A stretch of DNA of 63,423 bases, the filler included, from Folioceros fuciformis (taxonomy: Eukaryota): assembly GCA_049999805.1 (NCBI GenBank). It is 3 parts of 2 records of this genome, joined end to end, with 100 filler letters (N's around TTAATTAATTAA, not from the genome) between each part and the next. Parts side by side here need not be neighbours in the genome. Positions count along the whole stretch, not along the records: positions 28,621 to 56,670 come from JBNGIO010006327.1; 2 more parts are not named here. One strand, 5' to 3'. Made by a program: the position numbers and the translations under genes. The notes beneath the pieces are model-generated. The model was not told where the DNA came from. It saw only the letters and a program-made list of their open reading frames with translations, and ran no database searches. How positions within the stretch are numbered: the first letter of the stretch is position 1; every line of letters starts with the position of its first letter. Shown here piece after piece: positions 1-63,423 of this stretch.

Positions 1-3000
1 GGGGTAGCCGTGTCGACGGCGTCGGGGCAGAGCATCCAGGAGAGCATGAACCTGCTGCTGCTGGTGCGGGCGTACCAGTTCAGCGGCCACAACAAGGCCA
101 ACTTGGACCCGCTAGGGTTAACCAAGAAGCATGCAGGGATGGTGGATTTGGATCCGGCGCAGTACGGCTTCAAGCCGGGGGATATGAACAGAGAGTTCTT
201 CCTCGGGGTGTGGCGGATGTCCGGATTTTTGTCGGAGAACAGGCCGATGCAGAGCCTCAAGGACATTCTGGCCAAGCTGGAGCAGGCATACTGCGGCAGC
301 ATAGGGTTCGAGTATATGCACATCCCGGACCGGGAGCGATGCAACTGGCTGCGGGAGAGGATCGAGGTGCAGGTCCCGGTGAAGTACTCTCGGGAGCGGA
401 AGGAGGACATCCTGGATCGGCTAATATGGAGCACCAGCTTCGAGAATTTTATCGCCCAGAAGTGGACGGCGGCAAAGCGCTTTGGGCTGGAGGGATGCGA
501 GACGCTCATTCCCGGTATGAAGGAGCTCATAGACAGGGCGGCGGACAACGGCGTGGAGAGCATTGTGATCGGGATGCCGCACAGGGGGCGGCTCAATGTG
601 CTGGGGAACGTGGTGCGGAAGCCGCTGCGCCACATTTTCAGCGAGTTCGGGGCCGGGATCAAGCCGGCTGCAGTGGAGGCCGGGGACTACACGGGGAGCG
701 GGGACGTCAAGTATCACTTGGGGACGTCCTACGACAGGCCCACCAAGAGCGGGAAGCGGATTCATCTCTCGCTGGTGGCCAACCCGAGCCATCTGGAGGC
801 TGTGAGCCCTGTGGTGATCGGGAAGACCAGGGCCAAGCAGTATTACGGCAGGGACAAGCAGCGGCTGAAGAACATGGCTGTGCTGCTGCATGGGGACGGG
901 AGTTTCTCTGGCCAGGGCGTGGTGTACGAGACCTTCCACCTTAGCGATCTGCCCAGCTATACCACCGGCGGGACTGTCCACATCGTGGTGAACAATCAGG
1001 TGGCTTTCACTACCGATCCCAAATACAGCCGCTCCTCACCCTACTGCACCGATGTTGCTAAGGCACTCAACGCTCCTATCTTCCATGTTAACGGCGACGA
1101 TGTGGAGGCTGTGGTGCGCGCCTGCGAGCTGGCCGCCGACTGGAGGTGCCAGTTCCACTCCGATGTGGTGGTGGACATTGTTTGCTACCGCAGGTACCTA
1201 ATAGTGTCGACGTCGCTTTCTTAGCCGTCATCACCCACAAAATCAAAGCATCTCGCACACACTGACTGCCGTGGCTCAAAGATTCACTTCTCAGGTCATG
1301 GACAGGCATTTTCTCTCACGATGTTGCTTGCTCTTGCCTTGAAAGCGTGAAGGGCCACCCTTGCTCACTCTGCTGCATCTTAGGTTTGGACACAATGAGA
1401 TTGATGAGCCAGCCTTCACTCAACCTACGATGTATCATGTGAGTGTGTGCTCTCGATGATCACGAAGAGGACATGGCAATCAACATCCTCAACTGCAACA
1501 TCTGCTTGCTGGTTTCCACAGGTGATCAAAAACCATAAGCCGGCGCTGGACATGTATGTGAAGAAGCTCACGGAATCTGGGGAAATGTCAAAGAGTGACA
1601 TTGACAACATGCAAGACAAGGTTATGGCTATTCTCAATGACGAGTTCAACAACAGCAAGAACTACCTTTCCAAGACTCGGGACTGGCTGGCAGCCTACTG
1701 GTCGGGATTCAAGGGCCCTGAGCAGTTGTCTCGGATAAAGAACACTGGGTAGGACTCTCCACATCCTCTTTTCTGCCTACTCCTCTTACCAGGCTGTGCA
1801 CGTGACCTAGAGCTGAGAATGCTTTCTTGGTTCAGAGTAAAACTCGAAATTGTGAAAAGCGTGGGTCAGCGAATCTCGAAGCTGCCTGCCACTTTCACAC
1901 CTCACAGAGCCATTAAGAAAGTGTATGAACAACGTGCACAGATGGCTGAAACTGGAGAAGGGGTGGACTGGGCTTTTGGAGAAGCACTGGCTTTTGGGAC
2001 CTTGCTGACGGAAGGTAATCATGTACGACTTAGTGGCCAGGATGTAGAACGGGGTACTTTCAGTCACAGGCATGCAGTGGTGCATGATCAAAAAACGGGC
2101 CAGAAATATTGTTCTCTTGTCAACGTTGTGGACAAGCAAGACCCTGAGATGTTCACAGTGTGCAACAGGTCAGCTCTTTCTGCTAATGTCCTGCTAGGCA
2201 CAGAAGACGATGCTTCATCTCTGATTGATGGTGTGCTGCAGTTCTCTTTCCGAGTTTGGAGTGCTGGGCTTCGAGTTGGGCTACTCTATGGAGAACCCCA
2301 ACTCACTTGTTCTTTGGGAAGCACAGTTTGGTGATTTTTCCAACACTGCTCAGGTGATATTTGACCAGTTTCTCAGCAGTGGAGAGACCAAGTGGTTACG
2401 GCAGAGCGGCTTGGTAATTCTGCTTCCTCATGGCTACGATGGTCAGGGTCCAGAACATTCCAGCGCAAGATTGGAACGTTTTCTACAGGTACTCCACGGC
2501 GCAACGGCCCTGCTTAATTGACGGAAGCCATAGTTTTGATGCAAAAACACGTGTGTGCGCAGATGTGTGATGACAACCCTCTTGTCATTCCTGAAATGGA
2601 ACCAGCTATGCGCAAGCAGATTCAGGAGTGCAACTGGCAAGTTGCAAATGTGACTACTCCTGCCAATTACTTCCATCTTCTTCGTCGACAGGCAAGCTAG
2701 CCACAACTCCCACGGGCTGTCCTCATGGTTGAACAACCTGCTCCATATTCTCTGATTTGCTATCTTCGTTCATGCAGATTCATCGCGAATTCAGAAAACC
2801 TTTGATTGTCATGTCACCAAAAAACCTGCTCCGACATCAAGGGTGCAAGTCGAACCTTACAGAGTTTGATGATGTAGCAGGTCAGGGATTGGACAAACAG
2901 GGAACGCGATTCAAACGCCTGATCAAAGACCAAAATGATCACTCTGATAGCATGCCAAGCATCCGTCGGCTTGTGCTGTGCTCTGGCAAGGTGAATGCTG

Positions 3001-3547
3001 AGATCTTTAATTGTATTTCCACAATACTGTTACCTCATAATTGGTGCCCTAAACTATGTCACCCACCAGATCTACTACGAACTGGACGAGGAAAGGAAAC
3101 GAGTGAATGCAAAGGACGTTGCCATCTGTCGTGTGGAGCAGCTTAGCCCCTTCCCATATGACCTCATCCAGCGGGAGCTCAAAAGATACAACAGTGAGCC
3201 TGACACACTCATCGTAATGATTTGTCTGCAGACACGTCACAGACAGGCTTTGAAAGAGATTGCAGCTCTCGGAACTCCTCTTGATCATTTCTTCTGCTTC
3301 ACACACAGATGCAGAAGTGGTGTGGTGCCAGGAAGAACCCATGAACATGGGATCGTACAGCTACATTGCTCCACGCCTAGCAACAGCGATGAATGCCTTG
3401 AACAGAGGAACATTCGAGGATGTGAAGTACGTTGGCAGAGCTCCAGCCGCGGCCACAGCCACCGGGTTTGGAGCTACTCACACAAAGGAGCAGAAAGGCC
3501 TCGTTGAAATGGCCCTGCAATCTGCTGCCATCAAGTCTCCCCGGTAA
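1..3547 (+). CDS. OGDH: 2-oxoglutarate dehydrogenase E1 component (mitochondrial type), 5' end outside window. Exons <1-1193, 1384-1438, 1522-1748, 1836-2168, 2242-2488, 2563-2691, 2778-2990, 3070-3193, 3309-3547
   Basis: Motifs [34 protein letters not shown] (ThDP binding), [38 protein letters not shown] and [10 protein letters not shown]. The GT/GC-AG exon model keeps one frame (2760 nt). Confidence 0.97.
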
Positions 3548-4328
3548 TAAGGCAACCGTAAGTTCGAATTTAACATCTCAAACTCACATTGATGGGCAAA
3601 CCTCACACGCTGAGCCTCACTGAGCTCGTAAGTTGGCTCTCAACAGTCGAAGTTCGAGCACGTCCGTTTATGTTACAAAAGCCAAGACAAGAAACGAGAA
3701 ACCAACACATTCAGGGTACTGGGCAAAGTGCACAGACCAGGGCATGCGAAAGAAACCGGTTGTGCGCAAGCAGGAGGAGGAAGCCTGCCGTGTGGAGCTT
3801 AAAGGTAAAGGAAGCAATGCACGCGGACAAGGCGAAGGAACAGCTAAGAAGAAAAAAACCCAAGGCTCCACAGATGGAAAACGAAGGCGTTCAGGAAAGA
3901 GAGGGGAAAGTGGGTCAACGTCAGGACGACGTAAACACGGCGCGAGGTTGAGGCGGAATTCATGGAGGCCTCCCGCCTTAACCCAGGGCATCAGCAATGC
4001 TTTGGGGCCATTCGGGTACCTCCTCGCAAGCATCAGAAAGAAGCAGATTGAGCGTCGTAGGGCGACAGCTATCTACAACCCAGTCAGGTGGTGAAAAGGC
4101 CGCAGCCTCCTCACACGGCGTTGTGGGAAGCAGCCGACGGATTTCGGATATCCAGTCTGCTGCACCAAATCCAGAATGAGAAATCCGTGAAAACAGGACC
4201 AAGGGCCAAGGAAGATGGCTAAAGGCCTCAGATTAAACACTTCCTGGTCAGAACAAATTGTTGCAAAATTCCATAAGGGATCCTAGATTTCAAAAGTCCC
4301 TAGGACACAAACGTGTGACCTAAGCTCA

Positions 4329-5334
4329 TCATGCCGCAGCAGCACCACCCTTGCCCTTCTTCTTCTGAATCTTCTTCAAGTAGAACTCCAGCTCCTTGCC
4401 TTCCAAGATGTAGCTGCACATATATAAAACAGGGTTACAAAATAACCAGGCCAAACCACGCACTAAAAACTGAGCCAGACCAGCCACACACAAGATGCGA
4501 AGGAATCGTGACTGGATGCATGCATCACCAAGAGAGTACAATAACGTACCCATCAGCACGGCCACACTGTCCAGGCCTGGAGGCGATGGACGCAAGCAGA
4601 CGCCCACCCGTGAATTGATCCTCCAAGTGAGGGTCAAGCTTGTGGCCCTCGGCCCGCTTCTCCAACTTCCTCAAAACATGGGCACTCTTCTTCTTCTCCT
4701 CGACAGTTTCCGCTGGCTCCTGCGCAATCCAAAGAGTCACACCTCCAGAGGCGGAGAGTCGAAAACCCCACACAGCGCAACATACCCAAAAAGCCTTTCA
4801 TAGCCCACAAAACAGGCCAGCGCCCCGACAGACTCGCGTACCTCGCTTTCCTTCTTGACGGGAGCTTTCTTCTTCTTGCCAATCTCCACGCCATAGTGCT
4901 GGCTGTACCACTGCTTGAAAGGTGCAGCATCAACCTGGACAATGGCGCTCTTCACAAGAGTCTGCGTCCGAACTAGCTCATTGTTGGAAGCGTTGTACAC
5001 CACATCTAGAATCCGAGTCTTCCGGGTCACAGCCTCCGTGCCCCAGCTAAAGTTGCCCGTGTCCAACCTGAGAGCCCTGAACTTGAAGTTCCCTCCCCTC
5101 ACACGGATCCTGCGAACTGTCTTATTGCTCGACAGCTTCGTGTTAGCCGGTTGCCTGCCCAGCTCGTACCTGACATCACAAACAAACCCTCAGCCACGGC
5201 GCCGGGCCCCGCTTACGAAACATACTCAGACTACCACGGCTCCATCACAGAACTTACTTCCTCTTCTTGCGCCACGACTTCTTCTTCCCTCCGGTAGCCC
5301 GCCTCTTGTGGGTGGAGTCCCGCGAGATACCCAT
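4329..5334 (-). CDS. RPS8: 40S ribosomal protein S8 (eS8), 219 aa. Exons 5334-5258, 5169-4842, 4719-4550, 4413-4329
   Basis: [17 protein letters not shown] start, [45 protein letters not shown]. Canonical splice sites, 660 nt in frame. Confidence 0.97.
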
Positions 5335-5494
5335 GGTGACCGAGCGCTCGCTCGCAGACCGGGAGCGGCGAGTGTCAGCTTGCAAAGAATACTAACGCTC
5401 TCGTACCATGAATAAGTAGGGCTTCAGATAGATATAGGGCTGTCTGGTTGCTGCATATCGATATGAAATCGCGGAAACCTAAATTGGCTAGTAA

Positions 5495-5592
5495 TGTTTA
5501 GGGTTTCTTTTTAGAATGTTCGGTATCAAAGCTACAAGCGCGCTGTTTAGGGTTTCTTTATAGAATGTTCGGTATCAGCGCTACACGAGCGC
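5495..5592. promoter_or_regulatory. Two telo-boxes (TTAGGGTTT at 5498-5506 and 5547-5555) within a 49-bp tandem duplication upstream of RPS8
   Basis: AAACCCTAA on the RPS8 strand about 170-220 bp upstream of its ATG. Telo-boxes are typical of plant ribosomal-protein promoters. Confidence 0.7.
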
Positions 5593-5685
5593 CACCTCGA
5601 AAGGTTGTAGAGGCGAAGCGCGGAGACATTCTAGGAGGAAAGGGCGCGCCCGTCGAATACCATTGAGCATGGGACGGCTGATGTG

Positions 5686-6565
5686 ATGGAGTTTTTATAC
5701 GAGGGTCAGTCTTTTCTGGTAGGAAACCATCATGCGTTCCATGAGCCTCTGCAACCCGGTACGAGATGGCAGCAATGGGGTGAGGAGCCCAATTCGGGAA
5801 AGAGCCCGTCATCAACGAGCTGGGTATGTCTGCGGGATGAAAGCGGGCCTGGGATGTGGAATCATTGGCAAGAGTTTGTTAAGGATGTGATGCTTTTGCA
5901 TCATGTGTTCTTGCAACAAGCGGGCGTTTTCCGACATCGTGACAGTTCAAGGACGGCTCAGGCCGGGAACAATCATGGAGAAGGTTAACAATCTGATGCT
6001 GGAAAATTTGAAGGTGGATGCAGGGATGGTAACAATTGCCCTTGCTCTGTCCGGCCAGCTGCTGCTGATTGTTCTGAGCAAGAGGAGAGTCAGGCGGTTC
6101 AGGGAGGCACGAAAAGGGACGCTGTGGGTTCATAGTCTTGGCCAAAATGTTGCCCCTTCCACCAGGATTGCGTACGATGAGCCTGAAATTCAGTCGGTAT
6201 CAAGCTACGACGAGGGATCAGGCTTGCGTACCCCGTTTGCAGAGGAACCAGAGCCCAACCAGGCCAGCTCCTCCTCTACGTACAACGTACCTCCCACAGA
6301 CCCAATCAATGATATGCCACAGTTGGGCAGGGAAGAACACAAAAGAATGTACACGTTTTTGCATGACTCCAGGACACTGGCAGAGAGGGTGAAGGCACGA
6401 ATGACGATGAGAGATGGCTTTCGGGGGGCGGTTTCCATGCGACACGGAGTATTTGAAAGATTCACTCAGGGATTTTCCGTATTGCTGATATGCCTCATGT
6501 TCATCTGGTCTTGGCACTATTATGGTTATTTCTTCGAAAGCGAGTTGTTCCACCACCGAGACTGA
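5686..6565 (+). CDS. Hypothetical protein, about 260 aa with two hydrophobic segments. Probable exons 5686-5823 and 5921-6565
   Basis: Open frame 5903-6565. An upstream ATG frame joins it in phase through a GTATGT...CAAG 97-nt intron. Hydrophobic runs VTIALALSGQLLLIVL and FSVLLICLMFIWSW. Confidence 0.55.
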
Positions 6566-7860
6566 CAACACCACTGTCAAACTTGTCGACTTTTGAAATC
6601 GCCATTGGTTAGACCAAATGAGGGGTCGACAGGCCATGGTGTAGGTGCGATGGTGCAGGACTTTCAGCTGTTCGTTACTGGGTTGTGAGAAATTCTCCGT
6701 GTAGAACCTGTGGAAGATGTGAAGTCTGCTCGGAGATGGAGAAAGGAGGTGACCTGGAGTTCTGAAGATGAATCTTATTCGCAGCAGTGCGAAAACATAT
6801 CGCCAGCTATCTGTTCGGGGTGATTTTGGGCAAATTGCATGGTAAATACGTCGTTGGCCTCCCCGCTCTGGCTCAGAAACGCAAGGCTCGGAAACATACA
6901 GGCCAGTAGTGATTATCCCATATAGCGATATTGACCACCAGTCCTTGGCAATTTTCTACTTGTCAATACATGGATTTATGCCAGGTACAAGGCTTCCACA
7001 TGGGAAATTTCGCTCTGAGGCAATGAAGAAGCATTGCAAATGTGACATGGTGTGGGTCATGCCACTGTGCAGAAAACTCGACGTGCCTTGCCATCTACGA
7101 CCCGGTTGTCATAGGTGCACCATCTGTGTCTTAGACCTTCTGAGAATGCACTTACTTCGCCAGCGTCGGGAGATTTCAGAAGTTGCTGTTCTCTCTACGG
7201 GTTCGAAGAAGTTCTGAAGCCCGCACCTGCGGTGATTTCTTCTTGGACCTTGCAAGGGTTAGTATTGCGTGAGCTAGAGTAGATGTTGCATGGTATACTA
7301 GGCACTCAAAGACTGCATCTTATTTACATATCTGTCAAAGAATAAAGGTAGCTCGTTGATGCCTCACCATGGGATTTGCAGCACGAGGTCGCACGTATGC
7401 AAGTATTAATCAATCAGTACCGTCTTCCATTGCCAAGATGGAGCACAGCATCCGATGAAGAGTTAGCTCAGGTCCTTCGTTAGCCGGATTTGATTGTGAA
7501 CCTGGCCTACTTGGCTTCCTATCTCCCTTAAAAAGTGCATTTGTTTGGATAATGCAGATTGGCGCGGCCCGATAATCAGATGCCAGTGGGCTCCTAGATA
7601 TCAAAGGCTGACGCAGCCCACCTTGTGCTGGAGGAGGCGGTAAGAGATAAGCGACAGCATTCCATACTAAAGGTCACTTCCGATCCACAATTCCATGGCA
7701 TACTATAGAGAGCATAAGGGATGTGTCAGATAATTTTCTTGAACACCACAAATATTTCCATGAAGAAAATGGAACCCCATCCCTCCATCTCCAAGGGGGA
7801 AGGGGGCTGAGCGCCCCGGCGAAGTGTAGCGGGGATCTTAGCTCAGGTTGAAGTCCCCGG

Positions 7861-8090
7861 GAAGACCGGAAGAAGGGCGTGAGGCCACAGTGCTCAGCTG
7901 AGCGCCCTTGTGAGGCCCCCGGGGAAGACCACAAGAAGGGCGTGGGGCCGCAGTGCTCAGGCCCTTGTGAGACCCCCGTGGAAGACCAGAAGAAGGGCGT
8001 GGGGCCGCAGTGCTCAGGCCCTTGCGAGACCCCCGTGGAAGACCAGAAGAAGGGCGTGATCCCGCAGAGGTGAGGCCCTGGTGAGGTGAG
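7861..8090. repeat. GC-rich 57-bp minisatellite, about 4 copies
   Basis: Unit GAAGACCAGAAGAAGGGCGTGGGGCCGCAGTGCTCAGGCCCTTGTGAGACCCCCGTG starts at 7861, 7924, 7981 and 8038. Confidence 0.9.
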
Positions 8091-11000
8091 CCGTCTCGTC
8101 GGTGAAAAGTGTTGTGGCCCTCAGCAGGGCCTCGTTGGTAAAAAGTGTTGTGGTAGCTATGGCAACTGGAGGTCCAGGAGCGTAGAGATGGACCATAGCC
8201 CCAAAAGGAAAATATATTGAAAGATACTCAATGAATAATACTAAACAAGCAGGGGTATATTCTTTAAAGATACGGTGTGATATGCCATACAACTGTCATA
8301 TATACTCGGATATATGTACATGAAGTACCATATCAATAATACCCCTCGTATACGGTCCAAACTTCTGCACGTAGCCCAAATTTCTACAAGTCGCAACATT
8401 GCCCGCCTCTGTAGTAGGCAGCCATCTAGGCGCCTCAATAGAACAAACCAGCGTATAGTAGGGACTTTTTCAGTGGTTGTCACATGATTTTGTTTCTAAC
8501 ACTTCCTTATCATTGTCACATATAATGTTTTTTAGGGTTTAGGGTTCCCAGCAAACCTCACCATTTCAGTACCTAGGACGAGCACACGGGTATGTCCCCT
8601 AAGTGCTCACTTTCGGATATCTCCACACCCTCGACCACTTAGGGTGCTATTTGCACAGCTGAAGGGGATGTCCCTTGCAGCTTCCATACCACAATGTGCT
8701 TAGGGTTTCATCTACAGAGCTCAAAGGGATGCCCCCTTCGTGCATTCTCATCTATCGCCACACAACTGGCCGCAATCATATCTCCCCTTCCACATGTTCT
8801 CCTCCATGTCCACACCTCAAGGGTTCCCTCCATACAAGCACCAGCATTCACACTTAAAAAGCATAGTGATAGCTTACAAGGGAATAAAATCCCCATCTTT
8901 ATTCCACAACCTATGAGAGCAAGCCAAAGGTACAAAGTGTTTCACCCCAAAGGTTTCACGCCCTTTAGCTACTAAGGAGACACCATACTACTGCAAAGAG
9001 CGAAGGAGTCAAATGCCCATCCACGCCCATGGAGTGACCTCCTACTCTGTCCAAGGATATAGGTAGGCCTCCAAGGGNNNNNNNNNNGGAGTGACCTCCT
9101 ACTCTGTCCAAGGATATAGGTAGGCCTCCAAGGGCTCCATTCTGCTCTTGCACTCCCTACACAATGCTGTCAAGGCCAAGTGCAAGCATTATATATCAAG
9201 GAGGTAGTCTATATCCTCCAAGCCTTTGACACACGAGTTGTTGCGAGCAACCTGCCGTGCATGCACAAACCACATAAGGGGTCTATGTTATCATTATCAC
9301 CACCTACATTCAGTACAACGCACAATCCTAGTACTACAACGTGCAGGGAAGGGTTGCTTGCAAGGTGCTAGACTAAAAGGTAGCTACAAGCTTTATTCCC
9401 AAACGCAACCGCAATTTCATGCATGGCCATCTGCAGCAACAGCATAAGATACACAACAGAAACACAAAGTGCAAGCACAAATTGTACACATAGGGTGCAA
9501 CCACACTATGCACTCTCAATCTACACCATAAGTCTGTAGCCATAATCTCCACTCTCAGTTCTAAACCACAAATCGCAGCTGCAAGAACATGTAGCAACCA
9601 CAATCTGCAACTACACTCAGCCTAGCCATGTCTAGTTCGAATGTGCAATTAGAATATGCGATTGCAATCTATACCTACAATCTGCAAGGACAACCAAGAA
9701 ACGCAATTTGCAACCACGATTCTTTCCCACACTCTAGAACTGCATTCTACAACCACTATTGGCAATTACACTTTGCAACTAGAACTTGGGTTTACATTGC
9801 GCAACTACATTTGGGCACATTCAATATACCAACCTACAATGCCTGTTCAAACTACACAAGATGCACCCATAGTCTGCACCCATAATTCTCTAACACAATC
9901 TGCAACTACATCATTATGATGGGATGAACGCACTTAAGATTAGGGCATGTTTTAGTTTACTTAAACAGTTTTGCCACTCATAGAACCAACAGGCACATTG
10001 TTTTACTTGCATCCCTTCATCAAATCTACTTGAACACCAGAACAAGACTCTGCTGATAATTTCCTTTGATTAATTGTTAATGCAATCATCACAAATTTCT
10101 CATGGTATCAGAGCCCTAGGGCAACCATGATCTCTGACACTGATGGCAAGAATAAAACTCTATCACTATCTTGCTAAAGAGTAGACAAGAGGAATTAATC
10201 GAATGCCTCTTGGTAGAAACCATGTACAACCTCATGTAGTTGACAGGTTGGTATGACCACAATGACAATGGCAATTACAACAACCTGAATCACGTTGCCT
10301 CCTTGAGGGGTAACCGAAGGACTCATCCAAGTGTGCTCTTAAATTTCAGTTCCTTGAACTTAGAGTCTGAAGATAGCTTGTGAGGCAAACATTCTCCTCT
10401 ATGTTGCCCTCAAGTCAAGTCTCCAACACCGTCTGGCATATGTTTTATGATGGCCAGAAACACAAGCAATTGCACCAACAACACTTGGTGTTCCTGCAAT
10501 GATCACACCCAGCAATTATAATCATCAATATTTCTAATAAATCAAGGACAATTCATATCATTGCAAGGTCAATTCATTTAGCCAACACCTGCACACTTAG
10601 GTCAAAGGTGCAGAGGCAATCATTCAAACCGACGTCAATAAGAGCTTGAAGACTTTTGCCGGGTCCCCTAAATGATATCAAGATGGGAACCGTACTCCAC
10701 AATTACAACGTGGATATAAAAGAACGGGATAGATTTAATGGTTCTGACTACGACACATGGGAAGTTAGAATGGTCTCCATTTTTGATGAGGCATACTTGA
10801 TGGGAGTCGTCAATGGAACAATGGCCAAGGTCGTTCTTCACGCCGCCGGCTCAAACCAAAAGGATGTATACGATTGGAACAAACTAGAAAAAAAGGCTAG
10901 GAAACTTATCTTAGCTGGGTTGGAGAGGTCCATGCTCCACCAAGTGGATGGAACCAAAATTGCTGCCCAAGCGTGGGCACAACTCTCCAACTTATATCAA

Positions 11001-11574
11001 GCAGAGGACTTTGGGAACAATGGTCGTTGCTGTACGCAACCTGTTTTCCTTGCGGATGAAGGAGAGTGACAAAGTCACATCTCCACCTTCAGATCTGCAA
11101 GAGCTAAATTGTCCAACGCAAGCTGAAAAATCAACGAAGTTAAGGCAACTACAGTATTTCTAAATACCTTGCCCTCTAACTATCATGATTTCATAATCTC
11201 CCAAAACCCTAGGATTAGAGATGCTTAGAAAGCACTCAAGCAAGGAGGCACCGCTATAGTAGCAGTCGCAGGAGTACTCATTGAGGTACTCTCCACCTTC
11301 ATCCAAAACAACACCACACACCATGGTGCAAGACCCTCCAAGCCAACCTGGATCGTGTACGCCGGTAGAGGGCGAGGTAGAGGAAGACCTTTCCCACAAC
11401 GGTCGAATAGAACTCAAAACCGACCTCCACAACCGAGAGTCAATACCAAACAAAAAGGTAATTGCAACTGGTGTAGTATCCTAGGGCACTAGGGAAACAA
11501 ATGCCGGAAGAAAGCTTCTGGCATCTCACAGAAAGTCGCTCACCTTCTGCTTATGTCACATCATCCTCATTTAG

Positions 11575-14500
11575 AAATTGAATGCCAATGTCATCCTCAC
11601 CGATGATGCAATTGCGTCAAGCCACAAAACAAAGAGTAAGCAATCTAGGATACTGAAACCAAATCCACTATCCTACATAACACAGCAGGTGCGCAAAAAT
11701 CTGCCTGAAGCCACTGAGGTTTCAGCAGTAAGATTGAGAGTAATCTCAAAGAACAAGACAAACCTGTGTCATTCTTGTTTACACAAGTTTAATTACTTCC
11801 TTTCGTCTACAGATCAGCTACTAGTTGAGTTGTTTGATCTAGTTAGGTCGTCAACCTGCAACATTCGTAAACAAAGTCATGACATCAGAAATAGTGTAAG
11901 TGAGAACAGTAGAAGAATTGTTGCTCTCATTTTTACAAGTGCAGGCTATCCCTGTAGAACCACGATCTGTTACACATGAAATCCTTTTCGGTTGCACACA
12001 TCTGCAAGGATTAGGGAAACCTCACATCAACAAGATAGTACAAGTACCTGATCAAAGTAAGAAGGAAATGGAATGCTGCCAGGCTCCTCCCAAGGGAGGA
12101 AATCTAATCAATTTTTGAGCAAGATATCCTCGGATGTCATATTGTGCTCGAGGAGCATGAAACCCTAGTGGTCGAAGTGTAGGCCGGGGTACTGGGCTAG
12201 GAAGAGGCTCACCCATCTTAGATCCAAGCACTGGTCTCCCACTAGTCGTTGACCCCCCTGCATTGTCAACCACCTCCTCTCAGTCTAACATCAGCCAGGA
12301 TTCTCAACCTGCACATTCAGCACAGAGTGCACAATCTGTAGCAACAGATAGAGCCACAAGGGGAACCTTACTCGCACATGCCACTAGGGCTGCAATAGCC
12401 TCACAAGTAGTACGCACAATGGCACAACATGGAGCTGTAACCCATAACACCACAGTCAATAACTTTAAAATAGATTTTAAGGAAAGAGATAGGTTTAATG
12501 GAACCCAATTTGACGTTTGGGCTCTTAGAGTTCAAACCATCTTGAAGGAAAATGACCTCTGGGGTGTTGTCACAGGTATAGTCCCTAAGCCAACAGCTAT
12601 TGCTCCCCAAGTTGACATAGATGCTTGGGCCAAACAAGACCTTCGAGCACTTGGAGTGATACAAGCTGCCCTAGATGGATCCATGATGCATCATACCCAA
12701 GATGCAAATTCTACAAAGGACGTGTGGGACTCACTGTCCCAGATATACAGATTGACGAATGGTTCGTCCTTAGTAAGTGCCACAAGGGCATTTTACAACT
12801 GCAAAATGAAGGAATATGATTCAGTTGAGCAACATGTTCAAAAGTTTTGCATGCTTAGGTCAAAGCTGACCTCAAGTGGCACTAAAACAACAGAGATGCA
12901 AGCAGCAGTTGCGCTCTTACTATCACTTCCAAAAAGCTACCGAACCTTTGTCAGCAACCACAGTACGAACCTTCGTACAATAGCCCAGGCTACACCTACA
13001 GGCCAAGACCCTACAGTGGCATTATCGGATCTGATTGGAGCTCTCCTTGAAGAGGAGACAATCAGGCACGCTAGTAGAGGTGGACCATCCTTCAGAGGAG
13101 AGCCCTCAAACAGGGCCCTTTACGTAAATAAGGGTCCTTGTAGGCAACTATCTCAACAATCCTGGAACAATCAGACAAACTCATATGCAAGTAAGAAAGC
13201 TGGATCATCATCAACACCTACTAAGAAGAAGAAAGAGCCGTGCAATTGGTGCCTCATCCCAGGTCACTGGGAGGCGGAGTGCAGGAAGAAATAGGCAAAT
13301 GAGCCAAGGAGGACTGCACCTCCAGAAAGCAATATGGTCCAGCGCAAGACCAACACCCTTCTGGCAATTTACACTGTGTCTACACCTCAGTATCGCCATG
13401 CTTGGTACTTGGACTCCGGTGCCTCTTCACATATTTGCCACACACTATCAACATTTTCTGAGTATAGAAAAAACCCTAGAGGGCAAATTGTCTTACTAGG
13501 TGATGATCATGGCTTACCTATGGTTGGCATTGGCAAAGTGCCCATTCTCCTTAAGGATGGGACTACAGTCGACCTAATAGATGTCCTCCATGTTCCAGCA
13601 CTGGTCAAGAACCTTAATTCTGTTTACCTGTTGGACACTCAACATATGCTAAGCACCACATTTACTGGAGGGCAGTGTACAATAGTAAATACAAGGTAAA
13701 AGAATAAAGTGGTAGCTATAGGCACTCTAGTGCACAACCTATACCAACTTGACATCACTTACAAGTTAGCCAATCCCACTGTCAATCTGAGTCATGCTCA
13801 GCAAGCTGAAAGGGATACAAGGCTCTGGCACTGTTGTCTTGGACACACTAACTTTGACAAACTTAAGTTAATGGTGGCCAACAATACCTTGTATCGTGGG
13901 AAGTTCATGATCAAGTTTGTTGAGAAGCAATTCTGTGAAGCCTGTGTTTTTGGAAAACACCATAGAGCACCATACAAGGATAGCAATCCTATGAGGGCCA
14001 CTCAGCTGCTGGAACTTGCCCACTCAGACTTATGTGGACCTATGTCCATTATGTCTTTTGGAGGTGCCAGATATATTCTCTCCTTCATTGATGACTAGAG
14101 TAGGTATATAGTTGTGTACCTCATCAAGCAGAAAAATCAAACACTGAGTTGCTTCATGGAGTATGTTACTTTTGCACAACGCCAAACTGGAGCTCTGTTG
14201 AAGACTCTTCACAGTGACAATGGAGGGGAGTACTGCTCTGAGGCTTTTGAATTGTTTTGCAAAAGCTAAGGTATTGCCAGGCAGTACACCACTCCTTATA
14301 CCTCGTCACAAAATCCAATTGCTGAGGTTAGTAACAAGCACATTCAGGAAACTGCAAAGTCCATGCTGAAGCAGGCAAGATTGTCCCCAAGCTACTGGCA
14401 GAGGTAGTTTCCACAGCTGCCTGTATTAGAAACAAATTGCCTACCAGTGTGTTTGCAGGAACAACTCCATTTGAGAGGTGGACAAATTATAAACCTCGTA

Positions 14501-17500
14501 TTAACCATCTTTGAATATTCGGCTCACCTGCGTATGCCCACTTATCCGAAGACCAGAGGGTGAAGTTAGATTACAAGGCAAGGGAATTTGTCTTTGTTGG
14601 CTACACAAAGGGCATAAAAGGCTACAAACTTTTTGACCCCGACACTCGTTTTATAACTCATTGTAGAAGTGTAGTGTTTCACGAGCAACTATTACTCACT
14701 TACCCAACAGAGGGAGCTGCCTCCATGCCAAATGATGATGCCTCCACAAGTCATTCAAATGACATGCTGGAACAGGAACAAGATACGTATGATTATCAAT
14801 CTATGACCTATCCTCTATCTTCAACATCTTCAGTGGGAGTACAACAATAGAATGAGTCCCCACCTATTCTTGTGTAGCCTCCTATCACCACACCAGTGCA
14901 GGAGGAAGTTAGTGTTTTTCCTGAAGAAGGTGAAAATGAAACAGATTGCTATGAACAGTCAATTACCCATGCTGCTGATGAAGTAGAAGTTGATGCGTCA
15001 ACACATGTGGAAGTGGAACCAGACCAGCCGCAAAGGAGTGGTCATAGGCATACTTCAAATCCTTCAGAGTGGAATACCCCACCTCTAACATACAGCACCT
15101 TCCTTGTTCAAGATGAAATCACTCCAGATATTTTGGGAGAACCTCTATCTTACAAGGAAGCTGTTATCTGCCTTGAAGCTGCCCATTGGAAGGTTGCTAT
15201 AGACTCAGAATATCAATCATTGCTGGACAATGGCACTTGGCAACTCGAGGACCTTCCAGTCTCGTGTAAGTGGGTATTTAAGAAGAAGCTTGCAGCAGAT
15301 GGAAGTGTGGCTCGGTTCAAAGCAAGGCTTGTTGCAAGAGGGTACAGCTAGGTAGAAGGGTTAGATTACACTGAAACCTTCTCACCTGTGGTTAGGGCAA
15401 CCTCTGTGCGCATCTTGTTTGCCATCGCAGCCTAGAGAGATTACGCCATGGAGCATATGGACGTAAAAACAGCTTTCTTGAACGGGACACTTGAGGAAAC
15501 AATCTATGTGTGCCAGCCAGAAGGATTTGTAGACCCTGCACACCCAAAGAAAGTGTGCAAACTTGTTAAGACCATCTATGGCCTGAAACAGTCACTTAGG
15601 GCATGGTACAAAAGGATTGACACATACTTAAAAAGGTCAGCTTTCATCCAGAGCGAGGCTGACTCCAACGTCTACAAATTAGAAGACAAGAATGGAGTGG
15701 TGTACCTTGCTCTGTATGTGGATGACGCAGTCCTCATTGCCAGCAATCCAACACTAATGGCAAAGGTTAAGTCTATTCTCACCTCAGAGTTCTCCATGAC
15801 AGATCTTGGCAAGCTAACTTGGTTCCTTGGCATAGAAATACTTTAGGATCGTGCCTTGTGGAGGCAAAACCCTGGGCACTGATTGCCAACGGGTTCCACC
15901 TTTAGTGGCCACACTTATCCCACTGTCGTTGAGACATTGGGTTTCGTTCCCACGAAGGAGCGATGGGGTTCCTTGCTGCTGTGGATGGAGGGTCGGACTT
16001 GATCAACTCGATGATGGATTCGAGGGCTCCCCTCCAGCTCCGATCAGGCGTAGGACAGGCCTCGCTGTCCGGAGGTCAGCTGCACCTCTCTCGGTGCCCA
16101 CAAATTTACTCCAGTCACTACAACGACCCTAACCTCTTAGATCTGCGACTTCCCTCACTCACTTCACTCACTCTCTCACTCCAGCACCAACACTAGCAAC
16201 TAACAATGACACCACTACCTTCTACAGTTCCCTATTGACTCCTCCTACTCGGCAAGAGTCACTAGACTAACCCCAAAGAAAAGAAAGAAGGGAACACACT
16301 CCCCTCTTGGATATCTCCTCCCCACAACCTTGCCAGATGCCATGAGACATGGCCGGCCTACAGCACTTGTCCAAGCAAGGAGCAAGAGTGGACAGGTCGA
16401 GAGAAAGACACATCCTTTACAATCAAGAGCTAGGGGCAAGCCCCTTCACCCTGGTCATTACACTTTGTGATCCTACCAGACACTATACAACCGGCAACAC
16501 GCTACCCGCAATCCTACCAGACACTGTACAGCCGGCAACACGCGGCTTGCGATCCTACCAGACGTTGCATAGCCGACAACACACTGCAGGTCCTAGACCA
16601 AGCAGGGACAAACCATAAGAGCTCGTGAAGAGAGGACCTCCAAGAGCTCACGAAGGGATAGACTGACTCCCAAAGTGAATGACTCCCTCCTCCTATAGGC
16701 TCACCTGATCGTATAGGAGCCTCTCTCTCTCTATGACTTCACCTCTCTCTAACTTGAGAAATATTATTTTAATAGCCTAGCCGGCTGTCACCAGCCACTT
16801 ATTTAGACTTCTAGCACAACTTGCCACCAATGAGCTCCTGGCCCTACCACCACAAGGATCTACCACCTCTTAGACTATCCTAAGACTTCGGAGGATGTCT
16901 GATCTTCAAAGATCTGTGGGCGCCGCCTCTTCCTTGCTGGATGGCCGCCCGATAAGTCTTCCCCTGGAAACTGTTCACCCTTGGTGGCTGAGCCAGCCTC
17001 TAGGGGAGGAGTATGAGAAGTGGGCCGGGAGAAATGCGCAAGAGAGGGGGAAAAGGAGGAGGAAGTGGCAACACCCGTAGCGGGACTGCAGATTGAGGAG
17101 GAAAACGGGACAGGAAATCAGCGGAAAGAAGAAGAAAGCAGGCCTGGCCGGGAAACGGCCGGATCCTGCAGCTCGCCTCAGCCTCCTCTCCTGCACACAT
17201 TCAATCCCATCACCCGTCGANNNNNNNNNNNNNNNNNNNNNNNNNNNNNNNNNNNNNNNNNNNNNNNNNNNNNNNNNNNNNNNNNNNNNNNNNNNNNNNN
17301 NNNNNNNNNNNNNNNNNNNNCCCACCACTTCAACATGGCAGCCAAGCAATCAGCCAGCCTATCGTCAGACCCTGACCCCTGACACTGACATACCCAGATA
17401 CCCGTTCCTATGTTCAAACCATTATTAAATTATTATATTATTTTAATATTATTATATTATTATTTAACCATTTAATATTATATATCTTTAATTAATATTA

Positions 17501-19258
17501 AACTAATCACCCAACCCTATGGCCTGGTACCGAACCTTAACCTTCCCAGCTCTGGGACCAAACCTATACCCACTCTTATAACCAAACCAACTATTTCCTG
17601 GTCAATTAACCTAATTAGCACAAAGAAAAATAGGAAAAATGACCAGAAAATCAAGGAAAATTAGGGAAAATAAGTAGAAGAAGAAAATCAAACCATACCA
17701 CTATTAACCCTTTTTCAACCAAAACAAACTACTACCCCAAACTTTGGAGGTTCACATGCCTCCCACACGGTTCTGATACACCAAGCACAATACATTTGTC
17801 AAATTCTGTCTAGGTTCGGGATGGGAGACTGCAAGCCAGCACTTACCCCAATGGTTGTAGAAGAGAAGCTAAGCAATCAGCAATCTCCAAAGACTGAAGA
17901 GGAACGTCAACAAATGGAAAAGGTTCCATATCGTTCAGCAGTGTGCTCACTAATTTACTACAAGAACTGGACACGTCCAGATCTGTCACATGCTGTGGGC
18001 ATTACATCATAGTTCCTTACCTGTTATGGAACATCACACTGAACAGCAGTTCAAAGGGTTATGCGTTACCTAAAAGGAACACCTAAGCTTGGATTGAAGT
18101 ACAAACAATGGCCAGAAAATTTATTACTCACATGCTTTTGTGATGCTGATTGGGCCGCTGACTCAGACACCCGCAAGCAATCTCGGCTAACTGCCTGCTG
18201 CTAGGAGCACATGAGTATGACTCTACAGCTATATCTTGGTACACCAAGAAGCAACAGGTGGTCGCTCTATCATCCACTGAAGCAGAATATGCAGCGACAG
18301 CCACTGCTGCTCAGGACATTGTGTATGCAAGGGAGCTGCACTCCTCACTTGGTGAAACACAGCATGCACCCACCTTGCTGTTATGTGACAACCAGTCAGC
18401 AATAGTGTTAGCACAAAATCCAGTGATGCATGCACGTACAAAACACATCGAGGTCAAGCATCATTTCATAAGGCAAGTGATCAGCAGTGAACAGGCTAAC
18501 CTACAGTATGTTCCAACAAATAGCAATGTATCTGATATCCTAACTAAAGCCCTAGCTAAAAACAAGCACGATAGATTCTGCAAGGCTATGGGGCTCGTTG
18601 AGGCTCCCTAGCTATCAAAAGTTCCCACAAGACAAGCACAGCACAAGTACAATAACTCATGGAGGTTCCTCAGCTACTCTTCAGCAACTCAGATACATGG
18701 AGGTGGTGCACCTATACCAAGGCTCTGCAAACAACTAACGTAGTGTTAGAACTCCAAGAAGAATACATGGAGGATAACAGCGGCAGTGGGAGCATACAGA
18801 AGTCCGATCATATTTGGTGATCAGCGGCCTTCTTCAGTAAACTCGCTACTGGCAGACATAAAACTTGTCCATGCAACTTGGGCAAGAAGCGGAAGGGAGA
18901 ATCTGGAGCAAGTCTGAGAGATCCCTACAGCCTGTGCCGATGAGCTTGAGCTGCCTTCAACTCCTTCTCAGTAGATTACACCCTAGCAAATTGTGCGCAC
19001 AGCGAGCACGGACTCTAGCGACGCATCACCGTAATCAGCAGCAGTAGAACCATCACCGACAACAAGAAGATTACTACCAGGAATTCGCAAGTTGTGGCAG
19101 CTAAAACTGGAAGTAACATGCGCGAGGACTGAAGCACACGAATATAAAGTAACATGCAGCCTGTCTAAGTGGGAGTGAAGAAATACCATACCTTGATAAG
19201 TTATAGTATTAAATAGCCAGGCTTTTAGGGTTAATTAATTTAATTAATTTAATTAACG
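11575..19258 (+). mobile_element. Ty1/Copia element B nested in A; 5' LTR and PBS missing, 3' LTR truncated
   Basis: Gag 12263-13294 (CNWCLIPGHWEAEC), protease WYLDSGAS, integrase [32 protein letters not shown] and RNaseH ending at 18611. PPT AAGTGGGAG followed by TG at 19176. Confidence 0.9.
15857..17756. mobile_element. LTR-type insertion C inside the RT of B: a long solo LTR, or an element collapsed in the N gap
   Basis: TGTG...CACA termini with 5-bp TSD TGCCT (15852-15856, 17757-17761). The RT of B resumes on both sides (LGIEIL*DRA / SHTVLIHQAQY). Confidence 0.85.
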
Positions 19259-22200
19259 TAGATATAAAGGCCTATAAGTGGCATCTACGACTTGGACACC
19301 CGAGCAATGCCCTACTCCAGCAAGTGGCAAATTCTGACATCTACCTCGAGAAGATTGGACGTTTTCCTGATCCACCATTCTTCAAGACCTGCACCCTCAT
19401 GAACAAGAGATAGAACATGTTCCCATAGCATCAAAAAGATGAAAACAATTTATACTCAAGCTGGTTCACTCTAAAATAAGTTGTCCTATGAGTTCCTCCT
19501 CCTATGGCGGTGCAAGATATTTTCTAACCTTCACTGACCATTTCTCTAGGATGTGCTTCACCTATCCCTTAGAGTTGAAGAGCCAGACCTTTGAGACATT
19601 CAAGGTCTGGCTTGCCATGGTGGAGACACAAACTTCTCGCAAGCTCCATTGTCAGTGTTTGGACAATGGAGGGGAATTTGTGAACCACCTCTTCGATGAT
19701 TTCTCCAAAGATAAAGGGTATCACCCATCAATTCTCCATGGCTTACACTTCACAACAAAATGAAGTTGTTGAGAGACTCAACCAAACTCTTTAGCGCATG
19801 GCAAGGGCCATGCTTTGACATGCAAGCTTGAATGTCAGGTATTGGGTCGAGGCCATAGCCTTTGCCACATACTTGAAGAATAGGCTTCCATCTCACTCTA
19901 TTAATGGAAGAACACCCTTTGAGTTGTGCACAGGATCTAAACCATCACTCAAGCACTTGAAGGTTTTTGAATGTTCAGCCTTTAGCTTTATACCTGCAGC
20001 CAAGAGGAAGACATTCGAAGATCGGTCCAAGAAAGTGATTTGTCTGGGCTATGTAGAAGGCATGAAAGCCTACAAACTTTATAATCTAGTCGCTGGGGCC
20101 CTGACACATTCACACAGTGTTTACCTTTTTAGAAGAACCCTTGGTCCAACTTGATGTGTCTTCAACCCCTGGTTCAACTCCCATAGAAGAGAGTCCCTCT
20201 CAAGAGGACACTCACGATAATCCTCATTCTAACTTGCATGTTTCAAACAATATACCAATAGACACCCCTAATCCTCCGCCAATGCCTGCTCTTCCGCTAG
20301 TGCCCGCTCTTCCTCTAGCTCCTGCTGTCGTTGTACCCCCTCAACCAGCCTTGGTATTTGGGGATTTCCCTCTAGATCCTACTGAGGAGCCTCACCCTCC
20401 TCCTGTTACTACCCGTGAGCTTTGACCTCGACACACTCTTCGTCCACCAACCAAATTTCATGGTATTAATTTCCGTCCTATTCGAGGTAGCGGGAGCTAT
20501 GGAGGGGAGCGTCAGGCTAGCATTCCAGTCGAGCTACCTCTTCTAAATCCTGGTGATGCCCCCCCTGCTCCTATCATAGAAGATAATAACATATCAGGAC
20601 AACCTCTCTCCACGGAGATGCACATGTTGCATAAGATTGCTGCATTTCTACCCTCCAGCAATACTATTTTTTAGCTTTTTCTAGAACATCAAAGTGAGAT
20701 ACAATGCGCTCTCCTTTCTCGTGTTCAAGCCTCTGAGCATATTGTCCTTGTAGACATTTCTCTATCTAGACCAAAAAAACAGGGATGGAAGGATGCTATA
20801 GACTCCGAATGGAAATCCCTGATTCAAACCAAGACATGGCAACTGGAAGACTTACCTCCTAGCCGCTCAGTTGTCTATTGCAAGTGGGTGCTAAGGAAGA
20901 AGCTCAATGCCGATGGATCACTTTCACGGTATAAAGCCCGCCTTATGGCATGAGGCTTTAGCCAAAAGCTATAAATAGACTACGATCCAAACCTTTATGC
21001 TCTAGTGGTTAGGCCTGAATCCATCAAGTTTGCTCTAGCCATAGCTACTCAAAATGATATGATCTTACATAAGATGGACATTAGTATAGCATGTTTATAT
21101 GGAGAGCTTGACTAGAGTATCTATATGTCCTAGCCTGTCATGTATGTGGATCCAAAATGCTCTAGCAAGGTATGTAGGCTTCTTAAAACAATATACAAAC
21201 TTAAACAAAGTCCAAAGGCTTGGTACACCATGATTATTACTTACCTTCTCTCTTCTGGCTTTGTTCAAAGCCACTCAGACTCGAATGTGTATAAACTCCA
21301 CACAAGCAAGGGCTATGTGCTATTGTGTCTTTAAGTAGATGATTGTATTCTTGCAAGTAGCACACAATCTGCATTAGAGAAGGTCAAGAATATTCTAAGG
21401 AAGGAATTTGACATGAAGGACATAGGGGAACTTAAATACATACTTGGTGTACAAGTTGAAAGAAACTTACAGCATCATGAGCTTTGGATACATTAAGAGA
21501 AATACATCAGCAATATACTAAAAAGAATGAAACTTGATGATGCTCAACCTATTGATACACCAATGATTTGATTTCGCAATGACTGTGGACATTCATTGGT
21601 GTAGTCAGTTAGTTACTGACTATCCATAGTCTGACCAAGATATAGTAGACATGGCCAAAGTGCCATACAGGCAAGCAATTGGCTCCCTGATCTATGTGGC
21701 CAACTGGTTAAGACCCAAAATCCAGTTTTAAGTCAGTCAAGTTAGTCATTTCCTACACAACCGAGGGAAGGCCCATTGCCGAGGGAAGGCCCATTGGGTG
21801 GTCGTCAAGCGCATCTATCGATACTTGAAGGGTGCACCTCGCCTAGGAATACACTACAAAAGATAGGTGAAGACACCTCTGACCCTAGTAGGATATAAAG
21901 ATGCAGATTGGGGCCGAAACCCTTGATGTTAGAAGAAGCATGGCAGCCTATGTATTTCTACTTAGTGGTGGTGCCATCAGCTAGTCTTGCAAGAAAATTC
22001 TATCCATATGCACTTCAAGTGTTGAAAGTGAGTGCAGTGCCTTATCAATGGCGGCAAAGGACCTATTATGGGGACACAGCCTCCTAGCAAGTATTGACTA
22101 CCCACAGAACAGTGCTACACAATTGAATACTAACAGCCAAGCTACAATGGACATGGTGACTAATCCTAGATTTCATGGATGAACGAAGCACATAAAACTA

Positions 22201-23617
22201 AAACATCATTTCATTTGCGAAGCGGTATCAAGTGATAAAGCTCAATTGGTTTATGTTCCTACAGATCATAACATTGCAAATGTCTTAACAAAACCACTGG
22301 CGAAATGCCTACACTATAAACATGCTAAGGGGATGGGAGTATTTTCCTGCGTCGAGGAAAAGCTAGCTAGAACTGTCAGACTCGCAGCCGTTCCGTCTTC
22401 TAGATTTCTTGTACCCAATCGCCACGGACCCAAGAATAGGCTCTAGAAGATTGCCAAAGTTTAGCAACCATCTAGGAGCAGAAGCAAGGCCGAAACCCCG
22501 CCGTATTCGATTTTGCTCGTTGTTACTCATCCTGGGCCTCTCTATAGAGCGCTTCCTCTCACGCCCTCACCGTGCATTGTCAGCCATCTCTCCGAAGGAT
22601 TGTTCAAGCTTTCGATTTCATATTCCAAATGCGAGATGTTTGCATGCGAGTGGGAGTGACAGGATGAACGCACTTAAGATTAGGGCATGTTTTAGTTTAC
22701 TTAAACACTTTTGCCACTCAAAGAGCCATCAGGCACATCATTTCACTTGCATCCCTTCATCAGATCTACGTGAACACTAGAACAAGACTCTGCTGATAAT
22801 TTCCTTTGGTTAATTGTTAATGCAATCATCACAAATTTCTCACATTAAACTTCAAGCACCATCCACAATCTAAAAATACAATGGTCCTTTCCACTCTAAC
22901 TGGGCCGTGTGTAGTTGCAATTTGCAATCACACTCAACATACAACTGCAATTGGTAACTATAGTCTACACCTATATTTTACAACTACATTCTAGAAAACC
23001 ATTGTGCTACCACCAATTTCACCCATAGGTGTCATGCTATGCCAATAAACATCCCACTTATGCATGGTTCATTAGTTAACAATACTCACACCATGCCACA
23101 TCACACACACTTATGCATGGTTCATTAGTTAACAATACTCACACTACGTCACATTACACACACATTAAACACTGCCTGATGGTGCTGCAACTTTGTGAAG
23201 AGTGAAGAGATTTTGTTGTGTTTGCTTCCTTCAAACACAACAAAATCTCTTGCACCTACATCCACACTTCTAAGAACTATAGCTTGGCTTCTCAAATCCT
23301 CGATTGGGTCACATGATGTTGCACACTGCGTACATGCACACCTCAACCAGATTTCTAATAAAAGATTTCTAATAAAAGATTGCACTTTCAAGAGGATGCA
23401 CTCAAGAGAATGCTCCTTTGAGAAAGCCTATTTCACATAAAATAAGAGAATATAAGCTTACAATTACAGCAAACATCACTGAGCTAGGTGTTTATGCCTA
23501 CTACTTGAGACATGTTGTAACCACATCCACACATCTAGTTGTGTATCTATTTAGTTGACTTTATATTATATTATATTATATTATAATTAACTTAACTAAA
23601 TAGTTATTAATTACCAC

Positions 23618-23783
23618 TAATGCCACTTATTAGCATCAATTAATTATTAAATAATTACTATTTGCATACATCTAAGCACAGCACATGATCATGCTTTCCT
23701 CAATGCCATTTATTAGCATCAATTAATTATTAAATAATTACTATTTGCATGCATCTAAGCACAGCACATGATCATGCTTTCCT
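23618..23783. repeat. About 83-bp AT-rich tandem duplication; a separate 37-bp direct repeat lies at about 23055 and 23108
   Basis: AATGCCA(C/T)TTATTAGCATCAATTAATTATTAAATAATTACTATTTGCAT...GCTTTCCTC occurs twice. Confidence 0.85.
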
Positions 23784-24808
23784 CTTATCATTCTCACCCG
23801 CAATAACCACTTGTCACATTTCCTCCTTTGCACCTGTTCTAGCGTGTCCATTGCCGATTGCCGGCAAACATGGCACATTCAATGCCTTGTCCAACTTCCC
23901 AGCCTCGTCCTTAGCGTGGTTGACGGACAAGGTCCACAAACACACCAATCCCTCCTCCAAGTTTGCTCTGCCATCATGACTTGTCATAGGGTACATGGCC
24001 GTTAATGGTAGCATCATTATGTGCCCATTGGCTTCTCTCATCTGTGAATTTGGTCCATTGGTGAAGCGATGGCTTGATTCACAAGAGGGATGATATGGGT
24101 TCCCACAATGCTCTCTGCAATCACCTACACACTTTGTGTTTTGCATACCAGGGGAACCTCAAGATGCGAACATAGACATTGGATCTTCAAATGCCATGAA
24201 CCCAATGTTACCCATCGTTGGATGCAGGTGGTGGTGAATGTTCATCCTCTTGGTCATAGCAATACTCTTTCATGCTTGCCGATTATGGCTTTTAGTTGTT
24301 GTTCCCCGTATTGCAGGAACATAAAGATGTGTACACATGTCACTTGTGACTAGGGACTCAGAGGTTAGACACACGTGACTTGACCCCTTTGTGCAGACGA
24401 CGATAAATGTGGTGACTTTGCCAACCATCATTTCCGTCATTTGCACACAACACTTCAAGAAGGTTGGCAATACAACCTGAGGAATTTGTAGCACCATAGA
24501 TCTTCGCCTATAGTGGTTCTTGTGGAAAATGGTGTAGATTGACTTGTGGCATAATCGTTGTGGATTCAATCATGTTCCATTTGTTCTGAACCTGTAAGTG
24601 CACCCCAGTTGTTATTGTGGCTTATTTGGTGATCAATTGTGAAGCTATCTTCTACCCTCTTGCTGCATTGTCTCTTGGCTTGCACAAGCTTTCAAACACA
24701 ACAGATGGAATGCCTAACCCATTTCTACTTGTAAATGTCAGAACTTTGCTAGCCATCATTTTTATTATTTGCACAAAACACTTCGAGAAGGTTGGCACTA
24801 TAGCCTAA

Positions 24809-25016
24809 GAGTGGAGTAGGATGGGAATGAGACTTATGAAAATGAACTATAAGTGGTGATGAGTGGAGTAGAATGGGAATGAGGCTTATGAAAATGAACT
24901 ATAAGTGGTGATGAGTGGAGTAGGATGGGAATGAGACTTATGAAAATGAACTATAAGTGGTGATGAGTGGAGTAGGATGGGAATGAGACGTATGAAAATG
25001 AACTATAAGTGGTGAT
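24809..25016. repeat. 52-bp tandem repeat, 4 copies
   Basis: GAGTGGAGTAGGATGGGAATGAGACTTATGAAAATGAACTATAAGTGGTGAT at 24809, 24861, 24913 and 24965. Confidence 0.92.
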
Positions 25017-25517
25017 GATGGAGGCCTAGATTCGTGCACAACTCCAAAACCTGGAGGGCCTCTTAAAAGCATCTAGTCGTTCTACATATTGCATGGTGTC
25101 ACACGAACCCTACAAAGCAAAGGGTTGTGTCAGCATCAGTCCACATGCCCCATACATTGAGAACAAAAAAACGTTTGTCTAGGCTTAATGACATGGGTTC
25201 GGTGGGCTCAATGACACGGCAATGTAAAGTATAGGAATATGTGGTAGACTCTTGAATATATTCCCGTATAAAATATGTGTGAGAAAAAAAACGTGAAAGT
25301 GTGGGGCGTGTCCGTATGGGTATTCAATAGATCAAGCCTCGAGAAACCATCTTCTCGATAACGAGTTGGCCTTTAAAATATGTTTTAGAAAATTACTGTT
25401 TTAAAACTGATTTTAATCTGTGTCGGTATGGAACCCCGATACACGCAAGTAAAATCAATGCAGCAACGTGATCAGGATCATCGAAGTCCTGTTAACAACA
25501 CGATAACTCTGTCCGTG

Positions 25518-27565
25518 TCAAGCGTAGGCGGCGGCGGGCCGCCTGAGCCTCAAACTAGATTCATCGTCCGACTCGGCTCCTTCCCGCCGTCTCACCTCCT
25601 CCTCTCCATATTCATCATCAAAATTGCTGTCGGTCCCCTCGTCGTCGTCCATAGGCCTCTCAGTTTCTGCTGTAACGCGCGCACGGTCCACACCACCGCG
25701 CAATTGACCGGAATTCAGCTCGCAAAATCAAGTGTGAGTGCGTTCCCAACGCCGCATCTTCTTGATCTCAATTAAACCACCGATTGAGTTCAGCCTGCCA
25801 ACATCTGTGCTATCATTTACTAGCTAGCAAGTGACATCAACCACAGAATTCAAGGGAGTTGTCGAGCCTGACCGTGGAGGTCAGTTTTCAAGTCTCCTCC
25901 TGCCATGTACATACACATTCATACACAAGTCTGAGGTCTTTTCCTTGTTTGCTGTAAAGCACAAGGCACACCAGCTGCTTGTACTGCACTGTGGAGAGGC
26001 GGTGAACCTGCAAAAGGTGAACAGGGTTTAGGCTCGTGCACTAACTTCGAAGGGGCCTCGGATTGCTGTACTAGCCAAAGTGCCTCCAAGCCTTGACCTA
26101 CATAGCGCTTTGAAGCCCAGGTGGGACTTCGCAGTAAAAAAAAGTGGACAGCTATCTCTTGATCGTGTGACAGGATGACTAGTGCAGAACTTACGACGAG
26201 TGCAATCAGTTCCACGGCCCAAAGCAAGCACAACCTGGATCCACTTGTTTGTCGTGGCGGTGATACATCATTGATATACGAGGTCAGGGATGTGCCATAC
26301 AGCTCGTTGTCGGAAACATCCCTGCTCCAGACATTCTTGTCAAAATCATGGGAGACATTGAGCGAGCCCGTTAATTGCTTCTTCAGAGTTAAACAAACAT
26401 CTTAAAAAATCTTCAATTTCCTTCTAGACACAAGTTACAGTGTTTGTAAGGATGTAAAAATTTGCCAACCACGGAGGGAGTGTGCCCTAGAAGTGGTTGT
26501 TGGACAGGTTCCCGTAGACCGGCCACTTTCCTTATCCCACACAAGAAACCACGGACAGGAATCAAATGTTCAAGGAAGAGCTTTCTGATACTCACAGGAC
26601 TTGCAAATACGTGCCTAACGGAAAGTGTATAACTTGTACAGAATTTGCAGGTAGGTTAACTCACGAAGACGAGACGCGGTCGTTGTTGCACTCAAGCTCA
26701 GTGCAAGGTAAAGGAAAGTAAGGATCATCACTCCATTCATGGTTGGAGCCGAGAACAGAACTCAAAGCTGCTCAGGCAGAGGCTGCAGAAGCAATCACAA
26801 ATTGTCAACACTTTACCTCAAAGCCGATCAGTAAGTCTCAATCGCTAGCTTGAAGCTGTATTGAAAGACCGTGATTTCAAACGAAGACGCGGACCAAACT
26901 TCAGGGCAGGGGTGTGCCATTGTCGCGGACCAAACTTCAGGGCAGGGGTGTGCCATTGTATACTTGGTTCCAGCTGGGAGATTGACGTTCAGCTCACTAA
27001 CATAAGCGTAGCCATGGACTCGCTAGTATACATAAGCGTAGCCATGGACTCGCTAGTATCACGCACAACTGCATCATTACACTTTACACTTTACCCCCTC
27101 ATTCGCCGCACTCGATGATTGTTCCACACCTGTCTGCAGCATTCCAACTTGGCCCTCATGGTGGGCATAAATGTCGCATGAAGGAAATGGATGTGCCACA
27201 TGTTGGTTATATCCTACTTGTTGCTTCTAACCAAGTCTACCGTGTTTCCTTTGTAGAGGAATGCCCACTTCTGCCAAAAGTGCTCGATTCGCTGCAGGCA
27301 CTACCGAGTTCAGGATTGTTCATTGCAGGCAAGAGGTTGCAAACCAAGCTCCTAACAGCAAATTGCAAGCACCCATATACTACGGCTTAGACAAGGCCAC
27401 TTCTTTGTAGAAACACCCAAGGCCACTTCTTTGTAGAAACACCCAAGGCCACTTCTTTGTAGAAACACCCACTAACACATGAAAATGAGACAAGGCCACT
27501 TCTTTGTAGAAACACCCAAGGCCACTTCTTTGTAGAAACACCCACTAACACATGAAAATGAGACA
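25518..27565 (-). pseudogene. Decayed, apparently spliced gene whose exon 27291-27095 resembles the C-terminal catalytic core of IS3EU/rve-type eukaryotic DDE transposases
   Basis: Minus-strand translation QRIEHFWQKWAFLYKGNTVDLVRSNK*DITNMWHIHFLHATFMPTMRAKLECCRQVWNNHRVRR, flanked by cag| and |gtaaag. GVSTK lies upstream at about 27400. Further exon-like blocks end in an acidic tail at 25518. Confidence 0.55.
27392..27565. repeat. 26-bp tandem repeats (5 copies, higher-order duplicated); 36-bp (about 26888-26959) and 30-bp (27000-27059) duplications nearby
   Basis: CAAGGCCACTTCTTTGTAGAAACACC repeated, with interspersed CACTAACACATGAAAATGAGA twice. Confidence 0.9.
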
Positions 27566-28620
27566 CTGTGGAGGGGCCGAACGTCGTGTTCTAGAGTTGG
27601 GGCTTAATTTGGTGGAGGCGAGTATTTCTAGACAGACGGGAAGGGGTGGAGGAGGTCCCTGCGGCACTCCAATGAATGGTGCAGGGCAAGAGACACGACG
27701 AGGCGGTGATGTGGTTCGCAGTTCAGGGTCTAGAGTGCCGGTAGTGAGGAGGGTGCGGAAGCGGTAGTGGTAGCTGTTGTACTCTAAGATTTACTCCTCT
27801 AGAGAGGATGAGGATGACATGCCTTTGCGTGCACGGTGAGATGCTTTCCGTGGCACACAAGGCCGGCGCGCTGCGGAAGGAGGCACGACTAAAGGCAACG
27901 TCACGGATAGGCTAGTAGATGCGGTGCATGCTTTGCACAACAGCCTAGGCCTGGTGGATTTGCTGGAAGGTAGTCTCCGCAAGCTAAGGGAATCAATGTG
28001 CAACGGAAGTCAATGCTGCCTGTCGTGCTAGGGATCGCTTGGTGTAGGGATGCATGTGGCCTACAAGGTGTGGAGGTGTAGGCAAGTCAAAGACACTGCC
28101 CTCGCTGTTTTAGAGATGTTCAACCTTTGGTGTTTTTGTTCAAGCTCGTGTTGGTAGATTGCCCTTGAAGCATCATAGATGTTAGTCTATATACAATTTG
28201 TGGATAGTGGTGTACGTTGCGTTCTCGCCTCATCATTGCAGCTTTATGAAGTTAGATTTTGTTGTGAGCCTATAAGTGCAGCCGTAGGTGTTGTGGTGGC
28301 TTGCTGCATTCTCTCATTTGCAGAGTATGCTTGGAGAAGGTGGGCAATGCAGGCTGAGAGTGCAATAGGATGGGAAGAACCCTTGTGAACATGAGCTATA
28401 AGTGGGGATGGTAGAGGCCCCAATTTCTTGCACATCTCAAAATCCCTGCGGGCTTCCTACATGCATCAAGCGGCCTTTGTAAGGAACCTAGAGCATCTAG
28501 TTTATGTTCTCAATTTGGCANNNNNNNNNNNNNNNNNNNNNNNNNNNNNNNNNNNNNNNNNNNNTTAATTAATTAANNNNNNNNNNNNNNNNNNNNNNNN
28601 NNNNNNNNNNNNNNNNNNNN

Positions 28621-29197
28621 CCCCGTACTGGGCGCCCCGCGAGCTGGTGCCTGCGTTAGCCGAGCGCCCCCCGGCTGGGCATGCCCCGCCTCGACCGGGG
28701 GCCTGGAGCCCCCGATGGTGGGCGCGTGCCCCGCGCACGCGGCCGGGGCCTAGCTCTCCGATCCGGTGCCCGCGGCTGGGGCTGGCCGCGATTGAAACGC
28801 CCTCTACGCTCGTGCCCTCTTTGCACAGGTGCCACGAGCGTCCCGTGCTCCTCCTTTGTGTCGCACAAGGTCCAGTTCACTCCGATGCTGCCATCACTCC
28901 AAAGCCTCAGCGCACCATCACCCTTGCTCCACACCCAGGCTCTGATACCACTTGAAGAAACGCTCTAGGAGCTACATGGTGAAGGAGAGGAGAGGAGGAG
29001 GCAAGGAGAGGAGAGGAGGAGGCAAGGAGGAGAGGAGAAAGAGAGGTCACACTCTCACAATAGAGTCACACATACAAGAGAGCCCAAGGGGGTATTTATA
29101 CCCTCTAGAAGAGCTTGCGAGCAAAGCTGAACTTCCCTATGATCAAGAGCCACACAGCCCTTACTTGCCCCACGGGCAGGAGTGATCCTATTGGTCA
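28621..29197 (-). mobile_element. 5' LTR (29197-28953), PBS and GC-rich leader of an LTR retrotransposon inserted into the 3' end of the L1; remainder lost in the gap
   Basis: TG..CA 245-bp LTR with TATAAATA and a CT-rich tract on the minus strand. PBS TGGTATCAGAGCC at 28950-28938. Confidence 0.8.
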
Positions 29198-32100
29198 TTG
29201 TGTCGGAGGAAGTCTGCTAGTATCCACTCTCTCCGCCTGAACTTAGTGTGAACGGACGTTCGAATAATTTCCGCGACCACCGGTACTTACTCGTAGATGC
29301 GCCATAGTAGAGCTTTCCTAGCTACCGGCTCACTCCCGCCATATACCATTGTTGTCCAGTTTTGCCACAAGGAGAACAATGATAGGGACCAAACCACTCC
29401 CCACCATTGGAATTTGAGAAGTGGCCCCCCTACTTGTCCGTCTAGCCCGAATAAGGCAGTTTGTTTGGTAACCAAGATGGCTCTCTCTGGGAGAAGTCGC
29501 TGTAGCCACCGACCGACTTTGTGCCAGATACCCTGCGCATAATCGCACTGAAAGAAAAAATGTTGGCTTTTATGCGGAGCGCCAACGTTGCATAACCTGC
29601 AGCATTCCTCCCCCGTGGCCACCAATAACCCGTCCCATCGATCTGCATTAGGGAAGCAAGCTTGGAAAAAGCACCAGATGGTTACCCTCACCTTAGGGGG
29701 GATCCCTAAGGTCGACCACAAGAGTTTGATTGTTGCCTTTTGCCGACGCTGGGAGAGCCGCAACCTAGGAGCCAGTCGACTTCGCCAAAGGACATTTTTG
29801 AGCTCGCACCAACTAGAGGTACACGGCCACCGACGGAAAATTGAAGAGTGACTTCGTAGTGTCCTGCTTACTTCCTACGCTCTCAGGCCACGTATATAGG
29901 TCGGGGCGCATCACTAGCTCCCAATTCTCCTTCAAGCGAAACCAACATCTTACGAGATGCTGTTGCATGACCTGTTTCCTGTTGCCTTGCTCTTCTTGGG
30001 TAAGCCAAAGGCTCGCTCGCCTAGCCTTATATAGCATAGTAATCCCTCTCAAGGTGACTCCACCCCTCGTGCCTTCCGCTCTACCTTTTTCCTCCAGCAG
30101 CCCTTTTGTGTTCAGCGTCCTATAAGATAGGATTCATTCCTCATCTGTCATTGATGTCACGAGCACCGCTCTGTCAAAATCTGGGAGGAGCTCGTCCAAC
30201 TCCTGGTCGGAGCCACCTTCTCTATCTTCCATGGGGTAAGCTCCCCACATATTGATGCCCACATGAGTTTCTTGTAGTAGCGCTAGCTTCACATCCTCGG
30301 CCATCCCTTCCTGGAGAAGCATAAGCCTCGCGTGCCGAATAAGGACCCCAAACTCTTCCCTTGTCTCCTTCGCTGATTTCCAACTAGCCTCTCTATGGTT
30401 CCACAGGTGTCAGAGTTGCACAATGCCACTTCTGCTGCTAGCGGAACCAAAGATTTGGGACTTGTACACCCGGGAAAGGAAATCCTGAGACCAAAGCCCC
30501 TTAAAGCCTTGGAGAGGGAGGCCCAGCACATCATCCCTATTCTTGGGCTTGGCATAGATAAGAAAGGTTTTCACCTCCAAGAAACTGCGCCAGATTGAAG
30601 CAACGAGAGGGGAGCGGTCCCTGGTGTCCAACACGAGCCTATACGCTAGGAGATTATCCATAGACCTCCGCCCCGGGGCAACCGCTTGAGATAGCTGCAA
30701 GTGTTGGGTTAACCAACTTTTCCAAGGGTATCCCATTGGGCTAGTTGCCTTCAGCACCCATTGCGCATGTAAGATCTTCATTTTGCTTGTGGGGTCAACC
30801 AACCCCAGTCCCCCCAAGTGCTTGCACTGAATAGTATGATGCCACGCCACCTTATGGGAAGAAGAGAGCAGCTCCTTAGACTTGCTCCATAGGAAGTTGG
30901 AAATTATCTGTTGCAATCGTCTCAGATCCACCTTATTAGGAGCCCACAAGAACAAGTAGTACCACAGGGATGCGGTCAAAATATGATTGATGACTACAAT
31001 TCTGCTTGCCAGACTAAGATCTCAAAGTCGTAAGCTAGTTGCCTTCCGGATGAACCGGAGACATACAAATTTACCAATCTCCGCATTCTCCTCCTCTTCC
31101 TGGAACGGCAGGCCCAGGTATTTGTGTGACGAGTCAGGTTTGACCCACTCTGTGCCTGATGCATACGGACGGCTCCCCCTACAAGTTACTGCACATCATC
31201 CTAGTCTTACTCCAATTCACATTGCATCCTGATAGCTTGCCCAAAAATCTGTACCTGAGAGAGCAGGGCTGTTAAGGAATTTGTATCTACCGATGAGAAG
31301 AGCATGGTGTCGTCGGCAAAAGTTGAGATACGCAACTGAGCCATTGGGAGTTTGGATGCCTTCAATCCTTGAATCCTACGTGACTGCTCGCAAGAGAAAG
31401 TCAGTGACAATGATGAATAAGAATGGGGCTAGTGGGCAGCCTTGCCGTACCGAATGCGTAATACCAAACCTTTCGGTAAAGGAGCCATTGATAGAGACCA
31501 TAACGCCTGCATCCTCACACAGAATTGCAATCCACCTGCAGAAGTTGTTGCCAAACCCAAAGCTTCGCAAACATCTCCATAGGAAGTGCCATTCAACAGA
31601 GTCATAGTCAAGGAAATGAACACTGTTGGACTATGATGAGCTAGAGCATTGTACTTAGCCTCACGCATAAGCAACAAGTTGTCAAGAATACACCTGTTCT
31701 GGACGAAACCCCGTTGCTCCACCTCCAACCACTCGTCCAAAAATGGCTAAGACCTTAGCAATCACTTTATAAGTTGTTGTAAGCAAAGTGATGGGTCGCC
31801 AATTAGCAATGGAGAGACTAGCATCCTGTTTAGGGAAAAGGGAGATGAGGCCCAGGTTAAACCATGGGCCCATACTACCTTCTTCCCAGATCGTATTGAC
31901 TGCCTCCATGAAGAGTGGACTCATAAACTCCCATCCCCAAGCTAGAAATTCGGGGGAGATTCCGTCATGCCTTGAAGATTTGTTCCTCGGCATCTCCTTC
32001 AGCGCTTGAGCCACCTCCGCAGTAGTAATAGGCTTGTCAAGAACATTGCGTTGCTCCTCTGTCACTTTAGCAGGTAACTGCCCATAGGATGAGCTCCAAA

Positions 32101-33895
32101 GATCCTCCCAGCCTACCAGTTTTCCAAGACTCGCAAAAATCCCTACGTAAAAGCATGTGATCAGTTTTTTCAAACCATTGAGGGAGTCTTGCCTGATACC
32201 TTGTGCGTCGGCGAGAGCAGGTATTCTTGACTTATGCCGATTCGCTGCCACCTTGTCGAAGAAGAACTTAGAGGGACAGTCTCCTTCTTGCACCCATTTT
32301 ACCTTAGCATGTTTGTACCATCCCCTAGCTCTATCCTCTTCAAGCTTTGCTAGGTCGCATTGAATTTCCCAGAGACGGCTTTCCTCTTCCCCAGTCAGCG
32401 CACACTCTTCCCCCGTTCTTCGGACGTACCCCAATTCCTCCCGCTAGAAGTCCTCTATCCGGGCTTTGTCTTTTTTGCGCTTCGCGCCCAGCTTCCTCAA
32501 GAAGGTGGTGGCTTCGGTGTTCGCGCTCATGAGCCGTTGCACAGCCGACTCCTTTCCTTGCTCTATTCCTTGCCATAGCTCCTTGACACGCTCATGTAGG
32601 ATCACTAGAGGAGCATGGTGGAGGAGAGGAGAAGAGGAGGTAGAGAGGAGAGGAGAAAAAGAGGTCACATTGAGAGAAGTTGGCAAGGGAGCTCAAGGGG
32701 GTATTTATACCCTCTAGAAGAGCTCCCTATGAAGCTTCACAAGAAGCTCATAGGAAGCAGCGCAAGAAGCTTCCTACAGATTAGCTTAAGCTAATCTAAA
32801 CGAATGATACTTAACTAGACACTAATCTTAGACTAAACACATTAGTCTAAGCACATTNNNNNNNNNNTTAACTAGACACTAATCTTAGACTAAACACATT
32901 AGTCTAAGCACATTAACTAGACACTAATCTTAGACTAAACACATTAGCCTAAGCACATTGGGCTTTAATAACCCTACAGCTCATACACCCCTTCTTCCGC
33001 TAGAAGAGACGTATTCATCCGAAAAACCCTCTTATCCCTTTTGTGCTGGAGGTCTTCGGGAGATAGCTGCAGGGTCAAGTTGATAGGGTGGTGGTCCGAA
33101 AGCACTGTACCAGCCAAAATACAATAGTCCTGCACGAATGGTAGCCACCCAGCGGGGACATAGAATCTATCTAGTCTTCGGGCCCCATAAGCTGCTGGCT
33201 GTTGATTGGACCAGCTAAACCTGAGAGAGTCCTGTGGATGATGCGCCGGCAGAGCCAGCCAGGGGTCTTGCACATTCAGACTGGTGTCCCTTAGTTCTTG
33301 CCACGATAGAGGCACCCTCCGAATATCCACCTCGCTGGTCCCTTGTATGCCCTCTCGCCTTTTGACAAAATTGAAGTCTGCCGCCAACATCCATGGTATC
33401 TGATCATTCATATGTTCTCCAAGTCTCCCCCACAATATACTCCTCTTCGAAGCCTCATTAGGAGCATAGATGTTGCAGATGCCCAGGGGGCCTTGAGAAG
33501 TCTGCAACACCACCCACACAAATCTCCCCCATTCGTCCTCTCCTATCTCCAACACATTTTATGCTTTGCTCGGGGTGGATTGTAATAGAGATGCCTCCCC
33601 TCGTGGCCGACTCACATTCACCGGAGTTGTAACTGTCTCTTGCTTCTGCATATCTTGCCCGTCGCCAAATTGTTCGACCTGGTAGAAATATCTTCTTGAT
33701 TTGCTGAATGTGCTTGGCCGACAACTTGTGTTCCTGAATACACACCACATCCCAAGCAAACTCTCCTTGTAAGAAGTGTTGCAGCCTCCAGCATTTTGAT
33801 GCCGATGTCGACCAACCTCCTAACCCTTTCACATTCCACGAGAGAACCCGTAGGTGAGACCCTCGTTCATACTTCCCCAATCGATCAATTCCCAT
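29198..33895 (-). mobile_element. L1-clade LINE ORF2 (APE endonuclease, RT, zf-RVT), decayed and interrupted by a solo LTR
   Basis: LSWNVKGLG, CIQEHK, NIYAPN, ADFN, RRLDRFY, SDHHPI; WRPITLL, RQGCPLAPFLF, FADD; CRLC...HFFFQCDYAQGIW. Confidence 0.92.
32595..32978 (-). mobile_element. Solo LTR inserted in L1 ORF2
   Basis: TGTAGG...CCTACA termini, TSD GCTCA (32590-32594, 32979-32983). Removing it restores the L1 frame (EEGVYERVKELW). Its core is homologous to the LTR at 28953-29197. Confidence 0.9.
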
Positions 33896-33912
33896 CGGCG
33901 CTGTTTTGCTTA

Positions 33913-34628
33913 CTCAGGTGGGATGGACTTTTAGCTGCAACGGGGGAGGATGTGTGTCGACTGTGCACAGCTGGGGCCCCAAACAAGAGCCAACACAAGT
34001 TCTATCACTGCAGCTTTGCCCAAGAGATCTGGAGGGAGGTTGGTAGGTGGCTCGGTTTGATTTTTCCTGGTGCTAACCTCAGGATCACGTCACAATTAGC
34101 CTTATTTGGGCTGGACGCAACCTCGGGCAAACCTCTCCTTAAAACACAATGGTGGGGCTTACTGTGGTCTTCTTGCCTTTTCCATCTCTAGGTCAACTGG
34201 TCCACTGTGGTTTATGGAGGACAAGATTCAGCTTCATCGAAAGCCTTGTTGTGGCGCATATGGGAGCATTCGTTGATTGCAGCAGAAGCTTTGGAGCAAT
34301 CCCGTCGGAAGCGGTTTAAGCGGAAAAACTGGAGGATGGCGGGATTCCTAGCGCCTGGGAAAGATACGCATTGGAATCATTCGTGCCCCTAGGGACGGTT
34401 AGCCTTAAAGTCCGTGGGAGACCTTGAGGTGGGAGTATAAGTGGCTTCGGTAGTTCGAGGGTATCATAGTGTAGGGGAGCGCTCTCTGAGCACCTTGTCT
34501 TGAGTTTTGGACTCAAGGCCATTTCTCCCCCTCTCTTCTGGTGCTTGTACATACGCTAGCAGGATTTTCCTTTGTATTGTAGTGGAAGGTACCTGCCAAT
34601 TTAATCAGATTTTTATCGCGAAAAAAAA
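33913..34628 (+). mobile_element. 5'-truncated L1 LINE (zf-RVT, 3' UTR, poly(A)), head-to-head with the first L1
   Basis: RWDGLLAATGEDVCRLC...HKFYHCSFAQEIW is homologous to 29287-29763. A8 tail at 34621-34628. Confidence 0.85.
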
Positions 34629-35452
34629 GCAGGCCCAAGCATACCTTCAATCTTGTTCGGGGAAGGGCGCTGGCTCTTTGCTGTCGGCCCGTCCATGCAT
34701 CCAGGCTTTCCGAATCACACCAGCTTCTTTCTTTACCGTGCTGAGGTTTTGCCTTGGCTTGGTCCAAGCATTGGTCCGGTCTCTCTCTTCTTATAGCTAT
34801 GGGGTCCTTCTCGACAACCCTAGGAGCCACCTAGCGCGCTGCCCTATTGGCGGGTACCGCCTTCCATAATGCAGTGAGAGATGATATGTTTTCTTTGGCC
34901 AAGGAGGGTGGCTTCTTCCCCTACAAGGAGCGCCCATATACATTGCTAAATGACGTCTTCCTCATTGCAGACCTTTTCCTGAGCAAGGGGGACTAGGCTT
35001 CTAAAGCGGATCTAGTGGTTATAGACCCCACTCGGACAACCATTAGCGATCATGTCGATATCAACCCCCGGTTTGGGCAGTAGAAGGAAGCGCGACAAGG
35101 AAGACTTGCAAGTACAGGCCCATGCAACAGGGTCACTTGTTCATCCCCTTGCTATTGAAACGCATGGGGCCATGGGTAAGGATTTTTCCAAGTTTTTGAA
35201 GACATGCGTGAAGGCCTATCACATCAGCAGGAGCGGCGTAGGGCTTCCCCTATCCGGCGCGGTGGCATTTTACCGGCAACGGGTTTCGATTGCGCTACAA
35301 AAGGCCTTGGCAATTGCAATTTTTTGGACAACATCAAGCACGGTGGATGTGACTTCAACGGCCCCAGTGGTAAGTGGGCCATACCTTATACTGACATCTT
35401 AGGGGCAATAGGGAGTTACATGCTAGGCGGACGAGGGGGTTAGGCCCCCATT
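34629..35452 (+). mobile_element. 3' fragment of a CRE-clade-like non-LTR retrotransposon with a restriction-like endonuclease, decayed
   Basis: LQSCSGKGAGSLLSARP...LRFCLG, HLARC...H.AVRD, ADLFL...DLVVIDP, PLAIETHGAMG and RQRVSIALQKALA occur in the order typical of CRE/MoTeR C-termini. Confidence 0.75.
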
Positions 35453-37116
35453 CTTCACTTTCCCCATTGCGAGTTGTTCCCCTGTCATGGGTAGATGGAA
35501 CTTCCATCTCTTTTCTTTCTATAAAGTCTTCGGGTTCTCTTAGCTAGATGTTGATAGTGGTCTAAGTACTCATACACCACTTGTTGATGTGAAGGGTACT
35601 TCTTAGAAAATGTAGTCCATGAAAATATTTTTTAAAAATATGTACATGTGCACATTAGGATTATTCCCTTTTGTTTTCAAATGAGCTTTTGAATCTCGAT
35701 TGACAATTGCTTGCAACATATTAATTAGAAACTAAAATGATGTTATCTTGGGTGGATATTTGGAGCTGGCTTGTCAAGGCGGATCTATCCTCACTTGGCA
35801 CAACAAACTCAGGTAAGTAGCCCTCCACTATGGTATCTTGCTGTCCACTGATACTTCTACCAAGGAAATGGGACTAAGGGGCCAATAGCCCCAAATAAGA
35901 ACACTTACAAGAGAAATTGTAAAGAGCAAGGATAAACATTTGGGCTAGCTTCGTTACAATTGGCTCAAGGGCATGAAAAAGTAAGCACACACACCTTAAG
36001 CACATAGGGCAACTTCTTTTATAGTTGGCTCGAAGGATTTTGATGCCTTTCTCTGCAAAAAAGAGGGAGCAGTGCAATAAAAACCTTATGTATAAATACT
36101 TGGAAGGTTCTAGAGGCTAGCACTAATTTGTGGGCCTTCCTTCAAATTAGCACTAATTTGTGCGATAGGACCTTATGATGTGGCCATCTCCTCAACCTGC
36201 TACTAGCACTACCAACAGCCTCTACCATCCCTTGTAGTTAGGCCTTGGCTACACTCTTGTTATGGCCCCACCTATAAGACTCCATAGTGATCTTGGAGCG
36301 GCGGCTACTAATGCTTACTCGTGATATGGGAGACTCCTTTGATCCAAGCACAATAGGGAGGGTCTCGAAGCCTTCCCTTGGCCCCATCTTAAGGAGCTGG
36401 ACTAAGGGGGAGGGTTTTGGAGGATGGATCAAAGCTCCCTCGAATCGGATCAGTGTCATGTTAGAAAACCCTGAGCTAGATATATGTTGCTGGTCCATAT
36501 GTCCTTCTTCGACCTTAGGTAAAGCTAATAAACCTACCACTGTCAGAGGCTTCTACGATGTCCTTATCACCTCTTGCAGTATTCTAATTATCTCTAGTGA
36601 GCTGAGCGTAACTTGTTGGCCTGTCTATCCTTCTTCAACCTCGGGTAGAGCTAACATACCTAGAGGCTCCTCAAAAGCCTCTCTCACCTCCTATAGGATT
36701 ATGACTATCTCCCCATGATAAAAGGAGAAGTTATTCTTAACCCACTTAAGTTTGTTCATCACATGATTCATCTTAGATGAGGATACCAAGCTTATTTTGG
36801 CGAATCTAATGTTTGAGCCCCCCAAATACTTGAAGTGTAGACAAAGCAAATGAATCATGGTTCTAAAGACGTAAGTTCTTGTCTTGCATGTTGATGAGTC
36901 AAAAGCTAGGTTACAAAGTGTAAGATGTAATTAGCACTGAGCAAGAATAGCATGTCCTCTTAGGCTCGCATCCGTTCTTGTTAAGGAAAGAGAGCTAACT
37001 CATGGCTTTTGGCTTAGCCTTGCATTTAGGTGTTCCAAATGCAAGGCTAAGCCCTAATGATATTCCGCATATGTTTGGTCCATCCTTTGGCCTTTTCTCT
37101 ATCCATGTAGGGCACA

Positions 37117-37381
37117 TAGTAACCACTCCGGAACCTAGAGTTGGGGTGCTCAAATAGAAAGTGTAAAGGCTAGCATTAACTACTCCGTGACCTCGAAATT
37201 GAGGTGCTCCACTAGCATTAACTGTTATGGGACCTTGAGTTGGGGTGCTCCAATAGAAGATGTGAAGGCTAGCACTAACTAGTCCGGGACCCTAAGTTGG
37301 GGTTCTCCAAAAGGAGATGTGAAGGATAGCATTAATTACTTTGGGACCCTGAGTTGGGCTGCTCCAATAGAAAATGTGAAC
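37117..37381. repeat. Degenerate 57-bp tandem repeat, about 4.7 copies
   Basis: TAGCATTAACT....GGGACCCTGAGTTGGGGTGCTCCAATAGAAGATGTGAAGG units start near 37117, 37171, 37213, 37270 and 37327. Confidence 0.85.
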
Positions 37382-37776
37382 CCTTCAAACTGAGAAAATA
37401 AGTGAATTTTATCTGCTACGTTCCTATCAAATTGTTTTATGATGACTTCTAAACGATTATATATGTTGAATTCATGAAAATAAATACGGGCATCGAGGAG
37501 CGCTTTTGAGTTACGTGCAAAGAAGTTGCAGAGGGCCAGCGATTTAATTTTTTTAGGTTGATTAATCCGGTAAGCTAGTGAGGACTGGGAAGCGTGGACT
37601 GTGGAGCGTCCTCACTGGAGCTGAGAGTGGAGCGCCCGAAGGCCGAGGAAGGGTGGACGAGAAGGCAAGCCAGAATTGAAAGCGCGGGATGTGAGCGGCT
37701 GCAGGATCTAGAGCACTATGTGCGAGTCGTACAGCCGGATGCATCTGAAACGATGTAGCAACGTTGTGAATTTGTC

Positions 37777-39063
37777 ATGGCCCGAACGAAACCGCCAAGG
37801 CCAACAGCAGTTCACAATCCAGATCCCGCAACAGTCTGGCGTAGGGATATGATCTTGGCCGAGAAGCTGAAACTTAGTGGTGATTTGCAAGCGCTGCCGC
37901 CATCCCAGCTGCAAAGAGTGGCGGATTTCCTCAAGGCCCGGTTTCCTGCTCTTTGCAAAAAATTCCCAGATGGTCATGAGGAGGTCTACGTTAACCTCGG
38001 AACATTTGACAATGAAATTCTGTGGGAGCTGCGGGGATTTGCTCCCAATGCCGAGGAGAAGAGACAGCCCTTGGAGGTGCAAGCGCGTGGTGGTAAATCC
38101 CACCGGAAAGGCCAGGTTAGCGCCGATTTCGTTCTTTCCCGCCTCGGTCTGTATGATTTGGATTTTGCCGTGTCTTTTTTTTTTCGGTCCAGCTTGGCAA
38201 TTTCTTGGATATGTGAGGTGTCCCTTCACCGCGAGGTATTCCCTGTCCCGTCCAACCTCGAGCTGCCTCAGCTTTAGCGCGCGCCACGAGTTGGCGTCTG
38301 AGTATGTTGATCATGAAGATCAACTCAGTGATCTCCCGGCGACTGAGAATTCAGTGTTTCATCCCGCTTCATTGCACGCTTCCTGGCAGGAGCCAATTGC
38401 CTCTGCCGGGAGGTGCTGATTGTTGTCTGCTAGCCAGTTTGATTTCATGTTAGCCAAATTTTGACAACAGGCCTTTCCTTTTCCGATGTGTAGAAGGACA
38501 AGAAGAGGCAGTTGGAGAAGGTCAATGTTCAAGAGAAGACAAGTGCTCCATCCGTGCCGCAGGATGAAAGCCGGGAACGAGTTCAGCAGCTGCAGGGTGA
38601 GAAGCAGCATGATGCGCAGATTCCAGCTCAGGAGCAGGTCATGGAGGACCACGATTCGCAGACTCAAGCTGAGGATCAGGATGTGGAGATGCATGATGCG
38701 AAGGAGTATCAGGAAACGGTGGATCAGGATGATCAAGTTCAAGCTGACCATCACATCAACAACAGTGCCAGCGAGATTGGCTTTGCAAATCTTTGGCAGG
38801 CCCCGGCTGGTTTTAGGCCTATAGGCTCCAAAGTAGAGACTCAGCAAAGGCCACTGACCGCTGACGAGGAGGACGAACTGGTTAAGGCCGTGGAAGCGCT
38901 ACCTAGTCACATGCTTGAGAAAGTTGCCGAAATTGTCAGCAGGTGCAATCCTCAATTGTTTCCAGAGGAAGATGAGCTTGAGGTCGACCTTCACTTATGC
39001 AACATGCAGACGCTTGTTGAGCTATCTGATCTGGTGGCAGAATATAATTTAAGCAAACAGTAG
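37777..39063 (+). CDS. Protein with two extra-terminal (ET/NET) domains and no bromodomain, about 300 aa. Simplest model 37777-38115 + 38494-39063; middle splicing uncertain
   Basis: RRDMILAEKLKLSGDLQALPPSQLQRVADFL...EEVYVNLGTFDNEILWELRGF and RPLTADEEDELVKAVEALPSHMLEKVAEIV...DELEVDLHLCNMQTLVELSDLV both fit the ET consensus. Phase-0 GT-AG junction. Confidence 0.75.
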
Positions 39064-40953
39064 GAGAACGGCAACTTGACTACTTGCATCATCCTGGCCG
39101 GAGAAGTGTCGTTCTGCAGCCGGTTTGATGATCGAAGGTGCTGCCGGTACACAATCATCCTTCACTACTGTCTCCTCTTGAAGAACGAACATCCTTATGC
39201 AGTGGCTATGGTGTGGTTCTTGGAGATGTTCACGTTGGTAACTGATGATGCCTGATGCTCCCCTCATCTCGCTCCCTATGAGCGCAGCTCAAAGTCTCTT
39301 GCGCCTTAAACAGGGCCTGTTACCCGGCTTCATCCTCCAAGCTTGGAAAACAGCCTAATCTGCCTCCAGGTTTTGTATCTGCCAAAGCAACTTGGCCAGT
39401 TGCCTCATCGCTGTTGGCAACCAAGATGATGGGGATGGAAGATGTATTGATGAGGTACTTCAGACCATCAGCAACGGAACCATGTTATCTCAATGCACTG
39501 GCCAAGCCGAGAATGTCAAAGAGCCGTCCTCGGATCCGTCAGTCCTGCTCTCTGTAACAGACGCCTCTCCGAACTGTGAGACAGAAGCCGCCGAAAGACG
39601 GCCTTTCTTCACTGTCAATCGCGTAAGACGCTACCAGTGAAACCATAACCACCGTGTTCAGGGGCGTAAACAGCAGGCACTCCTGCCCCTCCGAGCTCAC
39701 AAAGGCTTGCCCCATCCCGCACTCCAGCACCCTAGCTATTGCCGCTTCTTCTTGTTGCTGCCGGTCGAATCGCGTTCCTGTTTGCCACGGCCCCACACGG
39801 TCTGCAGTCGCCACGGAGGGCCTGACGGCTTTAGCCTACGCTGTAACTTGGCACCAACTCCGATCCCCGATGGCAAGCTCGGACGACCCGCTCCATCTCC
39901 TTCTCCTAGGGCATGTCCATTTCCACGGCTCGGATTGCTAGCTCTTGGTTGGAAGCCTTCCTCGTACCTTCGCCATCGGCCTTGGTCCATCGTCGCATCT
40001 GCCTTGTCGCGAGCCCGCGCAGTCCGCCCTCTTGTTCCGCCATGTTCCTGCGTCTCCTCGCTGCAGCCTGCTGCTCGGGCATCAAGAGCGAAGTTCATCT
40101 TCACAGCCGTTGCTGGAGCGTTCTTATTCTTGTGTTACCTCATGCGATTGTACAACGACATGCTTCCACACACTGCTCGAAAGTGAGAGCCATATCCCCG
40201 GATTTGTCAGCAAAATTCAAACATTGATTGGTTATGCATTGCTTGCCATCGAACTTTCTCCAAATTTCATCTCAGAGGACCACAGTATCAGATCCATCAA
40301 ACATCATGCCCCTCCCTCCTGCATGGATGCAATTCTACAGGGAGATCCCAGTGCAATCCTCCCTAACTGCAACCATGTCAAGACGGGCGTCATNNNNNNN
40401 NNNNNNNNNNNNNNNNNNNNNNNNNNNNNNNNNNNNNNNNNNNNNNNNNNNNNNNNNNNNNNNNNNNNNNNNNNNNNNNNNNNNNNNNNNNNNACCTTTG
40501 CTGCTCCACGCTAGGGCAGTTTAGATCTACACAAGGCATGACATGAGGGACAAACACGGTTCAGCTACCTTCAGGCAGGCCGACCAACTCGCGCGAGATA
40601 GGCGAGTATGCAACCTTGGCGGCGAATTCGTATATGCACTAGGATCAAGTGTCTACGGAGTGATCGCGTGACGAGGCCACCAGGAGCGCCCCCTCAAATC
40701 TGAAAAATCTCTTGGGCCGGAGTGCCTGGATCGAATATCCCCTTCAGGGTTAGGCATGTCTGCTCAGCAAAATTCAGAGCCAAGTTTCATGGTTAAATCT
40801 GGCATTCTGGAACTTATAAACGTGTCACTTGATATAGAGCCCAGGCACGGGGATGGGTTTTTGAGATGCAGGCTGTCGACGCCTCCGGTTTGAAGGGTTG
40901 GAGCAATCGGTGCAATCAGGCAGTCCTGAGGACGCTCTGCGTAGGAAGCACCC

Positions 40954-43305
40954 ATGTCCTCTCCATCCACAACCACAAGCAGCGGCGCCAGTGTAATTCG
41001 TGATTATGGCGCAAACGCGAGTACCTGTGGCTATTGCAAAAGCTCTACTCGGAGTAGCGTTACGCATGGTGAGTTACACACCGTTCAATTCTCTTTCCTT
41101 GTGATTCTTTCAGGAGGAAGGAATGCGTAATGGCCATTTTATTGGAACACGAGGCAGTCTCGCTTGTGACTGAGCAAGAAAGAAGTGAAGCAAGCTGAAA
41201 GTGAGGCCAGCCGTGTTTGAACTGACAGGGAACTGTCATCTTGGCAGGACTGATGGCCCGCAGTCTGACTGTCCAAGATTATCAAGGTATGCTTCTAGGG
41301 AGGGTATTGGGCTTCATGGCTGAATATTATTGGGATGAGGTCAATACGCTGGATGTGAAAAAGTGCGTCTGCCACTCTGCAGACCTCCTGGATCGAGGGT
41401 GGAGACGAAGTGGAGTGCTTGTGTATAAGCCGAAATTGGCGGGCTCATGTTGTCCCCTTTACACCATCAGGTTGAAGGCAAGCTCGTTTGTTGCATCGAA
41501 GGAACAACTGAGGGTGCTGAGGCGAATGCAACGGTACTGTTGATCTTGACATGTAGCTGTGCTTCACCTTCCCTTTTCCATCTGTGAAGTCGTCTACGAT
41601 GACGAAAGCTCATAGCCAGCCCTTGCTGATTGTCACTACAACATAATAGGTTCCTAGAAGAGGACTACCGGGGTCCTGAAAGCAAAGCTGTATCGGATCC
41701 CGACGAAATGGAAGAGGCATGTGCAAAAGTCTTCAGTGGGGAAACTGGAAAACCTGCTGTGCAAAGCAATAGAATATCAGTTGGTGGACATGACGAGCTG
41801 GAATTGTTCAATGAAACAAGTTCTATTAGAGCAGATCTTTGTGTTGTGATCCAGAAGGCCCTGGAGTCAGTGTTGGAAAGTACTGATGCTCCGAGTGTGG
41901 TAGTGCGGCCAGTTTCTGCATCTTCAAGAGGCAAATGGAAGAATGTGACTGACGATGTGTTATTTACGAGTAGTGTTGCATATGCGGTCGCTGCACAGCT
42001 GAAGAGTAACGGCACAAGGGCAGAAGGTAGCGAGCAGGAAAGGGTTTCTAATCCTTCCCCTACAGAAGTTGCAGAGCTGTTAGTCTCACGGATCGAGAGT
42101 TCACCTTATCTACATGGGTTGCAAGCTCAAGCCAGTAAGGGCCACCTCAATTTTATTCGGGATCATTCTGAAGGCTCAAATGATTTGCTTCCAGTTTGCT
42201 TACCTTGCAAACAATTGCACAGTGCAGATCATTCTGGCTGTAGTAGAAAGGTTCTGCATGCTAATCCAGACAAGTTGCTAAAGAAGCACAAGCTGGAAAT
42301 GAGCATGAGAAGATCAGCATTCGATTCAGAAGAGTTTAATTTATATAGAAAGTATCAGACAAGGGTGCATAATGAAAGACCACAGTCCGTCACAGAGGCC
42401 TCATACAAAAGGTTCCTGGTTACGACTCCCGTCATAGCTGTTCCACCAGCTGAAGACGGCTCTACTCCTTCTTGCGGATTTGGGTCGTTTCATCAGCAAT
42501 ATCGATTGGATGGACAACTGGTGGCGGTTGGAGTGGTGGACATTCTTCCTAACTGCCTTTCTAGCAAGTACCTCTTCTGGAATCCTGATTTTGCGTTTTT
42601 GTCTTTGGGAAAGTTCACAGCATTGCAAGAAATAAAATGGGTGCAACGGGAGCAGAAATTGTGTCCCTCTCTTGAATATTACTACATGGGGTACTACGTA
42701 CATTCATGTCCAAAGATGCGCTACAAGGCTTCTTACAGGCCATCAGAGTTGCTTTGTCCGGCAGACCTCAGGTTTGGTTTGTGGGCACATGTTGTTTATC
42801 GGTGTTGCTCTGGATCAGCTGTTTAGATTGTCTTTATCATGTTAGATGTATCTGACTCCTTCCATTGCTTGCTGGCAGTTGGGTACCGTTCTCTGCTGCT
42901 GAACCTTTGATTGAAGAACGGGCTGTCACTCGTCTCTGTGGTGGAGTCGTCACTTCCGATGGCATGCCCAGTATTAACACTGAGGATGAAGTCGACATAT
43001 TTGACTCTCCCTGTCTTGTCGAAGACATCATCGATGAGGTTCCTTTGATGTTGCGACAAGAAGTCGTATTCCTTAAGGTACGGTCATTCCTATCTTCTGA
43101 GGCCCATGTTTTTGGTGGATAAGTGTCTAAGTCACCGTTGTGTGCACGGCTGAAGCTTTAGTGTCTCATCTTCTGTTCCCGATCTGCGAAGGATTTGAAG
43201 GCTCTCAATGATCATGAAATCATTGCGGATTTATGTGAAGCGCTTAGGCAGTACACGAAGCTTGTGGGGCCTGCCGTTGCTGCAAGGATGTTGTACTGTT
43301 TGTAA
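40954..43305 (+). CDS. ATE1: Arginyl-tRNA--protein transferase, 579 aa. Exons 40954-41068, 41248-41286, 41383-41533, 41650-42771, 42879-43077, 43192-43305
   Basis: CGYCK, LLDRGWRRSG, CCPLYTIRL, GFGSFHQQYRLDGQLVAVGVVDILP and YYYMGYYVHSCPKMRYKA. In-frame splice model of 1740 nt. Confidence 0.95.
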
Positions 43306-44189
43306 GATGGTAGGAAGTCATTTTGTCCATCCGCCGATCACAGCATAAGCTATCAAATGATTCTGGGTTTCCGTTGAGCTCATCATGCAAGTTGGTCTGT
43401 GAAAAGTGTGGATGGCATTCGACACCTGTCAGGCTCTTCGCAGCCAACTGTACAGCTTTGTTGGTAAGGTAGCCAAATACATAACCTGTTGAGCTCTAGG
43501 AGGATTGTGTTTACTTTGTTCCCATTCAATACCTACGAAGACTGCGGCTGCCCGACGGAGGGGTCATAGCATTCCAGGTCGTGTGTGTATACAGCCTCTA
43601 TGGGGTATGCTGCTTAGGTTGGATTGTCTGTGAAATCCATCGCCACTAATGGGGACAGGTGTGTAAGAGCGATACCCTGGTTGTTGTCGAGCAGTCACTG
43701 AGCTGCTGCAGGGCAGCCTTGACCCAGAGATCCTCGTAAAGCAGTTACACGGAATCAGACGTTCAAAATCACTGGGGACTGCCGCTGACAAATCTGGGAT
43801 TATTGTGAACCACTACCGCTGGTTACCTTCCAGCAAAGCCGTTTCCCTTTGGACGTACGATCAGTCTATTAAGAGCAATAATTCCAACCAACGCATCGTG
43901 AATCTCAGTGGCACCGATGCCGTGGGACACTGAGACACGTTCAAAATCAGATGGACGTCGCTTTCCTTGATACCTCAGAGCCGCTTCCTTGAGATTTCAC
44001 TACTTAGTGTAAGGTACTTTCGTCACAGTGCCGAGTGGCGTGAGTGACAAGGTGCAGAATATTCCTCGGCATTTCCGATTTATATGTGCATATGGTGATC
44101 CGACGAGGCATAACGGACGAGGTCGCCAAGTCATTTGTTCCGGCCAAACCTCCAGCTCCGCCATCTCTGGCGTCCTTCCTCGGAGCGCT

Positions 44190-47015
44190 ATGGCAACCGC
44201 AACACCAGCAGTGAAAGCGGTGCAAAGTCGAGGCAATGCCACAGTCGAGGTTTGGAGTTCTGCTCCTCTTCTCTCCTTTGTTGCATGTTTGCCCATGTCT
44301 GCGAATGGTAATTTGCCGATCTGTTGAGGGGAATTTGTGCTGGCTCTTCGCAGGAGTACCTGGAAAAGCACCAGCTGTCACAACGCATCGAGGACGCTGT
44401 CAATGCTGCAGTTCGAGCGAAGACCACTGAGCCGATTCAGTTTGTTGTACGTACCTGGATCCCACTTGAGCTGGACAGGATGATCTGAGAACTATTCAAG
44501 CGTTGGGTTTTGACTGAAATCCTGTTTGAACAAGTTTGCGGGCCCGCTGTGTAAGATATGTGCGTGGCGCGATCTGCAGGCCAATCACTTGAGAAGGGCA
44601 TTACCCTCCGTCATTCAAAAGGTGAAGGCTCGTCAGATTTTTGACAGCCGTGGCAATCCGACGGTTGAGGTTGACCTCCAGACGAACAAGGGCATCTTCC
44701 GTGCTGCTGTCCCTAGTGGAGCCTCTACGGGAATGTGAGAGACGGCTTGGCTTTTGATTGACTGTCGTTGCTGTAGTAGGCCTGTCCTCTTTCTGGGGGC
44801 TCTGATGGAGAATTGTTTTACACCGGGGCAGTCATGAAGCCGTGGAGCTCAGAGATAAGGAAAAGGACAAGTACCATGGCAAGGGTGTCCTTAAGGCTGT
44901 TGCCAATGTCAACGAGAAAATCAGCCCAGCAATTCAAGGCCTGGACCCGACACAGCAGGCAGAAGTTGATAAAGTTATGATTGACCTAGATGGCACCGAG
45001 AACAAGGTACGTTTGTTTTTTGAATTCCCGCCGATCTCCAGCCGCTGCATTTCCTGCCTTCCGGATGTGTGATCATACCTGTGTTTGAAACGTCTTATGT
45101 AACTGCTATATTGTGATGGCCAACTGGTACATTTGATAAATCTTGTATATTGACATACGACTTCTCAAATTATCGAAGTAGCCCATATTTTTCAGGATCT
45201 AGAGCTGAAAGGGTTATTGCTTTGCAGGCCGAGCTTGGTGCAAATGCTATCCTTGCAGTTTCCCTCGCCGTGGCTAAAGCTGGAGCTGCTGAGAAGGAGG
45301 TACTCAGCTTTGAGATTTGCTTTTTCCTTACTAAGCTGCTTCACGATTGTATCTGGGATTTGCCTTTGTTGCGTTGTGCGTGCCATACTGAACGTATTTA
45401 TTGTTGCAGGTACCTTTGTACCAACACATTGCAGATCTTGCAGGGAACTCAAAGCTTGTACTTCCTGTTCCTGCATTCAATATTATTAATGGTGGAGACC
45501 ATGCTGGCAACAAGCTTGCCTTTCAGGTATCAATCACTTGCTAAAACTAGCAGCGTAGAGTGGGATTGGGAAGGCGTTGGGATGCCTTTCTCACAGCTAC
45601 TTTTCTGTTGGTTCTTTTTGCAGGAGTTTATGATCCTGCCCATTGGAGCCAGTACTTTCACCGAGGCTATGCGGATGGGCTCAGAGACCTACCATCACTT
45701 GAAGGTTAGTAGTAGAATTATGATCACCTGAACTGTGGAGTGGGTGAAAATGTCTGCGCTCATTGTACTGAGTTCTATCCTGCCTGCAGGCTGTGATCAA
45801 GGAGAAATATGGGATAGACGCATGCAATGTTGGTGATGAAGGAGGTTTTGCTCCTAATATCTCCAGGCATGCCCTTGCTAACTCTTAAACATCTTTGAAG
45901 GGTCTTGTATCTGTTTGAGTACCTAACATGGAATTGCACTTTGCAGTACCCAAGAGGGACTGGATTTGATCATTGAAGCAATTGAAAGAGCACACTACAC
46001 TGGCAAAGTCAAGATCGGAATGGACGTTGCTGCCAGCGAATTCCACACAGGTATTTTTCCCCTGTTCAATCAGCAGAGAGTGGCCTGTTTGATGGGATAA
46101 GCAATCCTGTGTTCAGCCCTCGATGCAGCCTAACTGTACACGTCTGGTGCAGAGGACAAGAAGTACGATCTAGGTTACAAAAATCCTGGTGCTTCAGACG
46201 TTAAAACAGGGCAAGAGTTGATTGACTTTTATAAGCAACTCTGTGCCAAGTACCCCATAATATCAATTGAGGATCCCTTTGAGCAGGATGACTGGGCCAA
46301 CACAAAGGCTCTCAACAGTCTCGGCATTGCTCAGGTAAGGTGTCTGGTCTTCTGTTTTCATCTGTTACAGTGTATGGCTACATCCCACTGTTGCAAACCT
46401 CTTTTCTGTGTAGATTGTTGGAGATGACTTACTTGTCACCAACCCCAAAAGAGTACAGAAAGCCATAGCGGACTCTACATGCAATGCCCTCCTGTTGAAG
46501 GTAGGTATACGAGATCCTGGGCTACCTTGCTGAATTGCCGCTTGCTTGCATTGTTTCTGTCTCGCATGTTGAATGTGTACGTGGAGCCTTGCAGGTCAAC
46601 CAGATTGGGACAGTCACGGAGTCTATTGAAGCAGTTAAGATGGCGCAGAAAGCGGGCTGGGGTGTGATGGCTTCCCATAGGAGCGGAGAGACTGAGGACT
46701 CTTTCATTGCTGACCTGGCTGTTGGCCTAGCCACTGGGCAGATCAAGACTGGTGCCCCTTGCAGAAGCGAAAGACTTGCGAAGTACAATCAGGTCGGCAT
46801 TATGTCTTTGCATTCGATTGCAGAAATGACGCTTGTGCCTTGTTGTTAAGCTCTTGACGATTGTCTCGGTTGATGCCGCACGTGCTCTTGGCAATGTACC
46901 TGATAATAGTCGTTTTGTCCAGCTTCTTCGCATCGAGGAAGAATTGGGAGAGAAGGCTGTGTACGCAGGTCGCAGCTGGAGTCCAGCTGCAGCTGTTGAG
47001 GGTGCTACTGAATGA
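44190..47015 (+). CDS. ENO3: Enolase, ENO3/ENOc type, copy 1, 497 aa, 13 exons (44190-44249, 44354-44446, 44580-44734, 44832-45006, 45228-45299, 45410-45526, 45624-45704, 45790-45866, 45947-46050, 46153-46334, 46414-46500, 46595-46792, 46923-47015)
   Basis: [24 protein letters not shown]-terminal domain; [42 protein letters not shown] and SHRSGETED. The EWGWC insert of LOS2-type enolases is absent. The first exon is inferred. Confidence 0.93.
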
Positions 47016-47373
47016 GCCATCTCCTCATCTGCTGGGAAGCAAAGAAACGGGAGAAGTTCAAGGTGTTGAGATTTATTTGAAGCCGTTCTTCTTTCAAACG
47101 AAGGCTCTTAAGCAAAGGAATGATACGCGACTTAACTTAAATGTAATGTTTTGAAGGCCTCGGAGAAGTTTTTTAAGAGGCTGACTCTTTGATTGGCCTA
47201 ATGCAGTCAAAGTTTTGAATATGGCGTCGAATGTTTTGTAAAATGTGAAGGTATTCACTGTGCGGAAATACCATCAAGAAATACACTTGTCGCCTGGCAA
47301 TTGCTTTATATACGAAAATAGGTGTGTGTTTAATCATGAGCCACCATGTGATTTGTGTCAGTTTCTCTCGCAC

Positions 47374-47670
47374 TATGACTTGGAGATGGATGTGGAAAGA
47401 TGTAGAAAGGCGAGATNNNNNNNNNNNNNNNNNNNNNNNNNNNNNNNNNNNNNNNNNNNNNNNNNNNNNNNNNNNNNNNNNNNNNNNNNNNNNNNNNNNN
47501 NNNNNNNNNNNNNNNNATGACTTGGAGATGGATGTGGAAAGATGTAGAAAGGCGAGATGGATACACTATGACTTGGAGATGGATGTGGAAAGATGTAGAA
47601 AGGCGAGATGGATATACAGCGATCACGCTACAACTCTTGGAGGTATGGATGTGGAAAGGTCCACCATGTA
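47374..47670. repeat. 51-bp tandem repeat spanning an N gap
   Basis: ATGACTTGGAGATGGATGTGGAAAGATGTAGAAAGGCGAGATGGATACACT at about 47375, 47517 and 47568. Confidence 0.85.
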
Positions 47671-47758
47671 GAAAGATTCACCACTGAAGTTGAAAAAATT
47701 GGTGCTCTTTGTTCACTTAATACACTGATGTTGAAGAAGTTCTTTGCTAACTAACACT

Positions 47759-48975
47759 CCATTGTGATAAACAACTATATAAGAAAGCAAAAGAACAGTA
47801 TCTTCTGTCGATTGTGATAAGCAAAGCACAAAGCAACTATATAAGAAAGCAGAAGACAAGTATCTGTTGAATTTTTTTTGGATGTGATTGTAGCCAGGAA
47901 ATTGTGGTGAGCATGAGCAAGAGACGTGTAGCACAAAGAGACGTGTAGCACAAACGTGTGTATCTTGAGAAACTGACTGGGTTACATTTGTAGTCATTGA
48001 TGACGGTTTCAACTACCCACCAGCTAATATTTAACCTAAATATAATACATAATACATAAATAATTCTAAAGCTATTTCTTAACAGTATCTTCTGTCGATT
48101 GTGATAAGCAAAACAAAAAGCAATTATATAAGAAAACAGCCACTGGCTAATATTTAACCTAAATATAATACATAATGTATAAATAAGTCTAAAGTTATTT
48201 CTTAACAGTATCTTATGTCGATTGTGATAAGCAAAACATAAAGCAACTATATAAGAAAACAGAAGACACTATAGTATCTTCTATCCATTGTGATAAGCAA
48301 AGCATAAAGCAACTATGTAAGAAAGCAAAATATTAGTAGTATCTTTTGTCCATTGTGATAAGCTCTTCAATCGAAAGAAAGCAATTATGTAAGAAAAGGG
48401 AAGACTAACCCCTATCTTGTGGCTTTAATATAATGCGAAATGATCTAATCATTGCTATGGTGTGGTGCAAGTCATGTGAAGAACATGTCATGCATAATTG
48501 TGTGTTATGTCATAGGTGCATGCAAACAGTATGTAATTAATAATAATATATACTTATAAATTCTTGGTTCTTGATAAAATGATAGAATATAAAGTCAACA
48601 TGATAGACACAAAAGAGAACTAAATTTGTGGCCTTAGTTAGAACAAGTATGAAATACAAGGCATAAAAGCTAGTTTGGTGGTGTTTGCTGCAACATTAAG
48701 CTTGTATTTTCCTAGTGGAATCTAATTGAGCTACATGTACAAGATTGTGTGACCCTATTATGCCTTATAAAACCCAAGTTAGAACTTTAGGAAGTGTGGA
48801 TGCATATATATGGATTTGTATGGTGAGATAAGAAAGCATATAAGCTATAACTTCAAGAAAGTGTGAATGCATGTATATGGGTTTGCACGGTGACATAAGG
48901 AAGCACCTCAAGTAGAACTTCAAGAAGTGTGGATGCATATATATGGGTTTGCAAGATGACATAAAGAAGCATATG
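47759..48975. repeat. AT-rich degenerate repeat arrays in the inter-enolase spacer, probably a non-coding transposon relic
   Basis: ATTGTGATAAGCAAA..AAAGCAACTATATAAGAAA about 6 times (47759-48400). AGAACTTCAAGAAGTGTGGATGCATATATATGG 3 times (about 48780-48975). Confidence 0.75.
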
Positions 48976-50560
48976 CTTTTACTATTACAGAGCTAGCACT
49001 AGCTTGCAAATAATAAATGTGTGCATTGTGTGGTGTGGTGGAAATATTTTAATTAAATAGTTTATTAATATCACTAATACTATTAGGATAACTTAATTAT
49101 TAAGTAATTATTATTTACATGCAGTTAGCCAACACACAATTATGCTTGACAGTTGTAAAAAAGTAATAGATGTGATAGTAGTAAAGGTGGTTGGTGCAAG
49201 GACAAGACCTATCTACATGTACTAGCCAAAAGCCAAGCACTAGCCAAGAGCTAAGCACTTGCACACTTACTAAAAGACAAATGAAGTTGAGCTTCATGGG
49301 GCTAGGGATAGAAGAGTCCATATTAAGGATGATGGATTAGAAAACCTTGGTTAACTTCGTTTTGTATTGTGAATAGTTATTACTAGCCCTTTAAAACTAT
49401 GAGAGACGAAATGTGAAATGGGCTCCATATATCATGATGGACAGTGCCACTTAGCTTGTTTGGCTTGAAGATAGAAGTTCTACTTTGCTCCTTTCTCAAC
49501 TTTAAGGTATTGGCATAAAATATATCCCCAATCTAGCTTGGGACTAGGATATATGAAGGGATAAGGTTCTCTTCTCCTTCAATTAGAATGGGAGAATGAT
49601 ACAACCACAAAAAGTGCAAGGTTACAAGAGGAAAAAATATGAAATCTCATATACCTAAAAGCAAAGCAAATAACAATTTGGATTGCACCAAGCTAATAAT
49701 AATTATCTCTCCTAATTGATCAATTTAAAAATACATTTTTGCCAACAAACACTCAAGAGGGCATAAGCCAAGAGGGATAATGATTATGATGGCAAATTCT
49801 AAAACCCACTTGCTAACCAAGACAAGCCACCACAAAAGAACAAGAAAAGACCTAACCCATTCGTGAGGTCGTGATAGGCCTTAATACAGCCAACTAGAAG
49901 CTATGAGAATGCACACAAACCCCATAAATCTAGATGGTGAGACGATGAATACATGCTGACACATACATAGGTTTGGACTCCTAGATTCTTTGCATTTTAT
50001 GCATTCTTGTGTAAGCCATCCCAAGGGATTGCTAGTGACCTCACTAAAGAATATTGCTTTTTTGGTGTGAGTATCAAAAGAAAAAAAAAACTTTTGGTCG
50101 AAAATATGATGCAAGGTTTTCATTAATTTATAGTAATTTATGTCAAGTGTCGCACAAGGTTGCTGTCCAAATCCCCAAGGGGTGCATCCTAAAGTACCAC
50201 TTGTACGGAAAAGATTCTACTACTTGTATACTAAAATATTATTGAAAATAATATCAGTAATAAAGTAAAATTATTGAGCAGAAAATAAGTAAAAGAATTA
50301 AAAAAAAACCTCGAGCAGAATACGTGGAAAAATTATGAGAAAATCGTCGAAGCATACCGGGAAGAAAAGCTGGGGAAAATGTTCGAAGCGCAACGTTGGG
50401 CTTAAAATGAATGCTGAAGCGTCTCGTATCATCACCAATGTCTTTGCTTTAGGTGACGAAAGACAAGTATAAGTTTATGTTGAGGAAGTCACGATAATGG
50501 CGACGTGGCTCATGTGTAAATCTACCTTCGATTCAATGCGTTGTCAAAAACCTTGGATTT

Positions 50561-53500
50561 CTACTTCTTGTCCTTCTCTTTAGACTTAGATGCCTTGTCT
50601 TTCTTTTCCTCTGGCTGAGGCTGTTCTTCCGAGCTCCCAGCCGTAGGTGGTGGTGCTTTAGACTGTGCATTTGGCCTCCAGTTCTCACCAGCATACAGGG
50701 CCTTATCTCCCAATTCTTCTTCGATCCGAAGAAGCTGAAGTAGAAAACCTAGTGGGTGAATGCGAGGCGCAGCTACCCTGAAAACAATCCGGCGAGAGTA
50801 TTTCCGGGGTAGTTTGAACATACCTGATTGTACTTCGCAAGTCGCTCACTTCTACACGGCGCACCCGTCTTTATCTGGCCAGTACCTAAACCGACAGACA
50901 AATCTGCAATGAAAGAGTCTTCAGTCTCCCCACTTCTGTGAGAGGCCATGACACCCCAACCTGCAGCTTTCGCCATTTTCACCGCTTCAATGGATTCAGT
51001 GACCGTTCCGATCTGATTGACCTGCTTCCAGACGAAATAGACTGTGAGCACTGCGAGCCTGACTTGAAATGGAGACCACAGAACAACGGGTAGCCCTTTC
51101 ACCTTGAGCAGAAGCGCGTTGCAGGTGTTGTCGGCGATGGCCTTTTCCACCCGTTTCGGATTTGTGACAAGCAAATCATCACCGACAACCTGCGAGAAAG
51201 AAAGCCCAGCATTTGATCAAATGAGAGGAAGGAACTCCTTGGATGCACTACAGCTCACAGTTACCCAAAAAAACTACCTGACAAATACCAAGACTGGTTA
51301 ATGACTTTGTGTTGGCCCAGTCATCCTGTTCGAACGGATCCTCAATTGACACAATAGGGTAGTCTGCATCAAACAGAGGGAAAACTTATCTTGACAGCCA
51401 TCCTATGGGACAAAAGCCATCAATCAAATCCCGGCAGCCAAGGACAGCAAGTTGTCAGCGTCAGTTGAAAATGTTGCGTGCCTGTACAGAGCTGTTTGTA
51501 CATTTCTATCATTTCATCTCCTGTTTTCTTCTGCTCTCCTCCACTATCTGGATTCTTGAAATCCAGGTCGTACTTTTTATCATCTGCTACGACTCCACGA
51601 CTCAAATGTTGAGAAATGGTATTCATCGAGACAGATGGACATGTACAAATCAAGTCACAGCAACTGGACATGAACCTGTGTAAAATTCACTAGCAGCAAC
51701 ATCCATCCCGATTTGAACTTTGCCTTTGTAATCTGCTCGTTCAATAGCCTCTACGATCAAGTCAAGCCCCTCTTTGCTACTGCAGAGAAAACCCTTTCCT
51801 TTCAGCCCAAAAGAGTATAACTTCAACAATGAAAACGTGTAAGTTCAAAACTTTCATACCTGGAGATATTGGGCGCGAATCCCCCTTCATCACCAACATT
51901 GCAAGCATCTATCCCATACTTCTCTTTAATTACCGCCTGTAATGTGGACTTGTATAGGTTAATTGAGACCTAACTTGACTGTAATTCCTGATCCTCAGCA
52001 CCTTCACACCCAGCATCACCTTGAGATGGTGGTATGTCTCGGAACCCATGCGCATGGCTTCCACAAAGGTGCGGGCTCCAACTGGTAGAATCATGAATTC
52101 CTATGACATGTAGATCACAATGGGTGACAAAAGAGTAAATAGACTTCGATAGTCCATCCCGATGTAACATTTCTTTTCCTGTCTAGCTTCGAGTCATGTA
52201 TGGTGAATTTTGTCGGTTCTAATTTGTCAAGTGATTTGAGTCACCTATTATTTCATTTGCTTGTGCTACGGTGAATCTTTGTTGCGATGATCCCTCAAAG
52301 TTAGTAAATCAAAATGAATTCCAACCGAGCCGAGTATATATATACCTGGAACGCAAGCTTATTCCCAGCATGTTCTCCACCATTGATGATGTTGAACGCT
52401 GGGACGGGAAGGACTAGTTTGGTATTCCGTGCAATATCTGCAATGTGTTGATACAACGGCACCTGCATAACACATTAAAGACAAATGAAGAGAGAACAAG
52501 TATTCAAAGAAAGATTTGAAGGTTTGCAAGCTAGAGCTCAGTCAGAGCACAAGAATGTATATGCAATGAAATTCAAGTGGTGAAGGCCAACCGCTGCATG
52601 GTACCTCCTTCTCTGCAGCTCCAGCTTTGCAGACAGCCAAAGATACCGCAAGGATTGCATTTGCGCCAAGCTCAGCCTGCAGAGGGTGTCAAGAGATCTC
52701 AATACTTTCAAAGGATCAACTGACCAGCAACGGATCAGATTTCTGTTCCTCAAGGTCTACAAAGGTGTGAGACCTACCTTGTTCTCTGTTTTGTCCAGGT
52801 CAATCATGACTTTATCAATTTCAGCCTGTTGAGTTGGATCCATGCCATAGAGTGCCGGATGGATTCTTTCATTGACATTAGCCACAGCTTTAAGAACGCC
52901 CTTCCCCATGTATCTGTCTTTCTCGTTGTCCCGGAGCTCAACAGCTTCATGGCTGGCAAACGAAAGACAAATGGGAATGAATGATGACTTGGCCCAAAGG
53001 GAACACTCAAAATGGACTCCAGCACCACTTTTCCGAAACGAAACTGAACTGAACTGCATACATTCCGGTGGAAGCTCCGCTAGGAACTGCAGCCCGGAAC
53101 CTGCCCTTATTTGTCTGAAGATCTACTTCAACTGTGGGATTTCCGCGACTGTCAAAGATTTGCCGAGCCTTCACCTTCTGTATGACTGATGGCATTGCCT
53201 TCTTCAAGTGATTGGACTGCACAGACATTTGTGCGCAACTTACTCAGCAGGAGTGTGGACTGTATCAACCGGTTACAGTTCAAACAGGGCACATATACAG
53301 AACTTGGACACCACTCGCAGGTACCAACAAGAATTTCCTAAAAATCTTTGCAGTTATAAAGTTAGATGCGGTGCGCAAACTACCGCAAGATATCCTCTTC
53401 TCACAGCATACAAATCTCTATGCACAGAGACAGCTCATTTGCTGAAATTGACCGTGAAGCAACTGTGCCAAGAACGTGGAGAATGACAATACTGACAATA

Positions 53501-53610
53501 CGTACGATGAATAGAATGGGCTCCGTCGCCTTGGAGCGAACTGCTGCGTTCACTGCCTCTTCTATCCGTATTGACATCTGGTGCTTCTCGAGGTACTCTT
53601 GGACAGACAT
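50561..53610 (-). CDS. ENO3: Enolase, ENO3/ENOc type, copy 2, 510 aa, 13 exons (53610-53506, 53216-53062, 52952-52778, 52676-52605, 52462-52346, 52100-52020, 51936-51860, 51779-51676, 51583-51482, 51363-51278, 51189-51103, 51021-50824, 50734-50561)
   Basis: [10 protein letters not shown] start and all enolase motifs present. In-frame model of 1533 nt. Lys/Glu-rich C-terminal extension. Confidence 0.95.
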
Positions 53611-54604
53611 CTTGGCTTACTTCCCAATTCACAGCAATTTGCTTCAATCCTGTGACGCTCCAGTCCTCCGGAGGTTCTTGTGCACATATAACCCCTGCAG
53701 CGTGGTTGCAATTAGCTACAAAACAGAGGAATTGAAACATGCAGGGCTGGTGATCGCGACCGGTTCTTCGGTACAGCTTTCTTCCATGCTTTGTGATTTG
53801 CAAAATATCACTAGGAGGCGCACAGCAGAGAGCGATTTCAATCGGAAAAACGATTTGTCTAGTGCAGACTTTGTGCGCCGGAAAGTCTCCACTGTCTCTA
53901 CTTGAAATGAAACCATTAATCAGCAAATGATCGCGAAAAACACTGAGAGTCACTGCCAGACACTGGAAGCACCGAAATTGGACTGCCACGTTTTGGGCTT
54001 TGCCATGGGAAATGGCTGCAACAACTAGTCTCGAGTTGCTGCCCGTTTTCTCATACCGCCATCGGTGTCCAACAATTGAGTGTTATTTACAACGGTGTCT
54101 ACCATTGTCCAGGTGGAAAGCTATAGAGGTCGCTTTCTTTCTACTTGAAGCTCCAGTTACTAAACAGTTAGAAGGCGGACGGTAGACAGCCACCGAATCG
54201 GACTTCTGCGTTGCTATTGTTGCTGAACCCTGTATACCCCAGACCTGTGAAAAATATACTCTGCGTGACTACAGAGTTGAAAAACGGTGGCGAACTAATA
54301 ACAATGATGTCACGGTGCCGAATGTCCGGCATACAGCAAAAGAATTCCAGGGCGCATTCGAAAGGAGACTAACAATGTGAGACAGTTTTACGACATTTGC
54401 AATGGAGTTTAACAGACATACGATCCACTATCAGTCTCCACCAGTTAGTAAAGTATTCCTCGACACCTTCCTGCTAGTCGGGAGAATGTCTGGAAGACAT
54501 GTAGTTCAGGGCAGTTGATGTCTTCAGTCGAGCCACATTTGGAAAAAGAACCTACTCTACTGCGGTCCCGTTTGCTACTGTTAGCTTTGCCATGATACAG
54601 TTTT

Positions 54605-56623
54605 TCAATCTATTTCTCCTTCCTCTACGTCTCCCGCATCACCATTCTCCTCCACTTTGAGAGAGGGGTCATCCCGGTGTTCCTCCTCTTCTTCTTCGTC
54701 TTGGCGCATAAAAAGGCCTAATTGTTCTAAAGGTCTAATGCCAGGGCCACCAAAATTTGGACGACCCTCCGGAGATCCATCTGGACTACCATCTTCACCT
54801 GAGCTGGGGAGATCCAGCTGTGTAGTTCCCATCCTCTCCAGATCTTTCAAAATTTCTGAGTTCTCATCTATCTCAACAGTCTTCTCCATCTGCTCATCCC
54901 AAGGAGAGCATTAACATTTGCGAAACAGCAAAGGCGTCTAGACATCAATGCTCGTTCACATCTACCTAGTATGCTACACAAGTTGTACATGCTGACCTGT
55001 TGAAGGGCTACACGGGCAGCTTCTCTCTCGGCCTCCCTCTTCCGAAGCTGCTCAGCAAGAGCTTCGGCCTGTGCCTTTTTCCTGGCAGCCTCGGCAGCTT
55101 TCGCTTCAGCTTGCAGCCGAGCTTTCTCTGCAGGGGTGTGCTGCTGCTTGCTTAGAGAACTTCGTGGATTCCCAACCACAGGAATACACCAGATAACTGA
55201 AGTAAAGTAACACGACCCCACTACCAAATATACCTTCTCTCTGGCGTTTTTCCATTTCCTCTCGTTCTCTCTTCATCTTCTCGGGATCAACCTTCTCACC
55301 CTGTGCAGAAACTATGCACATTAGCGTAACATTAGGCATCGCTACAACCGGACAGATGACTTAACACGGCAAGGATTACCTTGCTAGAGGGACATGTCTT
55401 TTCTTGAGCTTTCAGAATGGTATCCGCAAACCGATCCCTCATTCTGGCAGCCCGCAGCAACTTCTCAGGGGAGAGTTGCCTCTCAGGTGGAACATCTGGA
55501 GAGCCTTGCCTGTCACCACCGGAACCAGGTGACACTTGTGCCTCTGTTGCTGGACGGGGTGAGGTATCGGAGCCCCGAGGGGCCAGAGAATTTCCAGCTG
55601 TTGCAGGTGAACATCGTTCAACCAGTGCAGTGACAGATGAACTCTTCTCAGCGGGCTTGCAGAATTTGAAAGAGCGAGAATCAACAACTAGAGGTGAACA
55701 ACTCCCATGACTTCTATTCTCGGCAGCTTCAGACAAGATTCCCCCTCTGCCAGATACTACTTCACCTACACCACATCACACCAGAGGGTAAGAACAGCTG
55801 GCGGTGCTCGAGCAATTAGACAACAAGGCCACTCATCTACAAAAGCAGACCTCCATTGGCATCCTGTTCCCGAGAATCCACTGGCGCCAGGCCTGTGCCC
55901 TTCACACTATGAGTCTCAGCGGCAGAGCTGCCCACTTGGTCACAGACGGTGCCTGAACCCAAGGGTTCCTGCAGGAGCGGCAGTGCAGAGAAACAACACC
56001 CTCAGCCTCATCTACAACAGCTATCCACTAGCACTATGATGACAGCACACGATTGTCCCTGCTACCCAATAGACCCACACATACTACATCTCCTCCGGGA
56101 TCCCACAGAGCAGCAACAAACAAACCTTGTTCTGTGGCGAGCCCTTGGCACCTCCCTCAACAGACTGGGCTTCGTCTACATCAGAGTCACTGCCTGATGA
56201 GCTGCCGGAATCTGAATCTGAGGGCCAAATTACCGAGTTAGAGCACAGGCAACACCAGCTAGACGAGGGAGACACAACACACCGACCCCAAGATGAGCGG
56301 CAAATCAAAGGAAGCCACCCAGGAGAAGACTCTTACCACTGTCAGAAGATCCCGAGTCACTGCCTGAGCTGCTAGAACTGCTGGACTTCGCACCAAATGC
56401 TGCGGCATCCTTATCTACCTCAACTGCAGGAAACTGAGCAGAGGGGGCATCGTCACCATCGATATCAACCTCTTCCTCCCCACCCTCACCTGCATGAAGT
56501 AATGTAAGTAGTGAGTTGTGTGCGAGGACAGCGGCAGGAAAATGTCCAACAAAAATAAAAGGGCACTACCAACTCACCTTTCCGTGCTTTCTTGGGAGTC
56601 TCTCCAGTCACGGTGGCAGGCGC
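54605..56623 (-). CDS. 3' half of a GTE8/9/10-like BET-family transcription factor; bromodomain and ET exons are not in the window
   Basis: EEEVDIDGDD...FPAVEVDKD plus Ser tract, ERQLSPEKLLRAARMRDRFADTILKAQEK, REAEREAARVALQQMEKTVEIDEN, PLEQLGLFM and DVEEGEID*. Canonical introns. Confidence 0.88.
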
Positions 56624-56770
56624 CTGCAGCATCACCCACAGCAATGAGATTTAAAATACAACATAGTGCTNNNNNNNNNNNNNNNNNNNNNNNNNNNNNN
56701 NNNNNNNNNNNNNNTTAATTAATTAANNNNNNNNNNNNNNNNNNNNNNNNNNNNNNNNNNNNNNNNNNNN

Positions 56771-58765
56771 AAATGTCCAGGTATTCGGCACCAATGACAA
56801 GTGCCTTTCTTCTTCTGACCAGGTGCAAACGAAGTTAATACAGGATAAGGACGGCCACGTCCTCGACCTCGTCCTCTACCACGGCCACGCTGGGTGTAGA
56901 GAACTTGAGTATTATGCTGTTGCTGACCGCGCCCGGTAGCAACTCTACTAGACTCCTCCTCTAGCAGTGCGCCGACTACTTGAGAGAAGGTAATATTTGC
57001 ACCTGCTTGATTAGCGAAATTTGTTTGGGTTGTCACAAAAGCTCGATAGCTACGTGGCAAAGAGATGAGAAGGACTGTGATAGCCTTCATCTCCGTCAAA
57101 ATGTCACCTCCAGTTGCCAACCTCGCACGAAGAGTGCGAAATCTGTGTAGGTGATTCTCCACACTGTCTGTCTCCTTCATTCGAAGGCCATAAAGTTGTC
57201 TTGTAGCATTGATAAGCGACATGCCGTCCTTGGCGGCGAACATGTCCTTAAACACCAGCCATATTCCAGCAGAAGTAGTTTGCCCATAAGTATGCTGAAG
57301 CATATTCTTGTCAAGTGCTGAAATGAGGATGCAACGTGCCCTCTTATCTAACTTAATCCAGGCTTGTATTTCAGGGTCTGTCCCTTTTGGAACAGTTAAA
57401 GCTGGATTCACTGTCTTTCCAGTGACAATATCTAGGAGTTCATACTCCTCAAAGATGGCCTCCATTCGAAGCTCCCAAGAAGGATAATCTGTCCCGTTAA
57501 ACCTGTCTTTATCCTTGATTTCAATTTTAATAGTGTTATTGATTGTTGTGCTCGTTGCCATGGGTAAAGGGTTTGGATTTTGATTCGGTGATGGGTAGGG
57601 AAAACGAGGTGTCCTGGGGTATCTGTATGGAGGTGACCACATACCGCTGTTGAGAGGTGCTGTGAACCTAACCTGCTGTCTAAGTGCTAAAGGATTGAGG
57701 ACTCATTGTCATGATCAAACATCTTCGCAAGTGAACCTAAGATATGTTCTATGGGTTCAGGTACATCCTTCAGGCCAAATGATTGAGCAGAAAGTGAGAC
57801 ATCTGAAAGCGTAGGTTCCGGAGGCCTTGGGCTGGAAACGTGTGAGTGTCTAGTTAATTGGTCTAGAGTGTGAATGGCCTGAGACAATTTCTTGTGCAGG
57901 AGGGCTATTTGCTTCAGCAATTGTACTTGATCTTTTCTGTAGGACTGATTAGACAAAAGTGCTTGGTCTATTAAGAAGCCTACTGTAGATTTCAAGTGCT
58001 TTATTAAAAAATGGTCTTATGGACAGGTTACAAAATAGGTAGAAGGTGGATGGCGAGCCTGAGGCCTATCCAGCGCTCGCTGGACATTGCAACAATGGCA
58101 GCGGGAACAGGGCTGAGAAAATCCCAATTGAAAAGGATGTTGGTGAGCACAAAACCTGTCCTTATTTCTATTCTTGTTTCGCGTCATCGTGCTGTAGATA
58201 TCAGTGTGAGCGCCTCTGATTGCGCTCCCATCTCCTAATGTCTCGCTAGTATTATAAGAGAGAATCAAAATAAGCTCACTTCTCCTGTTCTTGCCAGGGA
58301 GTGCTCAAGGGAGGTGCTATCCAGATTGGGTAAGATAATGCAGCATACTCCATGTTCACTCGCTCTACAATCCTCGAAAGAAAATGCGAATAGTTGCCGC
58401 CCAAGATTTAATCCAGAAAATGGATGTGAATACAGATGCCTAGGGTTTGATACACAATCATCTGTAGACATTCAAATCTGCCGCAAGGAGAGGGCAGACC
58501 TCATGCCAAGAGGGACCCCAACACGCTCAGATGGCTCTGATAGCATATTGTAATTGCGTCATCGCAACCCAGAATGATGCATAGTTCATGTGGAGAGCGG
58601 GAGAGACACCGAGCACGAGAGCACAAAACTAATTACTGCAATTAGGGCTTTTGTGTCATAAATAATGTATTTTACGAAACTGATTACTTAACCTAAAATG
58701 CTACCAAACACTAATATTGTTTAAATACGAGTTAGAGTCTGCATAACTAAACGTGTACTCCAACA
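56771..58765 (-). mobile_element. Copia D downstream unit: LTR 58765-58549, PBS-like TGCTATCAGAGCC (58545-58533), about 0.9-kb leader, gag running to the gap
   Basis: 217-bp TG..CA LTR. Gag frame 57642-56771. 56771-57402 looks identical to 62792-63423. Confidence 0.9.
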
Positions 58766-61700
58766 CCCCCTCTCAGACCTAACTCGGACTCATATCTTGT
58801 TACGTGTACAAGGTAAACACTCCACAGTCTGTGCATAGCAAGCTGCTCGAGCTTGAGCCCCCTGAATCCTTGCATGTTGTCCGTGGCGAACTTGCTAGAA
58901 CTCGCCATGGTCATATTGCTAGCCTGTCCCCGGGCCAAGGGCGCAACACCACAAGTACCGAAGCCAGCATCAATCGACGCAGCGCGAGGGTCGTAGGAGA
59001 AGCGTGAAGCTGAAATAGCATAAGACGGAAAAAAAAAGGGCATTGACAGTGAGTGAGTAAAACTGGTGTGTTGATTCAGTCCTGATTGGATAACCTTGAA
59101 GATTCATCCAAGGCTGAACGTCCGTGGATGCATGCAGGCCGAGATCCTGGGATTGTGCTGTGCGCTACACACAGGAGTTGTTGGATCAAAGGATGCCCCA
59201 ACGCTGCTGAGAATCCATGGCCGACTGGGTTATTCAGCAGCCGGTGTAGGCCGAGCTGTTGCTCCTGCAAGCTCCGTGACACAAGTAGCTGCACTCGTTA
59301 AGCCTAGTGAGGCACTGTGTTGTTGATGAACGGCCTTTGGTAATCCTTTCGTCAATAAGTCGGCAACATTAGCTGAAGTGTGGACATAGCATAGCTTGAT
59401 TGTCTTCTGCTCTACGGCTTGGCGGATATAATGGAACTGGATTTCTATATGTTTTGACCTGGCATGCAGTATAGGATTAGCCGTGAGGGCTATAGCTGAC
59501 TGGTTATCGCATTGGAGCAAGGTGGGATCCGGCTGTTTCCAGTGTATGCCTTCTAAGAACTGACGGACCCATGTAATCTCCCTTGCAGCTAAGGACAAGG
59601 CGCCATATTCGGCTTCGGTCAAAGAAAGGCTGACTGTGGACAACTTCTTAGACTGCCAGCTTATAGCTGAACCTTGGAGGATCACATAATATGCAGCAAC
59701 AGACTTCCTCGAATCCACGTCTCCTGCCCAGTCTGCATCCGAAAAAGCTGTGAGCATATCATCCCCTGTCCCTGAATATCGAAGGTACATGTTCTGGGTG
59801 CCTTTCAAATAGCGGAGGATCCGCTTCACAGCTACCCAATGCTTGTATCCAGGGTTATGCAGGAAACGGGAAACGACACCTACAGCAAGGGATATATCCG
59901 GCCTTGTCCAACCGGCCAGGTACAACAAACTGCCCATTGCCTCACGGTAAGGAACCATAAGCATGCTGGCTTTCTCAGCATCAGTTGTTGGGCAGTCCTC
60001 CAGTGACAATTTTTCGCTTGTTGATACAGGAGTTGAAACAGGATTCATTGCCTGTAGATTAAACTTAGTCAGCAACTGTCTGATGAAATGAGATTGATGG
60101 ATACAAACGCTGGTCATAGAGGGGTCGAAGAAAAATTGTATCCCGAGTGCGAACTTCAAAGGTCCTACGTCGGTCATATCCCACTCGTGCGATAGTTCTC
60201 GCTTATTATATGTAAGTATTTCATGATCACTCGCAAAAATAAAATTGTCATCCACGTAAAGTGCAATGATGCATATCTTGTTGTCCTTGTGCAGCACATA
60301 GACACTGCAATTTGCAGCAAGGGGAACGAAACCTAACTTCCGAAGTTTCTTATCTGCCCTGATGTTCCAAGTCCGTGCAGATTGTTTGAGCCCATAGATT
60401 GACTTGAGTAAATGGCAAACCTTCGTGGGATCAGTAACGTACCCCTCAGGCTCAGTCATGTAGATAGTTTCATCAAGGTCTCCATTTAGGAAGGCCGTTT
60501 TAACGTCCATTTGATGGACTAACAATTGATGCCTGACAGCGTAGCATAAAAGTATCCGCATTGAAGTAGGCTTAACAACAGGGCTAAAGGTCTCTGTATA
60601 GTCAAGGCCCTGTACCTGAGTATATCCCCTGGCTACCAATCTGGCTTTGTAGCGTGCTACGGATCCGTCAGGAGCAAGTTTAAGCTTAAAAACCCACTTT
60701 GCGGTAATGGGCTTACGGTCAATAGGTAAGGTTACCAGTTCCCACGTGTTGTTCTGTATAAGGCTCTTATATTCACTGTCAATTGCCTTGCGCCACTCAT
60801 CCTTTAGGGGCCCTGACAAGGCTTCCTGATAGCTCAGAGGAGTGTCTGGTGGATCCAAAATTGCTGAGGCTGTGGCATGGGCAAACGCTGTAAGACTAAC
60901 ATGGGAATCTGGTTGTGGTGTGCGAGACACAAAACTGTCACTGGGGACATAGGGAGGATCGAGCCACTCTGACGGAGGTCGGTGAATACGTGTTGAACGA
61001 CGAAGGGCTGGTGGTTCAGGTTCAGCAGCGACATCAGGGTCAGGTATGTCAGATTCAGCCGGGTGTAAATCTTCTCCCACAAGCTGATCTGCAGGATCTA
61101 CAGGTAATGCGTCATCTACGTGTACAGGGACTGGAACTGGAAGATCAGGCTGCTGTACAGGAGGTAGAGGCTCATGCAAAGGTAAAGTAACCATGCTATC
61201 AACTAAATCTGTAGGAAAAATAGAGACATCTTGTTCTAACGCCTGATCTAATGGTTCTTGTGATAGCAGATGACCAAAAATCGAAGGTTTAGAGAGAGGC
61301 TTATGACTGGTGACAGATTGATGATGAGAGGTAAGAATAAGATTCTCATTGAAACTTACGTTGCGAGCAATGGTGAACCGCCTAGTATGGGGGTTATATA
61401 GCTTGTAACCTTTTGAGTGGTCAGCATAGCCAACAAAAACATGCTTAGTTGCCCGATTGTCCATTTTACCTCGTCGCTCGGATGGTGTGTAGGCATATGC
61501 AGCTGCACCAAATATACGAAGATGTCCGATCCGAGGTTTATTGCCAGACCAACGTTCAAAAGGAGTATAGCTAAAGGAAGGTTTCACTGGCATCCTATTC
61601 TGTATGTAGTTGACAGCAGCAATTGACTCTGCCCAATGACCTCTGGTGAGAGCTGCCGCTGATAAATTTGCTCGGCATCTTTCTTGAAGTGTGCGATTAT

Positions 61701-63423
61701 ACCTTTCTGCATATGAGTTTTGGGCAGGGTGATAGGGAACAGTCAATTGATGGACGATCCCTTTTTGTCGACAGAACGCCTGAAAATCGTGACTAAGGTA
61801 CTCTTGAGCATTATCACTCCATAATTTCTTCATATGACAGCGTGTTTGTGTTTCAGCCATATGTACATAGTCCAGAAATTTCTCATAAGTTTGGTGTCTA
61901 TGATGCAGAAAATAAATATGAGTGTAATGGCTCCACTCATCCATGAACAACAAAAAATACACTGCACCACCAAAGGACGCCGTGGACATAGGACCACAGA
62001 TGTCCGAGTGAACCACATCTAACAGCCCAGTTGCCTTGGTAGGTTCCGGGTCATTGTAAGGCTTTTGAGTCATTTTTCCTACTTGGTAGTCTTCACAAAA
62101 GAGGTAATCTTGAATTTTGAAAATGATGGGGTCCCTATACAGGTTTGGATTATGAACAAGCTGTCGTACATAACTCATACTTGGATGGCAGAGTCGACAA
62201 TGCCAAAGAAAGGTCTGGTCAGCGTCACTCTTGGCATCGGTGACGAGACCATATGCATAGTTCGTGGTAACAGCAAACTGATATAAATCGTTGTAAGTGG
62301 CTCCCTCACCCAGAATATCTGAGTGATCGTCATTAGAAGTCAGAATACAGCCAGTAGGTGTGAAACAAATTCGCAAGTCATGATCCATTACGAGCTTTCT
62401 CACTGATAGCAGGTTCTTCTTCATGCTTGGCACATGCAAAACACCAAGGAGAGTGATGTTCCTCCCTCCTCGCATAGGGAAGACTACATCACCATAACCA
62501 GCAATAGCCAGTCCGCTATCGTCTCCAAGGAGCACAAATTGGCTAGTTGGTGCTAGTCGATAGGTGTGAAATTTCTCGCAGGATACACAAATATGATGTG
62601 TCGCCCCTGAGTCCAAGAACCACATATTGGTGTCAGCTTGAGTGAGAGAGAGACATACCGCTAAAATTGTTGGCGGCTTGGATGTTGTCTGTATTCCACT
62701 AGATTGCCCTTTTGATACCACATGCGTTTCAACATTGTGTGGTGCTTCCCTGCGTGGCTCACCAGCCCGCTTTTTACGGCATTCATTCTCGAAATGTCCA
62801 GGTATTCGGCACCAATGACAAGTGCCTTTCTTCTTCTGACCAGGTGCAAACGAAGTTAATACAGGATAAGGACGGCCACGTCCTCGACCTCGTCCTCTAC
62901 CACGGCCACGCTGGGTGTAGAGAACTTGAGTATTATGCTGTTGCTGACCGCGCCCGGTAGCAACTCTACTAGACTCCTCCTCTAGCAGTGCGCCGACTAC
63001 TTGAGAGAAGGTAATATTTGCACCTGCTTGATTAGCGAAATTTGTTTGGGTTGTCACAAAAGCTCGATAGCTACGTGGCAAAGAGATGAGAAGGACTGTG
63101 ATAGCCTTCATCTCCGTCAAAATGTCACCTCCAGTTGCCAACCTCGCACGAAGAGTGCGAAATCTGTGTAGGTGATTCTCCACACTGTCTGTCTCCTTCA
63201 TTCGAAGGCCATAAAGTTGTCTTGTAGCATTGATAAGCGACATGCCGTCCTTGGCGGCGAACATGTCCTTAAACACCAGCCATATTCCAGCAGAAGTAGT
63301 TTGCCCATAAGTATGCTGAAGCATATTCTTGTCAAGTGCTGAAATGAGGATGCAACGTGCCCTCTTATCTAACTTAATCCAGGCTTGTATTTCAGGGTCT
63401 GTCCCTTTTGGAACAGTTAAAGC
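58549..63423 (-). mobile_element. Copia D upstream unit with an uninterrupted gag-pol frame, 3' UTR, PPT and LTR
   Basis: PPT GAGAGGGGG directly before the TG at 58765; domain order gag-PR-INT-RT-RH. Confidence 0.95.
59230..63423 (-). CDS. Copia gag-pol polyprotein, more than 1364 aa, start outside window
   Basis: [75 protein letters not shown]. Confidence 0.96.
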   Translation of the reverse strand, partial: ALTVPKGTDPEIQAWIKLDKRARCILISALDKNMLQHTYGQTTSAGIWLVFKDMFAAKDGMSLINATRQLYGLRMKETDSVENHLHRFRTLRARLATGGDILTEMKAITVLLISLPRSYRAFVTTQTNFANQAGANITFSQVVGALLEEESSRVATGRGQQQHNTQVLYTQRGRGRGRGRGRGRPYPVLTSFAPGQKKKGTCHWCRIPGHFENECRKKRAGEPRREAPHNVETHVVSKGQSSGIQTTSKPPTILAVCLSLTQADTNMWFLDSGATHHICVSCEKFHTYRLAPTSQFVLLGDDSGLAIAGYGDVVFPMRGGRNITLLGVLHVPSMKKNLLSVRKLVMDHDLRICFTPTGCILTSNDDHSDILGEGATYNDLYQFAVTTNYAYGLVTDAKSDADQTFLWHCRLCHPSMSYVRQLVHNPNLYRDPIIFKIQDYLFCEDYQVGKMTQKPYNDPEPTKATGLLDVVHSDICGPMSTASFGGAVYFLLFMDEWSHYTHIYFLHHRHQTYEKFLDYVHMAETQTRCHMKKLWSDNAQEYLSHDFQAFCRQKGIVHQLTVPYHPAQNSYAERYNRTLQERCRANLSAAALTRGHWAESIAAVNYIQNRMPVKPSFSYTPFERWSGNKPRIGHLRIFGAAAYAYTPSERRGKMDNRATKHVFVGYADHSKGYKLYNPHTRRFTIARNVSFNENLILTSHHQSVTSHKPLSKPSIFGHLLSQEPLDQALEQDVSIFPTDLVDSMVTLPLHEPLPPVQQPDLPVPVPVHVDDALPVDPADQLVGEDLHPAESDIPDPDVAAEPEPPALRRSTRIHRPPSEWLDPPYVPSDSFVSRTPQPDSHVSLTAFAHATASAILDPPDTPLSYQEALSGPLKDEWRKAIDSEYKSLIQNNTWELVTLPIDRKPITAKWVFKLKLAPDGSVARYKARLVARGYTQVQGLDYTETFSPVVKPTSMRILLCYAVRHQLLVHQMDVKTAFLNGDLDETIYMTEPEGYVTDPTKVCHLLKSIYGLKQSARTWNIRADKKLRKLGFVPLAANCSVYVLHKDNKICIIALYVDDNFIFASDHEILTYNKRELSHEWDMTDVGPLKFALGIQFFFDPSMTSVCIHQSHFIRQLLTKFNLQAMNPVSTPVSTSEKLSLEDCPTTDAEKASMLMVPYREAMGSLLYLAGWTRPDISLAVGVVSRFLHNPGYKHWVAVKRILRYLKGTQNMYLRYSGTGDDMLTAFSDADWAGDVDSRKSVAAYYVILQGSAISWQSKKLSTVSLSLTEAEYGALSLAAREITWVRQFLEGIHWKQPDPTLLQCDNQSAIALTANPILHARSKHIEIQFHYIRQAVEQKTIKLCYVHTSANVADLLTKGLPKAVHQQHSASLGLTSAATCVTELAGATARPTPAAE

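Follow-up and report, generated by a model that had tools for sequence, protein, structure and literature searches.

A spliced gene encoding two ET domains and no detectable bromodomain in Folioceros fuciformis

Structure and transcription of the gene

The double-ET locus of Folioceros fuciformis is a real spliced gene rather than a gene fragment. Within the window, i.e. the whole stretch of 63,423 nucleotides that was analysed, it spans positions 37777-39063 on the plus strand, and its coding exons (37777-38115 and 38494-39063) join into a stop-free frame encoding a 302-aa protein, in which a first ET domain (ET1), a basic patch, an acidic Gln/Glu/Asp repeat linker and a second ET domain (ET2) follow one another. 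Exon 1 supplies 113 codons, which cover ET1 and run into the basic patch, and the coding part of exon 2 supplies 189 codons and the stop, with a phase 0 GT..AG intron of 378 nt (38116-38493, plus strand) between them. The gene is single-copy in the genome.

Transcript evidence consisted of assembled contigs from 4 of 21 runs (X1, X2, X7 and X14), with X2 and X7 derived from organism B and X14 from organism C. None of the runs is recorded as RNA and their RNA nature is a guess, with splicing shown by the GT..AG skip. The intron was spliced out in frame in contigs of three of the four runs, which come from three organisms and three studies: the X1 contig, which begins at 37634 and has no differing letters, skips precisely the 378 nt, and the X7 and X14 contigs, about 6% different in exon 1 with no gap there, skip the same intron (net 375 nt) in frame. 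The X2 contig retains it. The 5' ends of the contigs lie at 37602 (X14), 37634 (X1) and 37654 (X7), i.e. 120-175 nt before the ATG, and one X2 piece starts at 37562, giving a transcribed 5' leader of 37562-37776 on the plus strand. An in-frame stop at 37756-37758, just before the ATG, is covered unspliced in all four runs, such that no upstream exon could be joined in frame on these molecules. A first-pass annotation of this DNA had described both domains as divergent yet stop-free and had questioned whether they are transcribed and joined; the joined 302-aa frame holds no stop, and the contigs splice the exons in frame and read through the stop before the ATG. The possibility of two separate pseudogenes was ruled out, as both ET domains are spliced in frame.

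The leader contains four upstream ATGs, two of which open an overlapping out-of-frame ORF, and these may dampen translation. In one low-depth X2 contig, roughly 90 letters upstream of 37562 do not align and adjoin an acceptor-like site; they may represent diverged DNA or an exon that is not translated. At the other end, the same contigs cover a stretch past the stop (39064-40390, plus strand) that has no Pfam or Rfam match and carries frame-breaking indels in the other organisms, for which a 3' UTR and an overlapping transcript are candidate readings. Contigs at 39064-40956 extend at least 1.3 kb beyond the stop towards a same-strand ATE1 gene, and one X7 contig has a total length of 4618 nt, possibly indicative of a long 3' UTR, an overlapping transcript or read-through. 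In organism B (X2, X7), the similarity of some contigs at 38853-38909 is limited to the first helix of ET2, beyond which they diverge, and an acceptor-like site precedes the match in one of them; an extra paralogue and a chimera are candidate readings, and no counterpart of such a paralogue was found in the F. fuciformis genome.

Two divergent ET domains

The first-pass annotation proposed a Pfam scan and AlphaFold modelling as checks of domain identity, and both came out in favour of ET. Against the Pfam BET/ET model PF17035, with a cut-off of 24.5 bits, ET1 (37855-38040, plus strand; aa 27-88) scored 39.9 bits (E 4.5e-10) and ET2 (38851-39039, plus strand; aa 233-295, or aa 120-182 of the exon-2 frame) scored 44.1 bits (E 2.3e-11). 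Both halves were modelled by AlphaFold2 as three-helix ET folds with pLDDT in the 70s-80s over both domains, from models that were built on GTE alignments and therefore lean towards ET. In Foldseek, the top seven rows for each domain were BRD2/3/4 ET structures at a probability of at least 0.99, with none at E 0.001. Both domains also keep the conserved hydrophobic core that, with the three-helix fold, characterises an ET domain: 252 reference ETs, mostly of the GTE4/8-type, share 20 columns that are hydrophobic in at least 90% of them, and each domain retains all 20 (Ala and Cys counted). They are 25% identical to each other, and their median identity to the 252 reference ETs is 37% for ET1 and 33% for ET2.

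Between the domains, the basic patch (38053-38529, plus strand; aa 93-125) spans the splice junction and contains 11 K/R residues, from which we infer a putative nuclear localisation signal. The acidic Gln/Glu/Asp linker (38530-38769, plus strand; aa 126-205) contains 21 D/E and 16 Q and holds three repeats at a spacing of 42 nt (14 aa); its length varies between organisms and its rate of change is near-neutral. In organism B (X2, X7) the repeat number differs at 38554-38734, where the joints skip or go back across several short contigs. The order of ET, acidic Gln/Asp/Glu linker and ET given in the first-pass annotation thus agrees with both the Pfam matches and the linker composition.

As judged from the four alternating acidic strand positions of alpha2-alpha3, matched to the yeast positions by inference from their alternating pattern, the two domains are unequal: ET1 has lost three of the four acidic ligand-strand positions, retaining one, and ET2 retains three. 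Among the reference ETs (n=252), four acidic positions are present in 241, three in 8 and two in 3, with none having fewer than two. The ET1 loop additionally carries a four-residue insert that is modelled as a beta-hairpin (strands 60-62 and 68-70). ET2 has a strongly acidic surface (net charge near -12), with only 2 of 10 conserved basic columns retained and the conserved Trp missing. A symmetric bivalent adaptor was ruled out, since the ligand strands of ET1 and ET2 differ. The ET of the genome's GTE1-like gene (L004 1498-1647, G000:C6164) likewise has two of four acidic strand residues.

Domain content relative to known ET proteins

The genome-wide Pfam search for PF00439 gave 11 matches among 15 candidates, none of them on the gene's contig, and a profile of 242 GTE bromodomains run against 2592 six-frame segments of the window gave a best E of 8.7. 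Together with the in-frame leader stop, these results uphold the earlier description of the protein as bromodomain-less. Neither the exons nor the 32 scanned frames of the window gave a YEATS match, and the exons gave no GATA match. In the reading frames flanking the gene, Pfam matched LINE remnants and ATE1 alone, and Rfam gave nothing in 36000-41200.

The protein consequently departs from the recognised ET architectures. In the accessible part of PMC10451976, BET membership is defined by a bromodomain together with an ET; here there is no bromodomain N-terminal to an ET, and there are two ETs rather than the single ET per protein of the BET/GTE layout. The premise of the first-pass annotation, that an ET normally occurs with a bromodomain or a YEATS domain, was too strong, since the accessible text of PMC10693065 describes an ET paired with a GATA finger in grapevine VviGATA7, and a BET domain in AT3G27420 and AT5G40600, which are not GATAs. 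Like these three proteins, the double-ET protein has ET without the GTE architecture, but it does not share their layout of a long N-terminal region followed by one ET, as ET1 starts at aa 27 with no such region before it. AT3G27420 and AT5G40600 are not known to carry a bromodomain. VviGATA7 has one C-terminal GTE1-like ET behind a long N-terminal region with the GATA finger, whereas ET1 appears by eye nearer to the GTE4/8-type overall; the VviGATA7 strand is partly de-acidified and, also by eye, shares a short His-Val-Asn-Leu with ET1 of organisms B and C.

With the GTE8/9/11-like group, represented by the genome's own gene (C6895 and 54605-56625), Marchantia MpBromo5 and Physcomitrium GTE9-like, the double-ET protein shares the PF17035 ET fold and family and a basic patch after the ET, with 36-38% ET identity to the own gene. 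It differs from that group in the lack of a bromodomain, a Ser-rich region and a C-terminal coiled region, and in having two ETs, very long branches and an altered ET1 acidic strand. The yeast Taf14 ET dimer in NuA3 serves as a working analogy: as far as the accessible text of PMC11196586 goes, its two ETs, each with an alpha2-alpha3 hairpin such as that modelled for ET1, sandwich or bridge two motifs. Taf14 is not a family member, having a YEATS domain, dimerising in trans and sharing 15-22% identity. In Drosophila, BET function is split between complementing proteins, tBRD-1 and tBRD-2, but each partner keeps its bromodomain (accessible parts of PMC4345279 and PMC4177214).

Genomic neighbourhood and origin

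Four of six genome-wide ET candidates were ET matches, namely the double-ET gene twice, a GTE1-like gene, and a bromodomain+ET exon of a GTE8/9-like gene on the orphan contig C6895. The 3' exons of a GTE8/9-like BET gene lie at 54605-56625 on the minus strand of the same contig as the double-ET gene, 15.5 kb away, in agreement with the GTE8-like gene that had been reported about 16 kb off. The N-terminal half of P0050, a complete relative, matches C6895 (339 aa at 70%) and the C-terminal half matches 54961-56625, so the C6895 exon and the 3' exons in the window are probably one GTE8/9-like gene. This gene is split by the assembly (54605-56670 and G000:C6895), with its 3' exons at a contig end. 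Among named proteins, its closest relatives come from liverworts (53-55%), followed by those of lycophytes and mosses, which points to a non-seed land plant.

From sequence comparison, the double-ET gene probably arose by partial duplication of this GTE8/9-like gene. The sole non-self genome match of either exon is the GTE8/9-like exon on C6895, and exon 2 ranks its own GTE8/9-like gene 1st of 250 (157 vs 147). Exon 1 ranks it 84th of 250, and this rank and the ET tree, which leaves ET1 and ET2 unplaced on end branches of 2.0 and 3.6 vs a median of 0.066, weaken the parentage. The pre-ET part of exon 1 was marginal against the own GTE (56 of 2000 shuffles). A stretch of 49 nt in the leader (37695-37743, plus strand), 75% identical, may be a remnant of GTE8/9-like N-terminal coding sequence; this match is weak (34 vs 26 for the best of 144 control windows; 2 of 300 shuffles) and is one of nine comparisons.

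Copia and LINE remnants lie upstream of the double-ET gene. Capture by a transposon was rejected given the single copy and the absence of inverted terminal repeats in 34000-41200, where no inverted pairs of at least 18 nt were found. Just upstream of the promoter region, 36954-37380 holds a short dispersed repeat, approximately 70% alike at 10 other genome places, and a 57-nt tandem array. Elsewhere in the window, two convergent enolase genes occupy approximately 45000-53200 (Enolase_C matches on both strands), and a Copia-bearing contig is placed after the gap next to the GTE8/9-like 3' exons, with a second Copia gag start at 56722-57702 and a Copia element at 59233-63423 on the minus strand that has one long open frame of 1397 aa (gag, protease, integrase and RT).

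Conservation and selection

Estimates of omega cover exon 1 and the linker and rest on 38 coding substitutions among the 40 listed of 299 differences. Exon 1 had 7 synonymous and 9 non-synonymous substitutions, giving an omega of about 0.40 that was not significant (p 0.064), and the linker had 5 and 17, giving an omega of 0.84. All 12 of the indels among those listed, of 37 in total, fall after the stop, with some pieces gapped in the repeat linker. Together with the retained cores, this pattern of substitutions and indels suggests selection on the fold and frame. The dN/dS check proposed at the first pass therefore yielded a trend to constraint in exon 1, one that stays short of significance and does not extend to the linker.

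The double-ET gene is lineage-restricted, transcribed and single-copy, with no orthologue found in two large protein collections. None of 301 candidates was an orthologue of exon 2, and a search with exon 1 across 1.84 billion representatives gave 51 matches, 49 of them with an ET and none above 43% identity. In metagenomes, 322 pattern matches were obtained and none was confirmed as an orthologue. An ET-profile search of 8000 candidates of 287-2000 aa, in which flank columns spoil the ranking of two-ET proteins, returned only bromodomain+ET proteins among the best 120 of 1121. ET clusters in the ESM Atlas scored 0.86-0.90 and serve as leads only; a 62-aa cluster there, 71% viral and mostly Nucleocytoviricota, scored 0.77-0.83 against both ET halves, likewise a lead only, to possible ET-like proteins in giant viruses.

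Beside the double-ET gene, two of 250 ET-bearing proteins have two ETs. In P0041 a bromodomain is present and the second ET is an exact repeat. P0036, an unnamed protein of 200 aa without a bromodomain, has one full ET and the C-terminal part only of a second; its placement among the GTE4-type ETs of seed plants makes it look independent, and it may be only a fragment.

Discussion

We give an even chance to the reading of the protein as an asymmetric adaptor that came from partial duplication of the GTE8/9-like gene, lost the bromodomain and has two ETs. By this reading, the basic patch would take the protein to the nucleus, where the acidic loop of ET2 would take up, by beta-strand addition, the ordinary basic-hydrophobic ET motifs of factors that act in transcription or remodelling, and ET1, with its de-acidified strand and inserted hairpin, would bind motifs of a different and more hydrophobic class. 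Being flexible, the acidic linker would let the protein tether two partners, and the adaptor would be independent of acetylation, reaching chromatin through a partner. Precedents in known systems fit these proposed steps. According to the accessible part of PMC13373324, an ET recognises basic-hydrophobic motifs, which line up as a beta-strand along its acidic alpha2-alpha3 loop, and BET function in yeast transcription is carried by the ET more than by the bromodomains. The adaptor reading is supported by the partial rescue of BET loss by an isolated yeast ET and by the Taf14 precedent, by the Pfam matches, the splicing in three of four runs, the complete cores, the position of the listed indels, the modelled folds and the omega of exon 1. 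It is weakened by the few basic columns and missing Trp of ET2, by the upstream ATGs, and by ET1, which may simply be inactive. Of the bivalent adaptor put forward in the first-pass annotation, the architecture and the adaptor idea thus hold up and the symmetry does not. A bolder form is speculative and rather doubtful: the covalently joined, asymmetric ETs would connect one chromatin or transcription complex to a different one without acetylation reading, with ET1 switched to a hairpin of the Taf14 kind and to a new class of motif.

A possible alternative is that ET2 alone binds and titrates partners away from GTE proteins, with ET1 inert, self-occluded by its hairpin or structural. The single acidic position of ET1, against a minimum of two in the reference ETs, and the absence of any chromatin-reading domain are consistent with such a modulator or decoy, as is the lethality in yeast of losing three or more of the four alternating acidic residues (PMC13373324, accessible part), which equally tells against an active ET1. 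However, in the same source the overexpression of an isolated ET in yeast changed the activity of very few genes, gave a partial rescue of BET depletion and was not dominant-negative, and this weakens the dominant-negative decoy of the first-pass annotation. The core of ET1 is also intact, with a trend towards purifying selection, and reduced acidic strands occur in other plant ETs, namely the genome's GTE1-like ET and, by eye, VviGATA7 (two of four each), whose Arabidopsis gene pairs have a Ka/Ks of 0.32-0.39 (PMC10693065, accessible part). We regard this monovalent role as rather improbable. It is unlikely that the gene is a duplicate that is transcribed but, with selection relaxed, has hardly any function or none, its frame surviving by youth or weak constraint. 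The very long tree branches, the linker omega and exon 1 p value, the upstream ATGs, the retained intron in X2 and the lack of an orthologue in either search all lean that way, but they are set against a stop-free frame despite approximately 60-65% divergence from GTE ETs at the amino-acid level, two intact hydrophobic cores, splicing of the same in-frame intron in three organisms that differ by about 6% in exon 1, and the confinement of the listed indels to the stretch after the stop.

The remaining explanations carry far less weight. The ETs could bind retroelement integrase tails, much as BET ETs bind the gammaretroviral integrase, and thereby steer or block integration, and the nearby Copia and LINE remnants and the fast divergence would fit this; a BRD4 ET-MLV integrase structure was among the top fold matches, but reflects the ET fold only. 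Proximity to elements, the sole support for the transposon-interacting factor proposed at the first pass, is common in the window, there are no terminal repeats around the single-copy gene, and positive selection was not seen among the sites compared, making this role very unlikely. Least probable of all, and close to negligible, is that a longer bromodomain gene ends in these two exons, its upstream exons having been missed: the unaligned X2 letters beside the acceptor-like site, the unread far upstream part of the contig and the fragmented assembly leave room for it, but the leader stop is unspliced in all four runs and no bromodomain was detected in the window or on the contig.

To our knowledge, plant ET ligands are poorly known. 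Plant proteins that have a single ET and are not GTE readers have been published before, and the two-ET bromodomain-less architecture is new as far as the literature was searched, i.e. titles and abstract openings, with subscription papers outside the scope; no description of such a protein was found there, and the accessible part of PMC10030601 does not mention an ET-only protein. As no orthologue was found elsewhere, the reach of the finding looks narrow, limiting its general importance. Within that reach, a natural two-ET-only protein, kept and spliced in three related organisms, offers a direct test of ET-only function, and its differently tuned ETs a test of how the acidic strand sets specificity. 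If the proposed switch of ET1 is true, it would be a natural test of the roles of ET domains apart from bromodomains.
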